A stretch of DNA of 64,000 nucleotides, from NCBI GenBank assembly GCA_040830765.1, contig JBFOMH010000028.1, forward strand, positions 1 to 64,000, in the 5' to 3' direction. Both the position numbers and the translations under genes were made by a program. The stretch is from Puniceicoccaceae bacterium (GTDB taxonomy: Bacteria > Verrucomicrobiota > Verrucomicrobiia > Opitutales > Oceanipulchritudinaceae). A model generated the notes under the pieces. It did no database searches. It was not told the origin of the DNA and saw nothing but the letters and a program-made list of their open reading frames with translations. This document shows, in pieces, positions 1-64,000 of the stretch; position 1 is the stretch's first letter, and each line of letters begins with the position of its first letter.

Positions 1-1
1 C

Positions 2-472
2 TCGATTGGTATCGAAGTGGCGGTCAACGATGGAGACTTGAATGCGGGTGGCTGGGCGCCGACCCGATTGGGGTGGGCCGATGGAAGCGGAACCGCCTAC
101 GAGAATCCCTCGGTTATGGGTGAGCTCCTGCTGGGAGTCTCTCCATTGTCCGCATTCCCAATTATAGGATTGGTTAATGCTGCTCCATCGGGATCCGGAT
201 ATGTCTCCGAATGGTTCGGATACTTTGAAACACCTGTTATCGATTGGATAAAGCATGGTGAGTTTGGATGGCTGTTCACCGGATGGGTTGAATCCACGGA
301 TAGCATGGTGTTCTATAGCTACAACTTGAATACGTGGTTATGGACCAGCCAGGATATATTCGGCTACTTTTATGATTATGCAGCTCAAACTTGGATTACC
401 TTCATTGTTCTTCCTGAAGAGGGGGTTTTCCGTTACGATTTCTCCACGGGAATTTGGGTTAAGGTCCCGTAG
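2..472 (+). CDS. 3' end of a secreted protein (start upstream of window): CBM9-like sugar-binding domain end plus Trp/Tyr-rich C-terminal domain
   Basis: Frame is open from base 2. SIGIEVAVNDGD...RLGW...AYENPSVMGELLL resembles the end of CBM9-type domains. It is followed by a WFG...WIKHGEFGWLF...WLWTS domain also seen at the end of 6297-9956. Confidence 0.6.
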   Translation, partial: SIGIEVAVNDGDLNAGGWAPTRLGWADGSGTAYENPSVMGELLLGVSPLSAFPIIGLVNAAPSGSGYVSEWFGYFETPVIDWIKHGEFGWLFTGWVESTDSMVFYSYNLNTWLWTSQDIFGYFYDYAAQTWITFIVLPEEGVFRYDFSTGIWVKVP

Positions 473-556
473 GGAGAATACGGATGAAATGCAAGGTTTC
501 AGAGCATTCGCTTAGCTGATGATGTTCTGTAGTCGTGGAAAGAATATAACGAAAGA

Positions 557-588
557 ATGGTCGCCTTGGGGTATCCCAAGGCGACCAT
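557..588. terminator. Perfect 14-bp stem-loop (possible terminator or mRNA stabiliser)
   Basis: ATGGTCGCCTTGGG-GTAT-CCCAAGGCGACCAT between two + strand genes; no clear U-tract. Confidence 0.55.
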
Positions 589-664
589 CACAATTTCAAT
601 CCTGCGAGCCGTATATACTTTAGACCATTCAGTCCTCCTCTGCTAAAATGCCATTCACCATACT

Positions 665-1672
665 ATGATAGAAATATTTGAAAGACACCCCCAGAATCCC
701 ATCATAACACCTGGAAAGGAAACTTGGCGACAAGTTGCTGTGTTCAATCCCGGAGTGGTTCTCACAGGCGACAACAAATTCATACTATACGAACGCGCAG
801 CGGGATCGTTGCGTCCTTTTCATAGCAGTATCGGTGCCCTGATCAGCGATGATGGGGTGAATTTCGAGCTCGCCAGGGAAGAACCCATATTAACCGGCGA
901 GATGGTGGGTTTTCCTGACGCAAGTATTGAAGATGCACGGGTAACCAAAATTGATGATTTATATTATCTTGTATTCGCCATGCAGCCCTACTCATTTGAT
1001 TGTTGGCCCAACGGGATTGGTGTTCCCGAATATTACAGCAGTCATTATCGGGAATGGAAATTAAACAAATTGAGTCCGATGATGACCCAATCAGGAATAG
1101 CGGTTTCTTCAAACGGATTTGATTTCACCTTCCACTCCTTTACGACTCCACGTGGGATAGACGACCGGGACAATGTCCTGTTTCCAGGGAAGTTCAATGG
1201 CAAGTTTGCCCTTCTCCGCCGTCCACAGCAATTTGTAGGAGAACGTTACGGTACGGATAAGCCTGGTATCTGGATATCTTTTTCGGAAGACCTCAATTTC
1301 TGGGAAGAACCTGGAAGCATTGCTTTTCCCGAACAACTGTGGGAAGAAAAGAAAATCGGGGCCGCTACTACGCCCATTGAAACTCCTGAAGGGTGGCTTT
1401 GCTTTTACCACGGGGTAGATGCATATGATGTCTACAGGCTGGGTGCGATGTTATTGGATATCAATAATCCCGCAAAAGTTATTGCGAGGACGAAGAATCC
1501 GATTATGCAGCCAACAATGTATTATGAGAAGTATGGCCTTGTAATTCCAAATGTCATCTTCCCCACTGACAACGTTTTAAAGGATGATAGCATCTTTATG
1601 TACTATGGTTGCTGTGATACTTCAATATCTTTGGCTACGTGTGAACTCGATAAATTATTGGCGATTTTCTAA
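665..1672 (+). CDS. GH130 family glycoside phosphorylase/hydrolase (beta-mannoside)
   Basis: Motifs NPIITP, AVFNPG, IEDARV, DDRDNVLFP, KKIGAA, WLCFYHGV, YYGCCD. Confidence 0.85.
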   Translation: MIEIFERHPQNPIITPGKETWRQVAVFNPGVVLTGDNKFILYERAAGSLRPFHSSIGALISDDGVNFELAREEPILTGEMVGFPDASIEDARVTKIDDLYYLVFAMQPYSFDCWPNGIGVPEYYSSHYREWKLNKLSPMMTQSGIAVSSNGFDFTFHSFTTPRGIDDRDNVLFPGKFNGKFALLRRPQQFVGERYGTDKPGIWISFSEDLNFWEEPGSIAFPEQLWEEKKIGAATTPIETPEGWLCFYHGVDAYDVYRLGAMLLDINNPAKVIARTKNPIMQPTMYYEKYGLVIPNVIFPTDNVLKDDSIFMYYGCCDTSISLATCELDKLLAIF

Positions 1673-1698
1673 ATTTCCTTTGGAAGGAAATAGCGTAG

Positions 1699-2050
1699 TG
1701 ACCATTCCCCGTTAATTGGACGGGTTTGAAGTGAAGTTCCGAGTCTGATTTTATGAGAATCAGAAAGGAGTAAAAAGGTGGCTCGGAAGAGACGAAACTG
1801 AGAAGAATAAATTCTCAGGATCCTGAAGGAGTGACAAAAAGGGGTGCTGGTGTCGGACCTGCTCCGGAAGCATGGGATATGCCAGGGGACGTATTGTAAA
1901 TGGAAGGGCAAATACGGCGGATTGGAGCCCAATCAGCTGAAACTGCTGCGGGCGCCTGTTATGATCAATCCAATCGTCCGAGCGATGAGCCTCTCAGGGA
2001 GAAGTTCAAGGAGAAAGCGACCGAACGCCGTCGCTGGGTATCGCAGGTGT
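1699..2050 (+). mobile_element. Decayed IS3-family (IS407-like) insertion sequence remnant
   Basis: TGACC-start putative left IR at 1699. AAGGAG RBS precedes GTG at 1778. OrfA reads RKRRN*EE*ILRILKE*QKGVLVSDLLRKHGICQGTYCKWKGKYGGL with three in-frame stops. An OrfB start follows, DEPLREKFKEKATERRRW(G)YRR, with a frameshift; the remainder is absent. Confidence 0.8.
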
Positions 2051-2194
2051 TGCTCAGGCGCAAGGACTTTTGAGGCAACCGAAAGCACATTTACTGGGTA
2101 GGGGAGCATAGGAATAGCCTTGAACCTATGCAAACGGTGCAAAATAACCACTCAGGCTTGGAGTACTCTACTTCCGATCCGTCGTATTAATGGT

Positions 2195-2370
2195 CAACCT
2201 ATTCAATTTACTCCTTGAACTCCCTCAATCGCCGTCTGGATAGCTGCGGATTCCGGGTTTTCAAGGACCCGCTTGAATTGCTTGCCCATTTTCTTCTCGA
2301 GGGCATAGTACACGCCAGATGATACACTTCGGTAAAGGTTCTCGGAAACTTTGGTAACTCCTTATTCCAT
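2195..2370 (-). pseudogene. N-terminal fragment of a tyrosine recombinase/integrase
   Basis: Manual translation gives ME*GVTKVSENLYRSVSSGVYYALEKKMGKQFKR, then after a 1-nt frameshift SLKTRNPQLSRRRLREFKE*. This resembles the N-terminal arm (LYR..SG.YYA...GKQ..RSLKT) of verrucomicrobial integrases, recognised from memory. It is adjacent to a tRNA. Confidence 0.6.
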
Positions 2371-2410
2371 GTGTATTGCCGGAGTCATGAGTTATTGATA
2401 GTCAACACGT

Positions 2411-2487
<77 letters not shown>

Positions 2488-2546
2488 GTTGACATCAGGG
2501 TCTCGAATTAAAATCCGGACCGCCTAAAGTTTTTACCCATGCAGAC

Positions 2547-2579
2547 AAAAAAACGCCGGATCTGAAAGACCCGGCGTTC
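2547..2579 (-). terminator. Rho-independent terminator of the PEP-CTERM gene (possibly bidirectional)
   Basis: A7 followed by the CGCCGGATCT-GAA-AGACCCGGCG stem, giving a U-tract on the minus strand. Confidence 0.7.
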
Positions 2580-2607
2580 TTGATGAAAAGGATACTTGGA
2601 TGTCAGC

Positions 2608-3357
2608 CTAGCGGCGTTTCCGGACCCAGACCAAGCCAAGGGCCATCAGGCCAAAAAGCGCGGCCATTGTGGACGGTTCCGGTATGGTTGTGATCTCCAG
2701 ACTGCGGAGGATCGGGAAATTGTCTACTTTCCCCAGATTGTAGCGGTCGTTGTCCTCAGCACCGCTGATCACGTCGATCGGTTGGCTGGGGGATAAGCGG
2801 AAAAATACCTCAAATTGGCTCGCATTCCCGTTGACATCATAGAGTGCGGCAAACTGGTCGAATGCAGCACCGGAAGTCAGGTCAATTGAGACATCCAGAC
2901 CATCACTGACATCAGCTGTGCCGAATGTTCCCCAAAGGGCATTGCCTGCGCCAAGTGAACCGACATCCTGTGTGAAGTCGGCTTCTGAAATTCCGAAAAT
3001 GTCGGCGGCTCCCATCAGACTGACGACCACATCAAAATTGGGGTCACTGGTAGTCGCGGGGGTATCCATGGTGAAGGTCAGGTTGACCGAGCTGATGGTC
3101 TCTCCTGCTGGCAAAATTGGCAGGACAAAACCCAGGACGGGAACATTGACGCGCAGGTTGCCGGCAGCACCACCTGCTCCAACACGGCGTGAATTGTTGT
3201 TGTCCGTTAGAAAGACTTCCGGGCTGCCGCTTTCGAAGTTTCCTTGAATGACATTGTTGGAACTGACATCCGCGGAAAATATGCCAGCGTTGGCCACCAT
3301 TCCTGAGGTCATGGCTGCGATTACAAGGATTCCGGTTAAAGTTGTTTGTTTCATCAT
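2608..3357 (-). CDS. PEP-CTERM sorting-domain protein
   Basis: Signal peptide ending VANA; C-terminus IPEPSTMAALFGLMALGLVWVRKRR. Confidence 0.9.
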   Translation of the reverse strand: MMKQTTLTGILVIAAMTSGMVANAGIFSADVSSNNVIQGNFESGSPEVFLTDNNNSRRVGAGGAAGNLRVNVPVLGFVLPILPAGETISSVNLTFTMDTPATTSDPNFDVVVSLMGAADIFGISEADFTQDVGSLGAGNALWGTFGTADVSDGLDVSIDLTSGAAFDQFAALYDVNGNASQFEVFFRLSPSQPIDVISGAEDNDRYNLGKVDNFPILRSLEITTIPEPSTMAALFGLMALGLVWVRKRR

Positions 3358-3637
3358 CTGATTCCTTTAAGCGTTCGTAATAAGGGTCGTGTGAGGGTTT
3401 ATTCTAGGACGAAGTTCTATCACCTAACAAACATTAAAGCACCGATTCCTCCTGCAAACCGCCATTTATTTATCATTACTGTATGAGGGGGGGGTCGAGA
3501 TACCCGCCGGTTGTCCGGCCAGCGAAGCGTGGTGTCATATCGGAATGGGCCAGGAGATTGAGACCTTTTCGGCCTCTTTTGGTCCGGCTTGCTTTGAGCG
3601 ATAATGGAATGCATAAACTAGACACTTGGTTTAGTTT

Positions 3638-3964
3638 ATGTGCGCTAAGAAATTCAAGTTAAAGCCTACCGTTTCACAGCCATACAGTACGCTGGAACAA
3701 GACCATAAACCGGTCGATTCACGTCAGATACTGCAGGAGAACACGGAGAGAGGACTGACCAACGAATCTTTCGAGGTAACAGAGCGTCCCCGGCGGAAGC
3801 GGCGTGACTATTTGGTGCTCATGGTCTTGGGCAACCTGTTGTTGCTGATCCCGCTGCTTCTGTTTCTTCCCAATCTGTTCATCTCGGTCAGCTGCCTGTC
3901 CGGGATGGTTCTCTATTCGGTGGGGATATCCTGGGTCATGTGGGGCGTAATGGGGGATTACTAG
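3638..3964 (+). CDS. Small hypothetical membrane protein (2 TM)
   Basis: RRKRRDY followed by two hydrophobic helices, ending WVMWGVMGDY. Confidence 0.65.
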   Translation: MCAKKFKLKPTVSQPYSTLEQDHKPVDSRQILQENTERGLTNESFEVTERPRRKRRDYLVLMVLGNLLLLIPLLLFLPNLFISVSCLSGMVLYSVGISWVMWGVMGDY

Positions 3965-3989
3965 GGGCTGTAACCGGAAAGGAAAATTG

Positions 3990-5405
3990 ATGAAGGCAGG
4001 TAGATGCAGAAACTGGGTGGTTGTGGCTTTGCAAATGGCCGGGGTGCTCGCCGGTGCCTCCACCGTGGATTGCGAAATCGGTTCACGGCTGGAATTGTTC
4101 ACCGACGATTACCTTGTCGGGCGGATGGATGGCCTCCGTCTGAAGCTGCATGCTCCCCAATTGGCACCTGCCCCGGAGCAACCCCTGATTGGGGCATACA
4201 CGACGGTCCTCAAGGACGGAGACCGTTTCCGGGCCTGGTACCGGGCGGTCATTCCCGGCTATGACGGGGAGCGTTATGATGGGCACCCGGGGGAACTGAC
4301 CTGCTACGCAGAAAGCATGGATGGGCACGACTGGACCTTCCCTGAATTGGACATCCATGAGGTCAGGGGACCCCAGGGCGGCAATGTCATCCTGGCCGGG
4401 CAAGCCCCCTTCAGTCACAATTTCTCCCCGTTCATCGACACGCGACCCGATTGTCCTCCGAATGAGCGCTACAAGGCCATGTCTGGCGTCCATGCCGGTG
4501 GAGGATTGCATGCCTTTGTCTCGGCAGACGGCATTGATTGGCGGGAGGCGGGTAACGGACCGGTCATCACCTCCGAGGCATTTGCTTTTGATTCACAGAG
4601 TTCCGCCTTCTGGTCGGAAGCGGAGGGGCGGTACATTTGTTACTTTCGTTCATGGACGCTGCCCGAAGACGGACTGCGGACCATCAGCCGCACGACATCG
4701 GAGGACTTCCTTAACTGGACTCCGCCGGTGCCGATGCATCCAAACCTCCCCGGCGAGCACCTCTACACCAACAACACCCATCCCTACTTCCGGGCCCCGC
4801 ATCTCTACATAGCCCTGCCGACCCGGTTCTTGCCGGACCGGGGCAACTCGACTGATATTCTCTTTATGACCACTCGGGTTGGCTCGGACCATTACGACCG
4901 CACATTCACCGAGGCCTTCATCCGCCCGGGACTGGATCCCGCCCGCTGGGGCAACCGGGCCAATTACGCCGCCCTCAATGTGCTGCCAACAGGTCCGGAT
5001 GAGTTGTCCATCTGGCACGGACCGTCGGGTCGACGCTACACCCTGCGGACGGATGGGTTCGTCTCTGTCCATGCCGGAGCAGAAGCTGGTGAGCTTCTGA
5101 CCAAGGTCCTGACTTTTTCTGGCAATCAATTGGTGATCAATGCCAGCACCTCCGCCGCCGGAAGCATCCGGGTGGAAATGCAAGCCGTTGATGGCTCGCC
5201 GCTGGACGGATTCTCCCTCGATGACAGCGAACCGTTTGTCGGAGATGCCATTGAACATGTCATCAATTGGAAAGGTCAGGACAACCTGCACCAACTAATC
5301 GGAAAGCCGGTCCGCATTCGGTTTGTCCTTCAAGAGGCCGACCTCTTTTCAATCCGCTTCAGGCCTGTCGGCGACAACAGCAAGAAGGATTCAAAGCTCC
5401 CGTAG
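3990..5405 (+). CDS. Putative secreted glycoside hydrolase (5-bladed beta-propeller, GH32/43 clan-like, PVC type)
   Basis: RLELFTDDYL, CYAESMDGHDW, SADGIDW, AFDSQ, YTLRTDGFVSV and DLFSIRF motifs; N-terminal hydrophobic stretch. Confidence 0.65.
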   Translation: MKAGRCRNWVVVALQMAGVLAGASTVDCEIGSRLELFTDDYLVGRMDGLRLKLHAPQLAPAPEQPLIGAYTTVLKDGDRFRAWYRAVIPGYDGERYDGHPGELTCYAESMDGHDWTFPELDIHEVRGPQGGNVILAGQAPFSHNFSPFIDTRPDCPPNERYKAMSGVHAGGGLHAFVSADGIDWREAGNGPVITSEAFAFDSQSSAFWSEAEGRYICYFRSWTLPEDGLRTISRTTSEDFLNWTPPVPMHPNLPGEHLYTNNTHPYFRAPHLYIALPTRFLPDRGNSTDILFMTTRVGSDHYDRTFTEAFIRPGLDPARWGNRANYAALNVLPTGPDELSIWHGPSGRRYTLRTDGFVSVHAGAEAGELLTKVLTFSGNQLVINASTSAAGSIRVEMQAVDGSPLDGFSLDDSEPFVGDAIEHVINWKGQDNLHQLIGKPVRIRFVLQEADLFSIRFRPVGDNSKKDSKLP

Positions 5406-6131
5406 AAACAGGTCCTTGAATTGAATCTTCAATGCATCATTCCTGTGCAACTGGAGGGCGATATAGCCGTTCATCCCTACATTGAGTTCCTGGTGCGCCT
5501 TGTCATCCAGGATGCCCTTGGCATTAAAGTTCGTGATCTGTATTCCATTGACCACGACAACAATCCGCGTCCCCAGGCAGCGGATGAACATGTCGTTCCA
5601 ATCTCCCTCGTGGTAGACAAATTCGCCGGGGACCGCTTCGGGCGAAATTCTCGAGTCTGGCAGGCTGGGATTTATCCATCGCTTCTCCGAGCGCGTCTCG
5701 TCATAGATAAGTCCGTTGCGAAAGGGACCTCTTGGGTTGATGTCAGCCTGGGGACCGTCCAGCCAGCCGCCACCCGGTGCATCTGTTCCGTCATCATAAC
5801 GGCTGCGGAATTGCACGCCTGAGTTACCTCGGGAATTCTCAAGACTCCTGAACTTCAATTTCAGCTCAAAGTCCTCAAATTCGCGATCAAATTGCAGCCA
5901 CACATAATCATGGTCCGGATCATTCATGGAGTCGCACTGGATAGTCCCTTCTTGCACCGACCAATAAGTCTTTCCTCTGTCCTCCGGCAGGCATTGCACA
6001 CTCCAACCGGACAAGTCCTCGCCGTTGAAGAGCGAAATCCAGCCAATGTCATCTGCCGGGAGGTTACTGCAATTCAGCAGTATTCCCGAAATAATGAGGG
6101 TCACAGCATGAGGCGTAAGCGATTGTGGCAT
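5391..6131 (-). CDS. DUF1080 / 3-keto-disaccharide hydrolase family protein
   Basis: WISLFNGEDLSGW, DFELKLKF, GNSGVQFRS, GDWN and GYIALQLH motifs; start placed at internal Met 6131. Confidence 0.85.
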   Translation of the reverse strand: MPQSLTPHAVTLIISGILLNCSNLPADDIGWISLFNGEDLSGWSVQCLPEDRGKTYWSVQEGTIQCDSMNDPDHDYVWLQFDREFEDFELKLKFRSLENSRGNSGVQFRSRYDDGTDAPGGGWLDGPQADINPRGPFRNGLIYDETRSEKRWINPSLPDSRISPEAVPGEFVYHEGDWNDMFIRCLGTRIVVVVNGIQITNFNAKGILDDKAHQELNVGMNGYIALQLHRNDALKIQFKDLFLREL

Positions 6132-6296
6132 GCTGCCAGCCTTGCCCGTGGATGTGAATTTTTCAAGTTCGTCTTTTGAGATCGCTAACCTTGATTTGCT
6201 AAAGGTAGGTCTTCGATTTTCAGCAAGCTGACAATGCTTAAACAAGCAGTAATGCTAATCGCTTGCAAAACTAGTGCTTATGGTGCAAACGGGTGC

Positions 6297-9200
6297 ATGC
6301 TTGCGAAATATGGAAAACTGGTCTTTGGCCTGTGTGCTGTTTGTCTAATAGTCCCGCTGCAGGGGCAGAATGTGATTTTCATCGGTGATGCCGGTGGTGG
6401 GAACCACCGCAGTGAGGCGCGTGCAGTGGCGAGCCTGAATGGCGGAACGGATCTTTTGGTGGTGGGTGGTTCCCAGAGCGATTTGGGCTTTGAGCTGACG
6501 ACCTTCACGACCGGGGACGAATCGACTCCTCCTGAGTTATTTATCCATCCTCAGGCATTTGGCAGTCTACCCGGGACTGGCTTCCGGACCATTTCCGATA
6601 TTACTCCTGACGGTTCCCTTATTGTTGGCCGCCAATACGATGAGACCGGCGAGGTCCGAGCCTTTGTCAGTGGTCCCTTCGGGGAGGATTTCACCTGGAT
6701 GCCACACAGCCCGAATGCTGTCCTTTCCCGGGCAACGGGCATTTCGGATGACGGTTCGATCATTGTCGGTCAATTGAACGATTCCGTGGAGGGTCGGCGG
6801 GCGGTCTACTGGGACGCTGAACGGAACCTGAATTTTATTCCTCCAGTACCTGGGCACGAGTCCTTTGTCTGGGCCTATGATGTGTCGCCGGATGGCACGG
6901 TCATCGTTGGCTTTGCGGAGGAGTGGGATGAAAGCATTCAGGTCATCAGCCAGGTCGGCTTTGTCTGGACCGAAGCCGATGGTATCCAGATTCTGGATTC
7001 AGCATTGGGATTCACGGATGTCCTGACCCTCTCGGATGACGGAACCCTCGGCGGCGGGCGGATTTATGGTAACGAGGTGTCTTATCCGGCCTACTGGAGT
7101 CTTGCCGGCCGGAGACCAATCGTGCTGCCCGTTCCAGAAGGTTTTGAAGGTGGACAGGTGGACAGCTTCTCCGCCGATGGCACAGTGGCCACCGGATACC
7201 TTGTCGATTCCGATGAATCAGAGGGTCCGGTCTTCACTGGCGTCATGTGGGACCTTGCTGGGCACAATGCCTCCCTGTCGACCAGCAATCATACCCTCTA
7301 TCTGAAAGGGGATGGGACGGTTTGGGCGACGGGTTACAACCTCTACGGCCAGCTCGGCGACGGGACCAATGTCGATAAATCGACACCTTTTCAAATCCCT
7401 GGATTGACGGATGTCGTTTCCGTCACTGCAGGACTCCGCCATAGCTTGTTTGTGAAGGCTGATGGTACTGTCTTGGCTGCGGGATGGAATGCGGGTGGCC
7501 AACTCGGTGATGGCACAACTACGGACCGGTCCACTTTAGTCGAAGTGGTCGGCTTGACGGATGTCATTGCAACTGCAACAGCTGCGAACCATAGCCTCTT
7601 CCTCAAGAGCGATGGAACAGTCTGGGCTTCAGGATTCAATTTGAACGGTCAGCTTGGAGACGGGACAACGACAGACCGGTCCACTCCAGTTCAGATGACC
7701 GGCATTACGGATGTCGTGGCGATTGCAGCAGGATCCGGTCACAGCATGCTCTTAAAAAGTGATGGAACAGTCTGGGCCACGGGACGAAATCTCAATGGGC
7801 AATACGGGAATGGGACAACCACGGAGTCGTTGGTTCCGGTTGAGGTCGTTGGTCTCAGCGGTGTTGTTTCCATAGCCTGTGGAGGCAATCATACTTACTT
7901 CCTTATGGAAGATGGTACGGTCTGGGCCACGGGATTGAATTCTTTGGGCCAACTTGGGGATGGAACAGAAATTGATAAATCGAGCCCGGTGCAAGTCAGC
8001 GGTCTGAGTGACATCGTGGCCATCTCTGCAGCACCAAACTATGTCCATGGTCTATTTTTGAGAAGCGATAGGACTGCCTGGTCCACTGGTAATAATTTTG
8101 GAGGACAATTGGGTGATGGAACAACAGAAAACAAAAGCACGCCTGTGCAGGTCCTGGACGACGTTGTTGAGATCATTGCCGGGACCAATCACAGCACCTT
8201 TGTCAAACGGGACGGTTCCGTCTGGTCAACGGGCTTCAATGGATCGGGTCAGTTTGGCAATGGTTCCACTACAGATGCATTAATTCCCATTCGGGCAAAT
8301 CAATCCACGGTGCTCACCTTCTTCCAGCCATGGGCGATGCAGTATGGCTGTTCCTTTAATGGTGCCCATGTGCAGAGTGCATCCATTCTTGCGGACGGGG
8401 AGACGTTCTATGGGGAAGTCTTCTTCCCGGATACCGGTGCGGTGGAAGGCTATGTCGCCCAGATTGACCCGACCCCGACGGACCTGACCATCGTCGGGCG
8501 CCTGCCGTATCCGGATAACCGTACCCAGGACGGTGTCGGTGATTCGGTTTTTATCCGGGACATCGACCCGCTGGGGCGCCTTGCCGCCGGTCAGGGCAAT
8601 TTCCACGAAGGTGCGAAATCGATTTCCCTGCCCGTCTACTGGACTCCGGGGACCGGCTTGCGCGAATTTGCCCGGATGACCGACAATCCCAATCCGGATG
8701 AATGGAGCGGACGTTTTGGCCGGGTTTACGACGTCACCACCTGTGGCGACTTCATGGTCGGCCAAGGCTTTGGAGCCGAGACCTGGGGCTACGGGTTTAT
8801 GGCCAATGCCCAGGGCGAGACTGCCCGGCTGCCGGTCAACGAGATTTTTTCACCCATCGAAGGACAGATTATCCGGGAGGAGAGCCGCGCCTTCGCCATG
8901 TCTGATGGAGGAAACATCATTGTTGGTCAGGCCAATGCCAGGGGCCGTTCGACACCCAACCGGGGTGCCCGCTGGGACCAACTCGGCGAGGGACAGCTCC
9001 TTTCAATCGAGGGCGTGGATTCAGCGCTCCTTTCCTTCGCCACGGACATATCCGTCAACGGTTCGGTTGTGAATGGATTTGCTCTTTTGTCCGACGCCAT
9101 ATCACCGACCGGGTTTGTCTGGCGTCCGATTGTCTGGGAAGGGGATAGTCCCCGTGTGATGCCACTGTTGGAGGGATACACCAATGCGGATACCTGGTTC

Positions 9201-9956
9201 ATGTCGCACGATGGCGCAACAGTTGTGGGTAGCTTCTACAACCTCAACGAGCAAAACCAACCTGCCGGCCGTCAGGGATACCTGTGGAATCTTGCTGATG
9301 ACAGTTTTGATATGCTTGATTTGCCTGGAGGATGGACTGAGCCGGACCTGTTGAAACCCAACTTTGACGGCTCAATCGTGACCGGTATCGCCCGGGACGG
9401 GGAGGCAACATTGACCTTCGTCTGGGACCGGAATAGGGGAGTTTATGAGGTCAAGGACTACCTGGAAACCGTCTTGGGCTATACTGTCGGGCCCTATGAA
9501 ATTACACTGGCAAATCCCAACGACGAGGGCACCCATCTGGTGGGTCAGGTTGCGGGCAAGTATGGTGAGTTCGCCTTCTTCATGCCCCTGCCGGAAGAGC
9601 TGGTCCCCGCCGGGGCACGTTATCTCTGGCGTTCAGCTCCTGCACGCGAGGATGCCTACAAGAACATCGATTGGTTTGGCTGGCTGGCTGATTCCGGCAC
9701 CTACCCATGGGTGTATCACATCGAACATGGCTGGATCTACACCCAGGGCAGTGATCCAAAGAGCTTCGCGCTCTTTGATACCAGCCTCGATAGCTGGTGG
9801 TTGATTGATCGGAATGCCTATCCCTGGATGTTCAAGCTGGGTGCCAACAGCGGTTGGTATTATTACTACGCTCCCTTTGGAACGCCTGGCGAGCGGTTTT
9901 TCTACAATCCGGCCACCGGCGAGACCGGGCTGGAGGCAGATATTTTTCCAAACTGA
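6297..9956 (+). CDS. Large secreted protein: HAF-like beta-propellers, 7 RCC1/BLIP-II repeats and a Trp/Tyr-rich C-terminal domain
   Basis: Signal peptide; repeated A.GISDDGS.IVG blades; seven H..FLKSDGTVWATG.N..GQLGDGT repeats (~7260-8300); C-terminal WFGW...YPWVYHIEHGWIY. Confidence 0.85.
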   Translation: MLAKYGKLVFGLCAVCLIVPLQGQNVIFIGDAGGGNHRSEARAVASLNGGTDLLVVGGSQSDLGFELTTFTTGDESTPPELFIHPQAFGSLPGTGFRTISDITPDGSLIVGRQYDETGEVRAFVSGPFGEDFTWMPHSPNAVLSRATGISDDGSIIVGQLNDSVEGRRAVYWDAERNLNFIPPVPGHESFVWAYDVSPDGTVIVGFAEEWDESIQVISQVGFVWTEADGIQILDSALGFTDVLTLSDDGTLGGGRIYGNEVSYPAYWSLAGRRPIVLPVPEGFEGGQVDSFSADGTVATGYLVDSDESEGPVFTGVMWDLAGHNASLSTSNHTLYLKGDGTVWATGYNLYGQLGDGTNVDKSTPFQIPGLTDVVSVTAGLRHSLFVKADGTVLAAGWNAGGQLGDGTTTDRSTLVEVVGLTDVIATATAANHSLFLKSDGTVWASGFNLNGQLGDGTTTDRSTPVQMTGITDVVAIAAGSGHSMLLKSDGTVWATGRNLNGQYGNGTTTESLVPVEVVGLSGVVSIACGGNHTYFLMEDGTVWATGLNSLGQLGDGTEIDKSSPVQVSGLSDIVAISAAPNYVHGLFLRSDRTAWSTGNNFGGQLGDGTTENKSTPVQVLDDVVEIIAGTNHSTFVKRDGSVWSTGFNGSGQFGNGSTTDALIPIRANQSTVLTFFQPWAMQYGCSFNGAHVQSASILADGETFYGEVFFPDTGAVEGYVAQIDPTPTDLTIVGRLPYPDNRTQDGVGDSVFIRDIDPLGRLAAGQGNFHEGAKSISLPVYWTPGTGLREFARMTDNPNPDEWSGRFGRVYDVTTCGDFMVGQGFGAETWGYGFMANAQGETARLPVNEIFSPIEGQIIREESRAFAMSDGGNIIVGQANARGRSTPNRGARWDQLGEGQLLSIEGVDSALLSFATDISVNGSVVNGFALLSDAISPTGFVWRPIVWEGDSPRVMPLLEGYTNADTWFMSHDGATVVGSFYNLNEQNQPAGRQGYLWNLADDSFDMLDLPGGWTEPDLLKPNFDGSIVTGIARDGEATLTFVWDRNRGVYEVKDYLETVLGYTVGPYEITLANPNDEGTHLVGQVAGKYGEFAFFMPLPEELVPAGARYLWRSAPAREDAYKNIDWFGWLADSGTYPWVYHIEHGWIYTQGSDPKSFALFDTSLDSWWLIDRNAYPWMFKLGANSGWYYYYAPFGTPGERFFYNPATGETGLEADIFPN

Positions 9957-9959
9957 TCG

Positions 9960-11228
9960 TCAAATCGTCCACAGCCCGAGGGCGGGATTGCTGATGTAGA
10001 AAATCTCTTCCCCGTCGACCGTATTCCACCCGTCCTTCAGGGATGCGGGATCGTATTGGGCGACGGCTTCCGCGTAGGGCAGGTAGTTGAAACCGACTCC
10101 CTCGACCTCCTCGCGGGTGACACCGTCCCCCGGGCAGTAGGTGATGTTGAAGCGGCCGTCTGAGGTGCCGTGGATAAGGTGGGCGGCGGCGGAGAGGTTA
10201 TCCGCCAGCTCCTCGTTTTCCTCGACATCACGCAGGGTCTGGTCGGTCCCCCGGTAGCCGTACTTGCGAATGAGGCGGTCGATTTCCGGATCCTCCCCGA
10301 AGGTATGCAGCGCCGGGGCGAGGATGAACAGTTCGCCGTTGTCGGCCATTGCCTTACGGGTGCGGTAGACCGCCTTGTTGCCCAGCCAGGTGGAGGTGAA
10401 TTCCTCCGGATCCAGGTAGACGACACACTTCTGTAGCGGCTTTTTGAGGACATCGAGGTTGGCGGCTCGGCTCAAGGCACAGGCCTTGGCGAAGGTCGCC
10501 TGGTCATCCCCCGCATAGAGGCCCTTCATGACCAACGTATCCTGGTCCTTGCCGATGACGGTCAGGATAAAGTGCAAATTGACCAGTGGCCGGACAAACT
10601 GGTCGAAGCCCTCGTTGAGGGCCGCCCGGACCGGTGTATCCGTCTCGCCCATGATCCGCTCCATCCCGTAGACAGCCCCCAGGTAATGCGACTTGTTAAT
10701 GGTATCTCCCCCACCAACCCCGATCATGATATTCTTGGTGTAGTTGGCCATCCCGATAACCTCGTGGGGGACCACCTGCCCAATCGAGAGAACAAGGTCA
10801 TAGCCACCCTCGACCAGTTCCCGGTTGACTGCCATCTGCATCGGGAAGTCCAGCTTGCCCTCCGACAGATCACGGATGCGGCTGGCCGGGAGTTCACCCA
10901 GTACCTTGAGGGAATTGCGCCAGTCGTGGTGCAAGTAGGCCTCCAGCGGAATTTCCTTCCCGAACATCATGTGCAACTGCTCATCTGTCATCCGGAAGTG
11001 CGTTCCCAGCGCCGGCATGATCCGGACTTCCGCACGGTCCTTTAATTGCGCATAGAGATAGGCCGTAATTTCCCCGGCCCGCGAATTGAGGCGAGTGTGG
11101 TCCGGCGGAATGAGCAACACTTTGCCAGCCCGACCGGCCAGCTTCTCAATAATCTGGTCGAGACATCCCTCCAGTTGTTCCCTTTCAATGTGCCCCTCCG
11201 GGCCGCCTGCTGCAATGTGTGTGGTCAT
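9960..11228 (-). CDS. LarA-family (DUF2088) nickel-pincer racemase/epimerase, probably a sugar-acid 2-epimerase
   Basis: IPPDHTR, PALGTH, GQVVPHEVIGMAN..KN and GNKAVYRT motifs. Confidence 0.8.
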   Translation of the reverse strand: MTTHIAAGGPEGHIEREQLEGCLDQIIEKLAGRAGKVLLIPPDHTRLNSRAGEITAYLYAQLKDRAEVRIMPALGTHFRMTDEQLHMMFGKEIPLEAYLHHDWRNSLKVLGELPASRIRDLSEGKLDFPMQMAVNRELVEGGYDLVLSIGQVVPHEVIGMANYTKNIMIGVGGGDTINKSHYLGAVYGMERIMGETDTPVRAALNEGFDQFVRPLVNLHFILTVIGKDQDTLVMKGLYAGDDQATFAKACALSRAANLDVLKKPLQKCVVYLDPEEFTSTWLGNKAVYRTRKAMADNGELFILAPALHTFGEDPEIDRLIRKYGYRGTDQTLRDVEENEELADNLSAAAHLIHGTSDGRFNITYCPGDGVTREEVEGVGFNYLPYAEAVAQYDPASLKDGWNTVDGEEIFYISNPALGLWTI

Positions 11229-11237
11229 TTTAAATTC

Positions 11238-12035
11238 TCACCCCAATCCAAAGCCATATGCCGGGATGCGGCTTTTCTCGACAAAGCCAATTTTCCGGTA
11301 AATCGGTTCCCCCATTTCCGTCGCGTGGAGGAGGGCGTGCGTCGCTCCATGCGTCTGGCCATATTCCACGGCGGCCCGCGTGATGGCCGTCCCCAGTCCG
11401 CGGCCGCGGGCCTTCTCCAGGGTAGCGACACAGTAGATACCGGCAACGCCATCCTCGATGCAGACGGATGAGCAGGCAGCCGGTTCCCCGTCCACCGTGG
11501 CAATGAAGTTGGCCATGCTGCCGTTACTCTGCTCCCCCTCCAGGTGGATGCCCCGCATGAAAAATTCAGAAACCGCAAAGGGAATGGGATATCCCTCCGC
11601 CAGCAAGGCGACCGCGATGGCCAGCCCGTCCTCATCGGAAGCATGCCTGACATCAACGCCTTCGGCAAGGGAGCCTGCTGAGAATCCTTCGGGAATCTCC
11701 ATCCACATCCCGGGCATCTTGTCCATTAATACCCAGCTCCGCTCTTCAAGGATGGTCGCGAATGAGGCAGGGTTGACATCCGGAAAGAGGATGGCCGCAG
11801 CCGGAAAGGACTGCTCCACGGAGCGGGATTCCACTTCAGCGATAACCTCCTTGAAGTGCTGCTCATCCCCGTTTCTGACAATGACGATATTTCCCAGGGG
11901 GTGGGGGAGTCCCGTCAGGCAGCGGAGGTAGGTGTCCGTGCTTTCCAGCAGTTCCGGGAGTGTATGACCGCCTGCCTTCCGGATAATCGCTTCAAAATTT
12001 GTCCTTAAGTGCAGCTGCGGATTGTCTGTAGACAT
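11238..12035 (-). CDS. GNAT family N-acetyltransferase
   Basis: C-terminal VATLEKARGRGLG...LHATEMGEPIYRKIGF; start uncertain (12035-12077). Confidence 0.85.
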   Translation of the reverse strand: MSTDNPQLHLRTNFEAIIRKAGGHTLPELLESTDTYLRCLTGLPHPLGNIVIVRNGDEQHFKEVIAEVESRSVEQSFPAAAILFPDVNPASFATILEERSWVLMDKMPGMWMEIPEGFSAGSLAEGVDVRHASDEDGLAIAVALLAEGYPIPFAVSEFFMRGIHLEGEQSNGSMANFIATVDGEPAACSSVCIEDGVAGIYCVATLEKARGRGLGTAITRAAVEYGQTHGATHALLHATEMGEPIYRKIGFVEKSRIPAYGFGLG

Positions 12036-12121
12036 ACCCGCACCCTGAGGGAACAACATTCCGTTGTCCATCCACATTCTCAGCCCGGAAATGAATCCGG
12101 CTGACTAGGACGTATTCTGTG

Positions 12122-12838
12122 TTAGCGGAGGCGCCGGCGGATCATCAATCCGGCAAAGGCCAGTGAACCCATGACCAGCGCAAAGACCGATGGTTCGGGA
12201 ACCACCATGACGTAGCCTGGTGATCCGATGTTTCCGTCATCATAAACTCCTGTTGTCACAAGGAGCTCGATGGCGCCATCGACACCACCCACGGCGTGGG
12301 CCCAATTCGCACCGTCGTCATTGCCGGCCTGGGTGAAGTTTCCGGGAAGCAGGTAAATGGCGTTGCCATTGATGCTCGGTTCCGGCCAGGGAGCCGAGAC
12401 ACTGTAATTGGCCACATCCACCGATAGCGAGGAGGCATCGAGGATTTCCAGGATTTCATTGGTATCAGTAGCGCCATTGGCAAGAGATGCCCAGCCCGAC
12501 ACCGTGAAGATAACCGCATCTGTGGCAGTTGACCACGAGCTTTTGAAATCCGCCTCGCTGAATTCCGTGATCACCCCGACTTGTCCGGGACCGAGGACAC
12601 CGGAGATGAGGCCCCAGTCGCCGGCGTTGGAATCCTCATCGGATAATTTCCAGCCCGTCAGGTCAACGGCAACTGGGCCACTGTTGTAGATCTCCACATA
12701 TTCATTGGGCAGGTCGCCGCCCGCGGCAATCCGTGGGTTGTACATGATTTCTGTGATCAAAATATCACCCGAAACCGCTTGGATGGAGAAAATTAAACCT
12801 AAAATTGGAGCCAAGAGAACTGAACGTACGGATTTCAT
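12122..12838 (-). CDS. Lamin-tail-domain protein with PEP-CTERM
   Basis: ILITEIMYNP...EYVEIYN...VDLTGWKLSD, GSPG, and VPEPS + TM + RRRLR. Confidence 0.9.
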   Translation of the reverse strand: MKSVRSVLLAPILGLIFSIQAVSGDILITEIMYNPRIAAGGDLPNEYVEIYNSGPVAVDLTGWKLSDEDSNAGDWGLISGVLGPGQVGVITEFSEADFKSSWSTATDAVIFTVSGWASLANGATDTNEILEILDASSLSVDVANYSVSAPWPEPSINGNAIYLLPGNFTQAGNDDGANWAHAVGGVDGAIELLVTTGVYDDGNIGSPGYVMVVPEPSVFALVMGSLAFAGLMIRRRLR

Positions 12839-12956
12839 GCCATGGTTCTTAAGTCATTCACACTTGTTGATCAAGTGTTTTTTAAAGTAAACAAAAGTTC
12901 AGGAGGTATCGGGAGCCAATCCGGTTATCACCGTTCATCTGGCTCGAGATCGGCCG

Positions 12957-13487
12957 CTATTTGGCCGGGTAGCCGGCCATGATGGACTTCAGCGCCTCCG
13001 TGGGGAGGCCGGAACCAGAGGCGGCCGTTGCTCCTTGTCCATAGGCCACTCCCTGCCAGACAATTTCCTTGGTCCTGTTGTCGAAGCCATTGACCGCAAT
13101 CATGCCGGCGGACTGGCTGTTCATGTTGGAGCGGCGGTAGAGGGTGGGTTGCCACATGTACCAGTCGCCAACCCAGACAAAGCCATATTGGGATGGACTG
13201 ACCATGGGGATGGCGCCGCCGACAGCCTGGAAGATAATATCCGCCGATTCGAGCTCATCCTCGACGAGCCCCTTGCTCTTGAGGGGTCCGGCAATGAGCA
13301 TCTTGACTGTGGCATAATGGACCGAAGCGCCAGGCGTGAGGGCATTTTCCTCAGGTTCCAGCACGGCAAAAGTTGAATACCTTGACGGATCAAAGTCCGG
13401 ACCCGACTGCACATTGACGTTCGGGGTCGTTTCGCAGCCAGCCAGAAAGACAAGGAGAAGGACGAGAGAGGAAAGGATGGTTTTCAT
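12957..13487 (-). CDS. DUF4136-like lipoprotein
   Basis: Lipobox LAGC; DFDPSRYSTF; FDNRTKEIVWQG. Confidence 0.75.
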   Translation of the reverse strand: MKTILSSLVLLLVFLAGCETTPNVNVQSGPDFDPSRYSTFAVLEPEENALTPGASVHYATVKMLIAGPLKSKGLVEDELESADIIFQAVGGAIPMVSPSQYGFVWVGDWYMWQPTLYRRSNMNSQSAGMIAVNGFDNRTKEIVWQGVAYGQGATAASGSGLPTEALKSIMAGYPAK

Positions 13488-13561
13488 AAATTTAGAAATC
13501 GGTGACGGTAAGAGACGGTTATCCCGCCCCGGAGTCAAGGAAAGCCGGGTCAAATCGGCCA

Positions 13562-14767
13562 CTAGCGGGCCAGCAATTTCATAATCCGGTCCTCAATCTC
13601 CCGAGTCAGCGGATCGATTCCGGTCTTGGCGTTGAGACCCTGCTGTTCAAGGAAAGCCCGCAGATCGATGGGCTCCGCAAATCGGATTTCCGCCTGCCGC
13701 TGTCCCAAATAGCGCGCCTCGCCCAGCATGTCTTCCTCAAGCTTGAAAATTGTTTCCGCAATCCGGTCCACGGATGGCTCGCCAAGAAGATAGGTCCGCG
13801 GATAGCTGTAGAGCTGATGGACGACAAAGATGTCATCCAAGTGGTCGTACAGTTCCTCCTTGCGCTCTGCCTCGGGCTCACCTTCTCCCTCGGTCAGCTC
13901 CTTGCGGATACGGGCCCGGATCAGTTTGATCCGCTTGGGAAAGGAAAGGTCCTCATGGTTGATGCCATGCGCTGCCTCTACGTCCTGCATGATCGATGAT
14001 CGCAGTCGGTGAATGCGCTCAGTTAGCGCTCCTTGCTGGGCGGCACCCAGGTATTCCTCCTCCTTGACGGCCAGAAGTGCGGCTCCAAGCCGGAAAATCC
14101 GGTCGACCGGGGAGTCATGGATGCGGGGCTTGAGGAGAATGCGTTTCTCGAGGACGCTCAAGCGATCGGAAAAGCATTCCTCCACGGAGGGATCGTGCTT
14201 CAGGCGAATGGAAGCTGGTACGGCGTATCCCCGTCGCCCCTCCGGCAATTTGGTCGCTGCCCTCAAGGCGATGCTGGCCACTCCGTCGTTGAGTTCGTCG
14301 AGTTCCTCCATGTGGTGGTAGATTTCCCCTTCCGGAAAGATGACAAGCGGGAATCTCCCTTCCTGCAGCACATGGATGGCCATCTTGATGGCAGCAAGGT
14401 CGGCTCCCTCCCGGTTGATCGAAAACGCGCCCGCCCGCTGCAGTACCCAGCGGTGCAGGGCACTCTTCTCAAAGCCTTCCCGGGCGGCCATGAAATGGGG
14501 GGCAAATCCATGCCTCCGGCCGACCGTGATTATCAGCCCGGGATCCGCATGGTCGGCATGATTCGGGGCAATCAGGACGGACTGCCCGGCCTTGACCAGT
14601 TTGGTCAGTTCTTCCGCGCCCTCTATGGTCGTGTTTGCTACCTTGAATTCATAGCGTTGCGAGAACCGGACCAGAAGGTGCAGCAGCGGCCGGAAGGCCC
14701 GCGAGTATTTGGGAGGCACGAACTGGTAGGGTGTCTGAGGGCGGACGAGGTTCATCGGCCGGTACAT
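13562..14767 (-). CDS. Phospholipid/glycerol acyltransferase (LPLAT family)
   Basis: PNHADHAD (HX4D), GAFSINR and IFPEGE motifs; start uncertain. Confidence 0.85.
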   Translation of the reverse strand: MYRPMNLVRPQTPYQFVPPKYSRAFRPLLHLLVRFSQRYEFKVANTTIEGAEELTKLVKAGQSVLIAPNHADHADPGLIITVGRRHGFAPHFMAAREGFEKSALHRWVLQRAGAFSINREGADLAAIKMAIHVLQEGRFPLVIFPEGEIYHHMEELDELNDGVASIALRAATKLPEGRRGYAVPASIRLKHDPSVEECFSDRLSVLEKRILLKPRIHDSPVDRIFRLGAALLAVKEEEYLGAAQQGALTERIHRLRSSIMQDVEAAHGINHEDLSFPKRIKLIRARIRKELTEGEGEPEAERKEELYDHLDDIFVVHQLYSYPRTYLLGEPSVDRIAETIFKLEEDMLGEARYLGQRQAEIRFAEPIDLRAFLEQQGLNAKTGIDPLTREIEDRIMKLLAR

Positions 14768-15003
14768 TAGTAATCCGGCCTGTGGACGCAAGCCCCTCTA
14801 CGGGACCTCAATTGGCCTGGCTCTATCTGGTTTGCCTGTCTGGAGCTAGGACATCAAGTCGCGGCATTCGGGGGTCTTATAGGGATTAGTACTCGATGTT
14901 ATATGCCTTCCTGCCAGGGCACATAACTTTGACTCAGCCTTGGAAATAGTATTAATAAATCTAATAAGATATTAACCCTTAGATAATAAACCCTAATTTT
15001 AAA

Positions 15004-15933
15004 ATGGATATTCCCTATCCCTTCCCCCCTCGCTGGGCGCTTGGCCCAGTCGCAGCACTCCTAGTGGCCATCCCGGCAGGTCTATTGGCTTTCGAGAGTT
15101 ACCACGATCCGAACCAGAATGATACTGGCTATTGTTCAAGCTGCCATCCCGGATTCACCAGCGGGCGAAGCGATACCCTACACGCCTTCCATACCGGTGG
15201 GGACGATCCCGTGACCACGAATTGCAGTCTTTGCCATACTGGCTCGGGCAGGGATAACCCCTTCACGCTCTGGAGTACCGGTGATTCGGATGATGGCCTT
15301 GGCTGCACCGGTTGCCATGGACGAGACTACGGGGAAACCATCGTTGCGGATTACCGGGATTTTCCCATTTCGGGACAGCAGAAGAACAGCGGGGTAGGGC
15401 TCCGGCTGCATCATGCCGTCAGTGGCATCACGAGCTGTGCCGGATGTCATACGGATACCGAGACACCTCATCCGGAGAATGTCATCGATCCCGGTTCAGG
15501 CAACACCACCCATTACTATTTAAGGGGGGATGTCAGTCTTGGCGGTGCACCGGTGGATCCCAGCAACAACGAAGTCAGTGCCAATACCTATGCCCGCTTC
15601 TCAGAGCCGGGCCTGGATAACGATGGGGATGATCTCTACAACATGTCGGATCCGGACAGTGTCGCCGATCCCGATCAGCTCTTTCTTATTAAACTTGAAT
15701 CCGGAGGAATTGAGCTTCGCTGGCCCACACCCAGTCCGGACTGGATTCTGCAGGATTCCTCCACTGAGGACCTCGCGGGCTGGACGGCCATGACCCAGCC
15801 AGCCTTTACTGAGAGGCAAAATGGCGAGTGGATTGTGACTGTTTCCGGACCCTTGTCCGTGCGCCAATTCTACCGTCTGGAAAAGCCGGATTCGGCCCCT
15901 GAGGCTGCAGTGGTACGGAAGGGCAAGAAATAG
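15004..15933 (+). CDS. Exported tetraheme c-type cytochrome with C-terminal FYRL-type domain
   Basis: Signal peptide; CSSCH, CSLCH, CTGCH, CAGCH; GLDNDGDDL acidic motif; C-terminal LRWP...WILQ...QFYRL. Confidence 0.8.
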   Translation: MDIPYPFPPRWALGPVAALLVAIPAGLLAFESYHDPNQNDTGYCSSCHPGFTSGRSDTLHAFHTGGDDPVTTNCSLCHTGSGRDNPFTLWSTGDSDDGLGCTGCHGRDYGETIVADYRDFPISGQQKNSGVGLRLHHAVSGITSCAGCHTDTETPHPENVIDPGSGNTTHYYLRGDVSLGGAPVDPSNNEVSANTYARFSEPGLDNDGDDLYNMSDPDSVADPDQLFLIKLESGGIELRWPTPSPDWILQDSSTEDLAGWTAMTQPAFTERQNGEWIVTVSGPLSVRQFYRLEKPDSAPEAAVVRKGKK

Positions 15934-15971
15934 GCAGCCAAGTAGGAACGATACACACCGACCTGACCGTA

Positions 15972-17735
15972 TCAACCACTCTGAGGCGATGCGGGCATCC
16001 CCGCCACCTGGACCTCATAGAGGCGCCGGAAGAGGTCGTCCTGGAGGAGGGTTTCGAAATCCCCGCGGCAGCGGATGCGGCCCTTTTCGAAGAGGAGGAT
16101 GGTCTCCGCCATCCGGATGGTGGCGAAACGGTGGGCGATGATGATCAAAGTCCGGTTGCGGGCAATGGCCTTCAAGGCTTGCTGGATTTTCTCCTCGCTC
16201 TCCGAGTCAAGAGCGGAAGTCGCTTCATCCAGGATCAGGATAGGAGCATTCTTGAGGAAGGCCCGGGCCAGTGCCAGGCGCTGGCGCTGGCCACCGCTGA
16301 GGCGGACCGCGTTTTCCCCGACAATGGAGTTGTATCCATCTGGTAATGACAAAATAAACTCCTCGGCATGGGCCTGTCGGGCGGCTTCGCGCATTTCCTC
16401 TTCAGAGGCTTCCGGGCGGGCCAGAAGGATGTTGTCCGCGACGGTTCCATTGAAGAGGACGGGAGCTTGCGGGACAAAGGCGATGTTGTCCCGCAGGTGT
16501 TCCTTCTTCAGCGAGCGGATATCGATCCCATCGAAGAGGATGGTCCCGGAATTCGGGTCGTAGAACCGCTGGACCAGCTTGGCGAAAGTGGATTTTCCGG
16601 CCCCGCTTGGCCCGACGAGGGCACAGGTTGTGCCCAGCGGGATTTCCAGTTCATTGATCTCCAGGTCGGGCGATTCCACCGCATCCATGTAGCTGAACCG
16701 CATGTCCTTGAACTGCAGGTTGCCCTTGGGCGCCGGTAGGATGACCGGCTTATCGGAATCCTTGACCGCCTCTTCCTCCTTGAGGACAACTTCTATCCGT
16801 TCGAAGGAGCCGCTGGCCTTCTGGACGCTGTTGAGCATCCGGGCAAGGCGCTTCAAGGCATCCACCGTGAAATAGAGGGCGCCGGCAACACCGACAAAAA
16901 CGGAGACTTCAATCCCCGTCTTGTAGCAGTAGAGGAATGCCACCGAGACCATGAGTACCGCAATCAGCTCCATGAATGGCTGTGTCATGTGGTAATACTT
17001 GGCGATCTTCATGGCGAACTTGTTGTAGGCCGTCAGCTTGACATCAAAGCGCTCCTTTTCCCGCTCCTGCAAATTGAAGGACCGGACCTCCACCACGCCG
17101 CGCAGGTTTTCCGTCATGATATCGGACAACTCCCCAAGGGTGTGTTGCAGTTCGCGCGAGCGGCGCCGCAAGTGGCGGCCGATGTAACGCACGGGGACCA
17201 CCATCAGGGGAGCGAGGATGATCATCAGGAGGAGAAATCCAATCTGCTTTTCCGTGACCGAAAGAAAGATCAGGTAACCCAGTCCTGCGAGAAAGGTAAA
17301 TGGGTATATGAAGGCCACCCGGGCAACGAGCAGGATCGCTTCCTGGATTTGCAGGGTGTCCCCGACCAGCTTGGCCATCAGGTCGCCGGACTTGCGACGT
17401 TCGAAGAAGACCACCGGGAGGGACTGCAGCTTGTTGAACAGTTGATGTCGGACATCCATGAGGATGTTTTGCACAGCCCACTGGAGAAAGTACTGGTTAA
17501 TATAATACGCTACCCCGCGAATAATGAATACAGCCGGCAAGAGAGAGGATATGAAGAGCAGGTAGGCGAGGGAGTAGTCGCGTTCCGTATTCTCAAAAAT
17601 GCTGGCAAACACCTTCTCGATGAAGAACGGCACACCGCCGCCACTGGTAATACCGGCCACCGCCCCGGCGAGGACACCGATGACCAACAGGCGACGGTTC
17701 TTCTTGGCCAGGCTGTAATAACGGGAATAATCCAT
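15972..17735 (-). CDS. msbA: ABC exporter, MsbA-like (TMD + NBD)
   Basis: GPSGAGKS, LSGGQRQR and ILDEATSALD; lies downstream of lpxL. Confidence 0.75.
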   Translation of the reverse strand: MDYSRYYSLAKKNRRLLVIGVLAGAVAGITSGGGVPFFIEKVFASIFENTERDYSLAYLLFISSLLPAVFIIRGVAYYINQYFLQWAVQNILMDVRHQLFNKLQSLPVVFFERRKSGDLMAKLVGDTLQIQEAILLVARVAFIYPFTFLAGLGYLIFLSVTEKQIGFLLLMIILAPLMVVPVRYIGRHLRRRSRELQHTLGELSDIMTENLRGVVEVRSFNLQEREKERFDVKLTAYNKFAMKIAKYYHMTQPFMELIAVLMVSVAFLYCYKTGIEVSVFVGVAGALYFTVDALKRLARMLNSVQKASGSFERIEVVLKEEEAVKDSDKPVILPAPKGNLQFKDMRFSYMDAVESPDLEINELEIPLGTTCALVGPSGAGKSTFAKLVQRFYDPNSGTILFDGIDIRSLKKEHLRDNIAFVPQAPVLFNGTVADNILLARPEASEEEMREAARQAHAEEFILSLPDGYNSIVGENAVRLSGGQRQRLALARAFLKNAPILILDEATSALDSESEEKIQQALKAIARNRTLIIIAHRFATIRMAETILLFEKGRIRCRGDFETLLQDDLFRRLYEVQVAGMPASPQSG

Positions 17736-17785
17736 GGGAATATAGGGAGATTAGTTAAGCGGGCTCTCCCCTCCATCTCAATGCC

Positions 17786-17905
17786 AATCTTAATCTTAGT
17801 CTTAGCCTTAATCTTGATCTTGATCCCTCGATCCCGCTCCTAGAGCGAGACGGAGATTGGCGTAAGGGTTAGATTAAGACTAAGATTAAGGCTAAGATTA
17901 AGATT
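17786..17905. repeat. Inverted arrays of degenerate hexamer (TCTTAA / TTAAGA)
   Basis: Left arm AATCTTAATCTTAGTCTTAGCCTTAATCTTGATCTTGAT; right arm AGATTAAGACTAAGATTAAGGCTAAGATTAAGATT. Confidence 0.85.
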
Positions 17906-18815
17906 TGTAGACATCGGGGTACTCCGGGCCGCGGCGCTTGAAGCGCTTGTGGAGCCAGAAGTACTGGTCGGGTGCCTTGCGGACAAGGTCCTCGATGATG
18001 TGGTTGATCTCCAGGGCGTCCGCCTTGGCATCCTTGGTCGGTAAGTGTTTCAGCTCCGGGTAGATTTCCAGTTGGTAGGTCCCATCCGGACACCGGTATG
18101 CGATGAAGGGCACAATGGCAGCCTTGCCCATGCGGGCAATGCGGCCAGTAGCGGTATTGGTGACGGCCGGTTCCCCGAAGAAGGGAATGATATCGCTGTA
18201 CTTCATCTTCTTCCCCTGGTCCGGAGCATACCAGACAAATTCCCCGTCCCGGAGCACGCGGATGAGGTCGTTCATTTCATCAAAGTGAATGACATGGCGC
18301 ATCTTGGTTTCCCGGATGCGGGTCATTTCCCGGGCAATGACGGGCTGGTTGGGTTTGCGGTAGAGGCAAGCGAACGGGCCGTAATGCTCGATCATCATAC
18401 GTCCGCCCATTTCCAGGGTGGTGAAGTGGGCTGAAAGCAGCAGGGCACCACGTCCGGACTCCTCGACCGCCTTGAGATGCTCCAGTCCGGATATCCGGCT
18501 GATCCGGTCAAAGGCACCCAAGGGCTTGTACCAACCGGCGGCCATCTCGAAGATCCCCATGCCCATCGACTGGTAGTGGCGGAAAAGCAATTTCCTTCGC
18601 TCCTTCTCACTCATGTCCGGGAAGCAGAGGCGCAAATTCACCAAGCCAACTTTCCGGCGATAGGGAAACAATACTCCGGCAACGGATCCGATACCCTTCC
18701 CAAGTGCCCGCATCCAGCTGAAAGGGAGTTTGGCGCTCAACTTCAGGAGGAGGATACCAAAAGCGGCAAGGGCGTTTCCGGGGCGCCAAAGGGAGGTGGA
18801 TGTCGATCTGGGCAT
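17898..18815 (-). CDS. lpxL: Lipid A lauroyl/myristoyl acyltransferase (HtrB/LpxL family)
   Basis: SAHFTTLE, WYAPDQ, PFFG and PDQYFWLHKRFK. Confidence 0.9.
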   Translation of the reverse strand: MPRSTSTSLWRPGNALAAFGILLLKLSAKLPFSWMRALGKGIGSVAGVLFPYRRKVGLVNLRLCFPDMSEKERRKLLFRHYQSMGMGIFEMAAGWYKPLGAFDRISRISGLEHLKAVEESGRGALLLSAHFTTLEMGGRMMIEHYGPFACLYRKPNQPVIAREMTRIRETKMRHVIHFDEMNDLIRVLRDGEFVWYAPDQGKKMKYSDIIPFFGEPAVTNTATGRIARMGKAAIVPFIAYRCPDGTYQLEIYPELKHLPTKDAKADALEINHIIEDLVRKAPDQYFWLHKRFKRRGPEYPDVYKS

Positions 18816-18920
18816 CTGCTGGAAGGATGGTTTCTTGGAATTCTGGGATTGGCAGAAGTGTTGACGAGGTCCATGCTCAGGGCAAGAACGGAGACTGGCC
18901 CATAAGGCCCAGCCAAGAAC

Positions 18921-19718
18921 ATGAATTCTCTACCAACATTTTCTGAACCCCATTTTGCCGATTACACTTCGCCGGAGGTCAAGCCGGGACCCCTGAGCCG
19001 CTTGCTTCCAAGCGCATTGTTTTATTTCCGGGTTTCCCAGGCCGTCTTCGCCTCGGCCTACAAGGCCAAGAGGGGTAAGTTCAGCGACTGGGCGTGGTAT
19101 TCCGCCAGCCTGAAGGTCCGGAAGGCCTTTGAGAAAACAGGGGCGCATGTCTCGGTCAAGGGAACTGCCAACATTGCCAACCTGGATGAGCCTTGTGTCT
19201 TTATAGGCAACCACATGAGCACTGCGGAAACGTTCCTCATGGCCTCCATGGTGCTTCCATTCCGGCCAGTGACCTTCGTTGTCAAGGAGGCCCTTGTCCA
19301 ATATCCTGTCTTTAAGCACATCATGCTTTCCCGCAGCCCGATCGTGGTTGGCCGGGTCAATCCCCGTGAAGACCTCAAGGCGGTCCTCCAAGGAGGCAGG
19401 GAGCGCCTCGAGGCAGGAACCTCCATCGTCATCTTTCCACAGAAGACCCGGACAGTGGAATTTGACCGGGAATCCTTCAACACCATCGGGGTCAAGCTGG
19501 CCAAACGGGCCGGGGTGCCGGTTATTCCTCTCGCCTTGAAGACAAATGCCTGGAGCAACGGCAAGCTGTTTAAGGATTATGGTCCCTTCCTGCCCCATGA
19601 AGCTGTTCATTTCGCATTCGGGGAGCCTATCCGCATCGAGGGCTCCGACCGCGAGGCCCACGAGGCGGTTATCCAGTTTATCGAGTCCCACCTCCGGGAG
19701 TGGGGGATTATGAAGTGA
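18921..19718 (+). CDS. plsC: 1-acyl-sn-glycerol-3-phosphate acyltransferase (PlsC family)
   Basis: GNHMSTAE, FVVKEAL, IFPQKTR and VPVIPLAL. Confidence 0.75.
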   Translation: MNSLPTFSEPHFADYTSPEVKPGPLSRLLPSALFYFRVSQAVFASAYKAKRGKFSDWAWYSASLKVRKAFEKTGAHVSVKGTANIANLDEPCVFIGNHMSTAETFLMASMVLPFRPVTFVVKEALVQYPVFKHIMLSRSPIVVGRVNPREDLKAVLQGGRERLEAGTSIVIFPQKTRTVEFDRESFNTIGVKLAKRAGVPVIPLALKTNAWSNGKLFKDYGPFLPHEAVHFAFGEPIRIEGSDREAHEAVIQFIESHLREWGIMK

Positions 19719-19724
19719 GGTAAC

Positions 19725-19752
19725 CAGAGTCGGCCCTGAAGGGCCGACTCTG
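19725..19752. terminator. Perfect GC-rich hairpin (terminator or REP-like)
   Basis: CAGAGTCGGCCC-TGAA-GGGCCGACTCTG just after the plsC stop; no U-tract. Confidence 0.5.
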
Positions 19753-19808
19753 CGGGCGCAACATTTTGGGCTTTCCACTGCCATGGGCATTTGCATCGTT
19801 GGTCGCTT

Positions 19809-21083
19809 ATGCTGGATCTTAAGTTTTTCCGTGAGAATACCGACCTCGTTCGGAGCGGCATAAACCGCAAGAAATTCGACTGTGATCTCGACACCGTTTT
19901 GGAGTTGGATGACAGCCGCCGCCGCATTATCCGCGAAGCCGAGGAGAAGCGGGCCGCCCAGAAGGCAGCTAATGCGGAAATGGCCAAGCTCGACAAGGGG
20001 TCTGACGCCTTCAAGGCCAAGCTGGCGGAGATGCGTGAGCTTTCCCAGGAAGTGAAGGCGCTCCAGTCCCAGCAGGCGGAAGTGGAAACAGAGTGGGAGG
20101 CGGCCTTCCTGGCCATTCCCAATATTCCGGACTCCAGCGTTCCGGACGGCGAGACGGAGGAAGACAATGTGGTCTTTCACACCTGGGGAAATCCGGAAGA
20201 AGTCTCTCCCAACGCCAGGGCACACTTTGATATCCCCTGGTTCGCCCATTACGTCGACCTGGAGCGGGGAACAAAGATTACCGGTGCCGGATGGCCGGTT
20301 TTCCGCGGCCAGATGGCCCGCCTGGTTCGTAGCCTGCTGACCTTCTTCATCGAGGAAAATACCGCTGCCGGGTTCGAGGAGGTGCACCCGCCGATCTGCG
20401 TCAGCGCGGCCAGTGCCACGGCGACCGGGCAATTGCCTGACAAAGAGGGCCAGATGTACCACGTTCAGGAAGACGGGCTTTACCTGATCCCGACTGCAGA
20501 AGTCCCGGTGACCAACCTCTACCGCGACGAATTCATTGATGCCGCCAACCTGCCTTTGAAGGCCTGTGCCTACACGCCCTGTTTCAGGCGCGAGGCGGGC
20601 AGTTACGGCAAGGATGTCCGTGGGCTCAACCGTGTGCACCAGTTCGACAAGGTGGAGCTGGTGGAGTGGGTCCACCCGGATGAGGGCATGAATGAGCTGG
20701 AGAACCTCCGCACCCATATCCAGGGACTGGTGGAAAAACTGGAACTGCCTTACCGGACTCTCCTGATGTGTTCCAAGGACATAGGCTTCCCGCACGCCAA
20801 GCAGTATGACGTCGAGGTATGGGCGGGTGGCCAGAAGCGTTGGCTGGAGGTCTCCAGCGCCAGTTGCTTCACGGATTTCCAGGCCCGGCGGGCCAATATC
20901 CGTTTCCGTGACGAAAGTGGGAAGCCGCGTGTGGTCCACACCCTCAATGGATCCGGTCTCGCCATTCCAAGGGTCCTCGCAGCCCTTTTGGAAAACAATC
21001 TGCAAGCCGACGGAAGCGTTTTGCTTCCGGGTGCGTTGGTCCCGCATTTTGGGGGCGACCGCCTGACGTCGCCCGGCAGCTGA
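19809..21083 (+). CDS. serS: Serine--tRNA ligase
   Basis: LIPTAEVP, FRREAGSYGKDVRGLNRVHQFDKVE and HTLNGSGLA. Confidence 0.97.
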   Translation: MLDLKFFRENTDLVRSGINRKKFDCDLDTVLELDDSRRRIIREAEEKRAAQKAANAEMAKLDKGSDAFKAKLAEMRELSQEVKALQSQQAEVETEWEAAFLAIPNIPDSSVPDGETEEDNVVFHTWGNPEEVSPNARAHFDIPWFAHYVDLERGTKITGAGWPVFRGQMARLVRSLLTFFIEENTAAGFEEVHPPICVSAASATATGQLPDKEGQMYHVQEDGLYLIPTAEVPVTNLYRDEFIDAANLPLKACAYTPCFRREAGSYGKDVRGLNRVHQFDKVELVEWVHPDEGMNELENLRTHIQGLVEKLELPYRTLLMCSKDIGFPHAKQYDVEVWAGGQKRWLEVSSASCFTDFQARRANIRFRDESGKPRVVHTLNGSGLAIPRVLAALLENNLQADGSVLLPGALVPHFGGDRLTSPGS

Positions 21084-21087
21084 GGCC

Positions 21088-22539
21088 ATGTCCAATTGGC
21101 CGGAGATTGCCCGGCAATTTGCTGATTTGGAGCCAGTCCGCCACCTCGACCGGAAGGCGGTTGGATACCTGCAGCAGCTATCTGCTGACCAACCGGTGCT
21201 GGCTGCCTGTTCCGGTGGGCCGGACTCCGTCTTCCTGTTCCTTTGCCTGCATGTGCTCTTTGCCGACTCCCCCGAACGGCTACATCTCCTTCACTTCAAT
21301 CATGGAGTCCGGGGTAACGATGCGGATGCCGACGCGGCCTTTGTCCGGCAGATGGCTGGGGACTTGGGTCACCCCTTTTCCATCGGCCAGCCAGAGTCGC
21401 CGCTAGCAACAGATGAGGCTGCTCTGCGGGGAGCGCGCTACAAGTGGCTGGGAACCCTTTACAAGGAAACAGCCGCAGGTTCCCTGGTCCTCGGCCAGCA
21501 TGCGGGGGACTTGCTGGAGACGCAGTTGATGGCCCTGCTCAGTGGCTCAGGTCCGGCCGGTTTAGCAACACCGATGCCCGTCCGCTCATTTCCGGATGGT
21601 CAGGTGCGACTGCGGCCATTGTTGAGCCTTACCAGAGAGGATCTTGTCGCCATCCTCGATCAGGTGCCTGTCCCTTATCGAAACGATGCCAGCAATGAGG
21701 ACACGACCTATACCCGCAACTGGTTGCGCAAGGAAATCGTGCCATTGCTGGAACAGCAGTATCCACAGGACATCCACGCTGGAGCCAACCGGACCCGTCA
21801 CTTGATGGAGGAAGCAGTGGAATTTCTGGATCACTCAGTTGAAGAATTGGGTCTGGGCTTGGCGGATCCGCTCCGGATTGACCTAAAGAAGGCAATGGGT
21901 CGGTCACCCGCCCTTGTGCGGCGGATTCTCATGGCCTGGTGGCTGCAGCACTATCCGGATCAGATTTTCCCGACACGTCCAGTCGATGCCCTCGTCAAGG
22001 CGATTGCGGCCGGAAGGACGGGTCTGATCGTTCCCATCGGGCGTGTTAAAAACCTAGGAGAAATTTCACAAGTTATTGAAATAGAGGAGGATAATTCACT
22101 CATCCTGCGGCCGGAAAAGGTGGGTGAACCGAGGTCCTGGGGTGGGGGAATCCACTGGCATTGGAAGGCTGGGAGCCTCTTTCTTCCCCATGGCGACTGG
22201 CTTAGTGGCGAATCCGTGCCCCTCCCTGAAAACGGCCCCCATGCCTACAAGACAGCCAATCCGCAGCTTGAGGCATGGGTGGCGGGAGTCGACGGACCCT
22301 TGCTGGTTCGCCAGTGGATGCCGGGAGACCGGTACCAACCGCTTGGCGCTCCGGGAAGGCGCAAGGTGCAGGACATTTTTACCGATGCGAAGCTTAATTC
22401 CGAACAAAAATCACGCCTGCCAGTCATACTTGATACCCGTGAGGCCATCGTCTGGATTCCCGGTTTTCCACCCGCCGAGGCGTTCCGGATTTGCCACAAT
22501 CACAAATCGGCTCTAAAGTTGACTTACAATCCGCAATAG
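21088..22539 (+). CDS. tilS: tRNA(Ile)-lysidine synthetase
   Basis: SGGPDS, HFNHGVR, RPLL, DASN...RNWLR, C-terminal TilS domain; lies upstream of ftsH. Confidence 0.92.
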   Translation: MSNWPEIARQFADLEPVRHLDRKAVGYLQQLSADQPVLAACSGGPDSVFLFLCLHVLFADSPERLHLLHFNHGVRGNDADADAAFVRQMAGDLGHPFSIGQPESPLATDEAALRGARYKWLGTLYKETAAGSLVLGQHAGDLLETQLMALLSGSGPAGLATPMPVRSFPDGQVRLRPLLSLTREDLVAILDQVPVPYRNDASNEDTTYTRNWLRKEIVPLLEQQYPQDIHAGANRTRHLMEEAVEFLDHSVEELGLGLADPLRIDLKKAMGRSPALVRRILMAWWLQHYPDQIFPTRPVDALVKAIAAGRTGLIVPIGRVKNLGEISQVIEIEEDNSLILRPEKVGEPRSWGGGIHWHWKAGSLFLPHGDWLSGESVPLPENGPHAYKTANPQLEAWVAGVDGPLLVRQWMPGDRYQPLGAPGRRKVQDIFTDAKLNSEQKSRLPVILDTREAIVWIPGFPPAEAFRICHNHKSALKLTYNPQ

Positions 22540-22558
22540 GCACTTTTGCCACTTCATT

Positions 22559-24574
22559 ATGGTTGAGAATCCCAATCAAAAGCGCAACAAGCCCCTCAAC
22601 AACGGGGGGCAGTTCCGGATGCTGAGCATCTGGTTGCTCGTATTTTTTGTCATTTTCGCGATCCTTTTCGTCAGTAATTCCGACATGCAGCAGTCCGAGG
22701 AATTGACCATTCGACAGGTCATCCAGGAGGCTCAAAAGGGCGAGGAAAGCCGCATTGTTCCCGGGGCTGTTATCAAGGCTGCTCCCCACGGAGGAACCAA
22801 GTGGCACGAAATTCGCGGTCGTCTCAAGACGGCAGGCGGCGAGGATCTGGCCTTCCTCGCAGAAGGTCAGCTGACCGAGGAAAATATCCAGGTCCTTCAG
22901 GAATCCGGTCTTTTCAAGGAGGAACCGGCCAGCACCCTCTTTACCCAGGTCTTGCTCAACCTCTTGCCGATCCTGCTCATCCTGCTGATTCTTTATTTCC
23001 TTTTTGTCCGCCAGTTGCGTAGTGCCGGCCGGGGAGCGATGAACTTCGGCAAAAGCAAGGCCCGCATGCTGACCCGCGACCGCGAAAAGGTTACTTTCAA
23101 GGATGTCGCCGGTTGTGATGAGGCCAAGGAGGAAGTGGCGGAAGTGGTTTCCTTCCTCAAGGATCCCAAGCGCTTCCAGCGAATTGGCGGCCGTATTCCC
23201 AAGGGCGCTCTCCTGGTGGGTCCTCCGGGTACCGGCAAGACCCTTCTGGCCCGTGCCGTTGCCGGCGAGGCCGATGTGCCTTTCTTCAGTATCAGTGGTT
23301 CCGACTTTGTGGAAATGTTTGTCGGTGTCGGGGCTGCCCGTGTCCGCGACATGTTCGAACAGGGTCGTAAGAACGCCCCCTGTATTATCTTTGTTGATGA
23401 AATTGATGCCGTGGGCCGTCAGCGTGGTGCCGGCCTCGGTGGCGGCAATGATGAACGCGAGCAGACCCTGAATTCCCTCCTTGTCGAGATGGACGGTTTT
23501 GACGGCCATGAGGGCGTCATTATCATGGCCGCGACCAACCGGCCGGATGTTCTCGACAGTGCCCTTCTTCGGCCGGGGCGCTTTGATCGCCAGATCATGA
23601 TCGACCTTCCGGACCTGCACGGTCGCGAGGAAATCCTCAAGGTCCATGCCAACAAGATCAAACTGGGCGAGGATATCGACTTGTTCAATGTCGCCCGCAA
23701 CACGCCCGGATTCTCGGGTGCGGACCTCGCCAACCTACTTAATGAAAGTGCGCTCATCGCGGCCCGCTACAACAAGAAGGTGGTCGACCGGCATGACGTC
23801 GAGGAAGCCCGCGACAAGATCGCTTTTGGTCGTGAGCGGCGCAAGCTCATGGATGACGAGGACAAGCGCATGACCGCCTTTCACGAGGCCGGGCACGCCC
23901 TTGTCCAGGCCGTCATTGATGATGGCCATCTGCCGCTGCACAAGGTGACGATTATTCCCCGGGGACGGGCCCTCGGCTTGACCATGATGTTGCCCAAGAA
24001 GGATATCCTCGGGCAGTCCCGTAAGCATCTCCTGAACCAGATCTGTTGTGCCATGGCCGGCCGGATAGGGGAGGAGATCGAGACCCAGGACTTCAGTAAC
24101 GGGGCCGCCAACGACATCAAGCAGGCGACCAAGATTGCCCGTCACATGGTCTGTGACTGGGGCATGAGCGACCTGGGACCGGTGGCATTCGGGGAAAACC
24201 AGGAACAGGTCTTCCTCGGCAAGGAAATCAACCGGACCCAGAATTTCAGCGAGTCTACCGCCGAGAAGATCGATGCCGCCATTTCCGCCATCATTGATGA
24301 GCAGTACAACCGGGCTCACAAGATTGTCGAGGAGCACCGCGAGGCCCTGCGCATCATCGCCGAGGCACTTCTCGAGCACGAGACCATCGAGGGCATCCAT
24401 GTCGATGAAATCATCAAGTTCGGGGAAATTCGTACCGCCGTCGAGACCATCAAGGACCGCGCCGACAGTGCGGACGATGAAGAGCCGGAGGACGAACTGG
24501 CCGCCAAGAAGCCTGAGGACGACAAAAAGGACGATGGCGAGCTGAGCGCGGAAGCTGCTCCCGCTCCGGCCTGA
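22559..24574 (+). CDS. ftsH: ATP-dependent zinc metalloprotease FtsH
   Basis: 2 [26 protein letters not shown] and HEAGH. Confidence 0.97.
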
Positions 24575-24591
24575 GCCCTAAATCCGGATTT

Positions 24592-24709
24592 CTGCCCGTG
24601 CTTCGCTGCGCTACTGCCCGTGCTTCGCCCTGCGGGCTTCGCAGGGCACGCTTCGCTCTAACCTCGCTCCTGCGTGGCTATGCCACGCGTAGCTCGGAGA
24701 ACGAAGCGT
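24592..24709. repeat. Structured REP-like element at the 3' end of tRNA-Thr (copy 1)
   Basis: Core 24648-24709 matches 62421-62482 at 49/62 positions. CTGCCCGTGCTTCGC is duplicated at 24592 and 24614. Confidence 0.8.
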
Positions 24710-24784
24710 GGAGCCACCCATCGGACTCGAACCGACGACCTGCTCATTACGAGTGAGCTGCTCTACCAACTGAGCTAGGGTGGC
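24709..24784 (-). tRNA. tRNA-Thr (anticodon CGT)
   Basis: GCCACCC...GCTCA-CTCGTAA-TGAGC...GGTTCGAGTCC...GGGTGGCTCCA. Confidence 0.97.
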
Positions 24785-24937
24785 GTCCAAAGAAGGGTCG
24801 GAATTTGTTAAGCCGCATGGTCCATGGCAAGAAGAAAACCAAGGAATGAAAAAATAGATTTGCTTTCGGGCCCGGCTTCCGTATGGGTCACTCTTTTTCT
24901 TTGATCGGAAATTTGCGATCACCCTAATTTTCACGCA

Positions 24938-25615
24938 ATGAAACAGATTACGCTTAACACGAAACCAAGAACGGAGATGGGCCGGACGGCCAGCAAGCAC
25001 CTGCGACAGCAAGGGATTGTCCCGGCCATCATTTATGGGGAATCCGGTGTCCGCCACCTGACCCTCGATGCCCACGAGTTTGGCATGGCCTACCGCAAGT
25101 TTTCCGGCACCGCCGCCCTCATTGAACTCAAGGAAGAGGGAGGCGATTCCCACTACGCCATTATCCAGGAATTGCAGCGCAATCCGCGCACTGACGCCTT
25201 TGTCCACATCGACTTCAAGGAAATCGTCCGTGGTAAGGAAATGGAAACCGACATTCCGGTTACCACCCGTGGCACTGCCGACGGGGTCAAGAATTACGGT
25301 GGGGTCCTCGAGATCAGCACCCAGCTCCTCCGGGTTCGTTGCCGTCCGCGTGACCTGCCCGAGGCAATTGTCGTCGATGTCACCGAACTGGAAATTGGCA
25401 AGTCCATCCACTTGTCTGAAGTGGAAGCTCCGGAAGGAGTGACATTCCTCGGTGATCCGGAACTTGTCCTCATCGCCTGTGTCGGTGCCTCTGCCGGTGC
25501 CAGCGGGGCCGAGGAAGAGGAAGCGGAAGGTGAAGAAGTCGCCGCCGAAGGGGAAGCCGCTGCTGTAGACAGCGAGGAACCCAAGGCTGAAGAAGCTGCC
25601 ACCGCCGAGTCCTGA
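24938..25615 (+). CDS. rplY: 50S ribosomal protein bL25/Ctc
   Basis: LRQQGIVPAIIYG, HIDF, GVKNYGGVL and an acidic tail. Confidence 0.93.
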   Translation: MKQITLNTKPRTEMGRTASKHLRQQGIVPAIIYGESGVRHLTLDAHEFGMAYRKFSGTAALIELKEEGGDSHYAIIQELQRNPRTDAFVHIDFKEIVRGKEMETDIPVTTRGTADGVKNYGGVLEISTQLLRVRCRPRDLPEAIVVDVTELEIGKSIHLSEVEAPEGVTFLGDPELVLIACVGASAGASGAEEEEAEGEEVAAEGEAAAVDSEEPKAEEAATAES

Positions 25616-25636
25616 TCTTTTTTATTTGTTCTTTGC

Positions 25637-26248
25637 ATGCAATCGGTGCGTGTCATCGCCGGCCTGGGTAACCCCGAGGCCCGATACGATGGGACACGCC
25701 ACAACGTCGGTTTTGCCGCGGTGGATAAACTCGCCGAGGCCCATTCCGCTTCATGGAAAGCGGAAAGCCGGATGTGTGCCCACACCGCTACCATCGAAAT
25801 AGCTGGCCATCCTGTGCTCCTGCTCAAACCGCAGACGTACATGAATGCCAGCAGCAAGGCTATCGGGAATGTATGCCGTTTCTACAAATGGTCCCCGAAG
25901 TCGGTAATGGTTGTGGTTGATGAGTTTCAGCTGCCCCTGGGGCAGACGAAGCTCTCCCTCCGCGGAAGTGCGGGCGGGCACAATGGTGTCGATGACATCA
26001 TCCAGCATTATGGGTCGGAGTTTCCCCGGTTCCGGATTGGCATTGCGCCAGAGGAAGCCACCCGCGCCAGCATGACGGATTATGTCCTCGGGAAATTCAC
26101 CCCCGGGGAAACAAGCACTCTCAACAATTGCTGGGATCGCATTCTTTCTGAACTGGCCTTGGTCATTCAGAAGGGTCCGGCCCTCGCAGCCAACACAATC
26201 AACCAACGCATTCTCAAGAATGAGCCTTCAAAACAATCGGAAATATAA
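25637..26248 (+). CDS. pth: Peptidyl-tRNA hydrolase
   Basis: GLGNP..Y..TRHNVGF, KPQTYMN and GSAGGHNG. Confidence 0.96.
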   Translation: MQSVRVIAGLGNPEARYDGTRHNVGFAAVDKLAEAHSASWKAESRMCAHTATIEIAGHPVLLLKPQTYMNASSKAIGNVCRFYKWSPKSVMVVVDEFQLPLGQTKLSLRGSAGGHNGVDDIIQHYGSEFPRFRIGIAPEEATRASMTDYVLGKFTPGETSTLNNCWDRILSELALVIQKGPALAANTINQRILKNEPSKQSEI

Positions 26249-26519
26249 CGTCACCATTATCCTCGACACGCGCGGATACGAGTCGCCCGTGGAAACGCTG
26301 GAAGAAACGGTGACCGAACTCATGAAGAACGCCGGTGGTGAAGTCGAGTCCCTGGAAAACCTCGGACGCCACGATTTCAGCCGCATCACGGAAAAGGGAC
26401 ACACCGGGGATTCCTATCTCTCGGTCGTTGTCACCGGACCCGCCAGCCTGCCGGAATCCTTCCAGGACTCGATCCGTCTTGACCGTCTCGTCAAGCGGGC
26501 AATGTTTAAGTCAGCCTGA
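26220..26519 (+). CDS. rpsF: 30S ribosomal protein bS6
   Basis: 99 aa, RKYNVTIIL...GGEV...LGR; position between pth and ssb. Confidence 0.85.
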   Translation: MSLQNNRKYNVTIILDTRGYESPVETLEETVTELMKNAGGEVESLENLGRHDFSRITEKGHTGDSYLSVVVTGPASLPESFQDSIRLDRLVKRAMFKSA

Positions 26520-26542
26520 ACGAAAACCGGAGGACCTGAGCC

Positions 26543-26986
26543 ATGGCAAACTTCAACAAAGTATTATTGATGGGCAACCTGACCCGTGATCCCGAAGTGC
26601 GGACCACACCAACGGGGATGAAGATTGCCAAGTTTGGCATGGCCGTGAACCGTCGTTTTCGCACCCGCGACAACGAGGCGCGGGAAGAAACCACCTTCGT
26701 TGACCTGGATGCCTTCGGGAACCAGGCCGAGATTATCGAGAAATACTGCCAGAAGGGATCCCCCCTCTTTGTCGAGGGCCGCTTGCGGCTCGACCAGTGG
26801 GAGACCCCGAACGGCGAAAAGCGGTCCAAGCTCGGGATTGTGGTGGAGAACTTCCAGTTTCTCGGTTCCGGTGGGAGCCAGGAGCGCTCGGATGAGCCCC
26901 GGGCAACCCAGGACAACCCGCGCCCGGCGCAGGATTCCGGTTCCTCCGGCGGAGACAGCTTCGATGACGACGAGGTCCCCTTTTAA
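26543..26986 (+). CDS. ssb: Single-stranded DNA-binding protein
   Basis: NKVLLMGNLTRDPE, VEGRLR and C-terminal DDDEVPF. Confidence 0.97.
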   Translation: MANFNKVLLMGNLTRDPEVRTTPTGMKIAKFGMAVNRRFRTRDNEAREETTFVDLDAFGNQAEIIEKYCQKGSPLFVEGRLRLDQWETPNGEKRSKLGIVVENFQFLGSGGSQERSDEPRATQDNPRPAQDSGSSGGDSFDDDEVPF

Positions 26987-27037
26987 TCACAACTGATTGC
27001 AATCAACCAAACACTTTTTCAGAGGAGAATAATTCCC

Positions 27038-27538
27038 ATGGCAAACGCAGAACTTCTGTTACTTCAACCGGTGGAAAACCTTGGCAACGAGGGTGACACC
27101 ATCACTGTAAAGACCGGCTACGCCCGCAACTTCCTGTTGCCGCGCGGCCTCGCTATTCCTGTAACCCGGGCCAACCGGAAGCAGATTGAGTCGCTCAAGG
27201 ACCGCGCCGAGAAGCGCCGGGCCGCCGAACTGGAGAGTGCTCAACAGGTGGCCGCCAAGCTCGAGACGATCAAGATTGTCTTCGCTGTCAAGACGGGTCC
27301 CGGTGGCAAGATGTTCGGGGCCGTCACTGCCCAGGACCTCGTCACCCGCATCGCCGAGGAAGGGGTGGAGCTCGACAAGAAACAGGTCAGCCTCTACACT
27401 CCGGTCAAGAGCCTTGGCAAGCACAGCACCCGCGTCCGCCTGCACGAGGACGTCACCCTTGATTTCGAATTCGAAGTTGTCTCGGAAAATCCGATCGAAG
27501 AAGGAGAAGGAGAGAGCGAAGGCGCGGCTGAGGAGTAA
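27038..27538 (+). CDS. rplI: 50S ribosomal protein bL9
   Basis: LG..GD...VKTGYARNFLLP and GKMFGAVT. Confidence 0.96.
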   Translation: MANAELLLLQPVENLGNEGDTITVKTGYARNFLLPRGLAIPVTRANRKQIESLKDRAEKRRAAELESAQQVAAKLETIKIVFAVKTGPGGKMFGAVTAQDLVTRIAEEGVELDKKQVSLYTPVKSLGKHSTRVRLHEDVTLDFEFEVVSENPIEEGEGESEGAAEE

Positions 27539-27593
27539 TTCTGCCGTTCGTTACCCTTGATTGAGGATTCTTACATGCGACATCGCACCTGCC

Positions 27594-29009
27594 ATGACTG
27601 AGGAGCGAGGACGCATACCGCCGCACAGCCTGGAAGCGGAAGAAGGCCTGCTTGGATCCTGCCTAATTGATCCGGGGGCGGATATCCTTTCCGCCTGCAT
27701 GGAGGCGGGCCTCAGGGCCGAATCGTTTTTCAAGCCGGCCCACAAGGTCATCTTCCACGTCATGCAAACGCTCTATGCCGAAAACAGCGGCGTGGACGAG
27801 GTGACGGTACTGGATGCCCTCAGCAGCCGGCCTGTCAGCAGCATTGACTGGTTGCATCGGCAACAACGCAATACGGATCCCAAGATACCCCTGATTCAAC
27901 TGGTTGGGGGACCGGCTGCCCTGATTCAGCTGACGAACCGGATTGAATCCATCGCCAACGCCCGCTACTGGCTGGATATTGTCCACCAGAAGTGGCTTCT
28001 GCGGCGATTGATTGAAACAGCCTCCCACATCGCCGAGGAGGCCTACGTCAACCAGGACCAACTGGAGTCCTTCATCGGAGAGGCGGAAGCGCGAATCCTT
28101 TCCATTCAGGAAGACCGGTCGGGAGACTCCGCCAAGAAGTTTGATGAATCAATCGAGGACGCCGGCACGCTGATCCGCAATATCCTCGAGGGTAACCAGG
28201 ATGCAGGTGTCCTGACCGGATACAAGGACATCGATGGCATGACCTTCGGGCTTCATTCCGGGCAAATGGTGGTCCTGGCGGCCCGGCCCTCGATGGGGAA
28301 AACCTCTCTCGGAATGAACATTGCCGAGAATGCGGCCCTTCCGCATCATGGGGAAGGCAAGGGTATTCTTGTCTTTAGCCTGGAAATGCCGTCCGAACAG
28401 CTGGCCATGCGAATGCTCTGTGGCCGTGCCAAGGTCAGCATGCGGCGAGTCCGGGACCGGATGATCAGCCAGAAGCAGCAGGCGGATTTGGCCCGGGAGG
28501 CCAAGGTCCTCAAGACCGCCCCTATCTGGGTGGACGACTCCAGCGGGATCAACATCCTGCAGCTACGGGCCAAGGCCCGGCGCATCCATCGTCAGTACAA
28601 GGTCCAGCTCATCGTCATCGATTACCTCCAGCTCATCAGTGGGACGGATTCCCGGGTACCCCGCGAGCAGCAGATTTCTGAAATCAGTCGCGGGATCAAG
28701 GCGATGGCCAAGGAATTGAACGTTCCGGTGCTCGTTCTGAGCCAGCTGAACCGTTCCTCGGAAAAGGAAAACCGCCAGCCCCGCATTTCCGACCTGCGCG
28801 AGTCCGGTTCCATTGAACAGGATGCTGACGTTGTTTTCCTGCTTGCCGCCAGGCAGAACACCGAGGATAACCCCTCTGTACCGCAAGCCTCCCGCGAGCG
28901 GGACCTCATAATTGCCAAGCAGCGCAATGGTCCGACCGGCAGCGTGGCATTGACCTTTATTCCCGAATTTACTCGCTTTGAAAACCATACTGACCAGCCT
29001 TTGGAATAA
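27594..29009 (+). CDS. dnaB: Replicative DNA helicase
   Basis: PPHSLEAE, ARPSMGKT, FSLEM, IDYLQL, LSQLNR and DLRESGSIEQDAD. Confidence 0.97.
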   Translation: MTEERGRIPPHSLEAEEGLLGSCLIDPGADILSACMEAGLRAESFFKPAHKVIFHVMQTLYAENSGVDEVTVLDALSSRPVSSIDWLHRQQRNTDPKIPLIQLVGGPAALIQLTNRIESIANARYWLDIVHQKWLLRRLIETASHIAEEAYVNQDQLESFIGEAEARILSIQEDRSGDSAKKFDESIEDAGTLIRNILEGNQDAGVLTGYKDIDGMTFGLHSGQMVVLAARPSMGKTSLGMNIAENAALPHHGEGKGILVFSLEMPSEQLAMRMLCGRAKVSMRRVRDRMISQKQQADLAREAKVLKTAPIWVDDSSGINILQLRAKARRIHRQYKVQLIVIDYLQLISGTDSRVPREQQISEISRGIKAMAKELNVPVLVLSQLNRSSEKENRQPRISDLRESGSIEQDADVVFLLAARQNTEDNPSVPQASRERDLIIAKQRNGPTGSVALTFIPEFTRFENHTDQPLE

Positions 29010-29013
29010 TCAT

Positions 29014-31395
29014 ATGAGAGGCCTTATCCAATACCTGATCCTCGGGCTCCTGCTGGCGGCTCTCAGCCCGCTTTCCGCCCAGACACAAGTCACGGACCGT
29101 ATCGTTGGCGATATCGATATTGAGTTTGTCGATATTCGAAACATCAGTGATGAGGCTGTCCTCGCCCGTCTCCAAATCAGGGAGGGCATGCCTTTCAGCC
29201 AGAACCTGGTCGACCGCTCGATCCGCAACCTTTATGCCACCCGGCTTTTCGATTTTATCGAGGCCCGGACAGAGGACATGAGCGGCGGGCAATTGCGGGT
29301 TATCTTTACTGTCCAGGCTCGTTACCGGGTCGCTGAAATCGAGATCAGTGGCAACAACAAGGTCAAGACCCGGCGTCTTCGCCGCGAGGTGGATATCCGG
29401 GTTGGCCAAAGTATTGATGAGCGGCGCATCCGGCGGGGTGCCGACAGCATCAAGGAATATTATCGCGACAAGGGTTATACGGAAGTGCGGGTCGATTACC
29501 GCATCGACAAGAATCCCAACACCGGTGACGGGAAAGTTATTTTCCTCATCAATGAGGGACTCAAGCTGAAGATCGATGATGTCGAGTTTATCGGGAACAC
29601 CGCATTTTCCGGTCGCCAGCTGAAGAAGGAAATGGAAACCCGCAAGCGCTGGTTCCTGTCCTGGCTCACCGGGTCAGGTCGCTTCGACGAGGTGAAGTTC
29701 CAGGAAGACCTTGAGCGTCTGCGGGCCAAGTATCTCAATGCCGGTTATCTCGATGTCAGTATTCCGGAATCAAATGTTTCCCTCGATTATCCTAAGCCTG
29801 GGAAGATTGTCGTTACCATCCGGGTTGATGAAGGGCGCCAGTACCGGGTGGGGGACATCCGCTTTGAAGGAAATACCATTTTCCCGACGCCACTCCTCTT
29901 TGCTTCCATTGACCTTCTGCCGGGGGATATCTTCTCCCCTGAAGTACTGGACGAGGATGTCGAGCGCCTGACCAATATTTACGGATCCGTTGGTTATCTT
30001 GACACCAGCGTCCGGCCGGACCGCCGGGCCAATATCGAGACCGGGAACATCGACCTCATCTACAACATCCGCGAAAGTGAGAAGTTCGACGTTGAGTCGA
30101 TCATTATCGAGGGCAACACCAAGACCAAGAGCACGGTCATTATCCGGGAACTGGCCCTGTCCCCCGGGCGGACCTTCAACATGGTCTACATGAAGAACAG
30201 TGAGGCCATCCTCAAGAACACCCGCTTCTTTGAGGAAGTCCAGCTATCCCCCGAACCGACGAACATTCCCGGCAAGCGGAACCTCAAGATCCGGGTCAAG
30301 GAAGGCCGAACCGGAAACTTCCAGTTCGGGGCCGGATTCAGCTCCATCGAGAATGCCGTCTTTTTCTTCGAGGTTTCCCAAGGGAACTTCGACCTCTTCA
30401 AGTGGCGCTCACCGTTCCTGCAAGGGGATGGTCAGAAATTCCGCTTCCGCGGTTCCATTGGTTCCACCTCCAACGAAGTGGTCCTGGCCTTTGAAGAACC
30501 TTGGTTTTTTGAGCGACGTCTGGCCTTCGGTTTTGAACTCTTCCGGCGCGAAACGGACTTCAACAGTACGACCTACGACGAAATGCGTACGGGCCTGCAG
30601 CTCTACCTGAGAAAGCGTCTCTTCGGGCTCGTTAATGGCCAGTTGGCCTACAACTACGAAATCGTTGATCTCCGCAACGTCAGCAGCAACGCCCCGTTCG
30701 TCATCCGCGAAGAGGCGGCGGAAAGCCCGCGCTCGGTGTCCAAGATGGCTTTCACCATGTGGCGCGATACCCGGAACGACCTCATCTTTACTACCCGGGG
30801 CAGCCGAATTTCGCTCACCTCGACCTTTGCCGGTATCGGTGGAGATACGGAATACCTTAAATTTGAGGGTCGCAGCGCCTTCTTCGTTCCCACTTTTGAA
30901 TTGGGCGACCAGGTCATCATTCTTCTCGCCCGGGCTGGCTCGATTTGGGAATACAGCGGACAATTCGCTCCCTTCTTTGATCGTTTTTACATGGGTGGGC
31001 CGGATTCCCTGCGTGGATTTGACTACCGCGATGTCGGGCCGATCAGTGGTTTTGATGAGGATGGCAGCCCCAATGGCGATTTTATCGGGGAGCCCATCGG
31101 CGGTAATTCCTACGGCTTTGCCAGTCTGGAATACTCCATCAAACTGGCCGATGCGATGCGGATTGCCCTCTTTTATGACTGGGGCTTTGTCAACAAGGAC
31201 GACTTCGACTTCAATCCCTCTACCTACAACGATAACTTCGGTTTCGGGGTGCGTCTTCTGGTCCTCGGAAATCCGCTCCGTCTCGACTACGGAATACCCA
31301 TCACTTCATCGGAATATTACGATGAAAACGGGAACCTCCGCTACACCAACGATACCGGAAATCAGTTCAATTTCTCCTTTGGTACCCGTTTTTAA
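29014..31395 (+). CDS. bamA: Outer membrane protein assembly factor BamA
   Basis: Signal peptide, POTRA repeats (GN...), SLRGFD motif, C-terminal FSFGTRF. Confidence 0.95.
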   Translation: MRGLIQYLILGLLLAALSPLSAQTQVTDRIVGDIDIEFVDIRNISDEAVLARLQIREGMPFSQNLVDRSIRNLYATRLFDFIEARTEDMSGGQLRVIFTVQARYRVAEIEISGNNKVKTRRLRREVDIRVGQSIDERRIRRGADSIKEYYRDKGYTEVRVDYRIDKNPNTGDGKVIFLINEGLKLKIDDVEFIGNTAFSGRQLKKEMETRKRWFLSWLTGSGRFDEVKFQEDLERLRAKYLNAGYLDVSIPESNVSLDYPKPGKIVVTIRVDEGRQYRVGDIRFEGNTIFPTPLLFASIDLLPGDIFSPEVLDEDVERLTNIYGSVGYLDTSVRPDRRANIETGNIDLIYNIRESEKFDVESIIIEGNTKTKSTVIIRELALSPGRTFNMVYMKNSEAILKNTRFFEEVQLSPEPTNIPGKRNLKIRVKEGRTGNFQFGAGFSSIENAVFFFEVSQGNFDLFKWRSPFLQGDGQKFRFRGSIGSTSNEVVLAFEEPWFFERRLAFGFELFRRETDFNSTTYDEMRTGLQLYLRKRLFGLVNGQLAYNYEIVDLRNVSSNAPFVIREEAAESPRSVSKMAFTMWRDTRNDLIFTTRGSRISLTSTFAGIGGDTEYLKFEGRSAFFVPTFELGDQVIILLARAGSIWEYSGQFAPFFDRFYMGGPDSLRGFDYRDVGPISGFDEDGSPNGDFIGEPIGGNSYGFASLEYSIKLADAMRIALFYDWGFVNKDDFDFNPSTYNDNFGFGVRLLVLGNPLRLDYGIPITSSEYYDENGNLRYTNDTGNQFNFSFGTRF

Positions 31396-31464
31396 ATTTG
31401 AACACCCCTTTGTTTCTGGGGTCTCTTCAACATTGACCTATCGAACAAATCCATCAAAACATTC

Positions 31465-32052
31465 ATGAAAATGAGAAATATAAAGAAACTCCTTCTGCCC
31501 GTTCTCGCGATGGGCGCCCTTGCTTTTAATGCGGCCAATGCGGAGGTAACAATCGTTACTGTGAATCTGCAGAAGCTTCTCGACGGCTACTACAAAGCCG
31601 CCCAGGCCACACAGCGCCTCGAAAGTGTCCAGCAGCAAGCTGTCGCCGAGCGCGAGGAAAAGGCCAAGGAACTCGAAGGCCTTGTCCAGGACTTCCAGAC
31701 CAAGCAGGAAGAGCTCCAGAATCCTGTCCTTTCCGAGGACTCCAAGGCTGAAATGGAAGCTGAAATCCAGCAGATGGGTCTTGGTATCCAGCAGAAGCAG
31801 CAGGAAGCCCAGCGCTGGTGGCAGCAGAAGGTCAATGACCTGCAGCAGCAGAGCCAGGAAATCAGCCGCGACCTCATCAATGAGATCGTCAAGCTGGTGC
31901 AGGAAATCGCCCTGCGGGATCACTCTGCCGACCTTGTCCTCGACAGCAGCTCCCCGGCTGGTGGTGTTCCCACTCTCCTTTACGGCAGCGACTCTCTGGA
32001 CATCACCGACAAGGTGTTGAACCAGCTCAATGCTGACGCACCGACCGAGTAA
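31465..32052 (+). CDS. skp: OmpH/Skp periplasmic chaperone
   Basis: Signal peptide, Q/E-rich coiled coil, DLVLD...DITDKVL; between bamA and lpxD. Confidence 0.9.
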   Translation: MKMRNIKKLLLPVLAMGALAFNAANAEVTIVTVNLQKLLDGYYKAAQATQRLESVQQQAVAEREEKAKELEGLVQDFQTKQEELQNPVLSEDSKAEMEAEIQQMGLGIQQKQQEAQRWWQQKVNDLQQQSQEISRDLINEIVKLVQEIALRDHSADLVLDSSSPAGGVPTLLYGSDSLDITDKVLNQLNADAPTE

Positions 32053-32080
32053 GCCCCGCTCAACGGTCTGTAACCTTTCC

Positions 32081-32115
32081 AATCCCGGTCCCTCGTTGGG
32101 GACCGGGATTTTTTT
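32081..32115 (+). terminator. Rho-independent terminator
   Basis: AATCCCGGTCCC-TCGTTG-GGGACCGGGATT followed by a T-tract. Confidence 0.85.
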
Positions 32116-32163
32116 GTCCTGAAAACGGTTGAAAGGGTGGGATGATGGCTCAAGCTGAAAGGC

Positions 32164-33195
32164 ATGAGCTGGGAACTTTCAGTTGATCATATTCTGCAAC
32201 TACTGGGTACGGAAGCGTCCCAGGGGGAATACGCCGGGACGGTTACCGGCATAGCGGACCTCAGGAGCGCGGAGGCCGGTGAGCTGAGCTTCCTCAGTTC
32301 CAGCAAGTACGCCAAGTATCTTGCTTCAAGCAGGGCGAGTGTGATTCTGGTACCGGCCGATCAGGAGGGAACGCCAGCGGACAACCAGGTGTGGATACCG
32401 ATTGAGAGTCCATCGGTGGCCCTGGCAGGAATTTGTTCCCATCTGGAAAAGCAGTTGGCTCCCCGTCCGGAGGCGGGCGTGCATCCATCCGCGGTTGTTG
32501 ATCCGGAGGCCAGTGTTGATCCGACAGCCCACATCGGACCCTTCTGTGTTATCGGGAAAGGGGCTGTCATCGGTGCCCATGCGGTGCTGCAATCCAACGT
32601 CAGTATTGAACACGGGGCCCGGGTTGGTTCCGGTTCCACTCTCTATCATGGCGCCGTGGTTGCCTGGAACTGCGTGGTTGGGGAAAACTGTCTCATTTAC
32701 CATGGTGCCAAGATTGGGTCCGACGGATTTGGGTATCATTCCGACAAGGCCGGCCACACCCGCCTGCCGCAGATCGGGACAACGGTCCTTGAGAACAACG
32801 TTGAAGTTGGGGCCAACTCGACCATTGACCGGGCCCGCTTCGCCGAGACCCGGATCGGGCAGGGGACGAAAATCGACAACCTTGTCCAGGTCGGTCACAA
32901 CGTCGTCATTGGCAAGCACTGCATCCTTTGCTCCGGAGTGGGGATATCAGGAAGCACGGAATTGGGCAATTTCGTGGTACTCGCCGGCCAGGTCGGCGTG
33001 AATGGGCATATCAAGATTGCTGACGGGGTCACGGCAACGGGACAGAGCGGTGTCACCAAGGATACCCAGCCCGGCCTCATCCTCAGCGGGACGCCGGCTG
33101 GGCCGCACCGGGAGGAGATGCGCAAACAAGTCCTGATACGCCAACTACCGGATTTTATGAAACGGGTGAAGGCCCTTGAGGAACGGATGAATTAA
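32164..33195 (+). CDS. lpxD: UDP-3-O-acyl-glucosamine N-acyltransferase
   Basis: Hexapeptide repeats, IGSDGFGY, GANSTIDR and KIDNLVQVGHN. Confidence 0.95.
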   Translation: MSWELSVDHILQLLGTEASQGEYAGTVTGIADLRSAEAGELSFLSSSKYAKYLASSRASVILVPADQEGTPADNQVWIPIESPSVALAGICSHLEKQLAPRPEAGVHPSAVVDPEASVDPTAHIGPFCVIGKGAVIGAHAVLQSNVSIEHGARVGSGSTLYHGAVVAWNCVVGENCLIYHGAKIGSDGFGYHSDKAGHTRLPQIGTTVLENNVEVGANSTIDRARFAETRIGQGTKIDNLVQVGHNVVIGKHCILCSGVGISGSTELGNFVVLAGQVGVNGHIKIADGVTATGQSGVTKDTQPGLILSGTPAGPHREEMRKQVLIRQLPDFMKRVKALEERMN

Positions 33196-33264
33196 TTTCC
33201 ATGGTATTTGTTTGCCACCCTCCGCAAGGCCTTCCATTGAATTAACACAAGTTCGATAGAGATT

Positions 33265-34212
33265 ATGCAGCTGGGTGAAATGAAAATTCTGATGGGGAGT
33301 GCCAATGTTCCCCTGTCCAAGTCTGTCTGTGAATTTGTGGGTACCGAACCCACCCATGTCACCCTGAAGCGCTTTCCGGACAAGGAGGTATTCGTCAAGA
33401 TTGACGAGAACATCCGGGGCAAGGATGTCTTCATTATCCAGCCAACCTGCCCCCCGGCCAACGACAACCTGATGGAGCTGCTCATCATGATGGATGCCGC
33501 CCGTCGGGCCTCCGCGCGGCGTATCACGGCCGTCCTTCCCTTTTATGGTTATGCCCGGCAGGACCGCAAGGACCAGCCGCGGGTACCGATTACCGCCAAG
33601 TTGGTGGCCAATCTACTCGTGACTGCCGGGGCCAACCGTGTGCTCACGATGGACCTCCATGCCCCCCAGATTCAGGGTTTCTTCGATATCCCGGTGGATC
33701 ACCTCTATGCTTCCACGGTCTTTTTCGATTACCTGAAGAAGTTCAAGGATGAGGACCTCATTGTCATCTCCCCGGATGTCGGTGGGATGAAGATGGCCTC
33801 CGCCTATGCGGATATGCTGGGAACGGATTTCGGCTTTGTGGCCAAGAAACGCAAGGATGCCACCGAAGTGGAGGCCACGAGTGTGGTTGGCGATGTCGAA
33901 GGCAAGTCGGTGCTTATCGTCGATGACCTTACTGAGTCTGCCGGCACCCTGCAGGCGGCTGCCAAATTACTCAAGGAACAAGGCGCCTCCAAAGTCCGGG
34001 CAGCGGTGAGTCACGCCGTGCTCAACGAGAAGGGCTATGAGCGTATGAAGGAAGGCTTTCTCGATGAATTGATCTCAACCAATTCCACTCCGGTGGATTG
34101 CCGCGGTCTTCCGATCACCATCCTTTCCATCGCGCCTTTGCTGGGCGAGGCGATGTTGCGCATCAATAACCACCAGAGCGTCACCTCACTCTTCAAGATC
34201 AAGGGATTTTAA
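33265..34212 (+). CDS. prs: Ribose-phosphate pyrophosphokinase
   Basis: NDNLMELL, YGYARQDRK, SPDVGG and IVDDL. Confidence 0.96.
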   Translation: MQLGEMKILMGSANVPLSKSVCEFVGTEPTHVTLKRFPDKEVFVKIDENIRGKDVFIIQPTCPPANDNLMELLIMMDAARRASARRITAVLPFYGYARQDRKDQPRVPITAKLVANLLVTAGANRVLTMDLHAPQIQGFFDIPVDHLYASTVFFDYLKKFKDEDLIVISPDVGGMKMASAYADMLGTDFGFVAKKRKDATEVEATSVVGDVEGKSVLIVDDLTESAGTLQAAAKLLKEQGASKVRAAVSHAVLNEKGYERMKEGFLDELISTNSTPVDCRGLPITILSIAPLLGEAMLRINNHQSVTSLFKIKGF

Positions 34213-34311
34213 GGCTCCCTGACTTGAAATCTTTCCAAGTTTGGAAAGATTATTTTTGAATAAATCGTGCCCTTGGCGCGTCAAAACCCGGTGATGACAT
34301 CATTTATTCAC

Positions 34312-35799
34312 ATGAAGAAATCGATTGATTCTGGAAAATTGAATGTGTGGCAACGCGGAACAGGCATCTGCCTGCTCCTTCTGGCATTTGGGGCAGCCCC
34401 GCTCCTGGGCGAGGAGTCCTTCCCGATGGACACCAGCCCGGTCGAGGATGGGACTTTGCCCAGCATCGCCAGCTATGCGGACACCCTTGAACCGGCGCGC
34501 TCGGCAGTGGTTTCCGTGACAACGGCGAGTATTGTCGAGATCATGCGCAATCGCGGCCGCAGCCCGATGGAGGAATTCCTGCGCCGCTACTACGGCCTCC
34601 CGGAGGATCCCCGCCGCCAGCAACCGGATGGTGAACGCCGTGAGCAGCGTGTTCCCAATGGGCTCGGTTCCGGTGTCATTATTTCCGAGGATGGTTACAT
34701 TCTGACCAATAACCACGTTGTCTCCGACAATTCCGGTGAACCCGCGGACGAGATCACCGTCCACTTGGATGACGGACGTGAAGTGGAGGCAACCCTCGTT
34801 GGCCGTGACGAGCGGACCGATGTCGCCCTCCTGAAGATTGAGGAGAGTGGCTTGCCCTTCATTACAATGGCGGACAGCAACCAGCTGCGGGTCGGTGACA
34901 TTGTCTTTGCTATCGGGAATCCGCTGGGGGTGGGGCAGACCAGTACCATGGGTATTGTCTCCGCAACTGAACGGACCAACCTTGGCCTGCTAGGCAACCA
35001 AGGCTACGAGAACTTTATCCAAACCGATGCGGCCATTAACCGCGGTAATTCCGGCGGGGCCCTTGTCGATGCCAAGGGACGCCTTGTCGGCATCAACACC
35101 GCCATCTTCTCCCAGACTGGGGGGAACATCGGAATCGGTTTTGCCATCCCGTCCCGACTGGCTCGTACGGTTGTGCTGGAGCTGATTGATAGCGGCCGCG
35201 TCCGCCGCGGTTATCTAGGCGTTTCCATCAGCGACCTCAATCTGGACATGGCGGAGGCCTTTGGCCTTGAGTCCACAGAAGGTGCGCTTGTCGAAGCGGT
35301 CCAGGAATCCACCCCGGCTGCCCGAGCTGGCATGGAACGGGGAGACATCATCACCCACATTGAAGGTGAGGTTGTTGAGTCCGTGGCTGATTTGCGCCTG
35401 AAGGTGGCCTCGATGCGTCCGGGAACAGAGATTAATATCAGCATCCTGAGGGATGGTGAGGAGGAGAATTTGGTAGTCACCCTGGGCAGTCTTGATGACC
35501 CGACAGCAGTCGTGACCGGGGAAGATTCCCCGCTTGATGGCGTCGGCCTTGAGCCGCTCACTCCAGCTTCCGCTGAGGAATGGAACGTCGATGAGGAATC
35601 CGGCATTATCGTGACGGAGGTCAACCCGCGATCGCCCTTTGCCCAGATCCTGGCCAGTGGCATGGTTATCCTGGAGGTCAACGACGAGGCTGTCTCGACC
35701 ATCGGTGAACTGAATGCCAACCTGCGCCCAGGCAGGGTCAACAAGCTGTGGGTATCCTTCCGGGGCAACCGTGGTTACCTCGCCTTGCGGATTCCCTGA
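34312..35799 (+). CDS. degP: HtrA/DegP-Q periplasmic serine protease (2 PDZ)
   Basis: TNNHVV, TDVALLK and QTDAAINRGNSGG; start uncertain. Confidence 0.9.
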   Translation: MKKSIDSGKLNVWQRGTGICLLLLAFGAAPLLGEESFPMDTSPVEDGTLPSIASYADTLEPARSAVVSVTTASIVEIMRNRGRSPMEEFLRRYYGLPEDPRRQQPDGERREQRVPNGLGSGVIISEDGYILTNNHVVSDNSGEPADEITVHLDDGREVEATLVGRDERTDVALLKIEESGLPFITMADSNQLRVGDIVFAIGNPLGVGQTSTMGIVSATERTNLGLLGNQGYENFIQTDAAINRGNSGGALVDAKGRLVGINTAIFSQTGGNIGIGFAIPSRLARTVVLELIDSGRVRRGYLGVSISDLNLDMAEAFGLESTEGALVEAVQESTPAARAGMERGDIITHIEGEVVESVADLRLKVASMRPGTEINISILRDGEEENLVVTLGSLDDPTAVVTGEDSPLDGVGLEPLTPASAEEWNVDEESGIIVTEVNPRSPFAQILASGMVILEVNDEAVSTIGELNANLRPGRVNKLWVSFRGNRGYLALRIP

Positions 35800-35801
35800 G
35801 T

Positions 35802-37877
35802 TTAGTTGCTGCCGAGCAGATCGAGGCGCCTGAGGAGTGCATCCGGATCCGGATCGCGGCCCATGAAGTCGCGGAACAAGACCGCCGGGTCCTTGGCGTT
35901 GCCCATGGCCAGGACTGACTTGCGGAAGGCCAGTCCTGTTTCCTGGTTGAGGATACCTTCATCGGCAAACCGGGTAAAGGCGTCCGCGTCGAGGACTTCG
36001 GCCCACTTGTAGCTGTAGTAGCCGGCGGCATATCCGGTAGCATCGCTGAACAGGTGGCCAAAGGAGCGGATTCCGCTGTTCAACTCAACGTTGACCGGCG
36101 GGAGGTAGCCTTCAAGGGAGTCCTTGATAAAGGCATCCATGTCGGCACCGTTGGCGGGATCGAACTCCATGTGCAGGGCGAGGTCCATTTTACCGAGGGA
36201 GAGCTGACGCATCTGCATGCGCGCAGCGCCCAGGTTACGGCACTTCTTCATCTTTTGGAAAAGGTCCTCCGGGATGGTCTCACCGGTTTCGTAATGACGG
36301 GCAAAAAGGTCCAGGCTCTCGCGCTCCCAGCACCAGTTCTCCATGATCTGGGAGGGCAGTTCGACAAAGTCCCAGGCGACATTGACACCCGCCAGGCTGG
36401 GGATTTTTACCTCGCTGAGCAGGTGGTGCAGGAGATGGCCGAACTCGTGGAAGACGGTCTCGACATCACTGTGGTTAAGCAAGGCCGGCTTGTCCCCGAC
36501 GGGTGGTGTGAGGTTCCCGGCAATCTGCCCCAGATGCGGGCTCAGGGTGCCGTCTTCCATCGGTTCACCGGTGATCATGAAAGACATCCAAGCACCGCTG
36601 CGCTTGGATTCGCGCGGGTACCAGTCGGTGTAGAAAGAGCCAAGATGGCGCCCGTCGGCGGAATCATGAATGGCAAACAACTGGACCTCCGGATGCCAGG
36701 TGTCTGGCTTGGGATCGGTGACTTCCTTGACGGTGATCCCGAAGATGCGTTCCACTAGCTTGAACATACCGGTCATGACCGATTCCATGGGGAAGTAGGG
36801 CCGCAGGACCTCCTCGTCGAAGTCATAGTGTTCCTTGCGCCGCTTTTCACTCCAGTAGGCGACCTCCCACTGGTTCAGGGGGGCTGGTTCACCACCGGTA
36901 TGGGCAGCCTTGAATTCCTGCAGCTCCTCGATTTCGCGGTCAAATGCCGGTTTGGTCTTTTGCTGCAGGTCCTCGACAAAGGACAAGGCACGCTGGCCGG
37001 ACTTGGCCATGCGCCGGGAGAGGACCCAGTCGGGGAAAATGTCCTTGCCGAGCAGGTTCGCCTTTTCCTTCCGCAGCGCGAGAATGTCCCGGATCAGGGG
37101 TTCGTTCTCAAATTTCCCGGAGTGCCCGACATCAAGGTACGCCTCCAGCAATTCCCGTCGCAATCCGTCATCATCGACAAACCGCATCACCGGGATAAAG
37201 GAAGGGGCTTGCAGGGTGAAGCGGTACTTGGGCTCCTCCTCGGTCCCGATGCCTTTCTTGAGGGCATCGAGGCGGGCACCTTCAACGAAGGATTCCGGGA
37301 GGCCGGTCAGCTCCTCCACCGAGTCGACAATCCGCTCATACGCATTGGTCGAGTCGAGGACATTGTCGGAGAAAGTCTTGGTCTTTTCGGCGAGGATGGA
37401 CTCGATCTCGCGAAGGCGATCGCGCGTCACATCCGGCAGGTTGGCTCCGGAGTCCTCGAAGTCATGAAGTGTTTCCTCAACAAAGCGGGCTTCGACAGAG
37501 TCAAGCGCCTTGGCCGCATCGGTAGCGGCGAAATTCTTCAGTTTCCGGTACAGGTCCTGGTCGAGGGGGATGTCCGCGAAGAAGGCACTGACCTTTGGCA
37601 GAGCCGCCAGGTGGGCCGCCCGCAATTCAGCATGATCGTTGACCGCTGTCAGGTGGTTTACCTTGTGCCAGGGTTCGGAAACCTTGTCGGTGGCCTTTTC
37701 CAAGGCAACAAAGGTGTTCTCGAATGTTTCTTCGCCATCAGGGATGGCCTTGATGGCCTCAAGGCCGGCTGAACCTTGTCGGATGGCCTCATCCATACCG
37801 GGTTCCACGAGGTCAGCGGTCAGCTTCGACCAAGGGACGGAAAAGCTGTTGTCGAGTAGTAGGTTTTCAGAATGCAT
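35802..37877 (-). CDS. prlC: Oligopeptidase A (M3 family)
   Basis: FHEFGHLLH, WDFVELPSQIMENW and YAAGYYSYKWAEVL. Confidence 0.93.
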   Translation of the reverse strand: MHSENLLLDNSFSVPWSKLTADLVEPGMDEAIRQGSAGLEAIKAIPDGEETFENTFVALEKATDKVSEPWHKVNHLTAVNDHAELRAAHLAALPKVSAFFADIPLDQDLYRKLKNFAATDAAKALDSVEARFVEETLHDFEDSGANLPDVTRDRLREIESILAEKTKTFSDNVLDSTNAYERIVDSVEELTGLPESFVEGARLDALKKGIGTEEEPKYRFTLQAPSFIPVMRFVDDDGLRRELLEAYLDVGHSGKFENEPLIRDILALRKEKANLLGKDIFPDWVLSRRMAKSGQRALSFVEDLQQKTKPAFDREIEELQEFKAAHTGGEPAPLNQWEVAYWSEKRRKEHYDFDEEVLRPYFPMESVMTGMFKLVERIFGITVKEVTDPKPDTWHPEVQLFAIHDSADGRHLGSFYTDWYPRESKRSGAWMSFMITGEPMEDGTLSPHLGQIAGNLTPPVGDKPALLNHSDVETVFHEFGHLLHHLLSEVKIPSLAGVNVAWDFVELPSQIMENWCWERESLDLFARHYETGETIPEDLFQKMKKCRNLGAARMQMRQLSLGKMDLALHMEFDPANGADMDAFIKDSLEGYLPPVNVELNSGIRSFGHLFSDATGYAAGYYSYKWAEVLDADAFTRFADEGILNQETGLAFRKSVLAMGNAKDPAVLFRDFMGRDPDPDALLRRLDLLGSN

Positions 37878-37988
37878 GCCTATATCGAATCACGGAAAGT
37901 GGATGCGGCAAGAACAAGGCCAAATTTCTCACCATGAAGTCCCTGATTAAGTCTGGAAATTTCCTCAGGGGTTTCCAAGGATGAGAGA

Positions 37989-38975
37989 ATGAACGAGTCC
38001 AAAGCCCTCATTTACAAGGAATACGGCCTTCCGTCGACGGTGATTGACGTGGAGACACGACCGGTGCCGGATCCGGGACCTGGCGAAGTCCTGCTCCAGG
38101 TCTTGGCGGCCCCTGTCCATCCGTCGGATTTCGGGATGATCCTTGGTAAATATGGCCAGCTGAAGGAACTCCCAGCCATTGCTGGACGCGAGGGCGTGGC
38201 TGTTGTCAAGGCCGCCGGAGAGGGCGTTACGGAATTCCAGCCCGGAGACCGGGTGGTCGTGCCCAAGGAAATGGGCTCCTGGCAGACCTGCGGGATTGTC
38301 CCGGCAGAGGGCCTGTTCCGTGTTCCGGCGGACATTCCCGTGGAAATGGCGGCCATGGTCATGGTCAATCCCCCGACGGCCTGGCGCCTGCTGCGGGATT
38401 CCGGCCTCGCCAGCGGGGATTGGGTCATCCAGAACGCGGCCAATTCCGCGGTTGGCCTGCATGTCATTGAAATGGCTCATCACCTTGGCCTGAAGACGAT
38501 CAATGTCGTTCGTCGGGAGGAGCTGGTCGAACCGTTGCTCAAGCTCGGGGCGGACCACGTTGTCCTTGAGGATTCCGGCTACGAGAAGCGGATCAAGGAA
38601 TTAACCGGCGGTCAGCCGGTCAAGCTGGCCTTGAATTCCGTGGGAGGGGAAAGTGCCATCCACCTGGTCAATGCCCTTTCACCGGGTGGTATCCACATCA
38701 CCTTCGGGGCGATGCAGTTCGAGGCGGTCCGCTTTCCAACCCGGGCCTTGATTTTCAATGATGTCCACATGAAGGGATTCTGGATGGACAAATGGTTCCG
38801 CAGTCATTCGCAACCCCGCATCCAGATCATGTACGACAAGATTTTCGACTTGATGCGGAAGGGAATCGTCTCTCCCTCGGTTGACTCAACCTATCCAATT
38901 GAGGATTTCAAGCAGGCCTTTGAGCGTGCCGGGCAGCCACGCCTGGGCAAGGTGCTCTTCACGTTCGAGGCCTGA
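37989..38975 (+). CDS. 2-enoyl thioester reductase (MDR family, Etr1/MECR-like)
   Basis: APVHPSD, G.EGV, VNPPTAWRLL, IQNAANSAVG, ALNSVGG and GFW. Confidence 0.85.
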   Translation: MNESKALIYKEYGLPSTVIDVETRPVPDPGPGEVLLQVLAAPVHPSDFGMILGKYGQLKELPAIAGREGVAVVKAAGEGVTEFQPGDRVVVPKEMGSWQTCGIVPAEGLFRVPADIPVEMAAMVMVNPPTAWRLLRDSGLASGDWVIQNAANSAVGLHVIEMAHHLGLKTINVVRREELVEPLLKLGADHVVLEDSGYEKRIKELTGGQPVKLALNSVGGESAIHLVNALSPGGIHITFGAMQFEAVRFPTRALIFNDVHMKGFWMDKWFRSHSQPRIQIMYDKIFDLMRKGIVSPSVDSTYPIEDFKQAFERAGQPRLGKVLFTFEA

Positions 38976-38983
38976 TTTTCCAG

Positions 38984-41362
38984 ATGGATCTGCTCAGTCT
39001 GCCAGACTTTACCCGCGAGGCCTTGGCGGAAATGGGGGGCTGGACCGCCTTGCGCAGTGCCCGGACCCTCTTTGAAGCGGGGGCCGTGCAGTCCGTTAAC
39101 TGGGAGAAGCCAGTGCTCAGCGGGACTGTCCGGGAAGGGGAGACCGTCTACGAGCCGAAGCTCGATTTGCGTTCCATGACCTTCGTGCGCAACCGGTGCA
39201 GCTGCCGTACCGGCCGAAGCGGACAAGTCTGTCCCCATGCCCTTGCCCTCTGCCTGGCGGCCCGCCGGATGGAGCAGGCAACGCCTGCGGCCAGCGCTCC
39301 GGAGCGGCCACGCACAGGAGCGAACCGGGTTCTGCTACCGCAAAACTGGATGGTGGTGGATGGGTCCCCAAAGTACCTCTCCATCATGCTGCGGGAGAAA
39401 AACCACCCGCAATACAGCCGTCTGGTGGACTGGTTGCGGGCGGAAGGTTTCCGACATGAGCCCAGCAACGGGAAATGGTGGCTCCGGGACCAGCACAAGG
39501 TACTGAACTTCCTGGCCCTCAACCGGCAGAGGCTGGAGACGGACTACGATGTCGGCTTCACGGAAGGTTTCCAGGAGCGCACCCGCATGATTCAGCCGGT
39601 TAAACTGGACTGCCAGGCGCAGAAGCAACGGAACGGCTATACCCTGCGAATGGAACTGCAGGCCGGTGACACCGATATCCGCGACATCCGTCATGCGCTT
39701 GTAACGGGCCGTCACTACATCATTCAGGACGATAAGGTTTACCTGGTGGAGAAGAGCACCCTCGATCGACTGGCCTCAGCCAGCCGATCCCTTGGGGGCG
39801 ATCCGGAACTGCCCATGAGCGGCATCTTCCAAATGGATGTTCCCGGGGCCAATCTCGCCGACACGGCCAGTGTCCTCGAAGATCTGGAGATCGAGGCCGA
39901 GTTGCCGGCTGACTGGACGGAGCGCAGTGCCGCCATCCGGGAGGTCGGGCGGCTTCAGGCGCCGCCAATCCCGGAAGCCACAGCGGCTAAATTCCGTGCT
40001 TACCAGTTGATTGGAACCGCCTGGTTGTGGCACCTATATCGCAACCGCCTCGGCGGAATCCTCGCTGATGAAATGGGCTTGGGCAAAACCATCCAGGCTA
40101 TCGGACTCATCCTGAGTTGGAAAGGGGCAGGGGAGTGTAATGGACCGGTTCTTGTGGTTGCTCCCGCCAGTCTGCTGGGAAACTGGCAGCGCGAGCTCGC
40201 CACCTGGGCGCCAGAATTGAGCGTCTACTTGCATCATGGTCCCGGGCGCTTGACGGAATTCTGGCCAGACGACAAAGAGCCGGATGTTTGCCTCACCTCC
40301 TACAGCACCTTGCGTAATGACCAGACGCTTTTTGGCGGGGAGGGCTTCTCCTTCGCGATCGCGGACGAGGCCCAACACGTCAAGAACCGCCGGACCCATG
40401 CTGCCCGGTCCCTGCGCAGTATTGATACCCCGGCCCGCTTTGTCCTCACCGGTACGCCCATCGAGAATTCCCTTGATGACCTCCGTTCGCTCTTTGAATT
40501 CTGCCTGCCGGGTTACCTCAAGCGTCCGCCCTCCGATTGCCGGGGTGAGGACCGGGCCTGGCATGACAAGCGCCATCTCGAGATGGCTGCTCCCTATATC
40601 CTCCGCCGGGGCAAGAAAATGGTCGCTCCGGAATTGCCGGACAAGATTGAACAGACCATCTGGTGCAGCCTTGAGGACAAGCAGCTCGCGTATTACCACG
40701 CCGTGCAGCAGAAGAGCCAGCAGGCGATGATGGAGATGGCCCAGTCGGGCGTATCCGAAAACCGGCTGCGGTTCGCCCTCCTGACGGAGCTCCTGCGTCT
40801 CCGTCAGGTCTGCGCCGATCCGGGACTGGTCAACCCGGAGTTCCCGCTCGAGGCCTCGGGCAAGTTTCTCGCCTTCCGGGAACTCCTCGAGGAGGCCATG
40901 GACGGCGGGCACCGCATCCTCGTCTTTTCCCAGTTCGTCAAACTCCTGAAACGTCTCCGGAAATGGCTCCAGGAGCAGGATATCCCGTCGGCCTACATTG
41001 ATGGCTCGACCCGGGACCGGCTCGCGGTTTGCGATTCCTTCAACAACAATCCGGACATCCCCCTCTGCCTCATCTCCCTCAAGGCGGGAGGGACCGGACT
41101 CAACCTGACCGGTGCCGATACCGTGGTCCACTTCGACCCATGGTGGAATCCAGCGGTGGAAGACCAAGCCACCGACCGGGCGCACCGGATCGGCCAGGAA
41201 CGGACGGTAACCAGTTACAAGCTGGTCACTGAAGGAACCGTAGAGGACAAGGTCCTTGGACTGCAGTTGCAGAAAGCCAGCCTATTACGGGAACTTCTGG
41301 ACGAAAGTGCCGCCCAGTCGGCAAAGGTTGATCTTGATACCCTGAAGGCTTTAATGTCCTGA
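38984..41362 (+). CDS. SWIM zinc finger + SNF2-family helicase
   Basis: CSC..CPH, LADEMGLGKT, DEAQ, LTGTPIEN, LKAGGTGLNL and QATDRAHRIGQ. Confidence 0.93.
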   Translation: MDLLSLPDFTREALAEMGGWTALRSARTLFEAGAVQSVNWEKPVLSGTVREGETVYEPKLDLRSMTFVRNRCSCRTGRSGQVCPHALALCLAARRMEQATPAASAPERPRTGANRVLLPQNWMVVDGSPKYLSIMLREKNHPQYSRLVDWLRAEGFRHEPSNGKWWLRDQHKVLNFLALNRQRLETDYDVGFTEGFQERTRMIQPVKLDCQAQKQRNGYTLRMELQAGDTDIRDIRHALVTGRHYIIQDDKVYLVEKSTLDRLASASRSLGGDPELPMSGIFQMDVPGANLADTASVLEDLEIEAELPADWTERSAAIREVGRLQAPPIPEATAAKFRAYQLIGTAWLWHLYRNRLGGILADEMGLGKTIQAIGLILSWKGAGECNGPVLVVAPASLLGNWQRELATWAPELSVYLHHGPGRLTEFWPDDKEPDVCLTSYSTLRNDQTLFGGEGFSFAIADEAQHVKNRRTHAARSLRSIDTPARFVLTGTPIENSLDDLRSLFEFCLPGYLKRPPSDCRGEDRAWHDKRHLEMAAPYILRRGKKMVAPELPDKIEQTIWCSLEDKQLAYYHAVQQKSQQAMMEMAQSGVSENRLRFALLTELLRLRQVCADPGLVNPEFPLEASGKFLAFRELLEEAMDGGHRILVFSQFVKLLKRLRKWLQEQDIPSAYIDGSTRDRLAVCDSFNNNPDIPLCLISLKAGGTGLNLTGADTVVHFDPWWNPAVEDQATDRAHRIGQERTVTSYKLVTEGTVEDKVLGLQLQKASLLRELLDESAAQSAKVDLDTLKALMS

Positions 41363-41364
41363 AA

Positions 41365-42480
41365 ATGCGGATCGACTGGTATGTGTTCAGGGAGTGGCTG
41401 AAGGTCTTTATCATGACCTTGTTCGTGCTGTTCGGGCTGCTCATCATCAGCGATCTGCAGGACAACTTGCCGGACCTGCTCGGGTTCGGGGCCAGCAATG
41501 CAGAGATTTTGCGTTACTATGCCATCAAGCTGCCTTCCTTCGTGCCCATTGTTGTTCCCATGGGGTTCATGGTCTCGCTGCTTTTCAGTCTCGGGCAGTT
41601 TCACCGGAATCACGAGATAACGGCCATGCGGGCGGCCGGATTCAGCCTCTTCCGGATTACCCGCAGCCTTTGGGCATCTGGCCTCGTGCTCACTGTCATC
41701 CTCTTCCAAATGAACGCCCGGATCATTCCCTGGTCGGTCGAGGAGGCCCGGCAGATCTGGAACGATTATGCCTACAGCAAGGCACTGCAGGAGGAGGCCA
41801 ATGAGGAAGTGGGCCTGCTCTACAATCTGACCTTCTTCAACCGTCGGGACGGCCGTCTGTGGTTCCTGAACCGCTTCAACGAGTACAACTACCGCGGGTT
41901 TGGCATCACCATCTCCGAATTGAATCCGGAAAACGGGCAGGAGCTGCGGCGCATTGCCGCCAACCGGGGCTACTATGATGACTTGAACGGTGGCTGGACC
42001 TTCAATGAGGGACGGGAGACAACCTTTGATGAAAGCAGTGGCGATCCTGTTCGCAGTTTGCCTTTTGACCAGTTGCACATGGCCGGGTTCACGGAGGATC
42101 CCGACTTGATGAAGGCCCTCGAAAAGCGTCCCAAGGACCTCTCCCTGAGCGAGCTCAAGACGGTGGTTGATTACCTTCGTCCAGCGGAGGATCCCCGCCT
42201 GGCCACTTATGCCGTGACCTTCTATGATCGGCTCTTCAGTCCAGTCAGCTGCCTGATCATCCTCGGACTGGCGATTCCTTTTTCGGTTACAGGGGTGAGG
42301 ACCAACCCATTTGTCGGAGTCAGTAAGGCGATGGGCCTGCTATTCCTTTATTACATCCTTCTCAATGTGGCCCAGTTTGCCGGGACCAGCGGGTTCAACC
42401 CGCTGTTGGCGGCTTCGTTGCCAAATGTCGCGGCTTTTGCCCTCATTGGATGGTACTTTATTAAACTGCAACATCCATGA
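41365..42480 (+). CDS. LptF/LptG family LPS export permease
   Basis: IDWYVFRE, NHEITAMRAAGFS; 3 TM + periplasmic domain + 3 TM. Confidence 0.9.
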   Translation: MRIDWYVFREWLKVFIMTLFVLFGLLIISDLQDNLPDLLGFGASNAEILRYYAIKLPSFVPIVVPMGFMVSLLFSLGQFHRNHEITAMRAAGFSLFRITRSLWASGLVLTVILFQMNARIIPWSVEEARQIWNDYAYSKALQEEANEEVGLLYNLTFFNRRDGRLWFLNRFNEYNYRGFGITISELNPENGQELRRIAANRGYYDDLNGGWTFNEGRETTFDESSGDPVRSLPFDQLHMAGFTEDPDLMKALEKRPKDLSLSELKTVVDYLRPAEDPRLATYAVTFYDRLFSPVSCLIILGLAIPFSVTGVRTNPFVGVSKAMGLLFLYYILLNVAQFAGTSGFNPLLAASLPNVAAFALIGWYFIKLQHP

Positions 42481-43631
42481 TGAAGCTTGTCTTGAAAAAG
42501 GAAGCCGCGCGGGCCCGTGTCCGCAATGGCCATCCGTGGCTTTTTGTGAACGAGGTCGAGGCGGTACCGGATGCCTCCTTTGATGGCAAGGCACTGGCCC
42601 TTGAGGATGCCCGTGGTCGTCATCTCGGTATGGGCATTGTCAATACACAATCCCAAATCCTCTGGCGGCGCTACAATAAGGACAAGGAGGCCTGGGGTCC
42701 TGAGTTCTGGGCCAAAGCTCTCGAGCGGGCAAACCACAACCGCGAGGAGGAACCCTTTCGTCGTCTGGTCTGGTCGGAAGCTGATGACCTTCCCGGTTTG
42801 GTTGTAGACCAATTCGGCGATGTCCTTGTTGTTCAGGCCCTGACCAAGGCAATTGATCTTGCGCTCAAGGAGTTGCTGCCACTTTTGCAGGAACAGTATT
42901 CCCCGCGGGAGATTCTTGTCCGTAACGATGCACCCAGTCGGCGGCGGGAGGGTCTTGAGCTGGAGAGCTACACTGTCAGCGGCAAGCCGCTACCGGCGTT
43001 CTGGGCGGAAATCTATAACGTGCATTATCACCTCGACCTCGACAAGGCACAGAAAACGGGATTCTACCTGGACCAGCGACAGGAACACTTCAAGGTGGCC
43101 ACCTTTGCTTCCGGATGGCGGGTTCTTGATGCCTTCTGCAACCAAGGTGCCTTTGCCATCAATTGTGCCCTCGCTGGCGCTCGGGAAGTCATTGCCATTG
43201 ACAGCTCAGCGGAGGCTATTGAACAGGGGCGGAAAAATGCTGCCAAAAACGATGTCTCCGTGGAATTCAGGGAGGAGAACGTCTTTGACTATTTCACTGC
43301 CAACCGGGAGGAGCGCTTTGACCTGGTTATCCTCGATCCACCCTCCTTTGCTCCCAACCGGCGATCGGTCAAGGGTGCCCTCAAGGGATACAAGGAGCTC
43401 CACGTTCGCGCATTCCGGTCGCTCAATGCCGGCGGCATTCTTGCTACCTATTGTTGCTCCCATCATGTCTCCCGGAGCCTTTTCCGGGAGGTCATTGAGC
43501 AAGCCGCGGCCGACACGCGGAGCAAGGTCCAGGTTCTTTACGAAACCGGCCAACCGATGGACCATCCGGTCCTGCTGAATTTTCCGGAATCGGAGTATCT
43601 CAAGGGATTTATCCTGAGAATGCAGGATTGA
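42477..43631 (+). CDS. rlmI: RlmI-like rRNA m5C SAM methyltransferase
   Basis: GHPW PUA start, SEADDLPGLVVD, QKTGFYLDQR, ILDPPSF and EYLKG. Confidence 0.85.
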   Translation: MMKLVLKKEAARARVRNGHPWLFVNEVEAVPDASFDGKALALEDARGRHLGMGIVNTQSQILWRRYNKDKEAWGPEFWAKALERANHNREEEPFRRLVWSEADDLPGLVVDQFGDVLVVQALTKAIDLALKELLPLLQEQYSPREILVRNDAPSRRREGLELESYTVSGKPLPAFWAEIYNVHYHLDLDKAQKTGFYLDQRQEHFKVATFASGWRVLDAFCNQGAFAINCALAGAREVIAIDSSAEAIEQGRKNAAKNDVSVEFREENVFDYFTANREERFDLVILDPPSFAPNRRSVKGALKGYKELHVRAFRSLNAGGILATYCCSHHVSRSLFREVIEQAAADTRSKVQVLYETGQPMDHPVLLNFPESEYLKGFILRMQD

Positions 43632-43633
43632 CC

Positions 43634-44539
43634 TTACCAGAAGAAGGTCATTACCCGGGGGTCCAGGTGTTTCTTTGAGCGTGACGGATAGAGGGTTCGC
43701 CACACCGTGGCGTAATTTTCCCATGGTCCCCGGATTTCGTTGTCCACCAATGGTTCCGGGCAAGTGTCATCAGGTGAAGGAACATCCATTTTCAATCGCT
43801 CCCTGAAGACGGCATGGCCGTAAGGGAATGCATAGTGCAAAAGCCGTCTTTCCAGATGATTGCCCAGGGCAGGGAGATCCGTCTCGCTGAAGCGGGGATT
43901 TCGCTTATTGAAAAACTCCAGCGCCACGATGGCCCGCTCCAGTTCAATGGTCGCCTTCCAGAGCGAATCCCTAACCTTTACCGCCGCGGCAGTGCCATAG
44001 CCCGTCCATCCGCAAGGGCCCATCCTCCAGCAGAGGACTACCGCAGCTTCGGAGATCGGGTTGTTGATCCGGACAGCCGAAAATCCAGGTACCTTAGTTT
44101 CCAATGGCTGATGCTCCAGGCAGCGATTCCACCACTGGACGAGGCAGTACCGTTCCTCGGCCTCAAGCCGCGCCCGTTCGCGGGCTGATCCCTTGAAGAG
44201 TCCAGGGAAGGCCGCAATGCCGCTTGTTGTGTCATCATCCTGGAACCCATGGGATGCGTGTTGGCCCTGCTGGCAGATATAGTGGAAGGCCCACCGTTCC
44301 AGTGCTTCCGAGATAGCCTTGTGCCGCGCTACCATTGGGGAGGCGTCGGTCCCGGTCCCGTCAGCGTTGGCAAAGACTTGGTTCTCCCCCTGCCTGAGGT
44401 TCAAGTACCGGGATAAGTAAGCGCTGGCCTGCTGGAGCTGTCTTCCCTGGATGGTGACAGGACCGTGCTCAAGGTACTCAATGGGGCCGCCATGGCAATT
44501 GAGGACTTTGCTGTATCGCAGGGGCGCAAGGCTCAACAT
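43634..44539 (-). CDS. Compact stand-alone YcaO-family protein
   Basis: Three YcaO-type ATP/Mg motifs: GTG..(A)..KAISEALER, TSGIAA...ARLEAEER, GYGTAA...ATIELER. GGAG RBS upstream. Confidence 0.75.
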   Translation of the reverse strand: MLSLAPLRYSKVLNCHGGPIEYLEHGPVTIQGRQLQQASAYLSRYLNLRQGENQVFANADGTGTDASPMVARHKAISEALERWAFHYICQQGQHASHGFQDDDTTSGIAAFPGLFKGSARERARLEAEERYCLVQWWNRCLEHQPLETKVPGFSAVRINNPISEAAVVLCWRMGPCGWTGYGTAAAVKVRDSLWKATIELERAIVALEFFNKRNPRFSETDLPALGNHLERRLLHYAFPYGHAVFRERLKMDVPSPDDTCPEPLVDNEIRGPWENYATVWRTLYPSRSKKHLDPRVMTFFW

Positions 44540-44587
44540 GAGGTGCTCCAGCCAGTTGATGAAAACATTCCTGTAGCGGACTGTCCG

Positions 44588-44773
44588 CTACTTGCGCTTG
44601 TTTGAACCGCAGGGCAGGGTCCCGAGTGCGGGCGAATCGCTGGAAGGATCGGGAATCAACCTGGACTCGCTTTCCAGTTCATCAAATGCCTCCGCAGCCT
44701 TGACGAACCCACAGCTTAAAAGCAATGTGGCTGCCACATGAAGAATGATTCTGGGTATGCGTATTCTGCTCAT
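44588..44773 (-). CDS. 61-aa peptide with signal peptide; candidate YcaO substrate (RiPP precursor)
   Basis: Arg-rich n-region, hydrophobic h-region, VKA/AEA cleavage sites, C-terminal GTLPCGS; fills the gap 48 nt upstream of ycaO on the same strand. Confidence 0.6.
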   Translation of the reverse strand: MSRIRIPRIILHVAATLLLSCGFVKAAEAFDELESESRLIPDPSSDSPALGTLPCGSNKRK

Positions 44774-44861
44774 GTGTTCAGGAATAATTCCGGTGCTACC
44801 TAAATTCGACTAAAGGACCTCCTTGAATTCAAGTACTTTTTTTCCTTTACATGGCTGGACG

Positions 44862-47800
44862 ATGCGGGCCCACTTGCTTTCGGTCTTCCTGGTTGCTGCG
44901 GTAGCTTCTCTCCTGGAGGCCTCCATGGAGCGGTTTTTCCACTACGGTGAGCCGCTGGTGCAGGATCTGGGTATTGATGGATCCAAAGAAGGGGGGTATA
45001 TTTGGAATATTGTCTGGGACGACCTGGGGGTGGCCTATCTTGGCCGGGATACCCTCTGGCGCTGGGATGGGACCAACATGAGGCAACTGGGACCGGATCA
45101 CCTGGTCGAACTCAAGGGAATGTGTTTCGATGCCCAAGGCAGGCTGTGGTTGGGAAGTTTCAATGAGATTGGGGTCTTCGATCCCCGTACCTTGAGGTAT
45201 GATTCCCGACTGGACTGGATTCCGCGGGAAAAACAGGCTTTCGGACAAGTATGGGACCTTCACCACGACGGGGAGTTCCTTTGGGTTGCCACGGACCATC
45301 AACTCTTCCGGGTCGGGGAAGACAGCTTCAGCGACTGGTCATTTCCCGGGGACCATCGGGTCATCTTCCACTTTCTTGAGTCAGGCACTTATGCGCACCA
45401 GGTTGGTGTCGGCCTTTGGCGATTGCAGGACAGTGAGATGCACTTGCTTTGTGATGATTCCCAACTGGCCGAACGCAGCGTCCTCTATCTTGAGGATCAG
45501 CCTGATGGAACGTTGATGGCCGTCTCCGGGAGTGGGGTGTTCTATTACCATGAGAATTATATACCATCACTAATTAAGAATCAGTTTCCGTCACATATTT
45601 CACTAAGTGGGGTATGTGAAATATCTAGAGATCATTGGCTTTTAGGTACCCTAAGTGATGGCATCTTCGAGTTAACCAAAGAGGGTCAGGAATTCTCGCT
45701 TAGGAAAAGCAAGTCTCAGAGAGAACAGATAAGTATAATCAAATTACTGACCGATCCCCACGGAGAACTATGGCTTGTTGATTTAGATTCTGTTCAGATC
45801 GTTGATTTTTCATTCCTAATAACTCTGCTTAAAGGACCGGAAGATTTCCCCTCAGGGACAATTCGAGACATCAGTTTAATAAAAAGTTCTTTAGTACTTG
45901 GAATGGATACTGGAGTCTTTGAATTTAAGTCTAAAGATCTCAAAAACAATTGGATTCAGCACACCGAAAATGAATCCAAAAAGACTGTCGCTTTTGATGG
46001 CGCGATATATTTTGATGACTACGATCGGTTGATGGTTCTCAAGGACGGGAACCCGGAAGTATTGGCGGAGTTTGACCGGGAGATCCGCACGTTCACCCTG
46101 ACCTCGCCGGACCGATTGGTTGTGGCCTTCAACGATCGGTTGGAGGCCTATCGCATCATCCCCGGTAGGGAATTGGAGCTGCTTGGGGAATACAGTACAT
46201 TGAACGGGCTCGTTAAGCTGGAAGCCGATGCTACTGGACGGGTCTGGGGGTGGTCTCACCGCACGCCATTGCTGGAGGTCGTTGCTGATGGAATGGAGTT
46301 GAAAGTACATCGGTACGACACCGTTTCGGGAAGGGACCTGTTCAGCGAGGAGCATCAATTTGCGATAACTTCCGTGGGTCCGGTTCTGGTCTTTCATGAC
46401 ACATTGGCGCGTTACGCTGCAGGAAAGGGAATCTGGGAAGTGACGCCCTTTGACCCTGGACTGGGGCGATTGCAGGCCGTGGATTTCCGGATGGAGGCGA
46501 ACAACCTGTCGGGCTGGCTGATCGTGCGGGATCCGATGACGGACAACAGCCTTCTTCTGGAAGTGAACTGGCCGGCAGACGGCGTAGTGGACTGGAGCAT
46601 CCTGCCCTGGCCTGCGATGGATGAGATTGGTCCGGTCATGGATTTTGAATATGTGGATGGTCCGGAACCATACTTTGTCTTTGGCGGCCTGCGGGGAATC
46701 CTCATTGCACCGGTCGCGGTGTCGGAGCGCATTCCTGCACCAGGTAAGCCGGTTATTTGGGAGGGGTTGGCCGGCATACAACCCGCTGGTGACCGGGAAA
46801 CGGAATTTGGTGCGGGCAATCTGCATTATTCCTTCAGTACCCCACGGGCCAGCTGGCACTATCCTGTGTGGTACCAGACGCGGATTAAGGGAATGGACCC
46901 TGACTGGACTCCCCCAAGTCCATTTGCCTTCAGGGATACCGGGCAACTGCTGGACGGCACGTTCGACTTTCAGGTACGGGCGGTAGATCCCTTTGGCCGG
47001 GTGGGCCCAATTGCCTCGGTCCGGTTGAAGGTTAATCCTCCCTGGAGCCGTACCGGATGGGCTTACCTCATTTACTTTGGCTGTATCTTGTTGCTGGTCG
47101 CATTTGGTGTTCGCTTCGCTATCCATCTGGAGCGCAACAAACAGCGCAAACTGGAGCGCCTCGTTGATGAAAGGACCCACGAATTGCGCCAGGCAAATGC
47201 CTTCAAGGACCTCTTGATTGCCAACTTGAGCCACGAAATCCGCAACCCGTTGAACGGAGTGATTGGCCTTATCCGTCAGTTGAAGGAGGATGCCCTGCCT
47301 CCTTTGAGCCATTTGAAGGCCCTTCGGCAGGCAGCGGACTACCTTCGCAACACAGTCGAGGGCGTACTGGACTTTTCCAAGATTCAATCGGGTCAGGTTG
47401 AGCTCAAGTTCAAGCCGGTCAATTTAAGACCTGTCCTCATGGGGCCCGTTGGTATCTACAGGTCCCAGGCTAAAGCAAAGGGGCTTGACCTTAAAGTCGA
47501 CTTTGAAGTCGCGGATGAGTTGGTTGTCGTTACGGACGAACAGAAGATACAGCAAATCATGGGTAATCTTGTTTCCAATGCGATCAAGTTCACCGAGGCG
47601 GGTACCGTATCGGTCGAGGTCCGGTTGGAAGTGGAGGAGCTGGAGAGGGGCAACTTGACTATATGCGTCATGGATACAGGTCGTGGCATAGCCCCTGAAG
47701 ACCATGACAAGATTTTCCAGGAATTCTACCAGAGCAAGGGACCCGCTCTAAAGACTCCCGGCACAGGTCTTGGTCTGGCACTAGTTCGGCAGTATGCGGA

Positions 47801-48689
47801 GCTCTTGCAGGGAACTGTCAGCCTGGAGTCCACATTAGGGGAAGGTTCCTCCTTTACGGTGTCGCTTCCGGTTTCCGTGGCCGCATTCGGATCTGACAAC
47901 GGTGAAGCAGACCTCCCCGGGGCAGCTTTGAACCTCTCTGTCCTGGTCATTGAGGATACCGATTACAACCGACTCTTTATGGAGGACTTGCTTGTCGAGC
48001 GCGGGTGCCGGGTTGACCTTGCCGAAGATGGAAATACCGGATTACAGATGGCGCTAAAAGGTCAGTATGACCTCATCTTCCTTGATTGGGAATTGCCAGG
48101 AATGAATGGTGTGGAGATTACCCGGGAGCTGCGGGCGAATCAGCAATTCGATCAATCCACACTGCTGGTGGGACTGACAGCCTTTGCCACGGAGGACAGG
48201 CGCCGGGCTGGACTGGAGGCGGGTATGAGTGCTTTCCTGGTCAAGCCGCTGGAACTTCGCGATCTTTACAGGGTCCTCGAGACAAGATACCCGGGTTTGA
48301 AGGATGTTATAAAGGGAGCTCTGGAATCCGAAGATACGCAGACAGGGGCAGGAAACAGCGGTGAGTCCTTGATCGCAGGCAGGGGACTCCTGGCTGAGAT
48401 GTCGGCTCACAAGGATTGGGACGACTTGAAGAACCGGTGGCTGGGAATTTTCAATGAGCACGTCCTCGAGGTTGCCCAGGCCATAGAAGGTGGCGACAGC
48501 GAGACCATTCGCCGCTACACCCACAAGCTGCTCGGGCATTTGCGCATGCTCCAAGCGGAACCCATCGCAGAACCCATCCAGCAGATGCTGGTTGCGGCTC
48601 ATGGAGGAGATATGGAGCGTATCTGCCGGCACTGGGCCACGTTCAACGGTCGGCTGGAGGCATTCCGTGAGGCTTACAGGAAATTGTGA
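44862..48689 (+). CDS. Hybrid sensor histidine kinase: periplasmic beta-propellers, Y_Y_Y, TM, HisKA, HATPase, REC, HPt
   Basis: GRLWLG blades, YQTRIKGMDPDW..FQVRA, PPWSRTGWAY + TM, SHEIRNPLNG, NLVSNAIKFT, DTGRGI, GTGLGL, FLDWELPGMNG and HKLLG. Confidence 0.93.
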   Translation: MRAHLLSVFLVAAVASLLEASMERFFHYGEPLVQDLGIDGSKEGGYIWNIVWDDLGVAYLGRDTLWRWDGTNMRQLGPDHLVELKGMCFDAQGRLWLGSFNEIGVFDPRTLRYDSRLDWIPREKQAFGQVWDLHHDGEFLWVATDHQLFRVGEDSFSDWSFPGDHRVIFHFLESGTYAHQVGVGLWRLQDSEMHLLCDDSQLAERSVLYLEDQPDGTLMAVSGSGVFYYHENYIPSLIKNQFPSHISLSGVCEISRDHWLLGTLSDGIFELTKEGQEFSLRKSKSQREQISIIKLLTDPHGELWLVDLDSVQIVDFSFLITLLKGPEDFPSGTIRDISLIKSSLVLGMDTGVFEFKSKDLKNNWIQHTENESKKTVAFDGAIYFDDYDRLMVLKDGNPEVLAEFDREIRTFTLTSPDRLVVAFNDRLEAYRIIPGRELELLGEYSTLNGLVKLEADATGRVWGWSHRTPLLEVVADGMELKVHRYDTVSGRDLFSEEHQFAITSVGPVLVFHDTLARYAAGKGIWEVTPFDPGLGRLQAVDFRMEANNLSGWLIVRDPMTDNSLLLEVNWPADGVVDWSILPWPAMDEIGPVMDFEYVDGPEPYFVFGGLRGILIAPVAVSERIPAPGKPVIWEGLAGIQPAGDRETEFGAGNLHYSFSTPRASWHYPVWYQTRIKGMDPDWTPPSPFAFRDTGQLLDGTFDFQVRAVDPFGRVGPIASVRLKVNPPWSRTGWAYLIYFGCILLLVAFGVRFAIHLERNKQRKLERLVDERTHELRQANAFKDLLIANLSHEIRNPLNGVIGLIRQLKEDALPPLSHLKALRQAADYLRNTVEGVLDFSKIQSGQVELKFKPVNLRPVLMGPVGIYRSQAKAKGLDLKVDFEVADELVVVTDEQKIQQIMGNLVSNAIKFTEAGTVSVEVRLEVEELERGNLTICVMDTGRGIAPEDHDKIFQEFYQSKGPALKTPGTGLGLALVRQYAELLQGTVSLESTLGEGSSFTVSLPVSVAAFGSDNGEADLPGAALNLSVLVIEDTDYNRLFMEDLLVERGCRVDLAEDGNTGLQMALKGQYDLIFLDWELPGMNGVEITRELRANQQFDQSTLLVGLTAFATEDRRRAGLEAGMSAFLVKPLELRDLYRVLETRYPGLKDVIKGALESEDTQTGAGNSGESLIAGRGLLAEMSAHKDWDDLKNRWLGIFNEHVLEVAQAIEGGDSETIRRYTHKLLGHLRMLQAEPIAEPIQQMLVAAHGGDMERICRHWATFNGRLEAFREAYRKL

Positions 48690-48692
48690 TCC

Positions 48693-49367
48693 TCAATCGT
48701 GTACATGGTAGGTGTCCTGCAGCCCCATGCTAGGAAAGGCGGGCTTCCAGAATCCACATTCGTTGGCGTAGCGAATAAGTTCTGGCGTACTGTGGACGTC
48801 CAGTTTGCGGAAAAGATTCCGGCGATGGGTTTGAACGGAGCTTTCACTGAGTCCGAGGCCTTCGCCGATTTCGCGGTCAGATAATCCGGATCCAATGAGG
48901 GTGAGAACCTCCTGTTCCCGCTTGGTAAGGATCTTCTGGAAAGCCTTCGGGTCCGTGCGCAATTGATTCAGGACGGCCTGGATACTGGGGGAATAGTATC
49001 GCTGGCGCGCAAGGACTCCCTCGATCGCCTGCCGTAGCACGTCAACGGAGGCCTCCTTCTTGTCGATGAACGCCGGAAGGTGCTGCTTGTTTACCTGGTA
49101 AACGGTCTTGGGATCGGTTTCCGCCGAAAGGGCGATGATACGTAGCTTTGGCATTACGGCCAGCAACCGCCTTGCAACATGGATACCGGACAGCTTTGGA
49201 ATCAGGATGTCGAGGATAACCAAATCTGGCTTCTCTCTCAAGATGAGCTCAAGGGCGGCTTCCCCATCCGTCGCGATACCGGCGATCTCAAATCCCATCT
49301 TGTCTCGCAACTGGTCAATCAGGAACTCCTGGAAAAGTATCTGGTCTTCAACGACAACCACCCTCAT
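48693..49367 (-). CDS. NarL/LuxR-family response regulator
   Basis: VVVED, ILDILIP, LTKREQEVL...EIGEGLGLSESSVQTHRRNL. Confidence 0.93.
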   Translation of the reverse strand: MRVVVVEDQILFQEFLIDQLRDKMGFEIAGIATDGEAALELILREKPDLVILDILIPKLSGIHVARRLLAVMPKLRIIALSAETDPKTVYQVNKQHLPAFIDKKEASVDVLRQAIEGVLARQRYYSPSIQAVLNQLRTDPKAFQKILTKREQEVLTLIGSGLSDREIGEGLGLSESSVQTHRRNLFRKLDVHSTPELIRYANECGFWKPAFPSMGLQDTYHVHD

Positions 49368-49410
49368 GGCACGCTCACCTTAGTTTCATTGCCCGGTATG
49401 TAAAGATTCC

Positions 49411-50886
49411 TTAATGGTCCCAGGGCATGCGAACGTCCTCACGGGTGAACGACCAGGGCTCGCTGATTTCCCACAGCTTCCCGGGATTGAGAATCCCGTT
49501 CGGATCAAGGGCCTCCTTGATGGCCCGCATGGCCCGGATTTCCGCTTCGGAATGTTGCAGCTGGAAGAAGGGAGACTTGGCCAGTCCAATCCCGTGCTCC
49601 CCGGAAATGGCCCCGCCCAGGTCGATGACTTTCTCCATCAGTTCCTGCAAGGCGGTGCGAGCCGTGGCGGAAACTTCCGCATCTGTTTCATTATACATGA
49701 TATGGACATGGAAATTGCCATCCGCGGCATGTCCGAAAGTCGGGGTGGGGAGGCCGGTTTGATGATGGATATCGTGCACAAATTGCAGCAGGTCGAGCTG
49801 GGCGTCAAAGGGCACCACAACATCCTCATTGAGCTTGCGGGTTCCGAGCTCAAACATGGCCTGGGAACAGGAACGACGTACTTTCCAGAGCAACTCAACG
49901 GTTTCCTCCTCAATGGCCGTGGTGTAGTCTCCCGTTCGATCGGCCACCAGGGCCGTTACGGCATCCAGTTGCTCGCGGACTTCGTTTGGACGACCATCCA
50001 CTTCAATGAGCAGAAGCGCCGCCTCTTTTCCGGACAGGCGGTATTTGTTGAGGCAATCAGGCAGGTCATCCAGAAGGTGGGGGGATTTGCGCTTCCAGAA
50101 TGAGAAAGTGCAGGCCACTGTCTGGGTATCGAGAAATTCAAGTGCGGAAGGAGTCTGGCCCACCCGAAGAAGCTCCTGCGAGCATTCGAGTGCCTCGCGG
50201 TCAGACCCGAAGACGGCCAGGCAGGTAGCGCTGGCGGGGGGACGGGGAATCAATTTGAGGACAGCCCCCGTTATGATCCCAAGGGTTCCTTCCGATCCAA
50301 TCCAGAGGTCCCGCAGGTTGTAACCCGCGGAAAACTTGCGCAGATTACCGGCCCAACGGACAAACTCCCCGGTGGGCAGGCATCCTTCAAGGGAAAGGAC
50401 GTAATCCCGGGTCACCCCGTACTTGGCCCCGCGCATGCCACCGGCGTTGGTGGCGATCGTCCCGCCGACCGTGGCGTAGGCCTTGGAGCCGGGGTCCGGC
50501 GGGTAGGCAAGATTGTGCCGGGCGGCGGCTTCATCCAGCTCGGCTAGGGTGACCCCTGGCTGGACATAGGCCATTCGGGCCACAGGATCGATGTGGAGCT
50601 GCTTCCAGCCAGACATGTCGAGCACCCATCCCCCTGGTGCAGGGGAGGTGGCCCCGGTGGTCGCTGATCCGGCCCCGCGGGTGGTCACGGCGATCCCATG
50701 GGAGTTGGCCAGGCGCAGAACGGTATCCACGGCCTCCTCATCCCGGGGCCGGATGCATGCCGAGGGCATCCGGCTGTAACGCAGGTTGTCCATGGAAACC
50801 GCATAGAGAACCTCCGGGTCGGTAATGACCTGGCTGGTATCGAGGGCGGCCAGAAGGGCGTTGAGGGCTTTGTTGTCGGGATCCAT
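49411..50886 (-). CDS. FAD-linked oxidase (GlcD/D-lactate dehydrogenase family)
   Basis: PPDPGS, GGTIATNAGG, GSEGTLGII, GHAADGNFH, SGEHGIG and DPNGILNPGK. Confidence 0.9.
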   Translation of the reverse strand: MDPDNKALNALLAALDTSQVITDPEVLYAVSMDNLRYSRMPSACIRPRDEEAVDTVLRLANSHGIAVTTRGAGSATTGATSPAPGGWVLDMSGWKQLHIDPVARMAYVQPGVTLAELDEAAARHNLAYPPDPGSKAYATVGGTIATNAGGMRGAKYGVTRDYVLSLEGCLPTGEFVRWAGNLRKFSAGYNLRDLWIGSEGTLGIITGAVLKLIPRPPASATCLAVFGSDREALECSQELLRVGQTPSALEFLDTQTVACTFSFWKRKSPHLLDDLPDCLNKYRLSGKEAALLLIEVDGRPNEVREQLDAVTALVADRTGDYTTAIEEETVELLWKVRRSCSQAMFELGTRKLNEDVVVPFDAQLDLLQFVHDIHHQTGLPTPTFGHAADGNFHVHIMYNETDAEVSATARTALQELMEKVIDLGGAISGEHGIGLAKSPFFQLQHSEAEIRAMRAIKEALDPNGILNPGKLWEISEPWSFTREDVRMPWDH

Positions 50887-50964
50887 GTCGGCGTTAAAGG
50901 GATGCCTTTAGCCTTGCCAGAGGCGGGTCCACTTCTACTGATAGGGAAAAGTTGAGAGAACTGT

Positions 50965-51381
50965 ATGGAAAAAACACTTATTATTCTCAAGCCGGATGCC
51001 TTTGAAAAGCGGAAAGTGGGTGCGACCATCGCCCGCTTTGAGGATGCCGGCCTGTCTATCGTGGCCACCAAGATGATTGAGCTCAGCAGCGCCTTGCTGA
51101 AGGAGCACTATGCACACATTGCGGACAAGCCCTTTTTCCCGGAAATTGAGGGTTTCATGTCATCCATGCCCGTCATTGTCATGGTACTTGAAGGAAACTC
51201 GGCCATTGAACGCGTCCGTAACCTGGTCGGCCCGACCAACTCGCTTGCCGCCCCGGCCGGAACCATCCGCGGTGACTGGGGGACGAACATGATGCTCAAT
51301 ATCGTTCATGCTTCAGATGGTCCGGAGACGGCAGAGATGGAAATCAAGCGATTCTTCGCTGAGGGTGAGGTCTTCGCCTAA
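50965..51381 (+). CDS. ndk: Nucleoside diphosphate kinase
   Basis: EKTLIILKPD, GTIRGD and NIVHASD. Confidence 0.96.
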   Translation: MEKTLIILKPDAFEKRKVGATIARFEDAGLSIVATKMIELSSALLKEHYAHIADKPFFPEIEGFMSSMPVIVMVLEGNSAIERVRNLVGPTNSLAAPAGTIRGDWGTNMMLNIVHASDGPETAEMEIKRFFAEGEVFA

Positions 51382-51462
51382 TCGGCTACGCCCCACGCAG
51401 TGAGGTCTTCGCCTAACCGGCTACGCCCCACGCAGTGAGGTCTTCGGCTAATCGGCTACGCC
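51365..51462. repeat. 35-bp tandem repeat (about 2.8 copies) overlapping the ndk stop
   Basis: GTGAGGTCTTCGCCTAATCGGCTACGCCCCACGCA units begin at 51365, 51400 and 51435. Confidence 0.9.
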
Positions 51463-51475
51463 TAACGGGCTAAAT

Positions 51476-52690
51476 CTAGACCTGCGTGGATCCTCGGCGC
51501 GTTCCCTGTAACGTTGCCACTGCGTGTGCCGCTATGCCGGCACTCTGACCCAATGCCCCAATCCGTTCCTGGGTAGTGGCCTTGATGCCAATGTCGATTG
51601 GCTGCAGTTTGAGCTTTTTGGCCAGGACAGTTTTCATCCGGGCGACGTATGGCGCCACCTTGGGCTGTTCCGCAATCAGGGTGGCATCGATGTTAACCAC
51701 CTTCATTCCGGCCTTTTTGGCCTCACGACGCGCCTGCTTGAGAATCTCAAGGGAGGAAATCCCGGCAATGGAGGGATCGGTATTGGGAAAGTAGTGCCCG
51801 ATATCCGGCAGGCCACAGCCACCAAGAATGGCATCGGCAATGGCGTGGGTCAGGACATCGGCATCAGAGTGACCCTCCAGGCCGACATCTGAGTCAATCT
51901 CTACTCCGCCCAGGATGAGTGGAAGGCCCTCTTTAAGGCGGTGAATATCGTATCCGAGGCCGACCCGGACCTGGCTCTTTGATTCATCATTCATGGCGTC
52001 TTTTGAAAGGATGCTTTCCAGCAGGGCAAAATCTGCCGGGCGCGTCAGTTTCGGATTGGGGTGCTTGGATTCGACGAGGAAGACCGGTTCGCCAAGGGCT
52101 TCCACAGCCGCGATATCGTCTGTCACCTTGTTGTTAAGGCTGGCATGGGCCTTTTCGATAAGCTGCCGGGGAAAGGCCTGTGGCGTCTCCATGGCCCAGA
52201 GTTTGTCCCGGTCAAGCAAGGTACCATGTCCCGGGTTATCCACCGGTGAGCTTTCGAAACAGCGGATAGTATCGGTTACCCGGTGGGCAAGGCTGACGGC
52301 ACAGCGCATGGCGAGGAGGCTTTTCCGGACAGCTTGGAGGGTATTCCGGGTGACCGCAGGCCGTGCACAATCATGGATGGTGACCCATTCGGCTCGACTG
52401 GGAACCATCTCTAGCCCGGCAGAGACGGAATCCTGCCGCTCGCTGCCACCGAGGGTAAAATAAACGGGCAGCTTCGTTTTCTCGGCCTTGATGATGGCTG
52501 CGAGTTCCTTCCGCTGGCGGTTGTCACGGGCCACAATGATGATACCGTCCTGAGTCCCACTGTTGGCGAAGGTGGAAAAGACATGTGCAAAAACGGGCCG
52601 GCCGGCCACCTCAACGAGGATTTTATCCTCCACGGAACTGCCCATGCGGGAACTCGATCCACCCGCCAGCAGGATTGCCACATGCTTCAT
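51476..52690 (-). CDS. ispDF: Bifunctional IspD/IspF
   Basis: LAGGSSSRM, GGSERQDSV, IHDCARP, ETPQAF; then RVGLGYDIH, GHSDADV and DIGHYFP. Confidence 0.93.
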   Translation of the reverse strand: MKHVAILLAGGSSSRMGSSVEDKILVEVAGRPVFAHVFSTFANSGTQDGIIIVARDNRQRKELAAIIKAEKTKLPVYFTLGGSERQDSVSAGLEMVPSRAEWVTIHDCARPAVTRNTLQAVRKSLLAMRCAVSLAHRVTDTIRCFESSPVDNPGHGTLLDRDKLWAMETPQAFPRQLIEKAHASLNNKVTDDIAAVEALGEPVFLVESKHPNPKLTRPADFALLESILSKDAMNDESKSQVRVGLGYDIHRLKEGLPLILGGVEIDSDVGLEGHSDADVLTHAIADAILGGCGLPDIGHYFPNTDPSIAGISSLEILKQARREAKKAGMKVVNIDATLIAEQPKVAPYVARMKTVLAKKLKLQPIDIGIKATTQERIGALGQSAGIAAHAVATLQGTRRGSTQV

Positions 52691-52737
52691 TTCAATACCT
52701 TTGACTTGTTGAATGGTGAAAGCAAATACTGAATTAC

Positions 52738-53688
52738 ATGGTACCCGATAATGCCCCTGTGCGAATCAATTGCCCAGCCAAGGTGAATCTTTCCCTGGCT
52801 ATTCTAGGCAAGCGGGACGATGGATTCCACAGCCTGCACAGTGTCGTGACCCAGGTCGGGCTGGCCGACTCCCTTGAGTTGCAGTGGGATGCCGATGGAA
52901 CGCCAATAGAGGACACGCTGCTGATTGAGGGAGCTGAACTGCCGACGGAAGACAATACCGTCAGCACAGCGCTGCGGCATTTCCGGGAAGAAAGCGGATT
53001 CGACCAGGGGGCTTTCCGGGCCCGCTTGGTGAAGAAGATTCCTTCCGGTGCAGGTCTTGGTGGGGGCAGCAGCGACGGAGTTGGTGTATTCCGGGCCCTT
53101 CGGCAGCTTTTTGGGGATGCAGTTGCCGAAATTGACTGGGAGGCACTGGCTGGCCGTATTGGCAGTGATTGCCCGCTTTTCCTGAGGGATGAACCGGTCG
53201 TTATGGAGGGTCGGGGAGAGGCGATTCGGTCCCTTCCTGATGACCTGGCGGCGCGCTTCCGTGGGCGGCCGTTACTCCTCTTCAAGCCGCGTTTTTCCAT
53301 TAATACCGGCGAAGCCTACCGTCGGTTGGCCGCGGGTGGGTACTATGGAGAGAGCCGCGGGATAAACCTGCTCGCTATCCGAGATGAAGCCATGAAATCG
53401 CGGCGGGCCAGGGTGGAAGAGCAGATGCGGGCCTGGGAAACAGGAACGGATCCCCTGCCGCCTCGATGGAACGACTTTGAGCGGCTGGTAGAGGACTGGA
53501 TGCCCAGTCTGGCGGTGGTCCTGTCCCGTCTGCGGGTCCTGCATGGCCTCGATGCCCGCCTGAGTGGTAGCGGGAGTGCGTGTTTTGTCTTTCCCAATGA
53601 CCAGCCGTTTGATACGAATGCTGTCCAGAAGGAGCTTGTTGAAGCATTCGGAGAACACTTCTGGATGCAGGAAACAACTATCAATTAA
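52738..53688 (+). CDS. ispE: 4-diphosphocytidyl-2C-methyl-D-erythritol kinase
   Basis: PAKVNLSL, IPSGAGLGGGSSD, IGSDCP, NDFE and LSGSGS. Confidence 0.93.
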   Translation: MVPDNAPVRINCPAKVNLSLAILGKRDDGFHSLHSVVTQVGLADSLELQWDADGTPIEDTLLIEGAELPTEDNTVSTALRHFREESGFDQGAFRARLVKKIPSGAGLGGGSSDGVGVFRALRQLFGDAVAEIDWEALAGRIGSDCPLFLRDEPVVMEGRGEAIRSLPDDLAARFRGRPLLLFKPRFSINTGEAYRRLAAGGYYGESRGINLLAIRDEAMKSRRARVEEQMRAWETGTDPLPPRWNDFERLVEDWMPSLAVVLSRLRVLHGLDARLSGSGSACFVFPNDQPFDTNAVQKELVEAFGEHFWMQETTIN

Positions 53689-53741
53689 GGACTTGCATTA
53701 AGACGGACCCCTCTATGCCCTGTTGAGCTCCAGATTTGAAC

Positions 53742-55529
53742 ATGGCCACTGACAAACAGGAACAGATTTTCCAAGGCATCTCCGGTGCACCGGGTGTTGT
53801 CCATGGTCCCTTGGTCAGCTTCTACCAGGGTGAAGTCGAGGTTCCGCGCTATTCTGTCCCTCCCGAGCGGCGTGAGGAGGAGATTGCACGTTTTGAACAG
53901 GGCCTGATGGAAACCCGCCGCCAGATTTCCTCCATCCGGGCTGAAGTTGAGGAAAAGGTCGGAGAGGAGGAGGCTTCCATTTTCGATGCCCACCAGCTGG
54001 TGCTTGAGGACCGGGCCCTCATTGAGGATACCATTCGCGAGGTCGGGGAAACGGGATTCAACATCGAGTATTGTTTTCAGGAAGTCGCCAATCGCTATAT
54101 TGAGGCCTTCAACCAAATTGATGACGAGTACATCAAGGAGCGGGTGAGCGATATCCGGGATGTTTCCAAGCGGTTGATATGCAATCTTTTAGGTCGCGAT
54201 CATAAGACCCACGGATCGCATCATGGACTCGGGGAACATATCCTCATCTCCGTTGACCTGAGTCCTTCCGAAACGGCCTTGCTCAACGTCAAGGAAGTAC
54301 TGGGAATCGTCACGGAACAGGGGAGTCGGACCAGCCATAGTGTTATCATGGCCCGTTCCCTCAGCATCCCCTGTGTGGTTGGTGTTCATGGTTTGCTGGA
54401 AGTGGCTGATTTCGGCGCGGAGATCCTTGTCGATGGCTACAAGGGGCTTGTTTACCTCAATCCCTCCCCGGAAACAATGGAGCGCTACGGGCGACTTGCT
54501 TCCGAGCAACGCCACGTTGAAGAGCTATTTGAGTCCGAACGCCTTTTGCCAAGTGAGACCCTGGACAAGTTTGAATACCACCTGCTCCTCAACGTTGAGG
54601 GGGTTGAAGACAAGGAGCAGATGCGCAACAGCGGGGCCACCGGGGTCGGTTTGTTCCGCACGGAGAATATATTCCTCTACGCAAGGCAATTTCCCGGAGA
54701 GGAGGAACAGTTCGCGATCTACAAGGAGTTGGTTGAGAACATCGGTGAACATCCAGTGACCATCCGGACCCTGGACCTGGGTGGGGATAAGAATCCACAC
54801 AAGAGCCTGACGGGTTATCAGGAAGCAAATCCCTTCATGGGCTTCCGGGGCATTCGCTTTTGCCTGGAGCATACGGATGTATTCAAAGATCAACTACGAG
54901 CCATCCTGCGGGCCAGTCACTATGGCAAGATCAAGGTCCTCTATCCCATGATCTGCAGTGTGGCCGAGGTCAAGCAGTCGAACGCACTTTTGGAGGAGGC
55001 CAAGCAGGAACTGGAAGAACGCGGTATCCCTTATGACAAGGATATTGAGAAGGGAGCCATGATCGAGGTGCCAAGTGCGGCCGTCATCACGGACATGCTG
55101 GCCGACCACTGCGACTTCTTCAGTATCGGGACCAACGACTTGATGCAGTATCTGTTGGCCGTCGACCGTATCAATGACCGCATCGCCTATCTTTATGATC
55201 CAAGCCAGCCGTCGGTGGTGCGGACCTTGAACTTCATCTTCCAGCAAGGGAAGATGCGCAATGTTCCGGTCAGTGTCTGTGGCGAATTGGCTGGCGATCC
55301 CCTTTGGGCACCCCTGTTGATCGGTCTCGGCGCATCCGATTTGTCGGTATCAATGGGCTGTATTGCCAATATCAAGTATCTCATCCGGCGGATGCGGCTT
55401 CATGATGCCAAGCATCTGGCCATACGGATTCTTCGTTGTGACGAGCCGGAAGAAATTCAAAACGAGTTATCGACCTTCTATGAAACGGTCATGGGCGACA
55501 CGCTCAAGGGCCTGAAGGAATACGATTGA
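53742..55529 (+). CDS. ptsI: PTS enzyme I (PEP-protein phosphotransferase)
   Basis: TSHSVIMAR (phospho-His), GLFRTE, RTLDLGGDK and SIGTNDL; no GAF domain. Confidence 0.93.
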   Translation: MATDKQEQIFQGISGAPGVVHGPLVSFYQGEVEVPRYSVPPERREEEIARFEQGLMETRRQISSIRAEVEEKVGEEEASIFDAHQLVLEDRALIEDTIREVGETGFNIEYCFQEVANRYIEAFNQIDDEYIKERVSDIRDVSKRLICNLLGRDHKTHGSHHGLGEHILISVDLSPSETALLNVKEVLGIVTEQGSRTSHSVIMARSLSIPCVVGVHGLLEVADFGAEILVDGYKGLVYLNPSPETMERYGRLASEQRHVEELFESERLLPSETLDKFEYHLLLNVEGVEDKEQMRNSGATGVGLFRTENIFLYARQFPGEEEQFAIYKELVENIGEHPVTIRTLDLGGDKNPHKSLTGYQEANPFMGFRGIRFCLEHTDVFKDQLRAILRASHYGKIKVLYPMICSVAEVKQSNALLEEAKQELEERGIPYDKDIEKGAMIEVPSAAVITDMLADHCDFFSIGTNDLMQYLLAVDRINDRIAYLYDPSQPSVVRTLNFIFQQGKMRNVPVSVCGELAGDPLWAPLLIGLGASDLSVSMGCIANIKYLIRRMRLHDAKHLAIRILRCDEPEEIQNELSTFYETVMGDTLKGLKEYD

Positions 55530-55534
55530 TTTAA

Positions 55535-56470
55535 TCAGGCGGGCTTGATTCCGGTTGCCAGCAGGGTCTCAAAGTGCGGCTCCTGCGTCTCCTTGGAGAC
55601 GGGATCCACATGGACCTCGGAAAAGCCACACTCCTTTATCCAGTGATAAAGGCGATTGGGAGAGAAGCCCAGCCAGCGATCGGCATACAACTCACGGGCT
55701 TTCTCGAACGTGTGCTGGTTAAGATCGAGAACAACCAGGCGTCCGCCTGGGCGGAGGATACGCCATGCTTCGGAAAGGGCGGTCTCCGGTTTGCCAGCAT
55801 GATGGAGGGCCTGGCTGAGAAGGGCCAGATCCATGGAGGCATCCGGTAGGGGAACCTTTTCGATATCACCGAGTTTGTAGGTCAGGTTGCCGAAGCCGTG
55901 TTCCTTGGCCAGTTCCTTGCCCACCTTGACCATGGCGGCTGAGTTATCGATGCAAATGACGGACTTGGCCCGCCGGGCCAGCAGTTGCGCCAGAACGCCT
56001 TCCCCCGCACCCAGGTCAACGATGTCGATTTCCGGTGCCAGAAGCAGGAGCAGGTGACCAATGGCCTCCCATGAACGCCCCGGGCAGTACTGTTTGCCAA
56101 GCTTGCTGGCAACCATGTTGAAGTAAGCCTCGGATGCTGCCCGCCGCTTGCTCAGGACGCGGTCGAGGCTGCTGGCATCATCGCCAAAGGCGGGCATGGT
56201 TTCGGCAGCCTCGAGGGAGGCGTCAAAGATTTTCCGCAGGTGACCTTTGCGAGGGGGCTTGCAGGAATAGAAGCTTTTCTTTCCCTCCCTCCGGTCCTCG
56301 ACGAGGCCTGCCTGGCGGAGCAAGGCAAGGTGGGAGGAGATACGGGATTGCCCCATATCCATGATTTCCTGCAACTCGACAACGGACAGCGGCTCGGACT
56401 GAAGCAAGGCCAGCAGGCGCAAACGGGTTGCGTCACTGAGGAGTTTGATCAACTCGACCGCGTCGGCCAT
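55535..56470 (-). CDS. ArsR-family HTH fused to class I SAM methyltransferase
   Basis: LSDATRLRLL...QSRISSHL; VDLGAGEG; SQALHH; LRPGG. Confidence 0.9.
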   Translation of the reverse strand: MADAVELIKLLSDATRLRLLALLQSEPLSVVELQEIMDMGQSRISSHLALLRQAGLVEDRREGKKSFYSCKPPRKGHLRKIFDASLEAAETMPAFGDDASSLDRVLSKRRAASEAYFNMVASKLGKQYCPGRSWEAIGHLLLLLAPEIDIVDLGAGEGVLAQLLARRAKSVICIDNSAAMVKVGKELAKEHGFGNLTYKLGDIEKVPLPDASMDLALLSQALHHAGKPETALSEAWRILRPGGRLVVLDLNQHTFEKARELYADRWLGFSPNRLYHWIKECGFSEVHVDPVSKETQEPHFETLLATGIKPA

Positions 56471-58335
56471 TAATGGAGGTCCACCCAGCGCTGGATGTTC
56501 TTGACGGTCCAGGTTTCCTCGTGTCCGTCAATTTCCACCACAACCTCCTGGTCCTTTTCCTTGCCCATGAGGGCCTTGGCCATGGGGGTCTGGTAGGAAA
56601 GGACATTCTTTTCCGGGTCGCTGTCCCAGGCACCAAGGATGCTGTAGGTGACACGCTCGCCGCTGGAGGCAGCCTCGATGTCGACAACGCTACCGACACT
56701 GACCATGTCGTTGGTGGCATCCTCGAAGTCCGTCACGCGGGCCTTGTTGATGTCCACCTCGAGCTCGTTCTTCTGGGCCAGGAGGAGATCCTGTTCCTGT
56801 CGAGCCATCTTGTACTCGGCATTTTCGCGAAGGTCCCCGTGGCTCCGGGCCTCTGCGATTTCCTCCTTGTTGCGCGGAATTTTGACCTGGATGAGGTCCT
56901 CGTATTCCTTCTTGCGCTCATCGAAGCTGGACTGCGAGACAACCAGTTCCTCGGGAGCCTCGTCCTTGGGAGCGGACGGCTCGCCGCCCACGATGGACTG
57001 GATACTCGGATAAAGACGGATAAACCGGGCCAGAAGGGACTTTTTGGAGAGGTCTTCGAATCCCTGGTTCAGCATCAGGGTCTGGGCCAGGTCGTGGGCA
57101 GTCTCGTAAGTGCTTTCGGCCAGCAGGTCACCAATTAATTCCTGGTCATCGCTGACCAGATCGGCCAGCGGGATGCGGCGTGAACTGGTATTTTGAAGAG
57201 CCTCGTAATCGATGGCGTAGAAAATGGCACTGAGCAGTCGCGGTGTCATCAGAGGCGCCAGCATAGGTGCATACTTGCGGGAGGCACGATTCTTGAGAAT
57301 CCATGTCAGCACGGGAGCCTTGAGGTTTTGTTCCACCAGCCAGCGTTCGAAAGTCTGGGTGATTTCCTCGGACTTCTTATGCTCCATGAGGAAATTGATG
57401 CACTCCACGGTCAATTTGCCGGAGCTGTTCTTCAGAAGGTCGAACGTCACGCGCTCCCACTGTTCAGGTGCACAACGCTCAATGAGATCGAGCAGGCGGC
57501 TGTAATGGGAGGCAGGAATCTGGCCGGCGAGGCTGGTCAGGTCCGTTGAATCGGCAATGATGGAAGCGGAAGTCGGTTCCAGGATTTCCACATCCGCATG
57601 AATAAAGCGGGCGAGGTCATTGCGGACCCAGATGCCGTAGAGCCGCTCACCCGGATTGAGCTGCTTGGTTTCAGCGAGGGAATTGGCCAGGTGGGAAAGG
57701 ATGTCAGGAAGCTCCTCCTTGATGTCCTCATGCTTGACCGAGAGATCGACCAGTTTGCTGGCGAGACTGATTTTTTTCTTCGGGGCCTTGGTCTCGAAAA
57801 ACTCATCGAGGACCTCCTCCTCGGCACGAACAGGCTCGTCCCGGAGGATAAAGGGCTCCGTCTTCTTGGTTGGGACAGCGACCCGCGGATCCTTGACGAG
57901 GGCCTTCTTGGCTTGCGTCCACCACTTCTTGAACTTGGCCGGTCCCATCAGGCGGCTGAGGATCGTCTCGATCTCAAGGGCCGTGGCGGATTGCTCGTTG
58001 GCCCGTTCCAGAACCTCGACAATGAGGTCGGCCGGGCGGCTCTTGATCATCTCCTCAATGGCTGGGGGATCCTTCTGGGCGCGGACAAGGATGTCGTCGT
58101 CATCCAGGATTTCCAGCTTGTCGACACAGAAAACGGGATCCATGGGATGGCCCTCCCGGCCGCTCTGGAAATCAATGATGAGGCGGTTTTCCCGCTCGTC
58201 ATAGTCTTTAATCTGGCCCAGTCCCCATGCACGGTGGACGCAGTAGGCGCCGGTCTGCATGGATTCAAGCTTTGCCCGGGCACGCTTGAGACGTGGTGTC
58301 TTCTGGATTAGCAAGTCGATTGCTTCCTTGTTCAT
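56470..58335 (-). CDS. greA: Long-form transcription elongation factor GreA (large N-terminal extension)
   Basis: C-terminal ARSHGDLRENAEY...SYQTPMAKALMG; about 460-aa N-terminal extension. Confidence 0.88.
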   Translation of the reverse strand: MNKEAIDLLIQKTPRLKRARAKLESMQTGAYCVHRAWGLGQIKDYDERENRLIIDFQSGREGHPMDPVFCVDKLEILDDDDILVRAQKDPPAIEEMIKSRPADLIVEVLERANEQSATALEIETILSRLMGPAKFKKWWTQAKKALVKDPRVAVPTKKTEPFILRDEPVRAEEEVLDEFFETKAPKKKISLASKLVDLSVKHEDIKEELPDILSHLANSLAETKQLNPGERLYGIWVRNDLARFIHADVEILEPTSASIIADSTDLTSLAGQIPASHYSRLLDLIERCAPEQWERVTFDLLKNSSGKLTVECINFLMEHKKSEEITQTFERWLVEQNLKAPVLTWILKNRASRKYAPMLAPLMTPRLLSAIFYAIDYEALQNTSSRRIPLADLVSDDQELIGDLLAESTYETAHDLAQTLMLNQGFEDLSKKSLLARFIRLYPSIQSIVGGEPSAPKDEAPEELVVSQSSFDERKKEYEDLIQVKIPRNKEEIAEARSHGDLRENAEYKMARQEQDLLLAQKNELEVDINKARVTDFEDATNDMVSVGSVVDIEAASSGERVTYSILGAWDSDPEKNVLSYQTPMAKALMGKEKDQEVVVEIDGHEETWTVKNIQRWVDLH

Positions 58336-58517
58336 AAATGTCGCTGATTGAGGTGTTGTCCCTGAGCAGGCAATACACAAAGTCCCACGAAAGTGGGGAT
58401 TTTCCGTGGTAATTCATGAATGTGTGCCCTATTTCGGACTCTTGATTAAGATTTTGTTAAAAAAGTGGACGTTGCAACCACGAATTTCATCTGACTAATA
58501 GTTGTAAGGAACTGGAA

Positions 58518-59729
58518 ATGAGCAGCAAAGAGACATTGGGAAAGGGGGACTGGCGTGCGGCGGTGGAATTACTGGTTCGCTGGGAAAAAGGGGAGGGCCA
58601 TCTGGATGACCTGCTGGAAACTTTCGAACCCGGCCGCCTGCGTTGGCTGGTGATGGAGGTATTCCGCCGCTGGCTGGTTATCGAGTCGCTGCTCGAGGGG
58701 CGGATGCGGCGTGAGCCTCGACCCAAGGTCCGGCAGTTGCTCCGGTTGGCGATTGGTGAATGCCTGGTCCATCGCGGGGAAACGGCCAAGGTGGTTCATA
58801 ACGCCGGTGAGGTGGGCCGCATCCTCGGGCTGAGTTCAGCCGAGCGGGGCTTTATCAATGCTGTCCTGCGGGCCTGTTTGCGGGCAGGGTTGCCGGAGGA
58901 ATCCGATTTGGAGGCGACCCATCCGGAATGGATGGTCAAGCGCTGGCGGGATCGTTTCGGGCAGGAAGCGACCGGGCGCCTTCTGGCCTGGAACCAGGAA
59001 GCAGGTGCTGTCTACGTCCACTCAACCAGTTGTCCGGCTTATGCTGAGGAGACCGAATGGGAAAAGTATTTCAGGGTCCGGCCTGGCAGCTTCCGTGAAG
59101 CCTTGCCGGATCTGGCTCAGGGCAAGGTCTATGTCCAGGATCCCTTTGCCCGCATTCCCGTAGAGCTGTTGGCTCCCCAGCCGGGTGAGAACATTCTGGA
59201 CCTCTGTGCGGCCCCCGGAGGCAAGACACGGCTTATCGCCGGGGCCATGAAGGGAGAGGGCAGGATAACCGCGGTGGACCGTCCGGGTCCGCGCCTGGAG
59301 CGGCTGCGGGAAAATATTTCCCAGATCCCGGGTGCTACGGTCGCGGTGCATGCGGGGTCGGTGGAGACCCTTAACCTTCCGCCAGAAGCCGGTCCGGTAG
59401 ACGCGGTCCTGATCGATGTACCGTGCAGCAACACGGGAGTCATGCAAAAGCGTCCCGATGTGAAGTTGCGACTCAGTGTTGGGGAAATCGATACCCAGGC
59501 GGAAAGCCAGCTCCAGCTGCTCGCCCACGCGGCTGACCTGGTGCGTCCCGGGGGTCGGCTGGTCTACAGTACCTGCAGCCTGGAGGCCGAGGAAAATGAA
59601 AATCTTCTTCACTCCTTTATTGAATCGACCAGCGGGTGGCGCTTGGAGAAATCGATTTTGAGCCGGCCGTGGGAGTGCCGGCATGATGGAGGTGGGGCTT
59701 TCTTGTTGACGAGAGTGAAGAGCCGGTGA
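58518..59729 (+). CDS. rsmB: RsmB/NOP2-family RNA m5C methyltransferase
   Basis: NusB-like N-terminus, YVQD, LDLCAAPGGKT, DVPCS and YSTCS. Confidence 0.9.
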   Translation: MSSKETLGKGDWRAAVELLVRWEKGEGHLDDLLETFEPGRLRWLVMEVFRRWLVIESLLEGRMRREPRPKVRQLLRLAIGECLVHRGETAKVVHNAGEVGRILGLSSAERGFINAVLRACLRAGLPEESDLEATHPEWMVKRWRDRFGQEATGRLLAWNQEAGAVYVHSTSCPAYAEETEWEKYFRVRPGSFREALPDLAQGKVYVQDPFARIPVELLAPQPGENILDLCAAPGGKTRLIAGAMKGEGRITAVDRPGPRLERLRENISQIPGATVAVHAGSVETLNLPPEAGPVDAVLIDVPCSNTGVMQKRPDVKLRLSVGEIDTQAESQLQLLAHAADLVRPGGRLVYSTCSLEAEENENLLHSFIESTSGWRLEKSILSRPWECRHDGGGAFLLTRVKSR

Positions 59730-59748
59730 AAAAACATAGGTGTTTCCT

Positions 59749-61068
59749 ATGAAGGATCCCAAAGCGCTTTTCCCGTTTCTCTTTGCCTCAAGCTGGCTGG
59801 GAAACTTGTTGCTCACGATATTGGCGTTCTACCTCGCCTTCTCCCATGAGGGTCCTCTGACGCCATTGGTTTTCCTGACCGTTGCCTTGTGCATTCTGTC
59901 GGGAAACGCCCTGCCCATCGGGGTCTATATGATTCTGGTGCGCTGGCGGGCGGATGAACTGAAGGCAGAGTCGGCAGAAGCCACTCTGCGGGTGCGGGAT
60001 GCGCTGGTCCGCTCCGAAGAGGTCATGGCCCGGCTCGATGAAGCCGAAGGGGCCTTGTCCAAGAGCACCCTCGTTGCCCGTCAGGTCCCAGAGCGCATCA
60101 AGGCCAGCTTTGAACAGGTGGATCAGCTGGCGGAAAAGCTGGAGACCCTCGAGCTCAACTCGTTCACAGAGGCGCTGGTCCGGCAGGAACAGGCAGTCAA
60201 GGAACTGAGCGAGCCATTGGAAGCCATCAAGACGGATGTGGGCTCGGTAACCACTGCCGCCACTTCCCTGAAAAAGGACATCAAGGGGGTCCCCGCGGCG
60301 CTGGAGAAGATCATGGCCGAAGTGGCCTCAAGGACCAGCGAGGGAGGCGAGTCTGAGATCGATGTCTCAGCCATGGAGCGACTCGACTTGGTTTTTGAAA
60401 CCCTCGAAGGGATCCAGGATTCCCTTGATGGTCTCCTGCAACGCATGGCCGAACTGAGGTCCATCGCCCCGGAGCCGGAAGCAAAACCAAAACAACCGGA
60501 ACCGGAGGATATAGAGGAAGAGGGGCCTGCAGAGACGGAGGAAGAACCAGAACAACCGGAGCCGGTAGAGGAAGCCCCGGAACCAGAGCCGGAGGAAGAG
60601 GAGGAGCTGGAAGAAGCAGAGGAAACGGCACCGGAGGAGGAACTGGACCAGCCAGATCCGGAACCCGAACCACAACCGGAGAAGAAGCCCACGAAAAAGG
60701 CGGCCCGAAAGGCTTCCAAGACGAAAAAGCCACCGGAGAAACAGATGATGCTCTCGGATGAGGACGCCAGCGGTGAGGACAGTTTTGCCTCAGATGGGAG
60801 GACCCGTCTCTTTGCCCATGCGATGATTGGAATGGCGAACAAACTCTATATCCGGGGCGACGAGCCCTGGCTTTCCTGGGACGATGGCCAACAAATGGAG
60901 CTGATCGGTATCGGGGAGTTTTCCTGGTCCATCGAAGACCTCAAGGAACCGATGGAGGTCACCTTGTTCCTCAACGATGAACTCGCCGCGGAAGGCAAGC
61001 CAATCACCCTGGAACCGGGTCAGACGGTGCGGGTCAATCCGAAGTTCCCGCAGCAGGATCCGTTTTAA
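59749..61068 (+). CDS. Hypothetical membrane protein: 2 TM, coiled coil, Glu/Pro-rich linker, C-terminal beta domain
   Basis: N-terminal TMs; EPE-rich stretch; C-terminal IGMANKLYIRG..LSWDDG domain. Confidence 0.7.
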   Translation: MKDPKALFPFLFASSWLGNLLLTILAFYLAFSHEGPLTPLVFLTVALCILSGNALPIGVYMILVRWRADELKAESAEATLRVRDALVRSEEVMARLDEAEGALSKSTLVARQVPERIKASFEQVDQLAEKLETLELNSFTEALVRQEQAVKELSEPLEAIKTDVGSVTTAATSLKKDIKGVPAALEKIMAEVASRTSEGGESEIDVSAMERLDLVFETLEGIQDSLDGLLQRMAELRSIAPEPEAKPKQPEPEDIEEEGPAETEEEPEQPEPVEEAPEPEPEEEEELEEAEETAPEEELDQPDPEPEPQPEKKPTKKAARKASKTKKPPEKQMMLSDEDASGEDSFASDGRTRLFAHAMIGMANKLYIRGDEPWLSWDDGQQMELIGIGEFSWSIEDLKEPMEVTLFLNDELAAEGKPITLEPGQTVRVNPKFPQQDPF

Positions 61069-62327
61069 GATTCTTCCGGACCCATCCACTTGAAGCCGAC
61101 GAGGCAGATGTCATCCTCGAACTTGGGCTTGGTGGAGAAATTCTGGAGGTCGGAAAGAATGGCCTTCAATTGCAGGCTGACCGGCTGCCGGGCATATTCG
61201 GTGACGAATTCCGCCAAGCGGGTCTTTCCGTATTGCTCGTTGTCCGGGTTGCTGGTCTCGAAGATTCCGTCGCTGTAAAGCAGCACCACATCCCGGGGAT
61301 CCAGATCCTGCTCTACGGTCAGGTATTCCATCTCCTCAAAGAGGGCGAGGGCAGGCGCGCGATGGGGATCATGAATGCTGGCTGACAGGTGGCACTTGCT
61401 GGAATAGCGAATGGGTCTGGGGTGGCCGGCGCTGCAAAAGCGGACATGGCCGCTCGCTGTATCGACTATCAGGTACAGTGCGGTAATGAACATCACATCC
61501 TTGGAGTTCTGGAAGATCGGGCAGATGCGCTGGTTGAGGTGGGTCATGAACTCTCCGGGATCGCTCTCGATGGGGGAGAGTTCCTCAATCAGGGAGCGGA
61601 CGATGGCCGTGCCCAATGCGGCGCGAACGCCATGACCCATGACATCACAGAGGAAGACGCCAGCCTCGGTGGGCGAGATGCGCTTGATGGAACAGAGGTC
61701 ACCCCCGACATATCCGCACGGTTCCGCATAGTGGGCAAATTCGATGTGGCTTTCCCCGTCGGCAGCGTTCTCTGGGAAGTCCGGATAGCTCTTCGGGAAA
61801 AAGGCTTTCTGCAATTCCCCGGCAACCCGCACATCCTCTTCCATTTCCTCCTGCAGGCGCTGGTTTTCAGAAGCATATTCGGCGGCCCGGAACTCGGCTT
61901 CCTTCTTGTCCGTGATATCACGGGAAATGCCAAAGGTTCCGATCACATTGCCATCCGGATCGCGCATGGGGACCTTTGTCGTGGAGACCCAGGTGACACT
62001 TCCGTCCGGCCAGGTTTCCTTTTCCTCGAGTCCGACGAGCGGTTCCCCGGTGGCGATGATATTCTCTTCATCCTCGAGGGCCTGCTGGGCGTGGTCCTCG
62101 GTGAAGACGTCGGCATCGGACTTGCCGATTGTGTCCTCCATGTCCTTGAAGCCGTGCTTGTGCATGCAACTGTCGTTGACCAGCAGGAAGCGTGACTTGC
62201 GGTCCTTGAAGTAGATCGAGTCGTTGATGTTCTCGAGGATGTTTTGCAGGTAGACTTTTGCCTCCTGCGGACTGAGGGACCATGTATGCTTTTTCAGCTT
62301 GGCCAGTCTTTTCAGGGGATTCTTCAT
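61065..62327 (-). CDS. PAS/PAC + SpoIIE (PP2C, RsbU-like) phosphatase
   Basis: IYFKD..RF, WVSTTKVP..D..G.VIGTFGISRDIT, VGGD, DVMGHG, SAGHP, YSDG and DDI. Confidence 0.92.
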   Translation of the reverse strand: MKNPLKRLAKLKKHTWSLSPQEAKVYLQNILENINDSIYFKDRKSRFLLVNDSCMHKHGFKDMEDTIGKSDADVFTEDHAQQALEDEENIIATGEPLVGLEEKETWPDGSVTWVSTTKVPMRDPDGNVIGTFGISRDITDKKEAEFRAAEYASENQRLQEEMEEDVRVAGELQKAFFPKSYPDFPENAADGESHIEFAHYAEPCGYVGGDLCSIKRISPTEAGVFLCDVMGHGVRAALGTAIVRSLIEELSPIESDPGEFMTHLNQRICPIFQNSKDVMFITALYLIVDTASGHVRFCSAGHPRPIRYSSKCHLSASIHDPHRAPALALFEEMEYLTVEQDLDPRDVVLLYSDGIFETSNPDNEQYGKTRLAEFVTEYARQPVSLQLKAILSDLQNFSTKPKFEDDICLVGFKWMGPEES

Positions 62328-62387
62328 CTGGAAGAGGAAAACTTATGACATTCCCGAAAATTCGCCAATATAAATATAGATTGGCTG

Positions 62388-62482
62388 CGTCGCGCCCCGC
62401 TTCACTTCGTTTCGCGGGGTATGCTTCGTTCTAGTCTCACTTCTGCATGGCTGTGCCATGCGAAGTTCGAAGAACGAAGCAT
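62388..62482. repeat. Structured REP-like element at the 3' end of tRNA-Met (copy 2)
   Basis: Core 62421-62482 is homologous to 24648-24709; an extra CCCCGC...GCGGGG hairpin is adjacent. Confidence 0.8.
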
Positions 62483-62558
62483 GGTAGCAGGGGCCGGAAT
62501 TGAACCGGCGACCTCAGGCTTATGAGTCCCACGCTCTAACCAACTGAGCTACCCTGCC
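62482..62558 (-). tRNA. tRNA-Met (CAT), probably elongator
   Basis: GGCAGGG/CCCTGCT acceptor, CTCATAA loop, GGTTCAATTCC, CCA. Lacks the C1 mismatch of initiator tRNAs; Ile2 not strictly excluded. Confidence 0.88.
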
Positions 62559-62614
62559 ACGTTAAGAGGAAGTTATCATAGGGCCCTTGTCGGCAAGTCA
62601 AGCCGCAATGGGTG

Positions 62615-62647
62615 AAAAAAACGGCCCCGCCGTGGAGGCGGAGCCGT
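62615..62647 (-). terminator. Rho-independent terminator of glnII
   Basis: Minus strand ACGGCTCCGCC-TCCAC-GGCGGGGCCGT followed by a T-tract. Confidence 0.8.
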
Positions 62648-62682
62648 GAAAAGGAACGTTAGTGATGAAATGGACAGGTTCC

Positions 62683-63693
62683 CTAGTTGGTCGGGACTTC
62701 CTCGATTGTCTTGAGGACACGACCGACAATCTTGTAGGGATCGCCCTGGGAATTCGGACGACGATCTTCCAGGTAACCCTTGTAGTCATTCTTGATGAAG
62801 CTATGGGGGACCCGGACGGAAGCGCCGCGGTCAGCAACACCCCAGGAGAATTTGTCGATGGACTGGGTCTCGTGGAGGCCGGTGAGGCGCAGATGGTTGT
62901 CCGGACCGTAGGCGGCGATGTGCTCGTCACGGTTCTTCTCGAAAGCATCCATGAGGGCCAGGAAGTAGTCCTTGCCGCCAACTTCACGCATGTGCTTGGT
63001 GGAGAAGTTGCAGTGCATTCCGGAACCATTCCAGTCACCGCTCAGCGGCTTGCAATGGTACTCAATCTGCACCCCGTACTTTTCGGTCAGGCGCTGGAGG
63101 AAGTAACGGGCAACCCAGATGTCGTCAGCGGCGCTCTTGGAGCCCTTGGCGAAGACCTGGAATTCCCACTGGCCCTTGGCCACTTCGGCGTTGATGCCTT
63201 CGTGGTTGATGCCGGCCTCGAGGCAGAGCTCAAGGTGCTCGTCGGCAATGGAGCGGGCGATGTCACCCACGTTTTCGTAGCCAACGCCGGTGTAGTACTT
63301 GCCCTGGGGACCCGGATAACCAAATTCCGGGAAACCGAGCGGGCGGCCTTCCTGCATCATGAAATATTCTTGTTCCAGACCAATCCAGGTGTCCGGATCG
63401 TCAAGGACCTTGGCCCGGAAATTGGACGGGTGGGGGTCACCGCTCGGGAGGTAAACCTCACAGAGGACGATGAACGCGTTATTGCGGCCGGCGTCCGGAT
63501 AGAGCCGGACGGGCTTCAGGATACAATCCGAATCGCTACCTTCGGCCTGTTCGGTTGAACTGCCGTCAAAACCCCACTCAGGACAGTCGTCGACCGTCTT
63601 CGGAGCTTCGCTTACGATTTTGGTTTTCCCACGAAGATTCGGCTCCGGCACGTAGCCGTCGAGCCATACATACTCAAGCTTGTATTTCGCCAT
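62683..63693 (-). CDS. glnII: Glutamine synthetase type II
   Basis: 336 aa; LEYVWLDG, WGFDGSST.QA, INAEVAKGQWEFQ, DWNGSGMHCNFS, RLTGLHET and GYLEDRRP. Confidence 0.93.
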   Translation of the reverse strand: MAKYKLEYVWLDGYVPEPNLRGKTKIVSEAPKTVDDCPEWGFDGSSTEQAEGSDSDCILKPVRLYPDAGRNNAFIVLCEVYLPSGDPHPSNFRAKVLDDPDTWIGLEQEYFMMQEGRPLGFPEFGYPGPQGKYYTGVGYENVGDIARSIADEHLELCLEAGINHEGINAEVAKGQWEFQVFAKGSKSAADDIWVARYFLQRLTEKYGVQIEYHCKPLSGDWNGSGMHCNFSTKHMREVGGKDYFLALMDAFEKNRDEHIAAYGPDNHLRLTGLHETQSIDKFSWGVADRGASVRVPHSFIKNDYKGYLEDRRPNSQGDPYKIVGRVLKTIEEVPTN

Positions 63694-63773
63694 AATTTCG
63701 ATTTATTTCAGGTGTCAGTTGATTAGGAGGGACCGGCCGGCGTGGCCAATCCGTTCCCGTGCGCAGGATCAAC

Positions 63774-63790
63774 TGCACGTTTTGGGCCAA
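63774..63790 (-). promoter_or_regulatory. Putative sigma-54 (-24/-12) promoter for glnII
   Basis: Minus strand TTGGCCCAAAACGTGCA has GG-N10-GC, 80 nt upstream of the glnII start. Confidence 0.6.
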
Positions 63791-63847
63791 AATTTCAAGC
63801 AACATAAAAATTTTTCCGAATTCTCACCGCCTCGTGGAAATTGACCG

Positions 63848-64000
63848 ATGCCAGAAGTAAAAGACTCCAAGCAAGCGACCGTGCATGTCGGGTATGATGG
63901 ACGGGTACACAAGACTTTCCGTGGTCCATTGGCCCAACGACGCTTCCAGAACGAATTGCGGGTCCTGAAGTACCTTGAGCAGCAGAATTGTCCCTTTGTC
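63848..64000 (+). CDS. 5' part of a small kinase-like PVC protein (runs off window)
   Basis: Manual translation MPEVKDSKQATVHVGYDGRVHKTFRGPLAQRRFQNELRVLKYLEQQNCPFV; open to the window end. Confidence 0.55.
   Translation, partial: MPEVKDSKQATVHVGYDGRVHKTFRGPLAQRRFQNELRVLKYLEQQNCPFV

Follow-up and report, generated by a model that had tools for sequence, protein, structure and literature searches.

A conserved four-gene module of Opitutales links a precursor-type peptide and a predicted minimal YcaO to a propeller hybrid kinase and a LuxR-type regulator

The window, the whole 64,000-nt stretch of DNA that was analyzed, contains a compact four-gene cassette. All four ORFs that a sequence-only reading had proposed were found, with the same spacings. 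A YcaO-like gene (43634 to 44539, minus strand) encodes 301 aa. A small ORF of 61 aa, the putative precursor peptide gene, lies 48 nt upstream of it (44588 to 44773, minus strand). From the ATG of the peptide to the ATG of the kinase, a divergent spacer of 88 nt (44774 to 44861) leads to the gene of a hybrid sensor histidine kinase, recognized by Pfam (44862 to 48689, plus strand), which encodes 1,275 aa from this ATG; an alternative TTG start at 44823 would give 1,288 aa. The gene of a NarL/LuxR-family response regulator of 224 aa (48693 to 49367, minus strand) is convergent with the kinase gene and lies 3 nt from its stop. The cassette had been described as placed between housekeeping genes, and by Pfam it is indeed flanked by housekeeping-type genes for a PUA/SAM methyltransferase (42477 to 43631) and an FAD-linked oxidase (49411 to 50886).

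The 301-aa protein had been called a YcaO; its predicted fold bears out this label, but sequence libraries do not. Against the Pfam YcaO family it scored 12.2 bits (E value of 0.11; cutoff, 25.7 bits) over residues 63 to 90 only, and no match was obtained in NCBIfam or in PDB sequence searches. The AlphaFold model had a pLDDT of 91.6, and every top match of this model in Foldseek and VIA-align was a YcaO enzyme. The VIA-align Z score was 17.4 for McbD (6gos_D; 263 aligned residues, rmsd of 4.2), 16.2 for the YcaO of M. kandleri, 15.8 for LynD, and 14.4 for the YcaO of M. jannaschii, while unrelated chains reached at most 5.7. The model thus identifies the protein as a minimal stand-alone YcaO. 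Profile-profile alignment to canonical YcaOs was weak (probabilities of 57% and 37%), so that the case for a conserved ATP/Mg site rests on the resemblance of motifs. Among 32 homologues, S77, E78, E81, R82, E126, E129, R130, W136, W137, and E199 were invariant or nearly so. The protein ends in F-F-F-W and has no signal peptide. The 560 homologues have about 295 to 302 aa, with nearly all of them between 279 and 337 aa, form 398 clusters at 50% identity, and, where named, are assigned to Opitutaceae, Puniceicoccaceae, or Verrucomicrobia.

The 61-aa peptide has a basic N terminus followed by a hydrophobic stretch; A-E-A-F-D-E forms its junction motif, and its variable tail ends in L-P-C-G-S-N-K-R-K. 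Its V-K-A|A sequence is likely the signal peptidase site, and the Sec reading of the N terminus is inferred from such sequence features. The small ORFs of the family share this plan, with a signal-type N terminus, the motif A-A-E-x-L/F-D-P, and a variable tail. In an alignment of 55 peptides, D31 was conserved in all 55, and M1, S15, G22, A27, and C55 were each conserved in at least 90%. A core Cys was present in 70 of 76 peptides, within the last 15 residues in 66, and as Pro-Cys in 50. Many tails, including that of the window, have a single Cys; C-x-x-x-C occurs in 33 of the 76 tails and C-x-x-C in 11. A core Cys is missing from six of the 76 peptides, and the chemistry may therefore not be Cys specific. 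Several tails are repeated, four times at locus L071, three times at L080, and twice at L011, L040, L059, L061, and L010. Comparison across loci shows that the 61-aa ORF is a genuine gene, of the type that encodes ribosomal-peptide precursors, and that it forms an operon-like pair with the minimal YcaO-fold gene.

RNA-library contigs identical to the window give a hint of transcription of this pair. Single contigs of runs X1 and X3 span the whole peptide ORF and the 5' part of ycaO, and one contig of run X2 includes this part of ycaO but stops at 44731, inside the peptide ORF; none of the contigs of four runs spans 44788 to 44871, over the spacer. Because DNA can occur in such libraries, these contigs are no proof of transcription.

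Linkage was counted in 80 of 166 loci confirmed in public Opitutales genome contigs. Of the 76 loci with enough upstream DNA, 74 have a small ORF immediately ahead of the YcaO gene; a pattern detected 72 of these and missed those of L031 and L036. At L010 a variant bears a signal but not the motif, and L006 has no small ORF before its YcaO gene. The YcaO start lies a median of 20 nt after the peptide stop, and no more than 50 nt after it in 65 of 72 loci. Of the 69 loci with more than 1,500 nt of upstream sequence, 67 have a divergent propeller hybrid kinase, and all 53 loci with more than 5,500 nt have a LuxR regulator beyond the kinase. The co-occurrence of a YcaO, a short Cys-bearing signal-peptide ORF, a kinase, and a regulator, which the sequence-only reading had put forward as a check, was thus found. 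Chance is excluded because the whole unit is conserved in about 70 other species. The flanking genes of the window recur in only 1 to 3 of the 80 loci, and flanks vary between loci. In the loci compared, conservation next to the unit does not extend to any other gene family, and no conserved exporter, protease, dehydrogenase, or immunity gene was found; the lack of an ABC exporter or protease had been noted before. A second full set, consisting of a regulator, a kinase, a signal-bearing Cys peptide, and a YcaO, is located on another contig of the same genome (C3). Between members of the same genus, the cassette proteins share 41 to 62% amino acid identity and the flanking proteins 69 to 80%, indicating that the cassette diverges faster. 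By these comparisons, some members of the order Opitutales (Verrucomicrobiota) share a conserved four-gene module, of which the cassette is one copy. No description of the module was found in the literature or among curated families, in agreement with the earlier remark that no such system was known from Verrucomicrobiota.

The kinase is arranged as a signal/transmembrane segment, a periplasmic double propeller with a Y_Y_Y-like end, a transmembrane segment, HisKA, HATPase, a receiver, and HPt. Of the HisKA-HATPase-REC-HPt order that had been proposed, the first three domains exceeded their Pfam cutoffs, but Hpt (19.5 bits; cutoff, 24.6) did not; Reg_prop (18.2 bits; cutoff, 20.4) was also below its cutoff. 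H791, D1075, and H1221 are among the residues invariant in 55 homologues and, by their positions in HisKA, the receiver, and HPt, are probably the three phosphorelay sites. The periplasmic sensor domain comprises residues 21 to 730 from the ATG (44922 to 47051, plus strand). A profile of this domain from 55 kinases matched 3v9f (E value of 1.1e-47), 4a2l (4.1e-47), and 3ott (1.9e-41), which are solved structures of the double-propeller domains that hybrid two-component sensors of Bacteroides have in the periplasm. The propeller, claimed earlier from the sequence, is therefore real. One segment of the sensor, residues 251 to 350 (45612 to 45911, plus strand), is hypervariable and low in GC: it is 18 to 20% identical to the nearest relative at unchanged length, whereas adjoining segments are 76 to 90% identical. 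Nucleotide identity is 47 to 54% over 45477 to 46076 and 69 to 77% in the rest of the cassette, and the GC content at 45500 to 45999 is 0.39. The peptides of the window and its nearest relative are 82% identical, yet this one sensor segment is sharply different, which counts against the overall explanation given below.

The regulator consists of Response_reg and a GerE helix-turn-helix (Pfam), and the spacer contains a palindrome of the NarL type, GTACTTGAA|TTCAAGGAG at 44819 to 44836, which is a candidate operator. Its core, CTTGAATTCAAG, is a perfect 12-bp palindrome (44822 to 44833) centered 54 nt upstream of the peptide ATG. Related clades have CTACCGGAA|TTCCGGTAG centered at 55 to 57 nt or ATACCTTTT|AAAAGGTAG at about 77 to 79 nt. 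In 19 of 55 loci, the 200 nt that precede the peptide gene contain 18-bp palindromes, with 21 sites per 11,000 bp there and 3 per 729,434 bp elsewhere in the loci. A best-palindrome score of at least 8/9 was reached by 24 of 57 upstream regions but by 10 of 1,140 shuffles, and in these 57 regions the centers cluster 54 to 57 nt before the peptide ATG. The exact 14-mer of the window operator occurs once in its genome, and all four one-mismatch copies lie inside long ORFs; with the operator seen only at the cassette, no downstream regulon is visible there. The clade-A palindrome has 14 and 36 copies in two large genomes, many of them in an integron-like cassette array, and is therefore not exclusive to the module.

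These results support a conserved YcaO-peptide pair that would be under the control of a dedicated two-component system. The best overall explanation, which we consider reasonably likely, is a peptide-YcaO pair with Sec export and its own relay and operator. The cytoplasmic YcaO probably uses ATP to activate a backbone amide in the peptide tail. The most likely reaction would be cyclization of the conserved Cys onto the preceding carbonyl, usually that of Pro, to a thiazoline. Because there is no gene for a separate leader-binding partner, recognition probably depends on the A-A-E-x-L/F-D-P junction. The N terminus is, on balance, likely to be a Sec signal peptide cleaved near A26|A27, and the modified peptide would therefore be released into the periplasm. 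The LuxR-type regulator probably takes phosphate from the hybrid kinase by a His-Asp-His relay, binds the palindrome, and controls the peptide-ycaO operon; it possibly controls the kinase gene as well.

The proposed chemistry resembles that of azoline-forming YcaO systems, such as microcin B17 (McbBCD), the cyanobactins (LynD/TruD), and the linear azol(in)e peptides. The enzyme fold is the same, McbD and LynD being among the best structural matches of the model. In both cases a small precursor gene with a conserved leader and a variable, Cys-bearing core adjoins the enzyme gene. Cyanobactin precursors carry several cores, as do some precursors here. However, the YcaO domains to which this enzyme aligns have 360 to 440 aa, compared with its own length of about 300 aa, and it falls below the Pfam threshold. 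No E1-like, Ocin-ThiF, or RRE partner, FMN dehydrogenase, protease, or ABC exporter is conserved here; the leader resembles a Sec signal peptide, and the unit is tied to a two-component system.

As to what the peptide does, the single most likely role, offered tentatively, is that it acts back on the propeller sensor of its own kinase and closes a loop, either as a signal of the cell's own making or to modulate the response by feedback. In the main alternative, also tentative, the kinase would respond to a different input, with the peptide as output only. In the form considered here, which is possible though somewhat doubtful, the kinase would sense an outside cue, e.g., an oligosaccharide, and switch on a periplasmic modified-peptide effector, such as a Cys/thiazoline peptide with metal or redox activity or a peptide that antagonizes other cells. 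The sensor profile fits this form, since it matches glycan-sensing hybrid two-component sensors. Bacteroides sensors of the BT4663 type (4a2l/4a2m, 3v9f, and 3ott) have the same periplasmic architecture (E values of 1e-47 to 2e-41), with the propeller followed by a transmembrane segment, HisKA, HATPase, and a receiver. Those sensors have a fused AraC-type DNA-binding domain and sit in polysaccharide utilization loci, whereas the present kinase ends in HPt, has a separate LuxR-type regulator, and is tied to the peptide-YcaO pair. The neighborhood of the unit has no conserved genes for carbohydrate-active proteins or uptake, which speaks against this form.

The presence of the operator solely at the cassette in the window's genome fits a regulator with the peptide operon as its one target. 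When peptide core and sensor were compared with YcaO distance controlled, no co-variation beyond common ancestry was found (r = 0.05, P = 0.2), which weighs against the overall explanation given above and favors a peptide that is output only. A precedent for such an effector is provided by the bufferins, ribosomal peptides that can bind copper in the periplasm, have a Sec-type signal peptide and no dedicated exporter, and have Cys residues that are converted by a cytoplasmic enzyme before export (PMC11626156). The peptide here likewise has a likely Sec-type signal in place of a dedicated exporter, its Cys would be converted in the cytoplasm before export, its product would be periplasmic, and the C-x-x-x-C and C-x-x-C tails also favor such an effector. 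Bufferins are modified by MNIO enzymes (DUF692/DUF2063) and not by a YcaO, and they have a conserved folded domain of 60 to 70 aa, whereas the tails here are short and hypervariable; the dedicated propeller hybrid kinase and LuxR-type regulator are a further difference. Hypervariable tails, many with a single Cys, are a poor fit to a metal site. An antibiotic role is disfavored by the lack of an immunity or export gene, and the duplication of whole sets with their own sensors argues against a peptide that is output only.

The same duplication favors the sequence-only reading of a pheromone, here taken as a diffusible one that is modified by YcaO, exported by Sec, accumulated with cell density, and sensed by the propeller kinase in a quorum-sensing system of the agr/ComQXPA type; this full reading we regard as unlikely. 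The agr and ComQXPA loci comprise a precursor, a modifier, a membrane kinase, and a response regulator. The same four roles of AgrD/B/C/A and Bacillus ComQXPA are found in one locus here and stay together in about 70 species, in a unit without immunity or export genes. Moreover, the locus outpaces its flanks in divergence, as in those systems, the peptide would be released into the compartment that contains the sensor domain, and a regulator-type operator before the precursor gene would permit autoinduction. However, none of the cassette proteins is homologous to agr or Com proteins (Pfam). The modifier of those systems is a membrane peptidase or prenyl transferase and not a predicted cytoplasmic, ATP-using YcaO; here, Sec would deliver the peptide to the periplasm of a diderm, a periplasmic double propeller of 700 residues forms the sensor, and peptide sensing is a proposal. 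A Sec-released peptide of about 35 residues would stay in the diderm periplasm unless trimmed or transported through the outer membrane. For neither step does the unit have a conserved gene, and such a peptide is not obviously a diffusible quorum signal. The missing core-sensor co-variation and the lack of a visible downstream regulon also speak against a pheromone. The module appears to be a previously undescribed means by which cells of the Gram-negative type produce a modified peptide and perhaps sense it.

It is improbable that the small protein is not a YcaO substrate, in which case YcaO would modify another protein, or part of the kinase or regulator, and the product of the small ORF would act independently as a partner of the kinase in the membrane or periplasm, as MgrB is the small partner protein of the kinase PhoQ. 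This reading draws on the YcaO here having no leader-binding partner, on the six peptides without a core Cys, and on stand-alone YcaOs that act on folded proteins, such as that of E. coli, which thioamidates ribosomal protein uL16 (PMC13063428), and those for methyl-coenzyme M reductase in methanogens. These also lack a fused or adjacent leader-binding partner, and the M. kandleri and M. jannaschii enzymes are close structural matches (Z of 16.2 and 14.4). According to PMC13063428, however, the protein-acting YcaOs, that of E. coli included, have no small ORF nearby, whereas a precursor-like ORF is nearly always adjacent here (74 of 76 loci; median gap, 20 nt). The conserved leader and the variable, repeated tails are precursor features, and core and YcaO co-varied weakly when the sensor was controlled (r = 0.12, P = 0.02). 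Protein-acting YcaOs make thioamides, but no TfuA, which is the usual partner in thioamidation, was found in the window's genome (96.9% complete). In the ESM Atlas, a Bdellovibrionota cluster of 283-aa YcaO proteins was the third nearest to the 301-aa protein, with a score of 0.95.

The four genes that the sequence-only reading had placed in one cassette were found at the positions and with the spacings it described. A YcaO-like gene on the minus strand (43634 to 44539) encodes a protein of 301 aa, and a small ORF of 61 aa on the same strand (44588 to 44773) is located 48 nt upstream of it. The hybrid kinase gene is divergent from this pair on the plus strand and extends from an ATG at 44862 (with an upstream TTG at 44823) to 48689; when the ATG is taken as the start, the divergent spacer is 88 nt. 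The NarL/LuxR regulator gene (48693 to 49367, minus strand, 224 aa) is convergent with the kinase gene and begins 3 nt from the kinase stop. According to Pfam, the cassette is flanked by genes for a PUA/SAM methyltransferase and an FAD-linked oxidase.

Species-representative genomes were scanned for the YcaO-like gene; 166 relatives were confirmed, and the best 80 of these 166 loci were used for neighborhood analysis. The earlier expectation that a short signal-peptide ORF with a Cys, a kinase gene and a regulator gene would co-occur with the YcaO gene was borne out. The small ORF was present in 74 of 76 loci, 70 of 76 having a core Cys. Of the 69 loci in which the upstream DNA exceeds 1500 nt, 67 have a divergent kinase gene upstream of the YcaO gene (the exceptions being the loci L006 and L064), and all 53 loci whose upstream DNA exceeds 5500 nt have a LuxR regulator gene beyond the kinase gene. 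The window's own flank genes were seen again in only 1 to 3 of the 80 loci. Since the four genes are kept together in loci with differing flanks, they travel as a unit. Clustering of all neighboring ORFs revealed no further widely shared gene, and no exporter, protease, dehydrogenase, leader-binding partner or immunity gene was conserved beside the unit, in line with the lack of an exporter and a protease noted before. These results indicate that the module is real and conserved, and it looks like a YcaO-peptide pair under a dedicated two-component system. Full-text literature searches returned no description of a peptide/YcaO/kinase/regulator module.

In some clades, further signaling genes were located downstream of the YcaO gene. 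A cytoplasmic PAS hybrid kinase was encoded by the immediate gene after YcaO in 11 of 70 loci, and a small HATPase-only protein in eight loci; genes of these two kinds are located at 2525 to 4273 in L002, 4571 to 5416 in L012 and 7885 to 9843 in L062. Their presence hints at a longer phosphorelay in some clades.

The assignment of the 301-aa protein to the YcaO enzymes held by fold but not by sequence libraries. Against the Pfam YcaO family (PF02624), the protein scored 12.2 bits with a cut-off of 25.7 (E = 0.11, residues 63 to 90 only) and so did not reach the family cut-off, and no match was obtained in NCBIfam or, by single sequence and by profile, in the PDB. A precomputed PF02624 match is present in many of its relatives. 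The predicted model, built on 32 homologues, had a mean pLDDT of 91.6, and its top Foldseek matches were all YcaO enzymes, the best being 6ci7 (E = 2.7e-7). With VIA-align, the model was aligned to McbD with a Z score of 17.4 (263 aligned residues, rmsd 4.2), followed by the YcaO of M. kandleri (16.2), LynD (15.8), 7u58 (14.6) and the YcaOs of M. jannaschii (14.4) and E. coli (12.4), whereas the next unrelated chain reached only 5.7. The structural alignments span residues 1 to 301, and the protein is approximately 60 to 140 residues shorter than the matched YcaO domains. As modeled, the 301-aa protein is a YcaO domain alone, with the fold of the whole domain.

Three strand-helix units of the protein contain invariant or at least 90% conserved residues, namely, S77-E78-x-x-E81-R82, E126-A-x-E129-R130 and E199-x-x-R202. 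The acidic-helix glutamates of E-x-x-E-R type in known YcaOs hold ATP and Mg. When aligned by hhalign with three Pfam-validated YcaOs of the same phylum, E78/E81 fell on the invariant E76/E79 and E199/R202 on E176/R180, with probabilities of only 57% and 37%. By this low-probability profile-profile comparison, the canonical second motif may correspond to either of two similar strand-helix units, residues 107 to 130 or 181 to 203. The nucleotide site is thus likely conserved in this minimal YcaO. No longer fused form of the protein was detected at an E value of 0.001 or better among 4384 candidates, which is weak evidence, and an E1-like, Ocin-ThiF or RRE partner was neither fused to the protein, all of which has the YcaO fold, nor conserved adjacent to its gene.

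A single search for this YcaO family returned 560 homologues at an E value of 0.001 or better; among the 120 homologues listed, nearly all were 279 to 337 aa long, and the named ones belonged to Opitutaceae, Puniceicoccaceae or Verrucomicrobia. An exhaustive search of cluster representatives (50% identity) gave 398 clusters at an E value of 0.001 or better and 156 at 1e-30 or better. In an even sample of the order, the family was present in 25 of 201 genomes, its carriers being clustered in a few families (7 of 9, 6 of 9 and 5 of 9 genomes), indicating an accessory trait; this patchy presence rules out a housekeeping role. Canonical YcaOs above the Pfam cut-off were rare in a sample of Verrucomicrobiota (3 of 151 genomes; L083 to L085), and the minimal form was commoner than the canonical one in the order Opitutales. 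In the ESM Atlas, a cluster of a 283-aa YcaO from Bdellovibrionota was the third nearest to the 301-aa protein, and a shared origin of the two can be regarded as a lead.

The small ORF has the features of a real, precursor-like gene, as judged from its conservation across relatives. Of the 76 loci with at least 200 nt of upstream DNA, 72 have, immediately before the YcaO gene, an ORF with a hydrophobic stretch and an A-A-E-x-L/F-D-P junction, the pattern having been written after the data were seen. In L031 and L036 the peptide is present with a slightly different junction, which brings the count to the 74 with a small ORF; the peptide of L010 bears a signal but not the motif, and L006 has no peptide. 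The distance from the peptide stop to the YcaO start was short (median, 20 nt; at most 50 nt in 65 of 72 loci), and the two genes at times overlap. In an alignment of 55 peptides, D31 was invariant and M1, S15, G22, A27 and Cys55 were at least 90% conserved, while identity to the window's peptide was only about 17 to 35%, apart from the 82% of the nearest relative, L001. No family in Pfam or NCBIfam covers the peptide.

The first nine residues contain K or R in 47 of the 55 peptides, the hydrophobic stretch ends at G22, and small residues precede A27 (A, T, V or S at position 24 in 46 of 55 and A at position 26 in 42 of 55). By these sequence features, the N-terminus would be built like a tripartite Sec signal peptide. 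A lipoprotein reading was rejected, as C21 in the hydrophobic stretch occurs in only 5 of the 55 peptides.

The tail following the junction was hypervariable except for its Cys, which falls within the last 15 residues in 66 of 76 peptides, is preceded by Pro in 50 of 76 and forms part of a C-x-x-x-C motif in 33 of 76; in the window's genus, the form L/M-P-C-G/S was retained. Six of the 76 peptides have no tail Cys. In seven precursors the tail is repeated: four times in L071 (6697 to 6984), three times in L080 (4088 to 4342) and twice in L011 (6764 to 6985), L040 (4098 to 4322), L059 (6769 to 6981), L061 (2770 to 3015) and L010 (6809 to 6979). One repeat unit, Y-D-G-G-N-G-N-T-A-C-A-I, is present in four copies. 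Such repeats suggest that several short peptides may be cut from one precursor. A conserved leader, a hypervariable core and a multicore form are hallmarks of ribosomal-peptide precursors.

In four loci (L002, L003, L005 and L007), the YcaO gene is preceded by two small ORFs in tandem, the first with a C-terminal Cys (for example, G-L-P-C-I-I-E-H) and the second with the same leader and a Gly/Asp-rich tail without Cys. The peptides of L008 and L009 also contain no Cys.

Counting of k-mers over the 200-nt regions that precede the peptide genes revealed a perfect 18-bp palindrome with the halves CTACCGGAA and TTCCGGTAG. When up to four mismatches were allowed, 19 of 55 loci had it in this region, where 21 sites fall in 11,000 bp; the remaining sequence of the 55 loci has 3 sites in 729,434 bp. 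In 17 loci its center was 55 to 57 nt before the peptide ATG. Eight loci of other clades have, at about 77 to 79 nt, a variant that keeps the outer TAC...GTA arms and has the halves ATACCTTTT and AAAAGGTAG. In the window, as in its nearest relative, the halves are GTACTTGAA and TTCAAGGAG and the center is 54 nt before the peptide ATG. A best-palindrome score of at least 8 of 9 was obtained in 24 of 57 upstream regions and in 10 of 1140 shuffles. This arrangement of two TAC-starting heptamers with a two-base gap is that of NarL-family sites. Most simply, the candidate palindrome would be bound by the LuxR-type regulator of the cassette itself, which would control the peptide-ycaO operon.

The window's exact 14-mer is unique in its own genome, the only intergenic site being that of the cassette; four one-mismatch copies are all within long ORFs. 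In five other genomes, the palindrome was counted 36, 2, 2, 14 and 3 times, compared with 1, 0, 0, 0 and 0 for a reversed-pattern control. The 14 and 36 copies, of the clade-A palindrome, are in two large genomes, and since an integron-like cassette array accounts for many of the 36, these large counts do not define a clean regulon. That array was observed in one large Opitutaceae-type genome (L095, contig C8 of G331, 1 to 14991, together with L096 to L098). In L095 it has 26 to 27 copies of a repeat of about 155 nt with attC-like ends (GCCTAAC ... GTTAGGC), spaced 400 to 1850 nt apart with small ORFs between them, and the perfect 18-bp palindrome is present in six of its cassettes. L062 has another perfect copy (9950 to 9967) downstream of the YcaO cassette, where it precedes a gene for a REC-PAS-HisKA-HATPase-REC hybrid kinase. 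The targets of the regulator may thus include further signaling proteins in some species.

Contigs identical to the window were found in two metatranscriptome runs of one study and in two runs of another (RNA status guessed). Single contigs join the 5' part of ycaO to the peptide ORF (44219 to 44787 and 44463 to 44770, both with the whole ORF; a third, 44233 to 44731, ends inside it), kinase-side contigs start at 44872, 44929 and 44977, and the spacer stretch from 44788 to 44871 was uncovered in all four runs. This pattern fits divergent transcription from the spacer, with the contigs showing presence only, not ends or levels, and with DNA possible in the libraries.

In the kinase, Pfam detected HisKA, HATPase_c and receiver domains, with HPt and Reg_prop below threshold, and in the regulator a receiver and a LuxR-type GerE domain. 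Residues H791, D1075 and H1221 are among those invariant in 55 full-length kinase homologues and, judging by position, probably serve as the three sites of the phosphorelay. The periplasmic region, searched as a profile, matched 3v9f, 4a2l and 3ott, hybrid two-component sensors of Bacteroides (E = 1e-47 to 2e-41), and by this profile match the sensor is a periplasmic double propeller with a Y_Y_Y end. Those sensors have a fused AraC-type output, whereas the window's kinase ends in a receiver and then an HPt domain and its LuxR-type regulator is separate. Neighbor clustering linked no carbohydrate genes to the propeller kinase.

Compared with L001, which has the same synteny, the flanks are 85 to 94% identical at the DNA level (78 to 81% in part of the FAD-oxidase gene) and the cassette is 69 to 81% identical. 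In two other genomes of the genus with the cassette at the same place, the flank proteins are 69 to 80% identical and the cassette proteins 41 to 62%. The lower identity of the cassette than of its flanks fits fast diversification. The divergence from L001 was sharpest in a 600-nt stretch of the sensor (45477 to 46076, kinase residues about 206 to 405), with 47 to 54% DNA identity and a GC dip to 0.39. Within it, residues 251 to 350 (45612 to 45911) share only 18 to 20% protein identity with no gap, compared with 76 to 90% in the neighboring segments and 54 to 90% in the rest of the sensor domain. This low-GC segment looks as if it was swapped in. With 82% identity between the peptide of the window and that of L001, the sharp difference in the sensor does not track the peptide.

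A second set is present in the window's own genome on another contig (C3, 4137 to 9632). It consists of a LuxR regulator gene, a gene for a 1256-aa hybrid kinase, a 55-aa ORF (8427 to 8594) and a YcaO paralogue (8652 to 9632) that is 32% identical to the window's YcaO and scored 23.8 bits against PF02624 (cut-off, 25.7). The 55-aa ORF has a signal-type N-terminus and a C-terminal Cys, without the L/F-D-P junction. The divergent arrangement is the same as in the window, and the regulator gene follows the kinase gene on the same strand.

According to a published account (PMC13063428), YcaO enzymes activate the backbone amide with ATP, the nucleophile deciding whether thiazolines, oxazolines, amidines or thioamides are formed, and some YcaO enzymes cut peptides. 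The near-universal tail Cys, mostly after Pro, points to a thiazoline at this residue as the putative product. No FMN dehydrogenase was conserved beside the unit, so that an azoline, if formed, would remain an azoline. TfuA (PF07812) had no match at an E value of 0.01 or better in the window's genome, which is 96.9% complete, while it was detected in a control genome; a thioamide product is therefore less likely, although TfuA-independent thioamidation is known. The reaction may extend beyond Cys, since a tail Cys is missing from six of the 76 peptides.

The sequence-only reading had proposed a YcaO-modified peptide pheromone, exported by Sec and sensed in the periplasm by the propeller kinase. 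We give somewhat less than even credence to a loop in which the peptide would act on its own kinase as a signal or feedback modulator. The loop is favored by the constant association of the four genes, by the duplication of complete sets and by the absence of immunity and export genes; in addition, the periplasm would be the common location of peptide and sensor. That the peptide is output only is also a possible reading, held just as tentatively. In partial Mantel tests on 54 of the 55 loci (one row had no regulator match), the core was weakly correlated with YcaO given the sensor (r = 0.12, P = 0.02) and not with the sensor given YcaO (r = 0.05, P = 0.2) or with the kinase core given the sensor (r = 0.02, P = 0.39), all three tests being weakened by poor tail alignments. 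Three points speak against the peptide as a diffusible signal: a Sec-released peptide of about 35 residues would stay within the outer membrane unless processed or carried out, no gene for peptide processing or outer-membrane passage is conserved, and the window's genome shows no regulon outside the cassette.

The loop can be extended to a closed periplasmic circuit of a diderm cell, which we consider less likely than not. The minimal YcaO would form a heterocycle at Pro-Cys, the peptide would be exported by Sec and serve as the specific ligand of the propeller, and the LuxR regulator would provide feedback. Paralogous sets would be private channels, and the hypervariable tail together with the sensor segment would set the specificity.

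Several known systems share part of this design. Azoline-forming systems (LAP/TOMM and cyanobactin) also have an adjacent precursor with a conserved leader and a variable Cys core, but the window's unit has no E1-like, Ocin-ThiF or RRE partner and no FMN dehydrogenase. The likeness to agr and ComQXPA is in layout only, with precursor, modifier, kinase and regulator in one locus, as the proteins are non-homologous; with regard to their autoinduction, the NarL-like candidate palindrome is located at a fixed distance before the peptide ATG, where the regulator may bind. Bufferins have only the Sec-signal precursor in common with the cassette, from which the MNIO (DUF692) enzyme and its DUF2063 partner are absent. 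As the bufferins show, bacterial ribosomal peptides with Sec-signal precursors exist, although they are rare (PMC11626156). Stand-alone YcaOs can also act on proteins, as described in PMC13063428 for E. coli YcaO, which has no small ORF nearby.

YcaO enzymes occur in antibiotic-type peptide clusters, and a few are known to modify proteins. The unit presents a YcaO of some 300 residues without a leader-binding partner, dehydrogenase, protease or exporter, tied to a Sec-type precursor and a two-component system in about 70 species. If the chemistry is confirmed, the enzyme would be a minimal scaffold for unaided substrate recognition by a YcaO, and its family would be the second, after the bufferin MNIO, to deliver modified Cys peptides by Sec to the periplasm. 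Should the peptide prove to be the kinase ligand, the system would be a peptide-signaling design undescribed for diderm bacteria, and such peptides a ligand class for propeller-type sensors beyond glycan sensing. With its 398 clusters at 50% identity, the family can be mined. At least one locus, L011, comes from an isolate-type record (a Horticoccus genome), and experiments may therefore be feasible.

Follow-up and report, generated by a model that had tools for sequence, protein, structure and literature searches.

The small ORF upstream of ycaO is a conserved gene

A preliminary description of the window (the whole 64,000-nucleotide stretch of Puniceicoccaceae DNA analysed here) singled out a 61-aa ORF and read it as the precursor of a Sec-exported RiPP modified by a YcaO enzyme. 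We asked whether this ORF is a gene and, if so, what its product is likely to do. The features that bear on these questions are the following.

44588..44773, minus strand: precursor peptide gene, 61 aa (from the ORF, profile matches, selection and predicted proteins)
44681..44773, minus strand: precursor residues 1-31, with a basic n-region, a hydrophobic helix and conserved G22, A27 and D31; putative signal peptide, YcaO leader or both, the favoured SPase I site being after Ala26
44600..44623, minus strand: precursor residues 51-58, candidate core around Pro54-Cys55 (Cys codon 44609-44611)
43634..44539, minus strand: minimal stand-alone YcaO-fold enzyme, 301 aa, with an aromatic C-terminus
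44862..48689, plus strand: hybrid histidine kinase with a signal-like N-terminus, periplasmic double beta-propeller plus Ig-like domain, one predicted TM helix, HisKA, HATPase, REC and a weak Hpt (ATG at 44862 likely; open from TTG at 44823)
48693..49367, minus strand: NarL/LuxR-type response regulator (REC + GerE), 224 aa, convergent with the kinase
44820..44835, no strand: 16-bp palindromic box, starting 62 nt upstream of the precursor ATG (13.2 bits)
44797..44812, no strand: second, weaker copy of the box, 23 bp closer to the ATG (9.7 bits)

The precursor ORF is separated from the 301-aa ycaO gene by 48 nt, and the module is flanked by genes for RlmI and a FAD oxidase-like protein. The plus-strand frame over 44588-44773 is interrupted by stops. 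All of the segments named in the preliminary description were found in the 61-aa ORF, the tail being NKRK after PCGS.

The proposed tie between the precursor and the neighbouring YcaO had been staked on equivalent ORFs upstream of homologous ycaO genes, and such equivalents were found nearly everywhere. Once a duplicate and the shorter versions of extended loci had been removed, our set held 138 distinct loci, of which 132 carry at least 350 nt of upstream DNA. By a leader-only profile, 122 of these 132 loci have a precursor homologue immediately before the short ycaO, with a single match elsewhere in 21,510 frames; since the profile was built from the same loci, this count is partly circular. 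Eight of the ten misses show a divergent signal-like ORF by eye, and two (L110 and L169) are without any. Among metagenome contigs outside the profile building, a precursor was present in 50 of 53, some of which may duplicate genome DNA. When 39,457 short ORFs of the genome carrying the window were searched, the leader profile matched two, both of them precursors, arguing that the N-terminus is family-specific and not a generic signal. The precursor is under purifying selection (dN/dS of 0.11 against L001, and 0 to 0.42 across 18 pairs), with conserved positions at G22 (98%), A27 (97%), D31 (79%), P54 (53%) and C55 (85%). The upstream homologues, the purifying selection and the genome specificity of the leader profile rule out a chance ORF, and we conclude that the 61-aa ORF is a real gene encoding the peptide of a conserved four-gene unit (precursor, YcaO, kinase and regulator). 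The expectation that it would be missed by most gene callers was not borne out: the exact protein and 39 other profile matches occur among predicted proteins.

The kinase, the regulator and the operator box are absent from the preliminary description; once they are included, the locus reads as a signalling module and no longer as an isolated RiPP. We think it fairly probable that the ORF encodes the pro-peptide of an autoinducing-peptide circuit that resembles agr but is assembled from unrelated components, the product probably containing a Cys thiazoline.

Family scans of the precursor gave nothing meaningful (the best Atlas score was 0.85), the AgrD family was not among the NCBIfam matches of 110 precursors, and no relatives were detected in viral contigs, plasmids or phage records. 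Contigs from three of four RNA runs cover most or all of the ORF (X1, 44219-44787, bridging the ORF and ycaO; X2, to 44731; X3, to 44770); such contigs cannot reveal transcription, strand or level and carry no weight as evidence. A sigma-70 scan returned 0 promoters. At 11 loci (L004-L008, L010, L012, L014, L015, L020 and L023) two tandem peptides with a shared leader were observed, the second being Cys-free and more conserved in sequence; it is possibly an inhibitor, a decoy or a trans-acting leader. A 41-aa leader-only ORF with no core was seen just downstream of ycaO in two cases (L016:7009-7134 and L264:1885-2088).

The adjacent gene encodes a minimal YcaO enzyme

The 301-aa enzyme matched Pfam YcaO with an E value of 0.11, below the cut-off, and PF02624 detected neither YcaO copy in the genome; 31 of 34 homologues match PF02624 at E up to 0.1. 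In PDB sequence searches, query A1 missed YcaO and query A5 reached it at E 0.11 only. The predicted structure (pLDDT 91) gave YcaO proteins as its top five matches (Z 17.3 to 11.8), the next, unrelated match having a Z of 6.1. The model was superimposed on McbD with a Z of 17.3 (rmsd 4.2, 262 residues aligned), on the M. kandleri YcaO with a Z of 15.9 and on the heterocyclase 4v1t with a Z of 15.3, and the alignment reaches the C-terminus, residue 301 being paired with McbD 395 and 4v1t 775. The accessible part of PMC6395948 places the C-terminus of McbD in the active site and assigns ATP/Mg roles to its residues. McbD T148, E167, E170, R171 and Q264 pair with T105, E126, E129, R130 and R202 in a weak profile alignment (E 0.11). 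E78, E81, E126, E129 and E199 are kept in 110 of 110 YcaO sequences and R202 in 108 of 110; the tail is aromatic, with FFW in 75 of 110, and not Pro-X-Pro. The modelled fold and the retained ATP/Mg residues identify the 301-aa protein as a member of the YcaO superfamily.

The first search returned 560 YcaO homologues, assigned to Opitutales wherever named, and the short-YcaO family comprises 316 clusters at 50% identity (E up to 1e-30). A family that falls below the Pfam cut-off is missed by rule-based mining. Neither the genes that recur next to 111 loci nor 20 neighbouring proteins that were scanned include an E1-like/RRE partner or a dehydrogenase, and the module neighbours included no recurrent transporter, immunity gene or second tailoring enzyme.

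A predicted complex of YcaO and the precursor scored 0.35 compared with 0.00 for the best control, with runs agreeing in at least 63% of contacts and a partner pLDDT of at least 63. The mark for this score was reached by 116 of 157 solved pairs and 2 of 215 mismatched pairs, and scores of 0.60 or less accounted for 18 of the 157 solved pairs and both mismatches. Passes as low as this would be wrong more often than right unless the interaction is likely beforehand, and the prediction lends weak support to binding of the precursor by YcaO.

The N-terminus as export signal, YcaO leader or both

According to our own heuristics, a net positive n-region is present in 128 of 135 precursors, and a hydrophobic h-region or helix in 127 of 135. 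Of 126 precursors, 97 offer a usable SPase I site, in most cases ahead of A27. SPase I sites had been placed in the KAAEA segment; the better candidate site lies before the conserved Ala27 (80 of 126) as opposed to after it (26 of 126), and 29 of 126 fit neither. Because these 29 precursors lack a fitting site, the N-terminal segment may also, or instead, be the YcaO leader. The LLSC sequence offered as an alternative lipobox can be discarded, since no lipobox was detected in 135 precursors, and a lipoprotein is rejected on the same count; Tat export was rejected as well (0 of 135). The acidic segment is present in the 61-aa peptide but is not conserved after Asp31 in the family. A Sec signal on a RiPP precursor had been called unusual: the N-terminus is indeed signal-like, but bufferins provide a precedent.

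One could envisage that the helix is not cleaved at all and that the peptide would stay in the inner membrane as a feedback modulator of the kinase, as E. coli MgrB acts on PhoQ. The hydrophobic helix, the 29 precursors with no clear SPase I site and the regulator-type box upstream are consistent with such a role, and the additional Cys-free peptide that shares the leader at 11 loci could be a modulator of this kind. We consider this reading very improbable, however, given the 97 precursors with a usable SPase I site, the tandem cores in ten precursors, which suggest that short units are released, and the constant YcaO partner, which such modulators would not need.

The core peptide and its candidate chemistry

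The preliminary description had offered the Cys, Thr or Ser near the C-terminus as the YcaO target. Only the Cys stands as a conserved candidate; Thr52 (13%) and Ser57 (18% of the 39 rows with a residue there) were rejected as conserved targets. A core Cys was found in 119 of 135 precursors at a median of 31 residues from the leader Gly and was lacking in 16. Cys55 is usually preceded by Pro and is the sole conserved core residue in the Opitutales branch. Two close Cys residues are present in 46 of 135 precursors, and in ten precursors the core is repeated two to four times; multi-core RiPP and pheromone precursors repeat their cores likewise. A Cys-free main precursor lies beside a full-length YcaO at 10 of 131 loci, two of these being second peptides on short contigs and one frameshift-like. 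At L019, L117, L119, L128, L134, L135 and L016 the precursors have acidic cores of the Pro/Asp-Gly-Asp or Pro-Gly-Glu type, most of them lacking Cys and many present in several copies. These precursors lie beside a full-length YcaO and are scattered over several separate branches, and some of them have an altered leader.

Given the Cys-free precursors and the Asn-Gly cores of the sister clade described below, thiazoline cannot be the family-wide chemistry. In Opitutales the modification is probably a Cys thiazoline. A thioamide route involving TfuA was rejected, as TfuA (PF07812) was not detected in the one genome searched, that of the window (0 of 1; 97% complete), the control matching in 1 of 14; TfuA-free thioamidation is possible. 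No releasing protease was found, and the module contains none.

The peptide may instead serve signalling through a different YcaO reaction, namely ATP-dependent backbone cleavage as in MusD or amidine closure as in streptamidine and bottromycin, the N-terminus being mainly a leader. This alternative overlaps with the thiazoline circuit, from which it differs only in the enzymatic step, and we regard it as less likely, though a real possibility. The Cys-free Pro/Asp-Gly-Asp and Asn-Gly cores beside full-length YcaO, the aromatic C-terminus in place of Pro-X-Pro and the lack of a protease in the module would all be accommodated, and precedents exist for MusD (accessible text of PMC10885120) and for amidine formation by a stand-alone YcaO (accessible text of the streptamidine preprint). 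On the other hand, no core residue other than Cys is conserved in the Opitutales branch, the model aligns through its C-terminus with the azoline-forming McbD and 4v1t, and the same portion of the streptamidine preprint describes a bottromycin thiazoline made by a partner-free YcaO.

A propeller-type sensor kinase and a NarL-type regulator accompany the precursor

The kinase facing the precursor is 1,275-1,288 aa long, depending on the start. Of 87 loci, 82 have an intact kinase in divergent orientation, and the regulator is present in 71 of 79; at the five loci missing the kinase, kinase sequence is present by tblastn, and three look frameshifted. Metagenome loci carry the sensor in 25 of 27 cases. 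The regulator domains are REC and GerE, not LytTR. We count the tight linkage of precursor, kinase and regulator in favour of the signalling circuit. Counted against it are the glycan-sensor fold of the kinase, which is modelled as a double propeller like that of BT4663 (TM up to 0.76), and a distribution of the sensor family wider than that of the module (41 of 401 genomes, compared with 31 of 401 for YcaO). Neither precursor nor YcaO was found at any of 20 orphan-kinase loci. The sensor tree is poorly resolved, with module and orphan sensors mixed (6 changes) and 6 of the 20 orphans left out because they lack the cut motif; it does not show the module kinases as one clade.

These observations raise the possibility that the peptide is a YcaO-modified effector, either a periplasmic metal binder like the bufferins or an antimicrobial, and that the kinase responds to something else, such as a glycan or stress, and does no more than induce the peptide. 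The match of the sensor fold to the glycan-sensing BT4663 and BT4673, the commonness of orphan kinases of the same family and the two close Cys residues in 46 of 135 precursors would suit an effector, and bufferins are Sec-exported metal-binding RiPPs, as stated in the accessible part of 10.1101/2024.03.18.585515. We nevertheless judge an effector improbable, since the core and sensor are hypervariable, neither a transporter nor an immunity gene recurs among the neighbours, a single genome holds two paralogous modules whose cores differ, and the sister clade joins the same leader type to a solute-binding protein of an oligopeptide-binding family and a kinase.

Several further features of the kinases were noted. 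The recurring downstream genes scanned mostly encode further kinases, and in Opitutaceae ycaO often has another kinase gene, or a gene for a lone HATPase protein, downstream of it in the same orientation (L010, L013, L021, L030, L038, L043 and others), possibly as a second relay tier. The kinase gene is in pieces at L034, L035, L063, L051 and L070, where either assembly errors or signal-blind variants may be responsible; the L070 precursor is also frameshift-like. Positions 45400-46200 of the window, in the sensor part of the kinase, have a G+C content of 38-45% compared with about 55% around them, and this stretch could be a swapped-in allele of the ligand-binding region. A third kinase of the same family in the genome (G000:C13:110036-114840) has its own regulator, is without precursor or YcaO and is divergent from a gene for a 1,105-aa secreted protein.

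A palindromic box precedes the precursor gene

A 16-bp palindrome of consensus type TACC-N8-GGTA was learned from 95 non-redundant upstream regions out of 120, with a log-likelihood of 324 compared with about 30 for shuffles. The box is present in 71 of the 95 regions as opposed to 3.8% of shuffles, shows a 22-bp phase at about -65, -87 and -110, and resembles NarL 7-2-7 sites. The two boxes in the window, 23 bp apart, are the only such 22/23-bp pair in the genome. For 18 of 20 peptide-free kinases no box was detected near the start, and the other two matches lie more than 500 nt away.

A genome scan with the box gave 173 matches at 11 bits or more; because 149 of these are within coding DNA, single matches are weak. 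The best two intergenic single boxes (G000:C5:239270, L172, and G000:C21:53310, L173) lie 62 and 65 nt upstream of genes for an unlinked NarL regulator and a PEP-CTERM-type protein, respectively, which are candidate regulon members. For the unlinked C5 regulator (40% identity), the box is found 62-65 nt upstream in 8 of 12 genomes of the genus (at least 9.7 bits). This regulator gene could be a target or encode a second protein that binds the box, the latter in this genus, where alone the regulator was found at the cut-off used, whereas the box is order-wide.

Core and sensor diverge faster than the rest of the module

The window's family is represented by 36 other genomes, and 28 of them carry the YcaO. 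In a sample of 401 genomes spanning the phylum, it was detected in 31, which fall into four families of that order; the named loci are in Opitutales. In one Opitutales family, 20 of the 35 genomes sampled have the module. In 26 disjoint pairs, mean identity was 48% for the sensor, 41% for the core, 66% for the leader, 75% for the kinase, 75% for the regulator and 77% for YcaO. The comparison is among module genes, and 62 of 64 complete loci had the anchor Cys. The core and sensor are thus hypervariable, the fastest-diverging of the module parts. Relative to G017, the flanking genes are 94% and 90% identical, YcaO 71% and the sensor 61%. Core and sensor covaried when YcaO alone was controlled for (r 0.46, p 0.02), but not significantly with full controls for YcaO, kinase and regulator (r 0.29, p 0.18).

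A second complete module is present in the genome (G000:C3:37136-42631, L164). It has a 55-aa precursor (41426-41593) with an IYC-type core, a YcaO 31% identical to that of the window, and a kinase with a co-directional regulator; its own conserved upstream palindrome replaces the 16-bp box. Modules of the C3 type form one clade of 11 loci.

A sister clade combines the leader and YcaO with a different putative receptor

One Atlas neighbour is mostly from Bdellovibrionota. A sister clade of short YcaO proteins, ending in Phe, was recovered with a support of 97, and 11 metagenome loci belong to it. In the six loci with enough upstream DNA, the gene order is precursor, family-5 solute-binding protein and YcaO; the Pfam match to this family was obtained for seven of nine upstream proteins scanned, the other two being contig-cut fragments. 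The Opitutales leader profile picks up four of the sister precursors (E 1e-6 to 0.04), and the other two were recognised by eye. Asn-Gly occurs in every one of the six (L195, L200, L201, L204, L223 and L260) and Pro-Cys in none, so that across the whole family the chemistry need not always involve Cys. Four of the six loci have a kinase next to them, and L200 has a sigma-54 regulator; L223 carries a truncated ycaO 5' piece upstream. Peptide and enzyme thus remain paired while the receptor changes, and no other observation speaks as strongly for the product being a signal.

It is plausible, if not quite probable, that these loci together represent a widespread, undescribed family of peptide autoinducers in Gram-negative bacteria, in which a minimal partner-free YcaO would read a joint Sec signal and leader, forming a Cys thiazoline in Opitutales and possibly carrying out a new Asn-Gly reaction in the sister clade. 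The peptide and its enzyme would have been joined to two unrelated receptors, a double-propeller kinase in one case and a solute-binding protein with a kinase in the other.

A proposed circuit

In the agr-like circuit that we favour, the phosphorylated NarL-type regulator would bind the tandem 16-bp boxes and turn on the precursor gene and ycaO. The cytoplasmic YcaO, whose predicted fold and retained residues are described above, would bind the N-terminal helix through G22, A27 and D31 and activate the Pro54-Cys55 amide at the expense of ATP, the most likely outcome being a thiazoline ring; the module has no dehydrogenase. The product would then be exported by Sec through its signal-like N-terminus and cut by SPase I after Ala26, and a further protease would trim the spacer to free a short core, repeated cores yielding several copies. 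The mature peptide would bind the periplasmic double propeller of the kinase, which would phosphorylate the regulator; this would complete a positive loop, and other genes with a box would respond as well. With cores and sensors varying, strains would have dialects of their own, and the paralogous C3 module would provide a second channel. Explanations other than this circuit and the alternatives set out above are, in our estimate, very unlikely.

Relation to known systems

In agr, AgrD, AgrB, AgrC and AgrA constitute a Cys-containing pro-peptide, a maturase, a kinase and a regulator of the LytTR type. The present module is similar in having a pro-peptide with a Cys and an amphipathic N-terminus, one maturase, a kinase and a regulator in a conserved locus, a box upstream of the peptide gene (here a predicted operator) and variable peptide and sensor. 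It differs in sharing no families with staphylococcal agr: YcaO takes the place of AgrB, the kinase is a double-propeller hybrid, NarL/GerE replaces LytTR and the host is Gram-negative. The module is agr-like by architecture and is not a member of the agr family, the thiolactone chemistry of which is outlined in the accessible part of PMC13056109.

With the azol(in)e-forming YcaO systems (microcin B17 McbD, cyanobactin heterocyclases and bottromycin), the module shares the modelled fold, the ATP/Mg residues, the C-terminal alignment and an adjacent short Cys precursor. Unlike them, its enzyme has about 300 aa (McbD has 396), an aromatic tail and a score below the Pfam cut-off, there is no adjacent E1/RRE or dehydrogenase, one Cys is the candidate target, and a sensor kinase accompanies the locus. 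The module thus counts as a YcaO system, but one without the usual LAP/TOMM cluster features. The survey in the streptamidine preprint, in the part accessible, is actinobacterial and dropped proteins of <350 aa.

Bufferins and other RiPPs with Sec or lipoprotein signals, as far as the accessible portions of 10.1101/2024.03.18.585515 and PMC13056109 describe them, likewise carry a signal peptide on the precursor and are modified in the cytoplasm and exported by the general machinery. They depend on MNIO enzymes, and the bufferins among them have folded cores with 4-12 Cys, are under SigF control and have a dispensable signal, in contrast to the YcaO, short core and family-conserved N-terminus seen here; where bufferins have an MNIO with a partner and a folded multi-Cys core, the neighbour here is YcaO and one Cys is conserved. 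The Bacteroides hybrid sensors BT4663 and BT4673 share the periplasmic double beta-propeller and Y_Y_Y fold with our kinase, which has no fused AraC output, a separate NarL regulator, no nearby glycan-use genes and a proposed peptide ligand.

We found no description of the four-gene module in the literature searched, and supplementary RiPP-mining tables could list such loci; the accessible parts of PMC13063428, PMC5589413 and a sponge preprint contain nothing on it, and that of PMC4603692 does not mention Verrucomicrobia. No signalling system for Opitutales was found in the literature searched either. Two-component peptide quorum sensing is usually treated as Gram-positive (accessible part of PMC6459948), and the module probably lets one group of Gram-negative environmental bacteria signal via a chemically modified peptide. 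If so, YcaO chemistry would extend to cell-cell signalling and an HTCS-type propeller sensor would have a peptide ligand. The module offers a four-gene, testable hypothesis that includes a predicted operator and candidate targets, and it defines the large short-YcaO family described above; a 300-residue partner-free enzyme with tolerant cores would aid peptide modification as a tool.

Elsewhere in the genome, two giant ORFs were noted, of 18,659 aa (G000:C19:151237-207216) and 6,954 aa (G000:C6:47824-68688).
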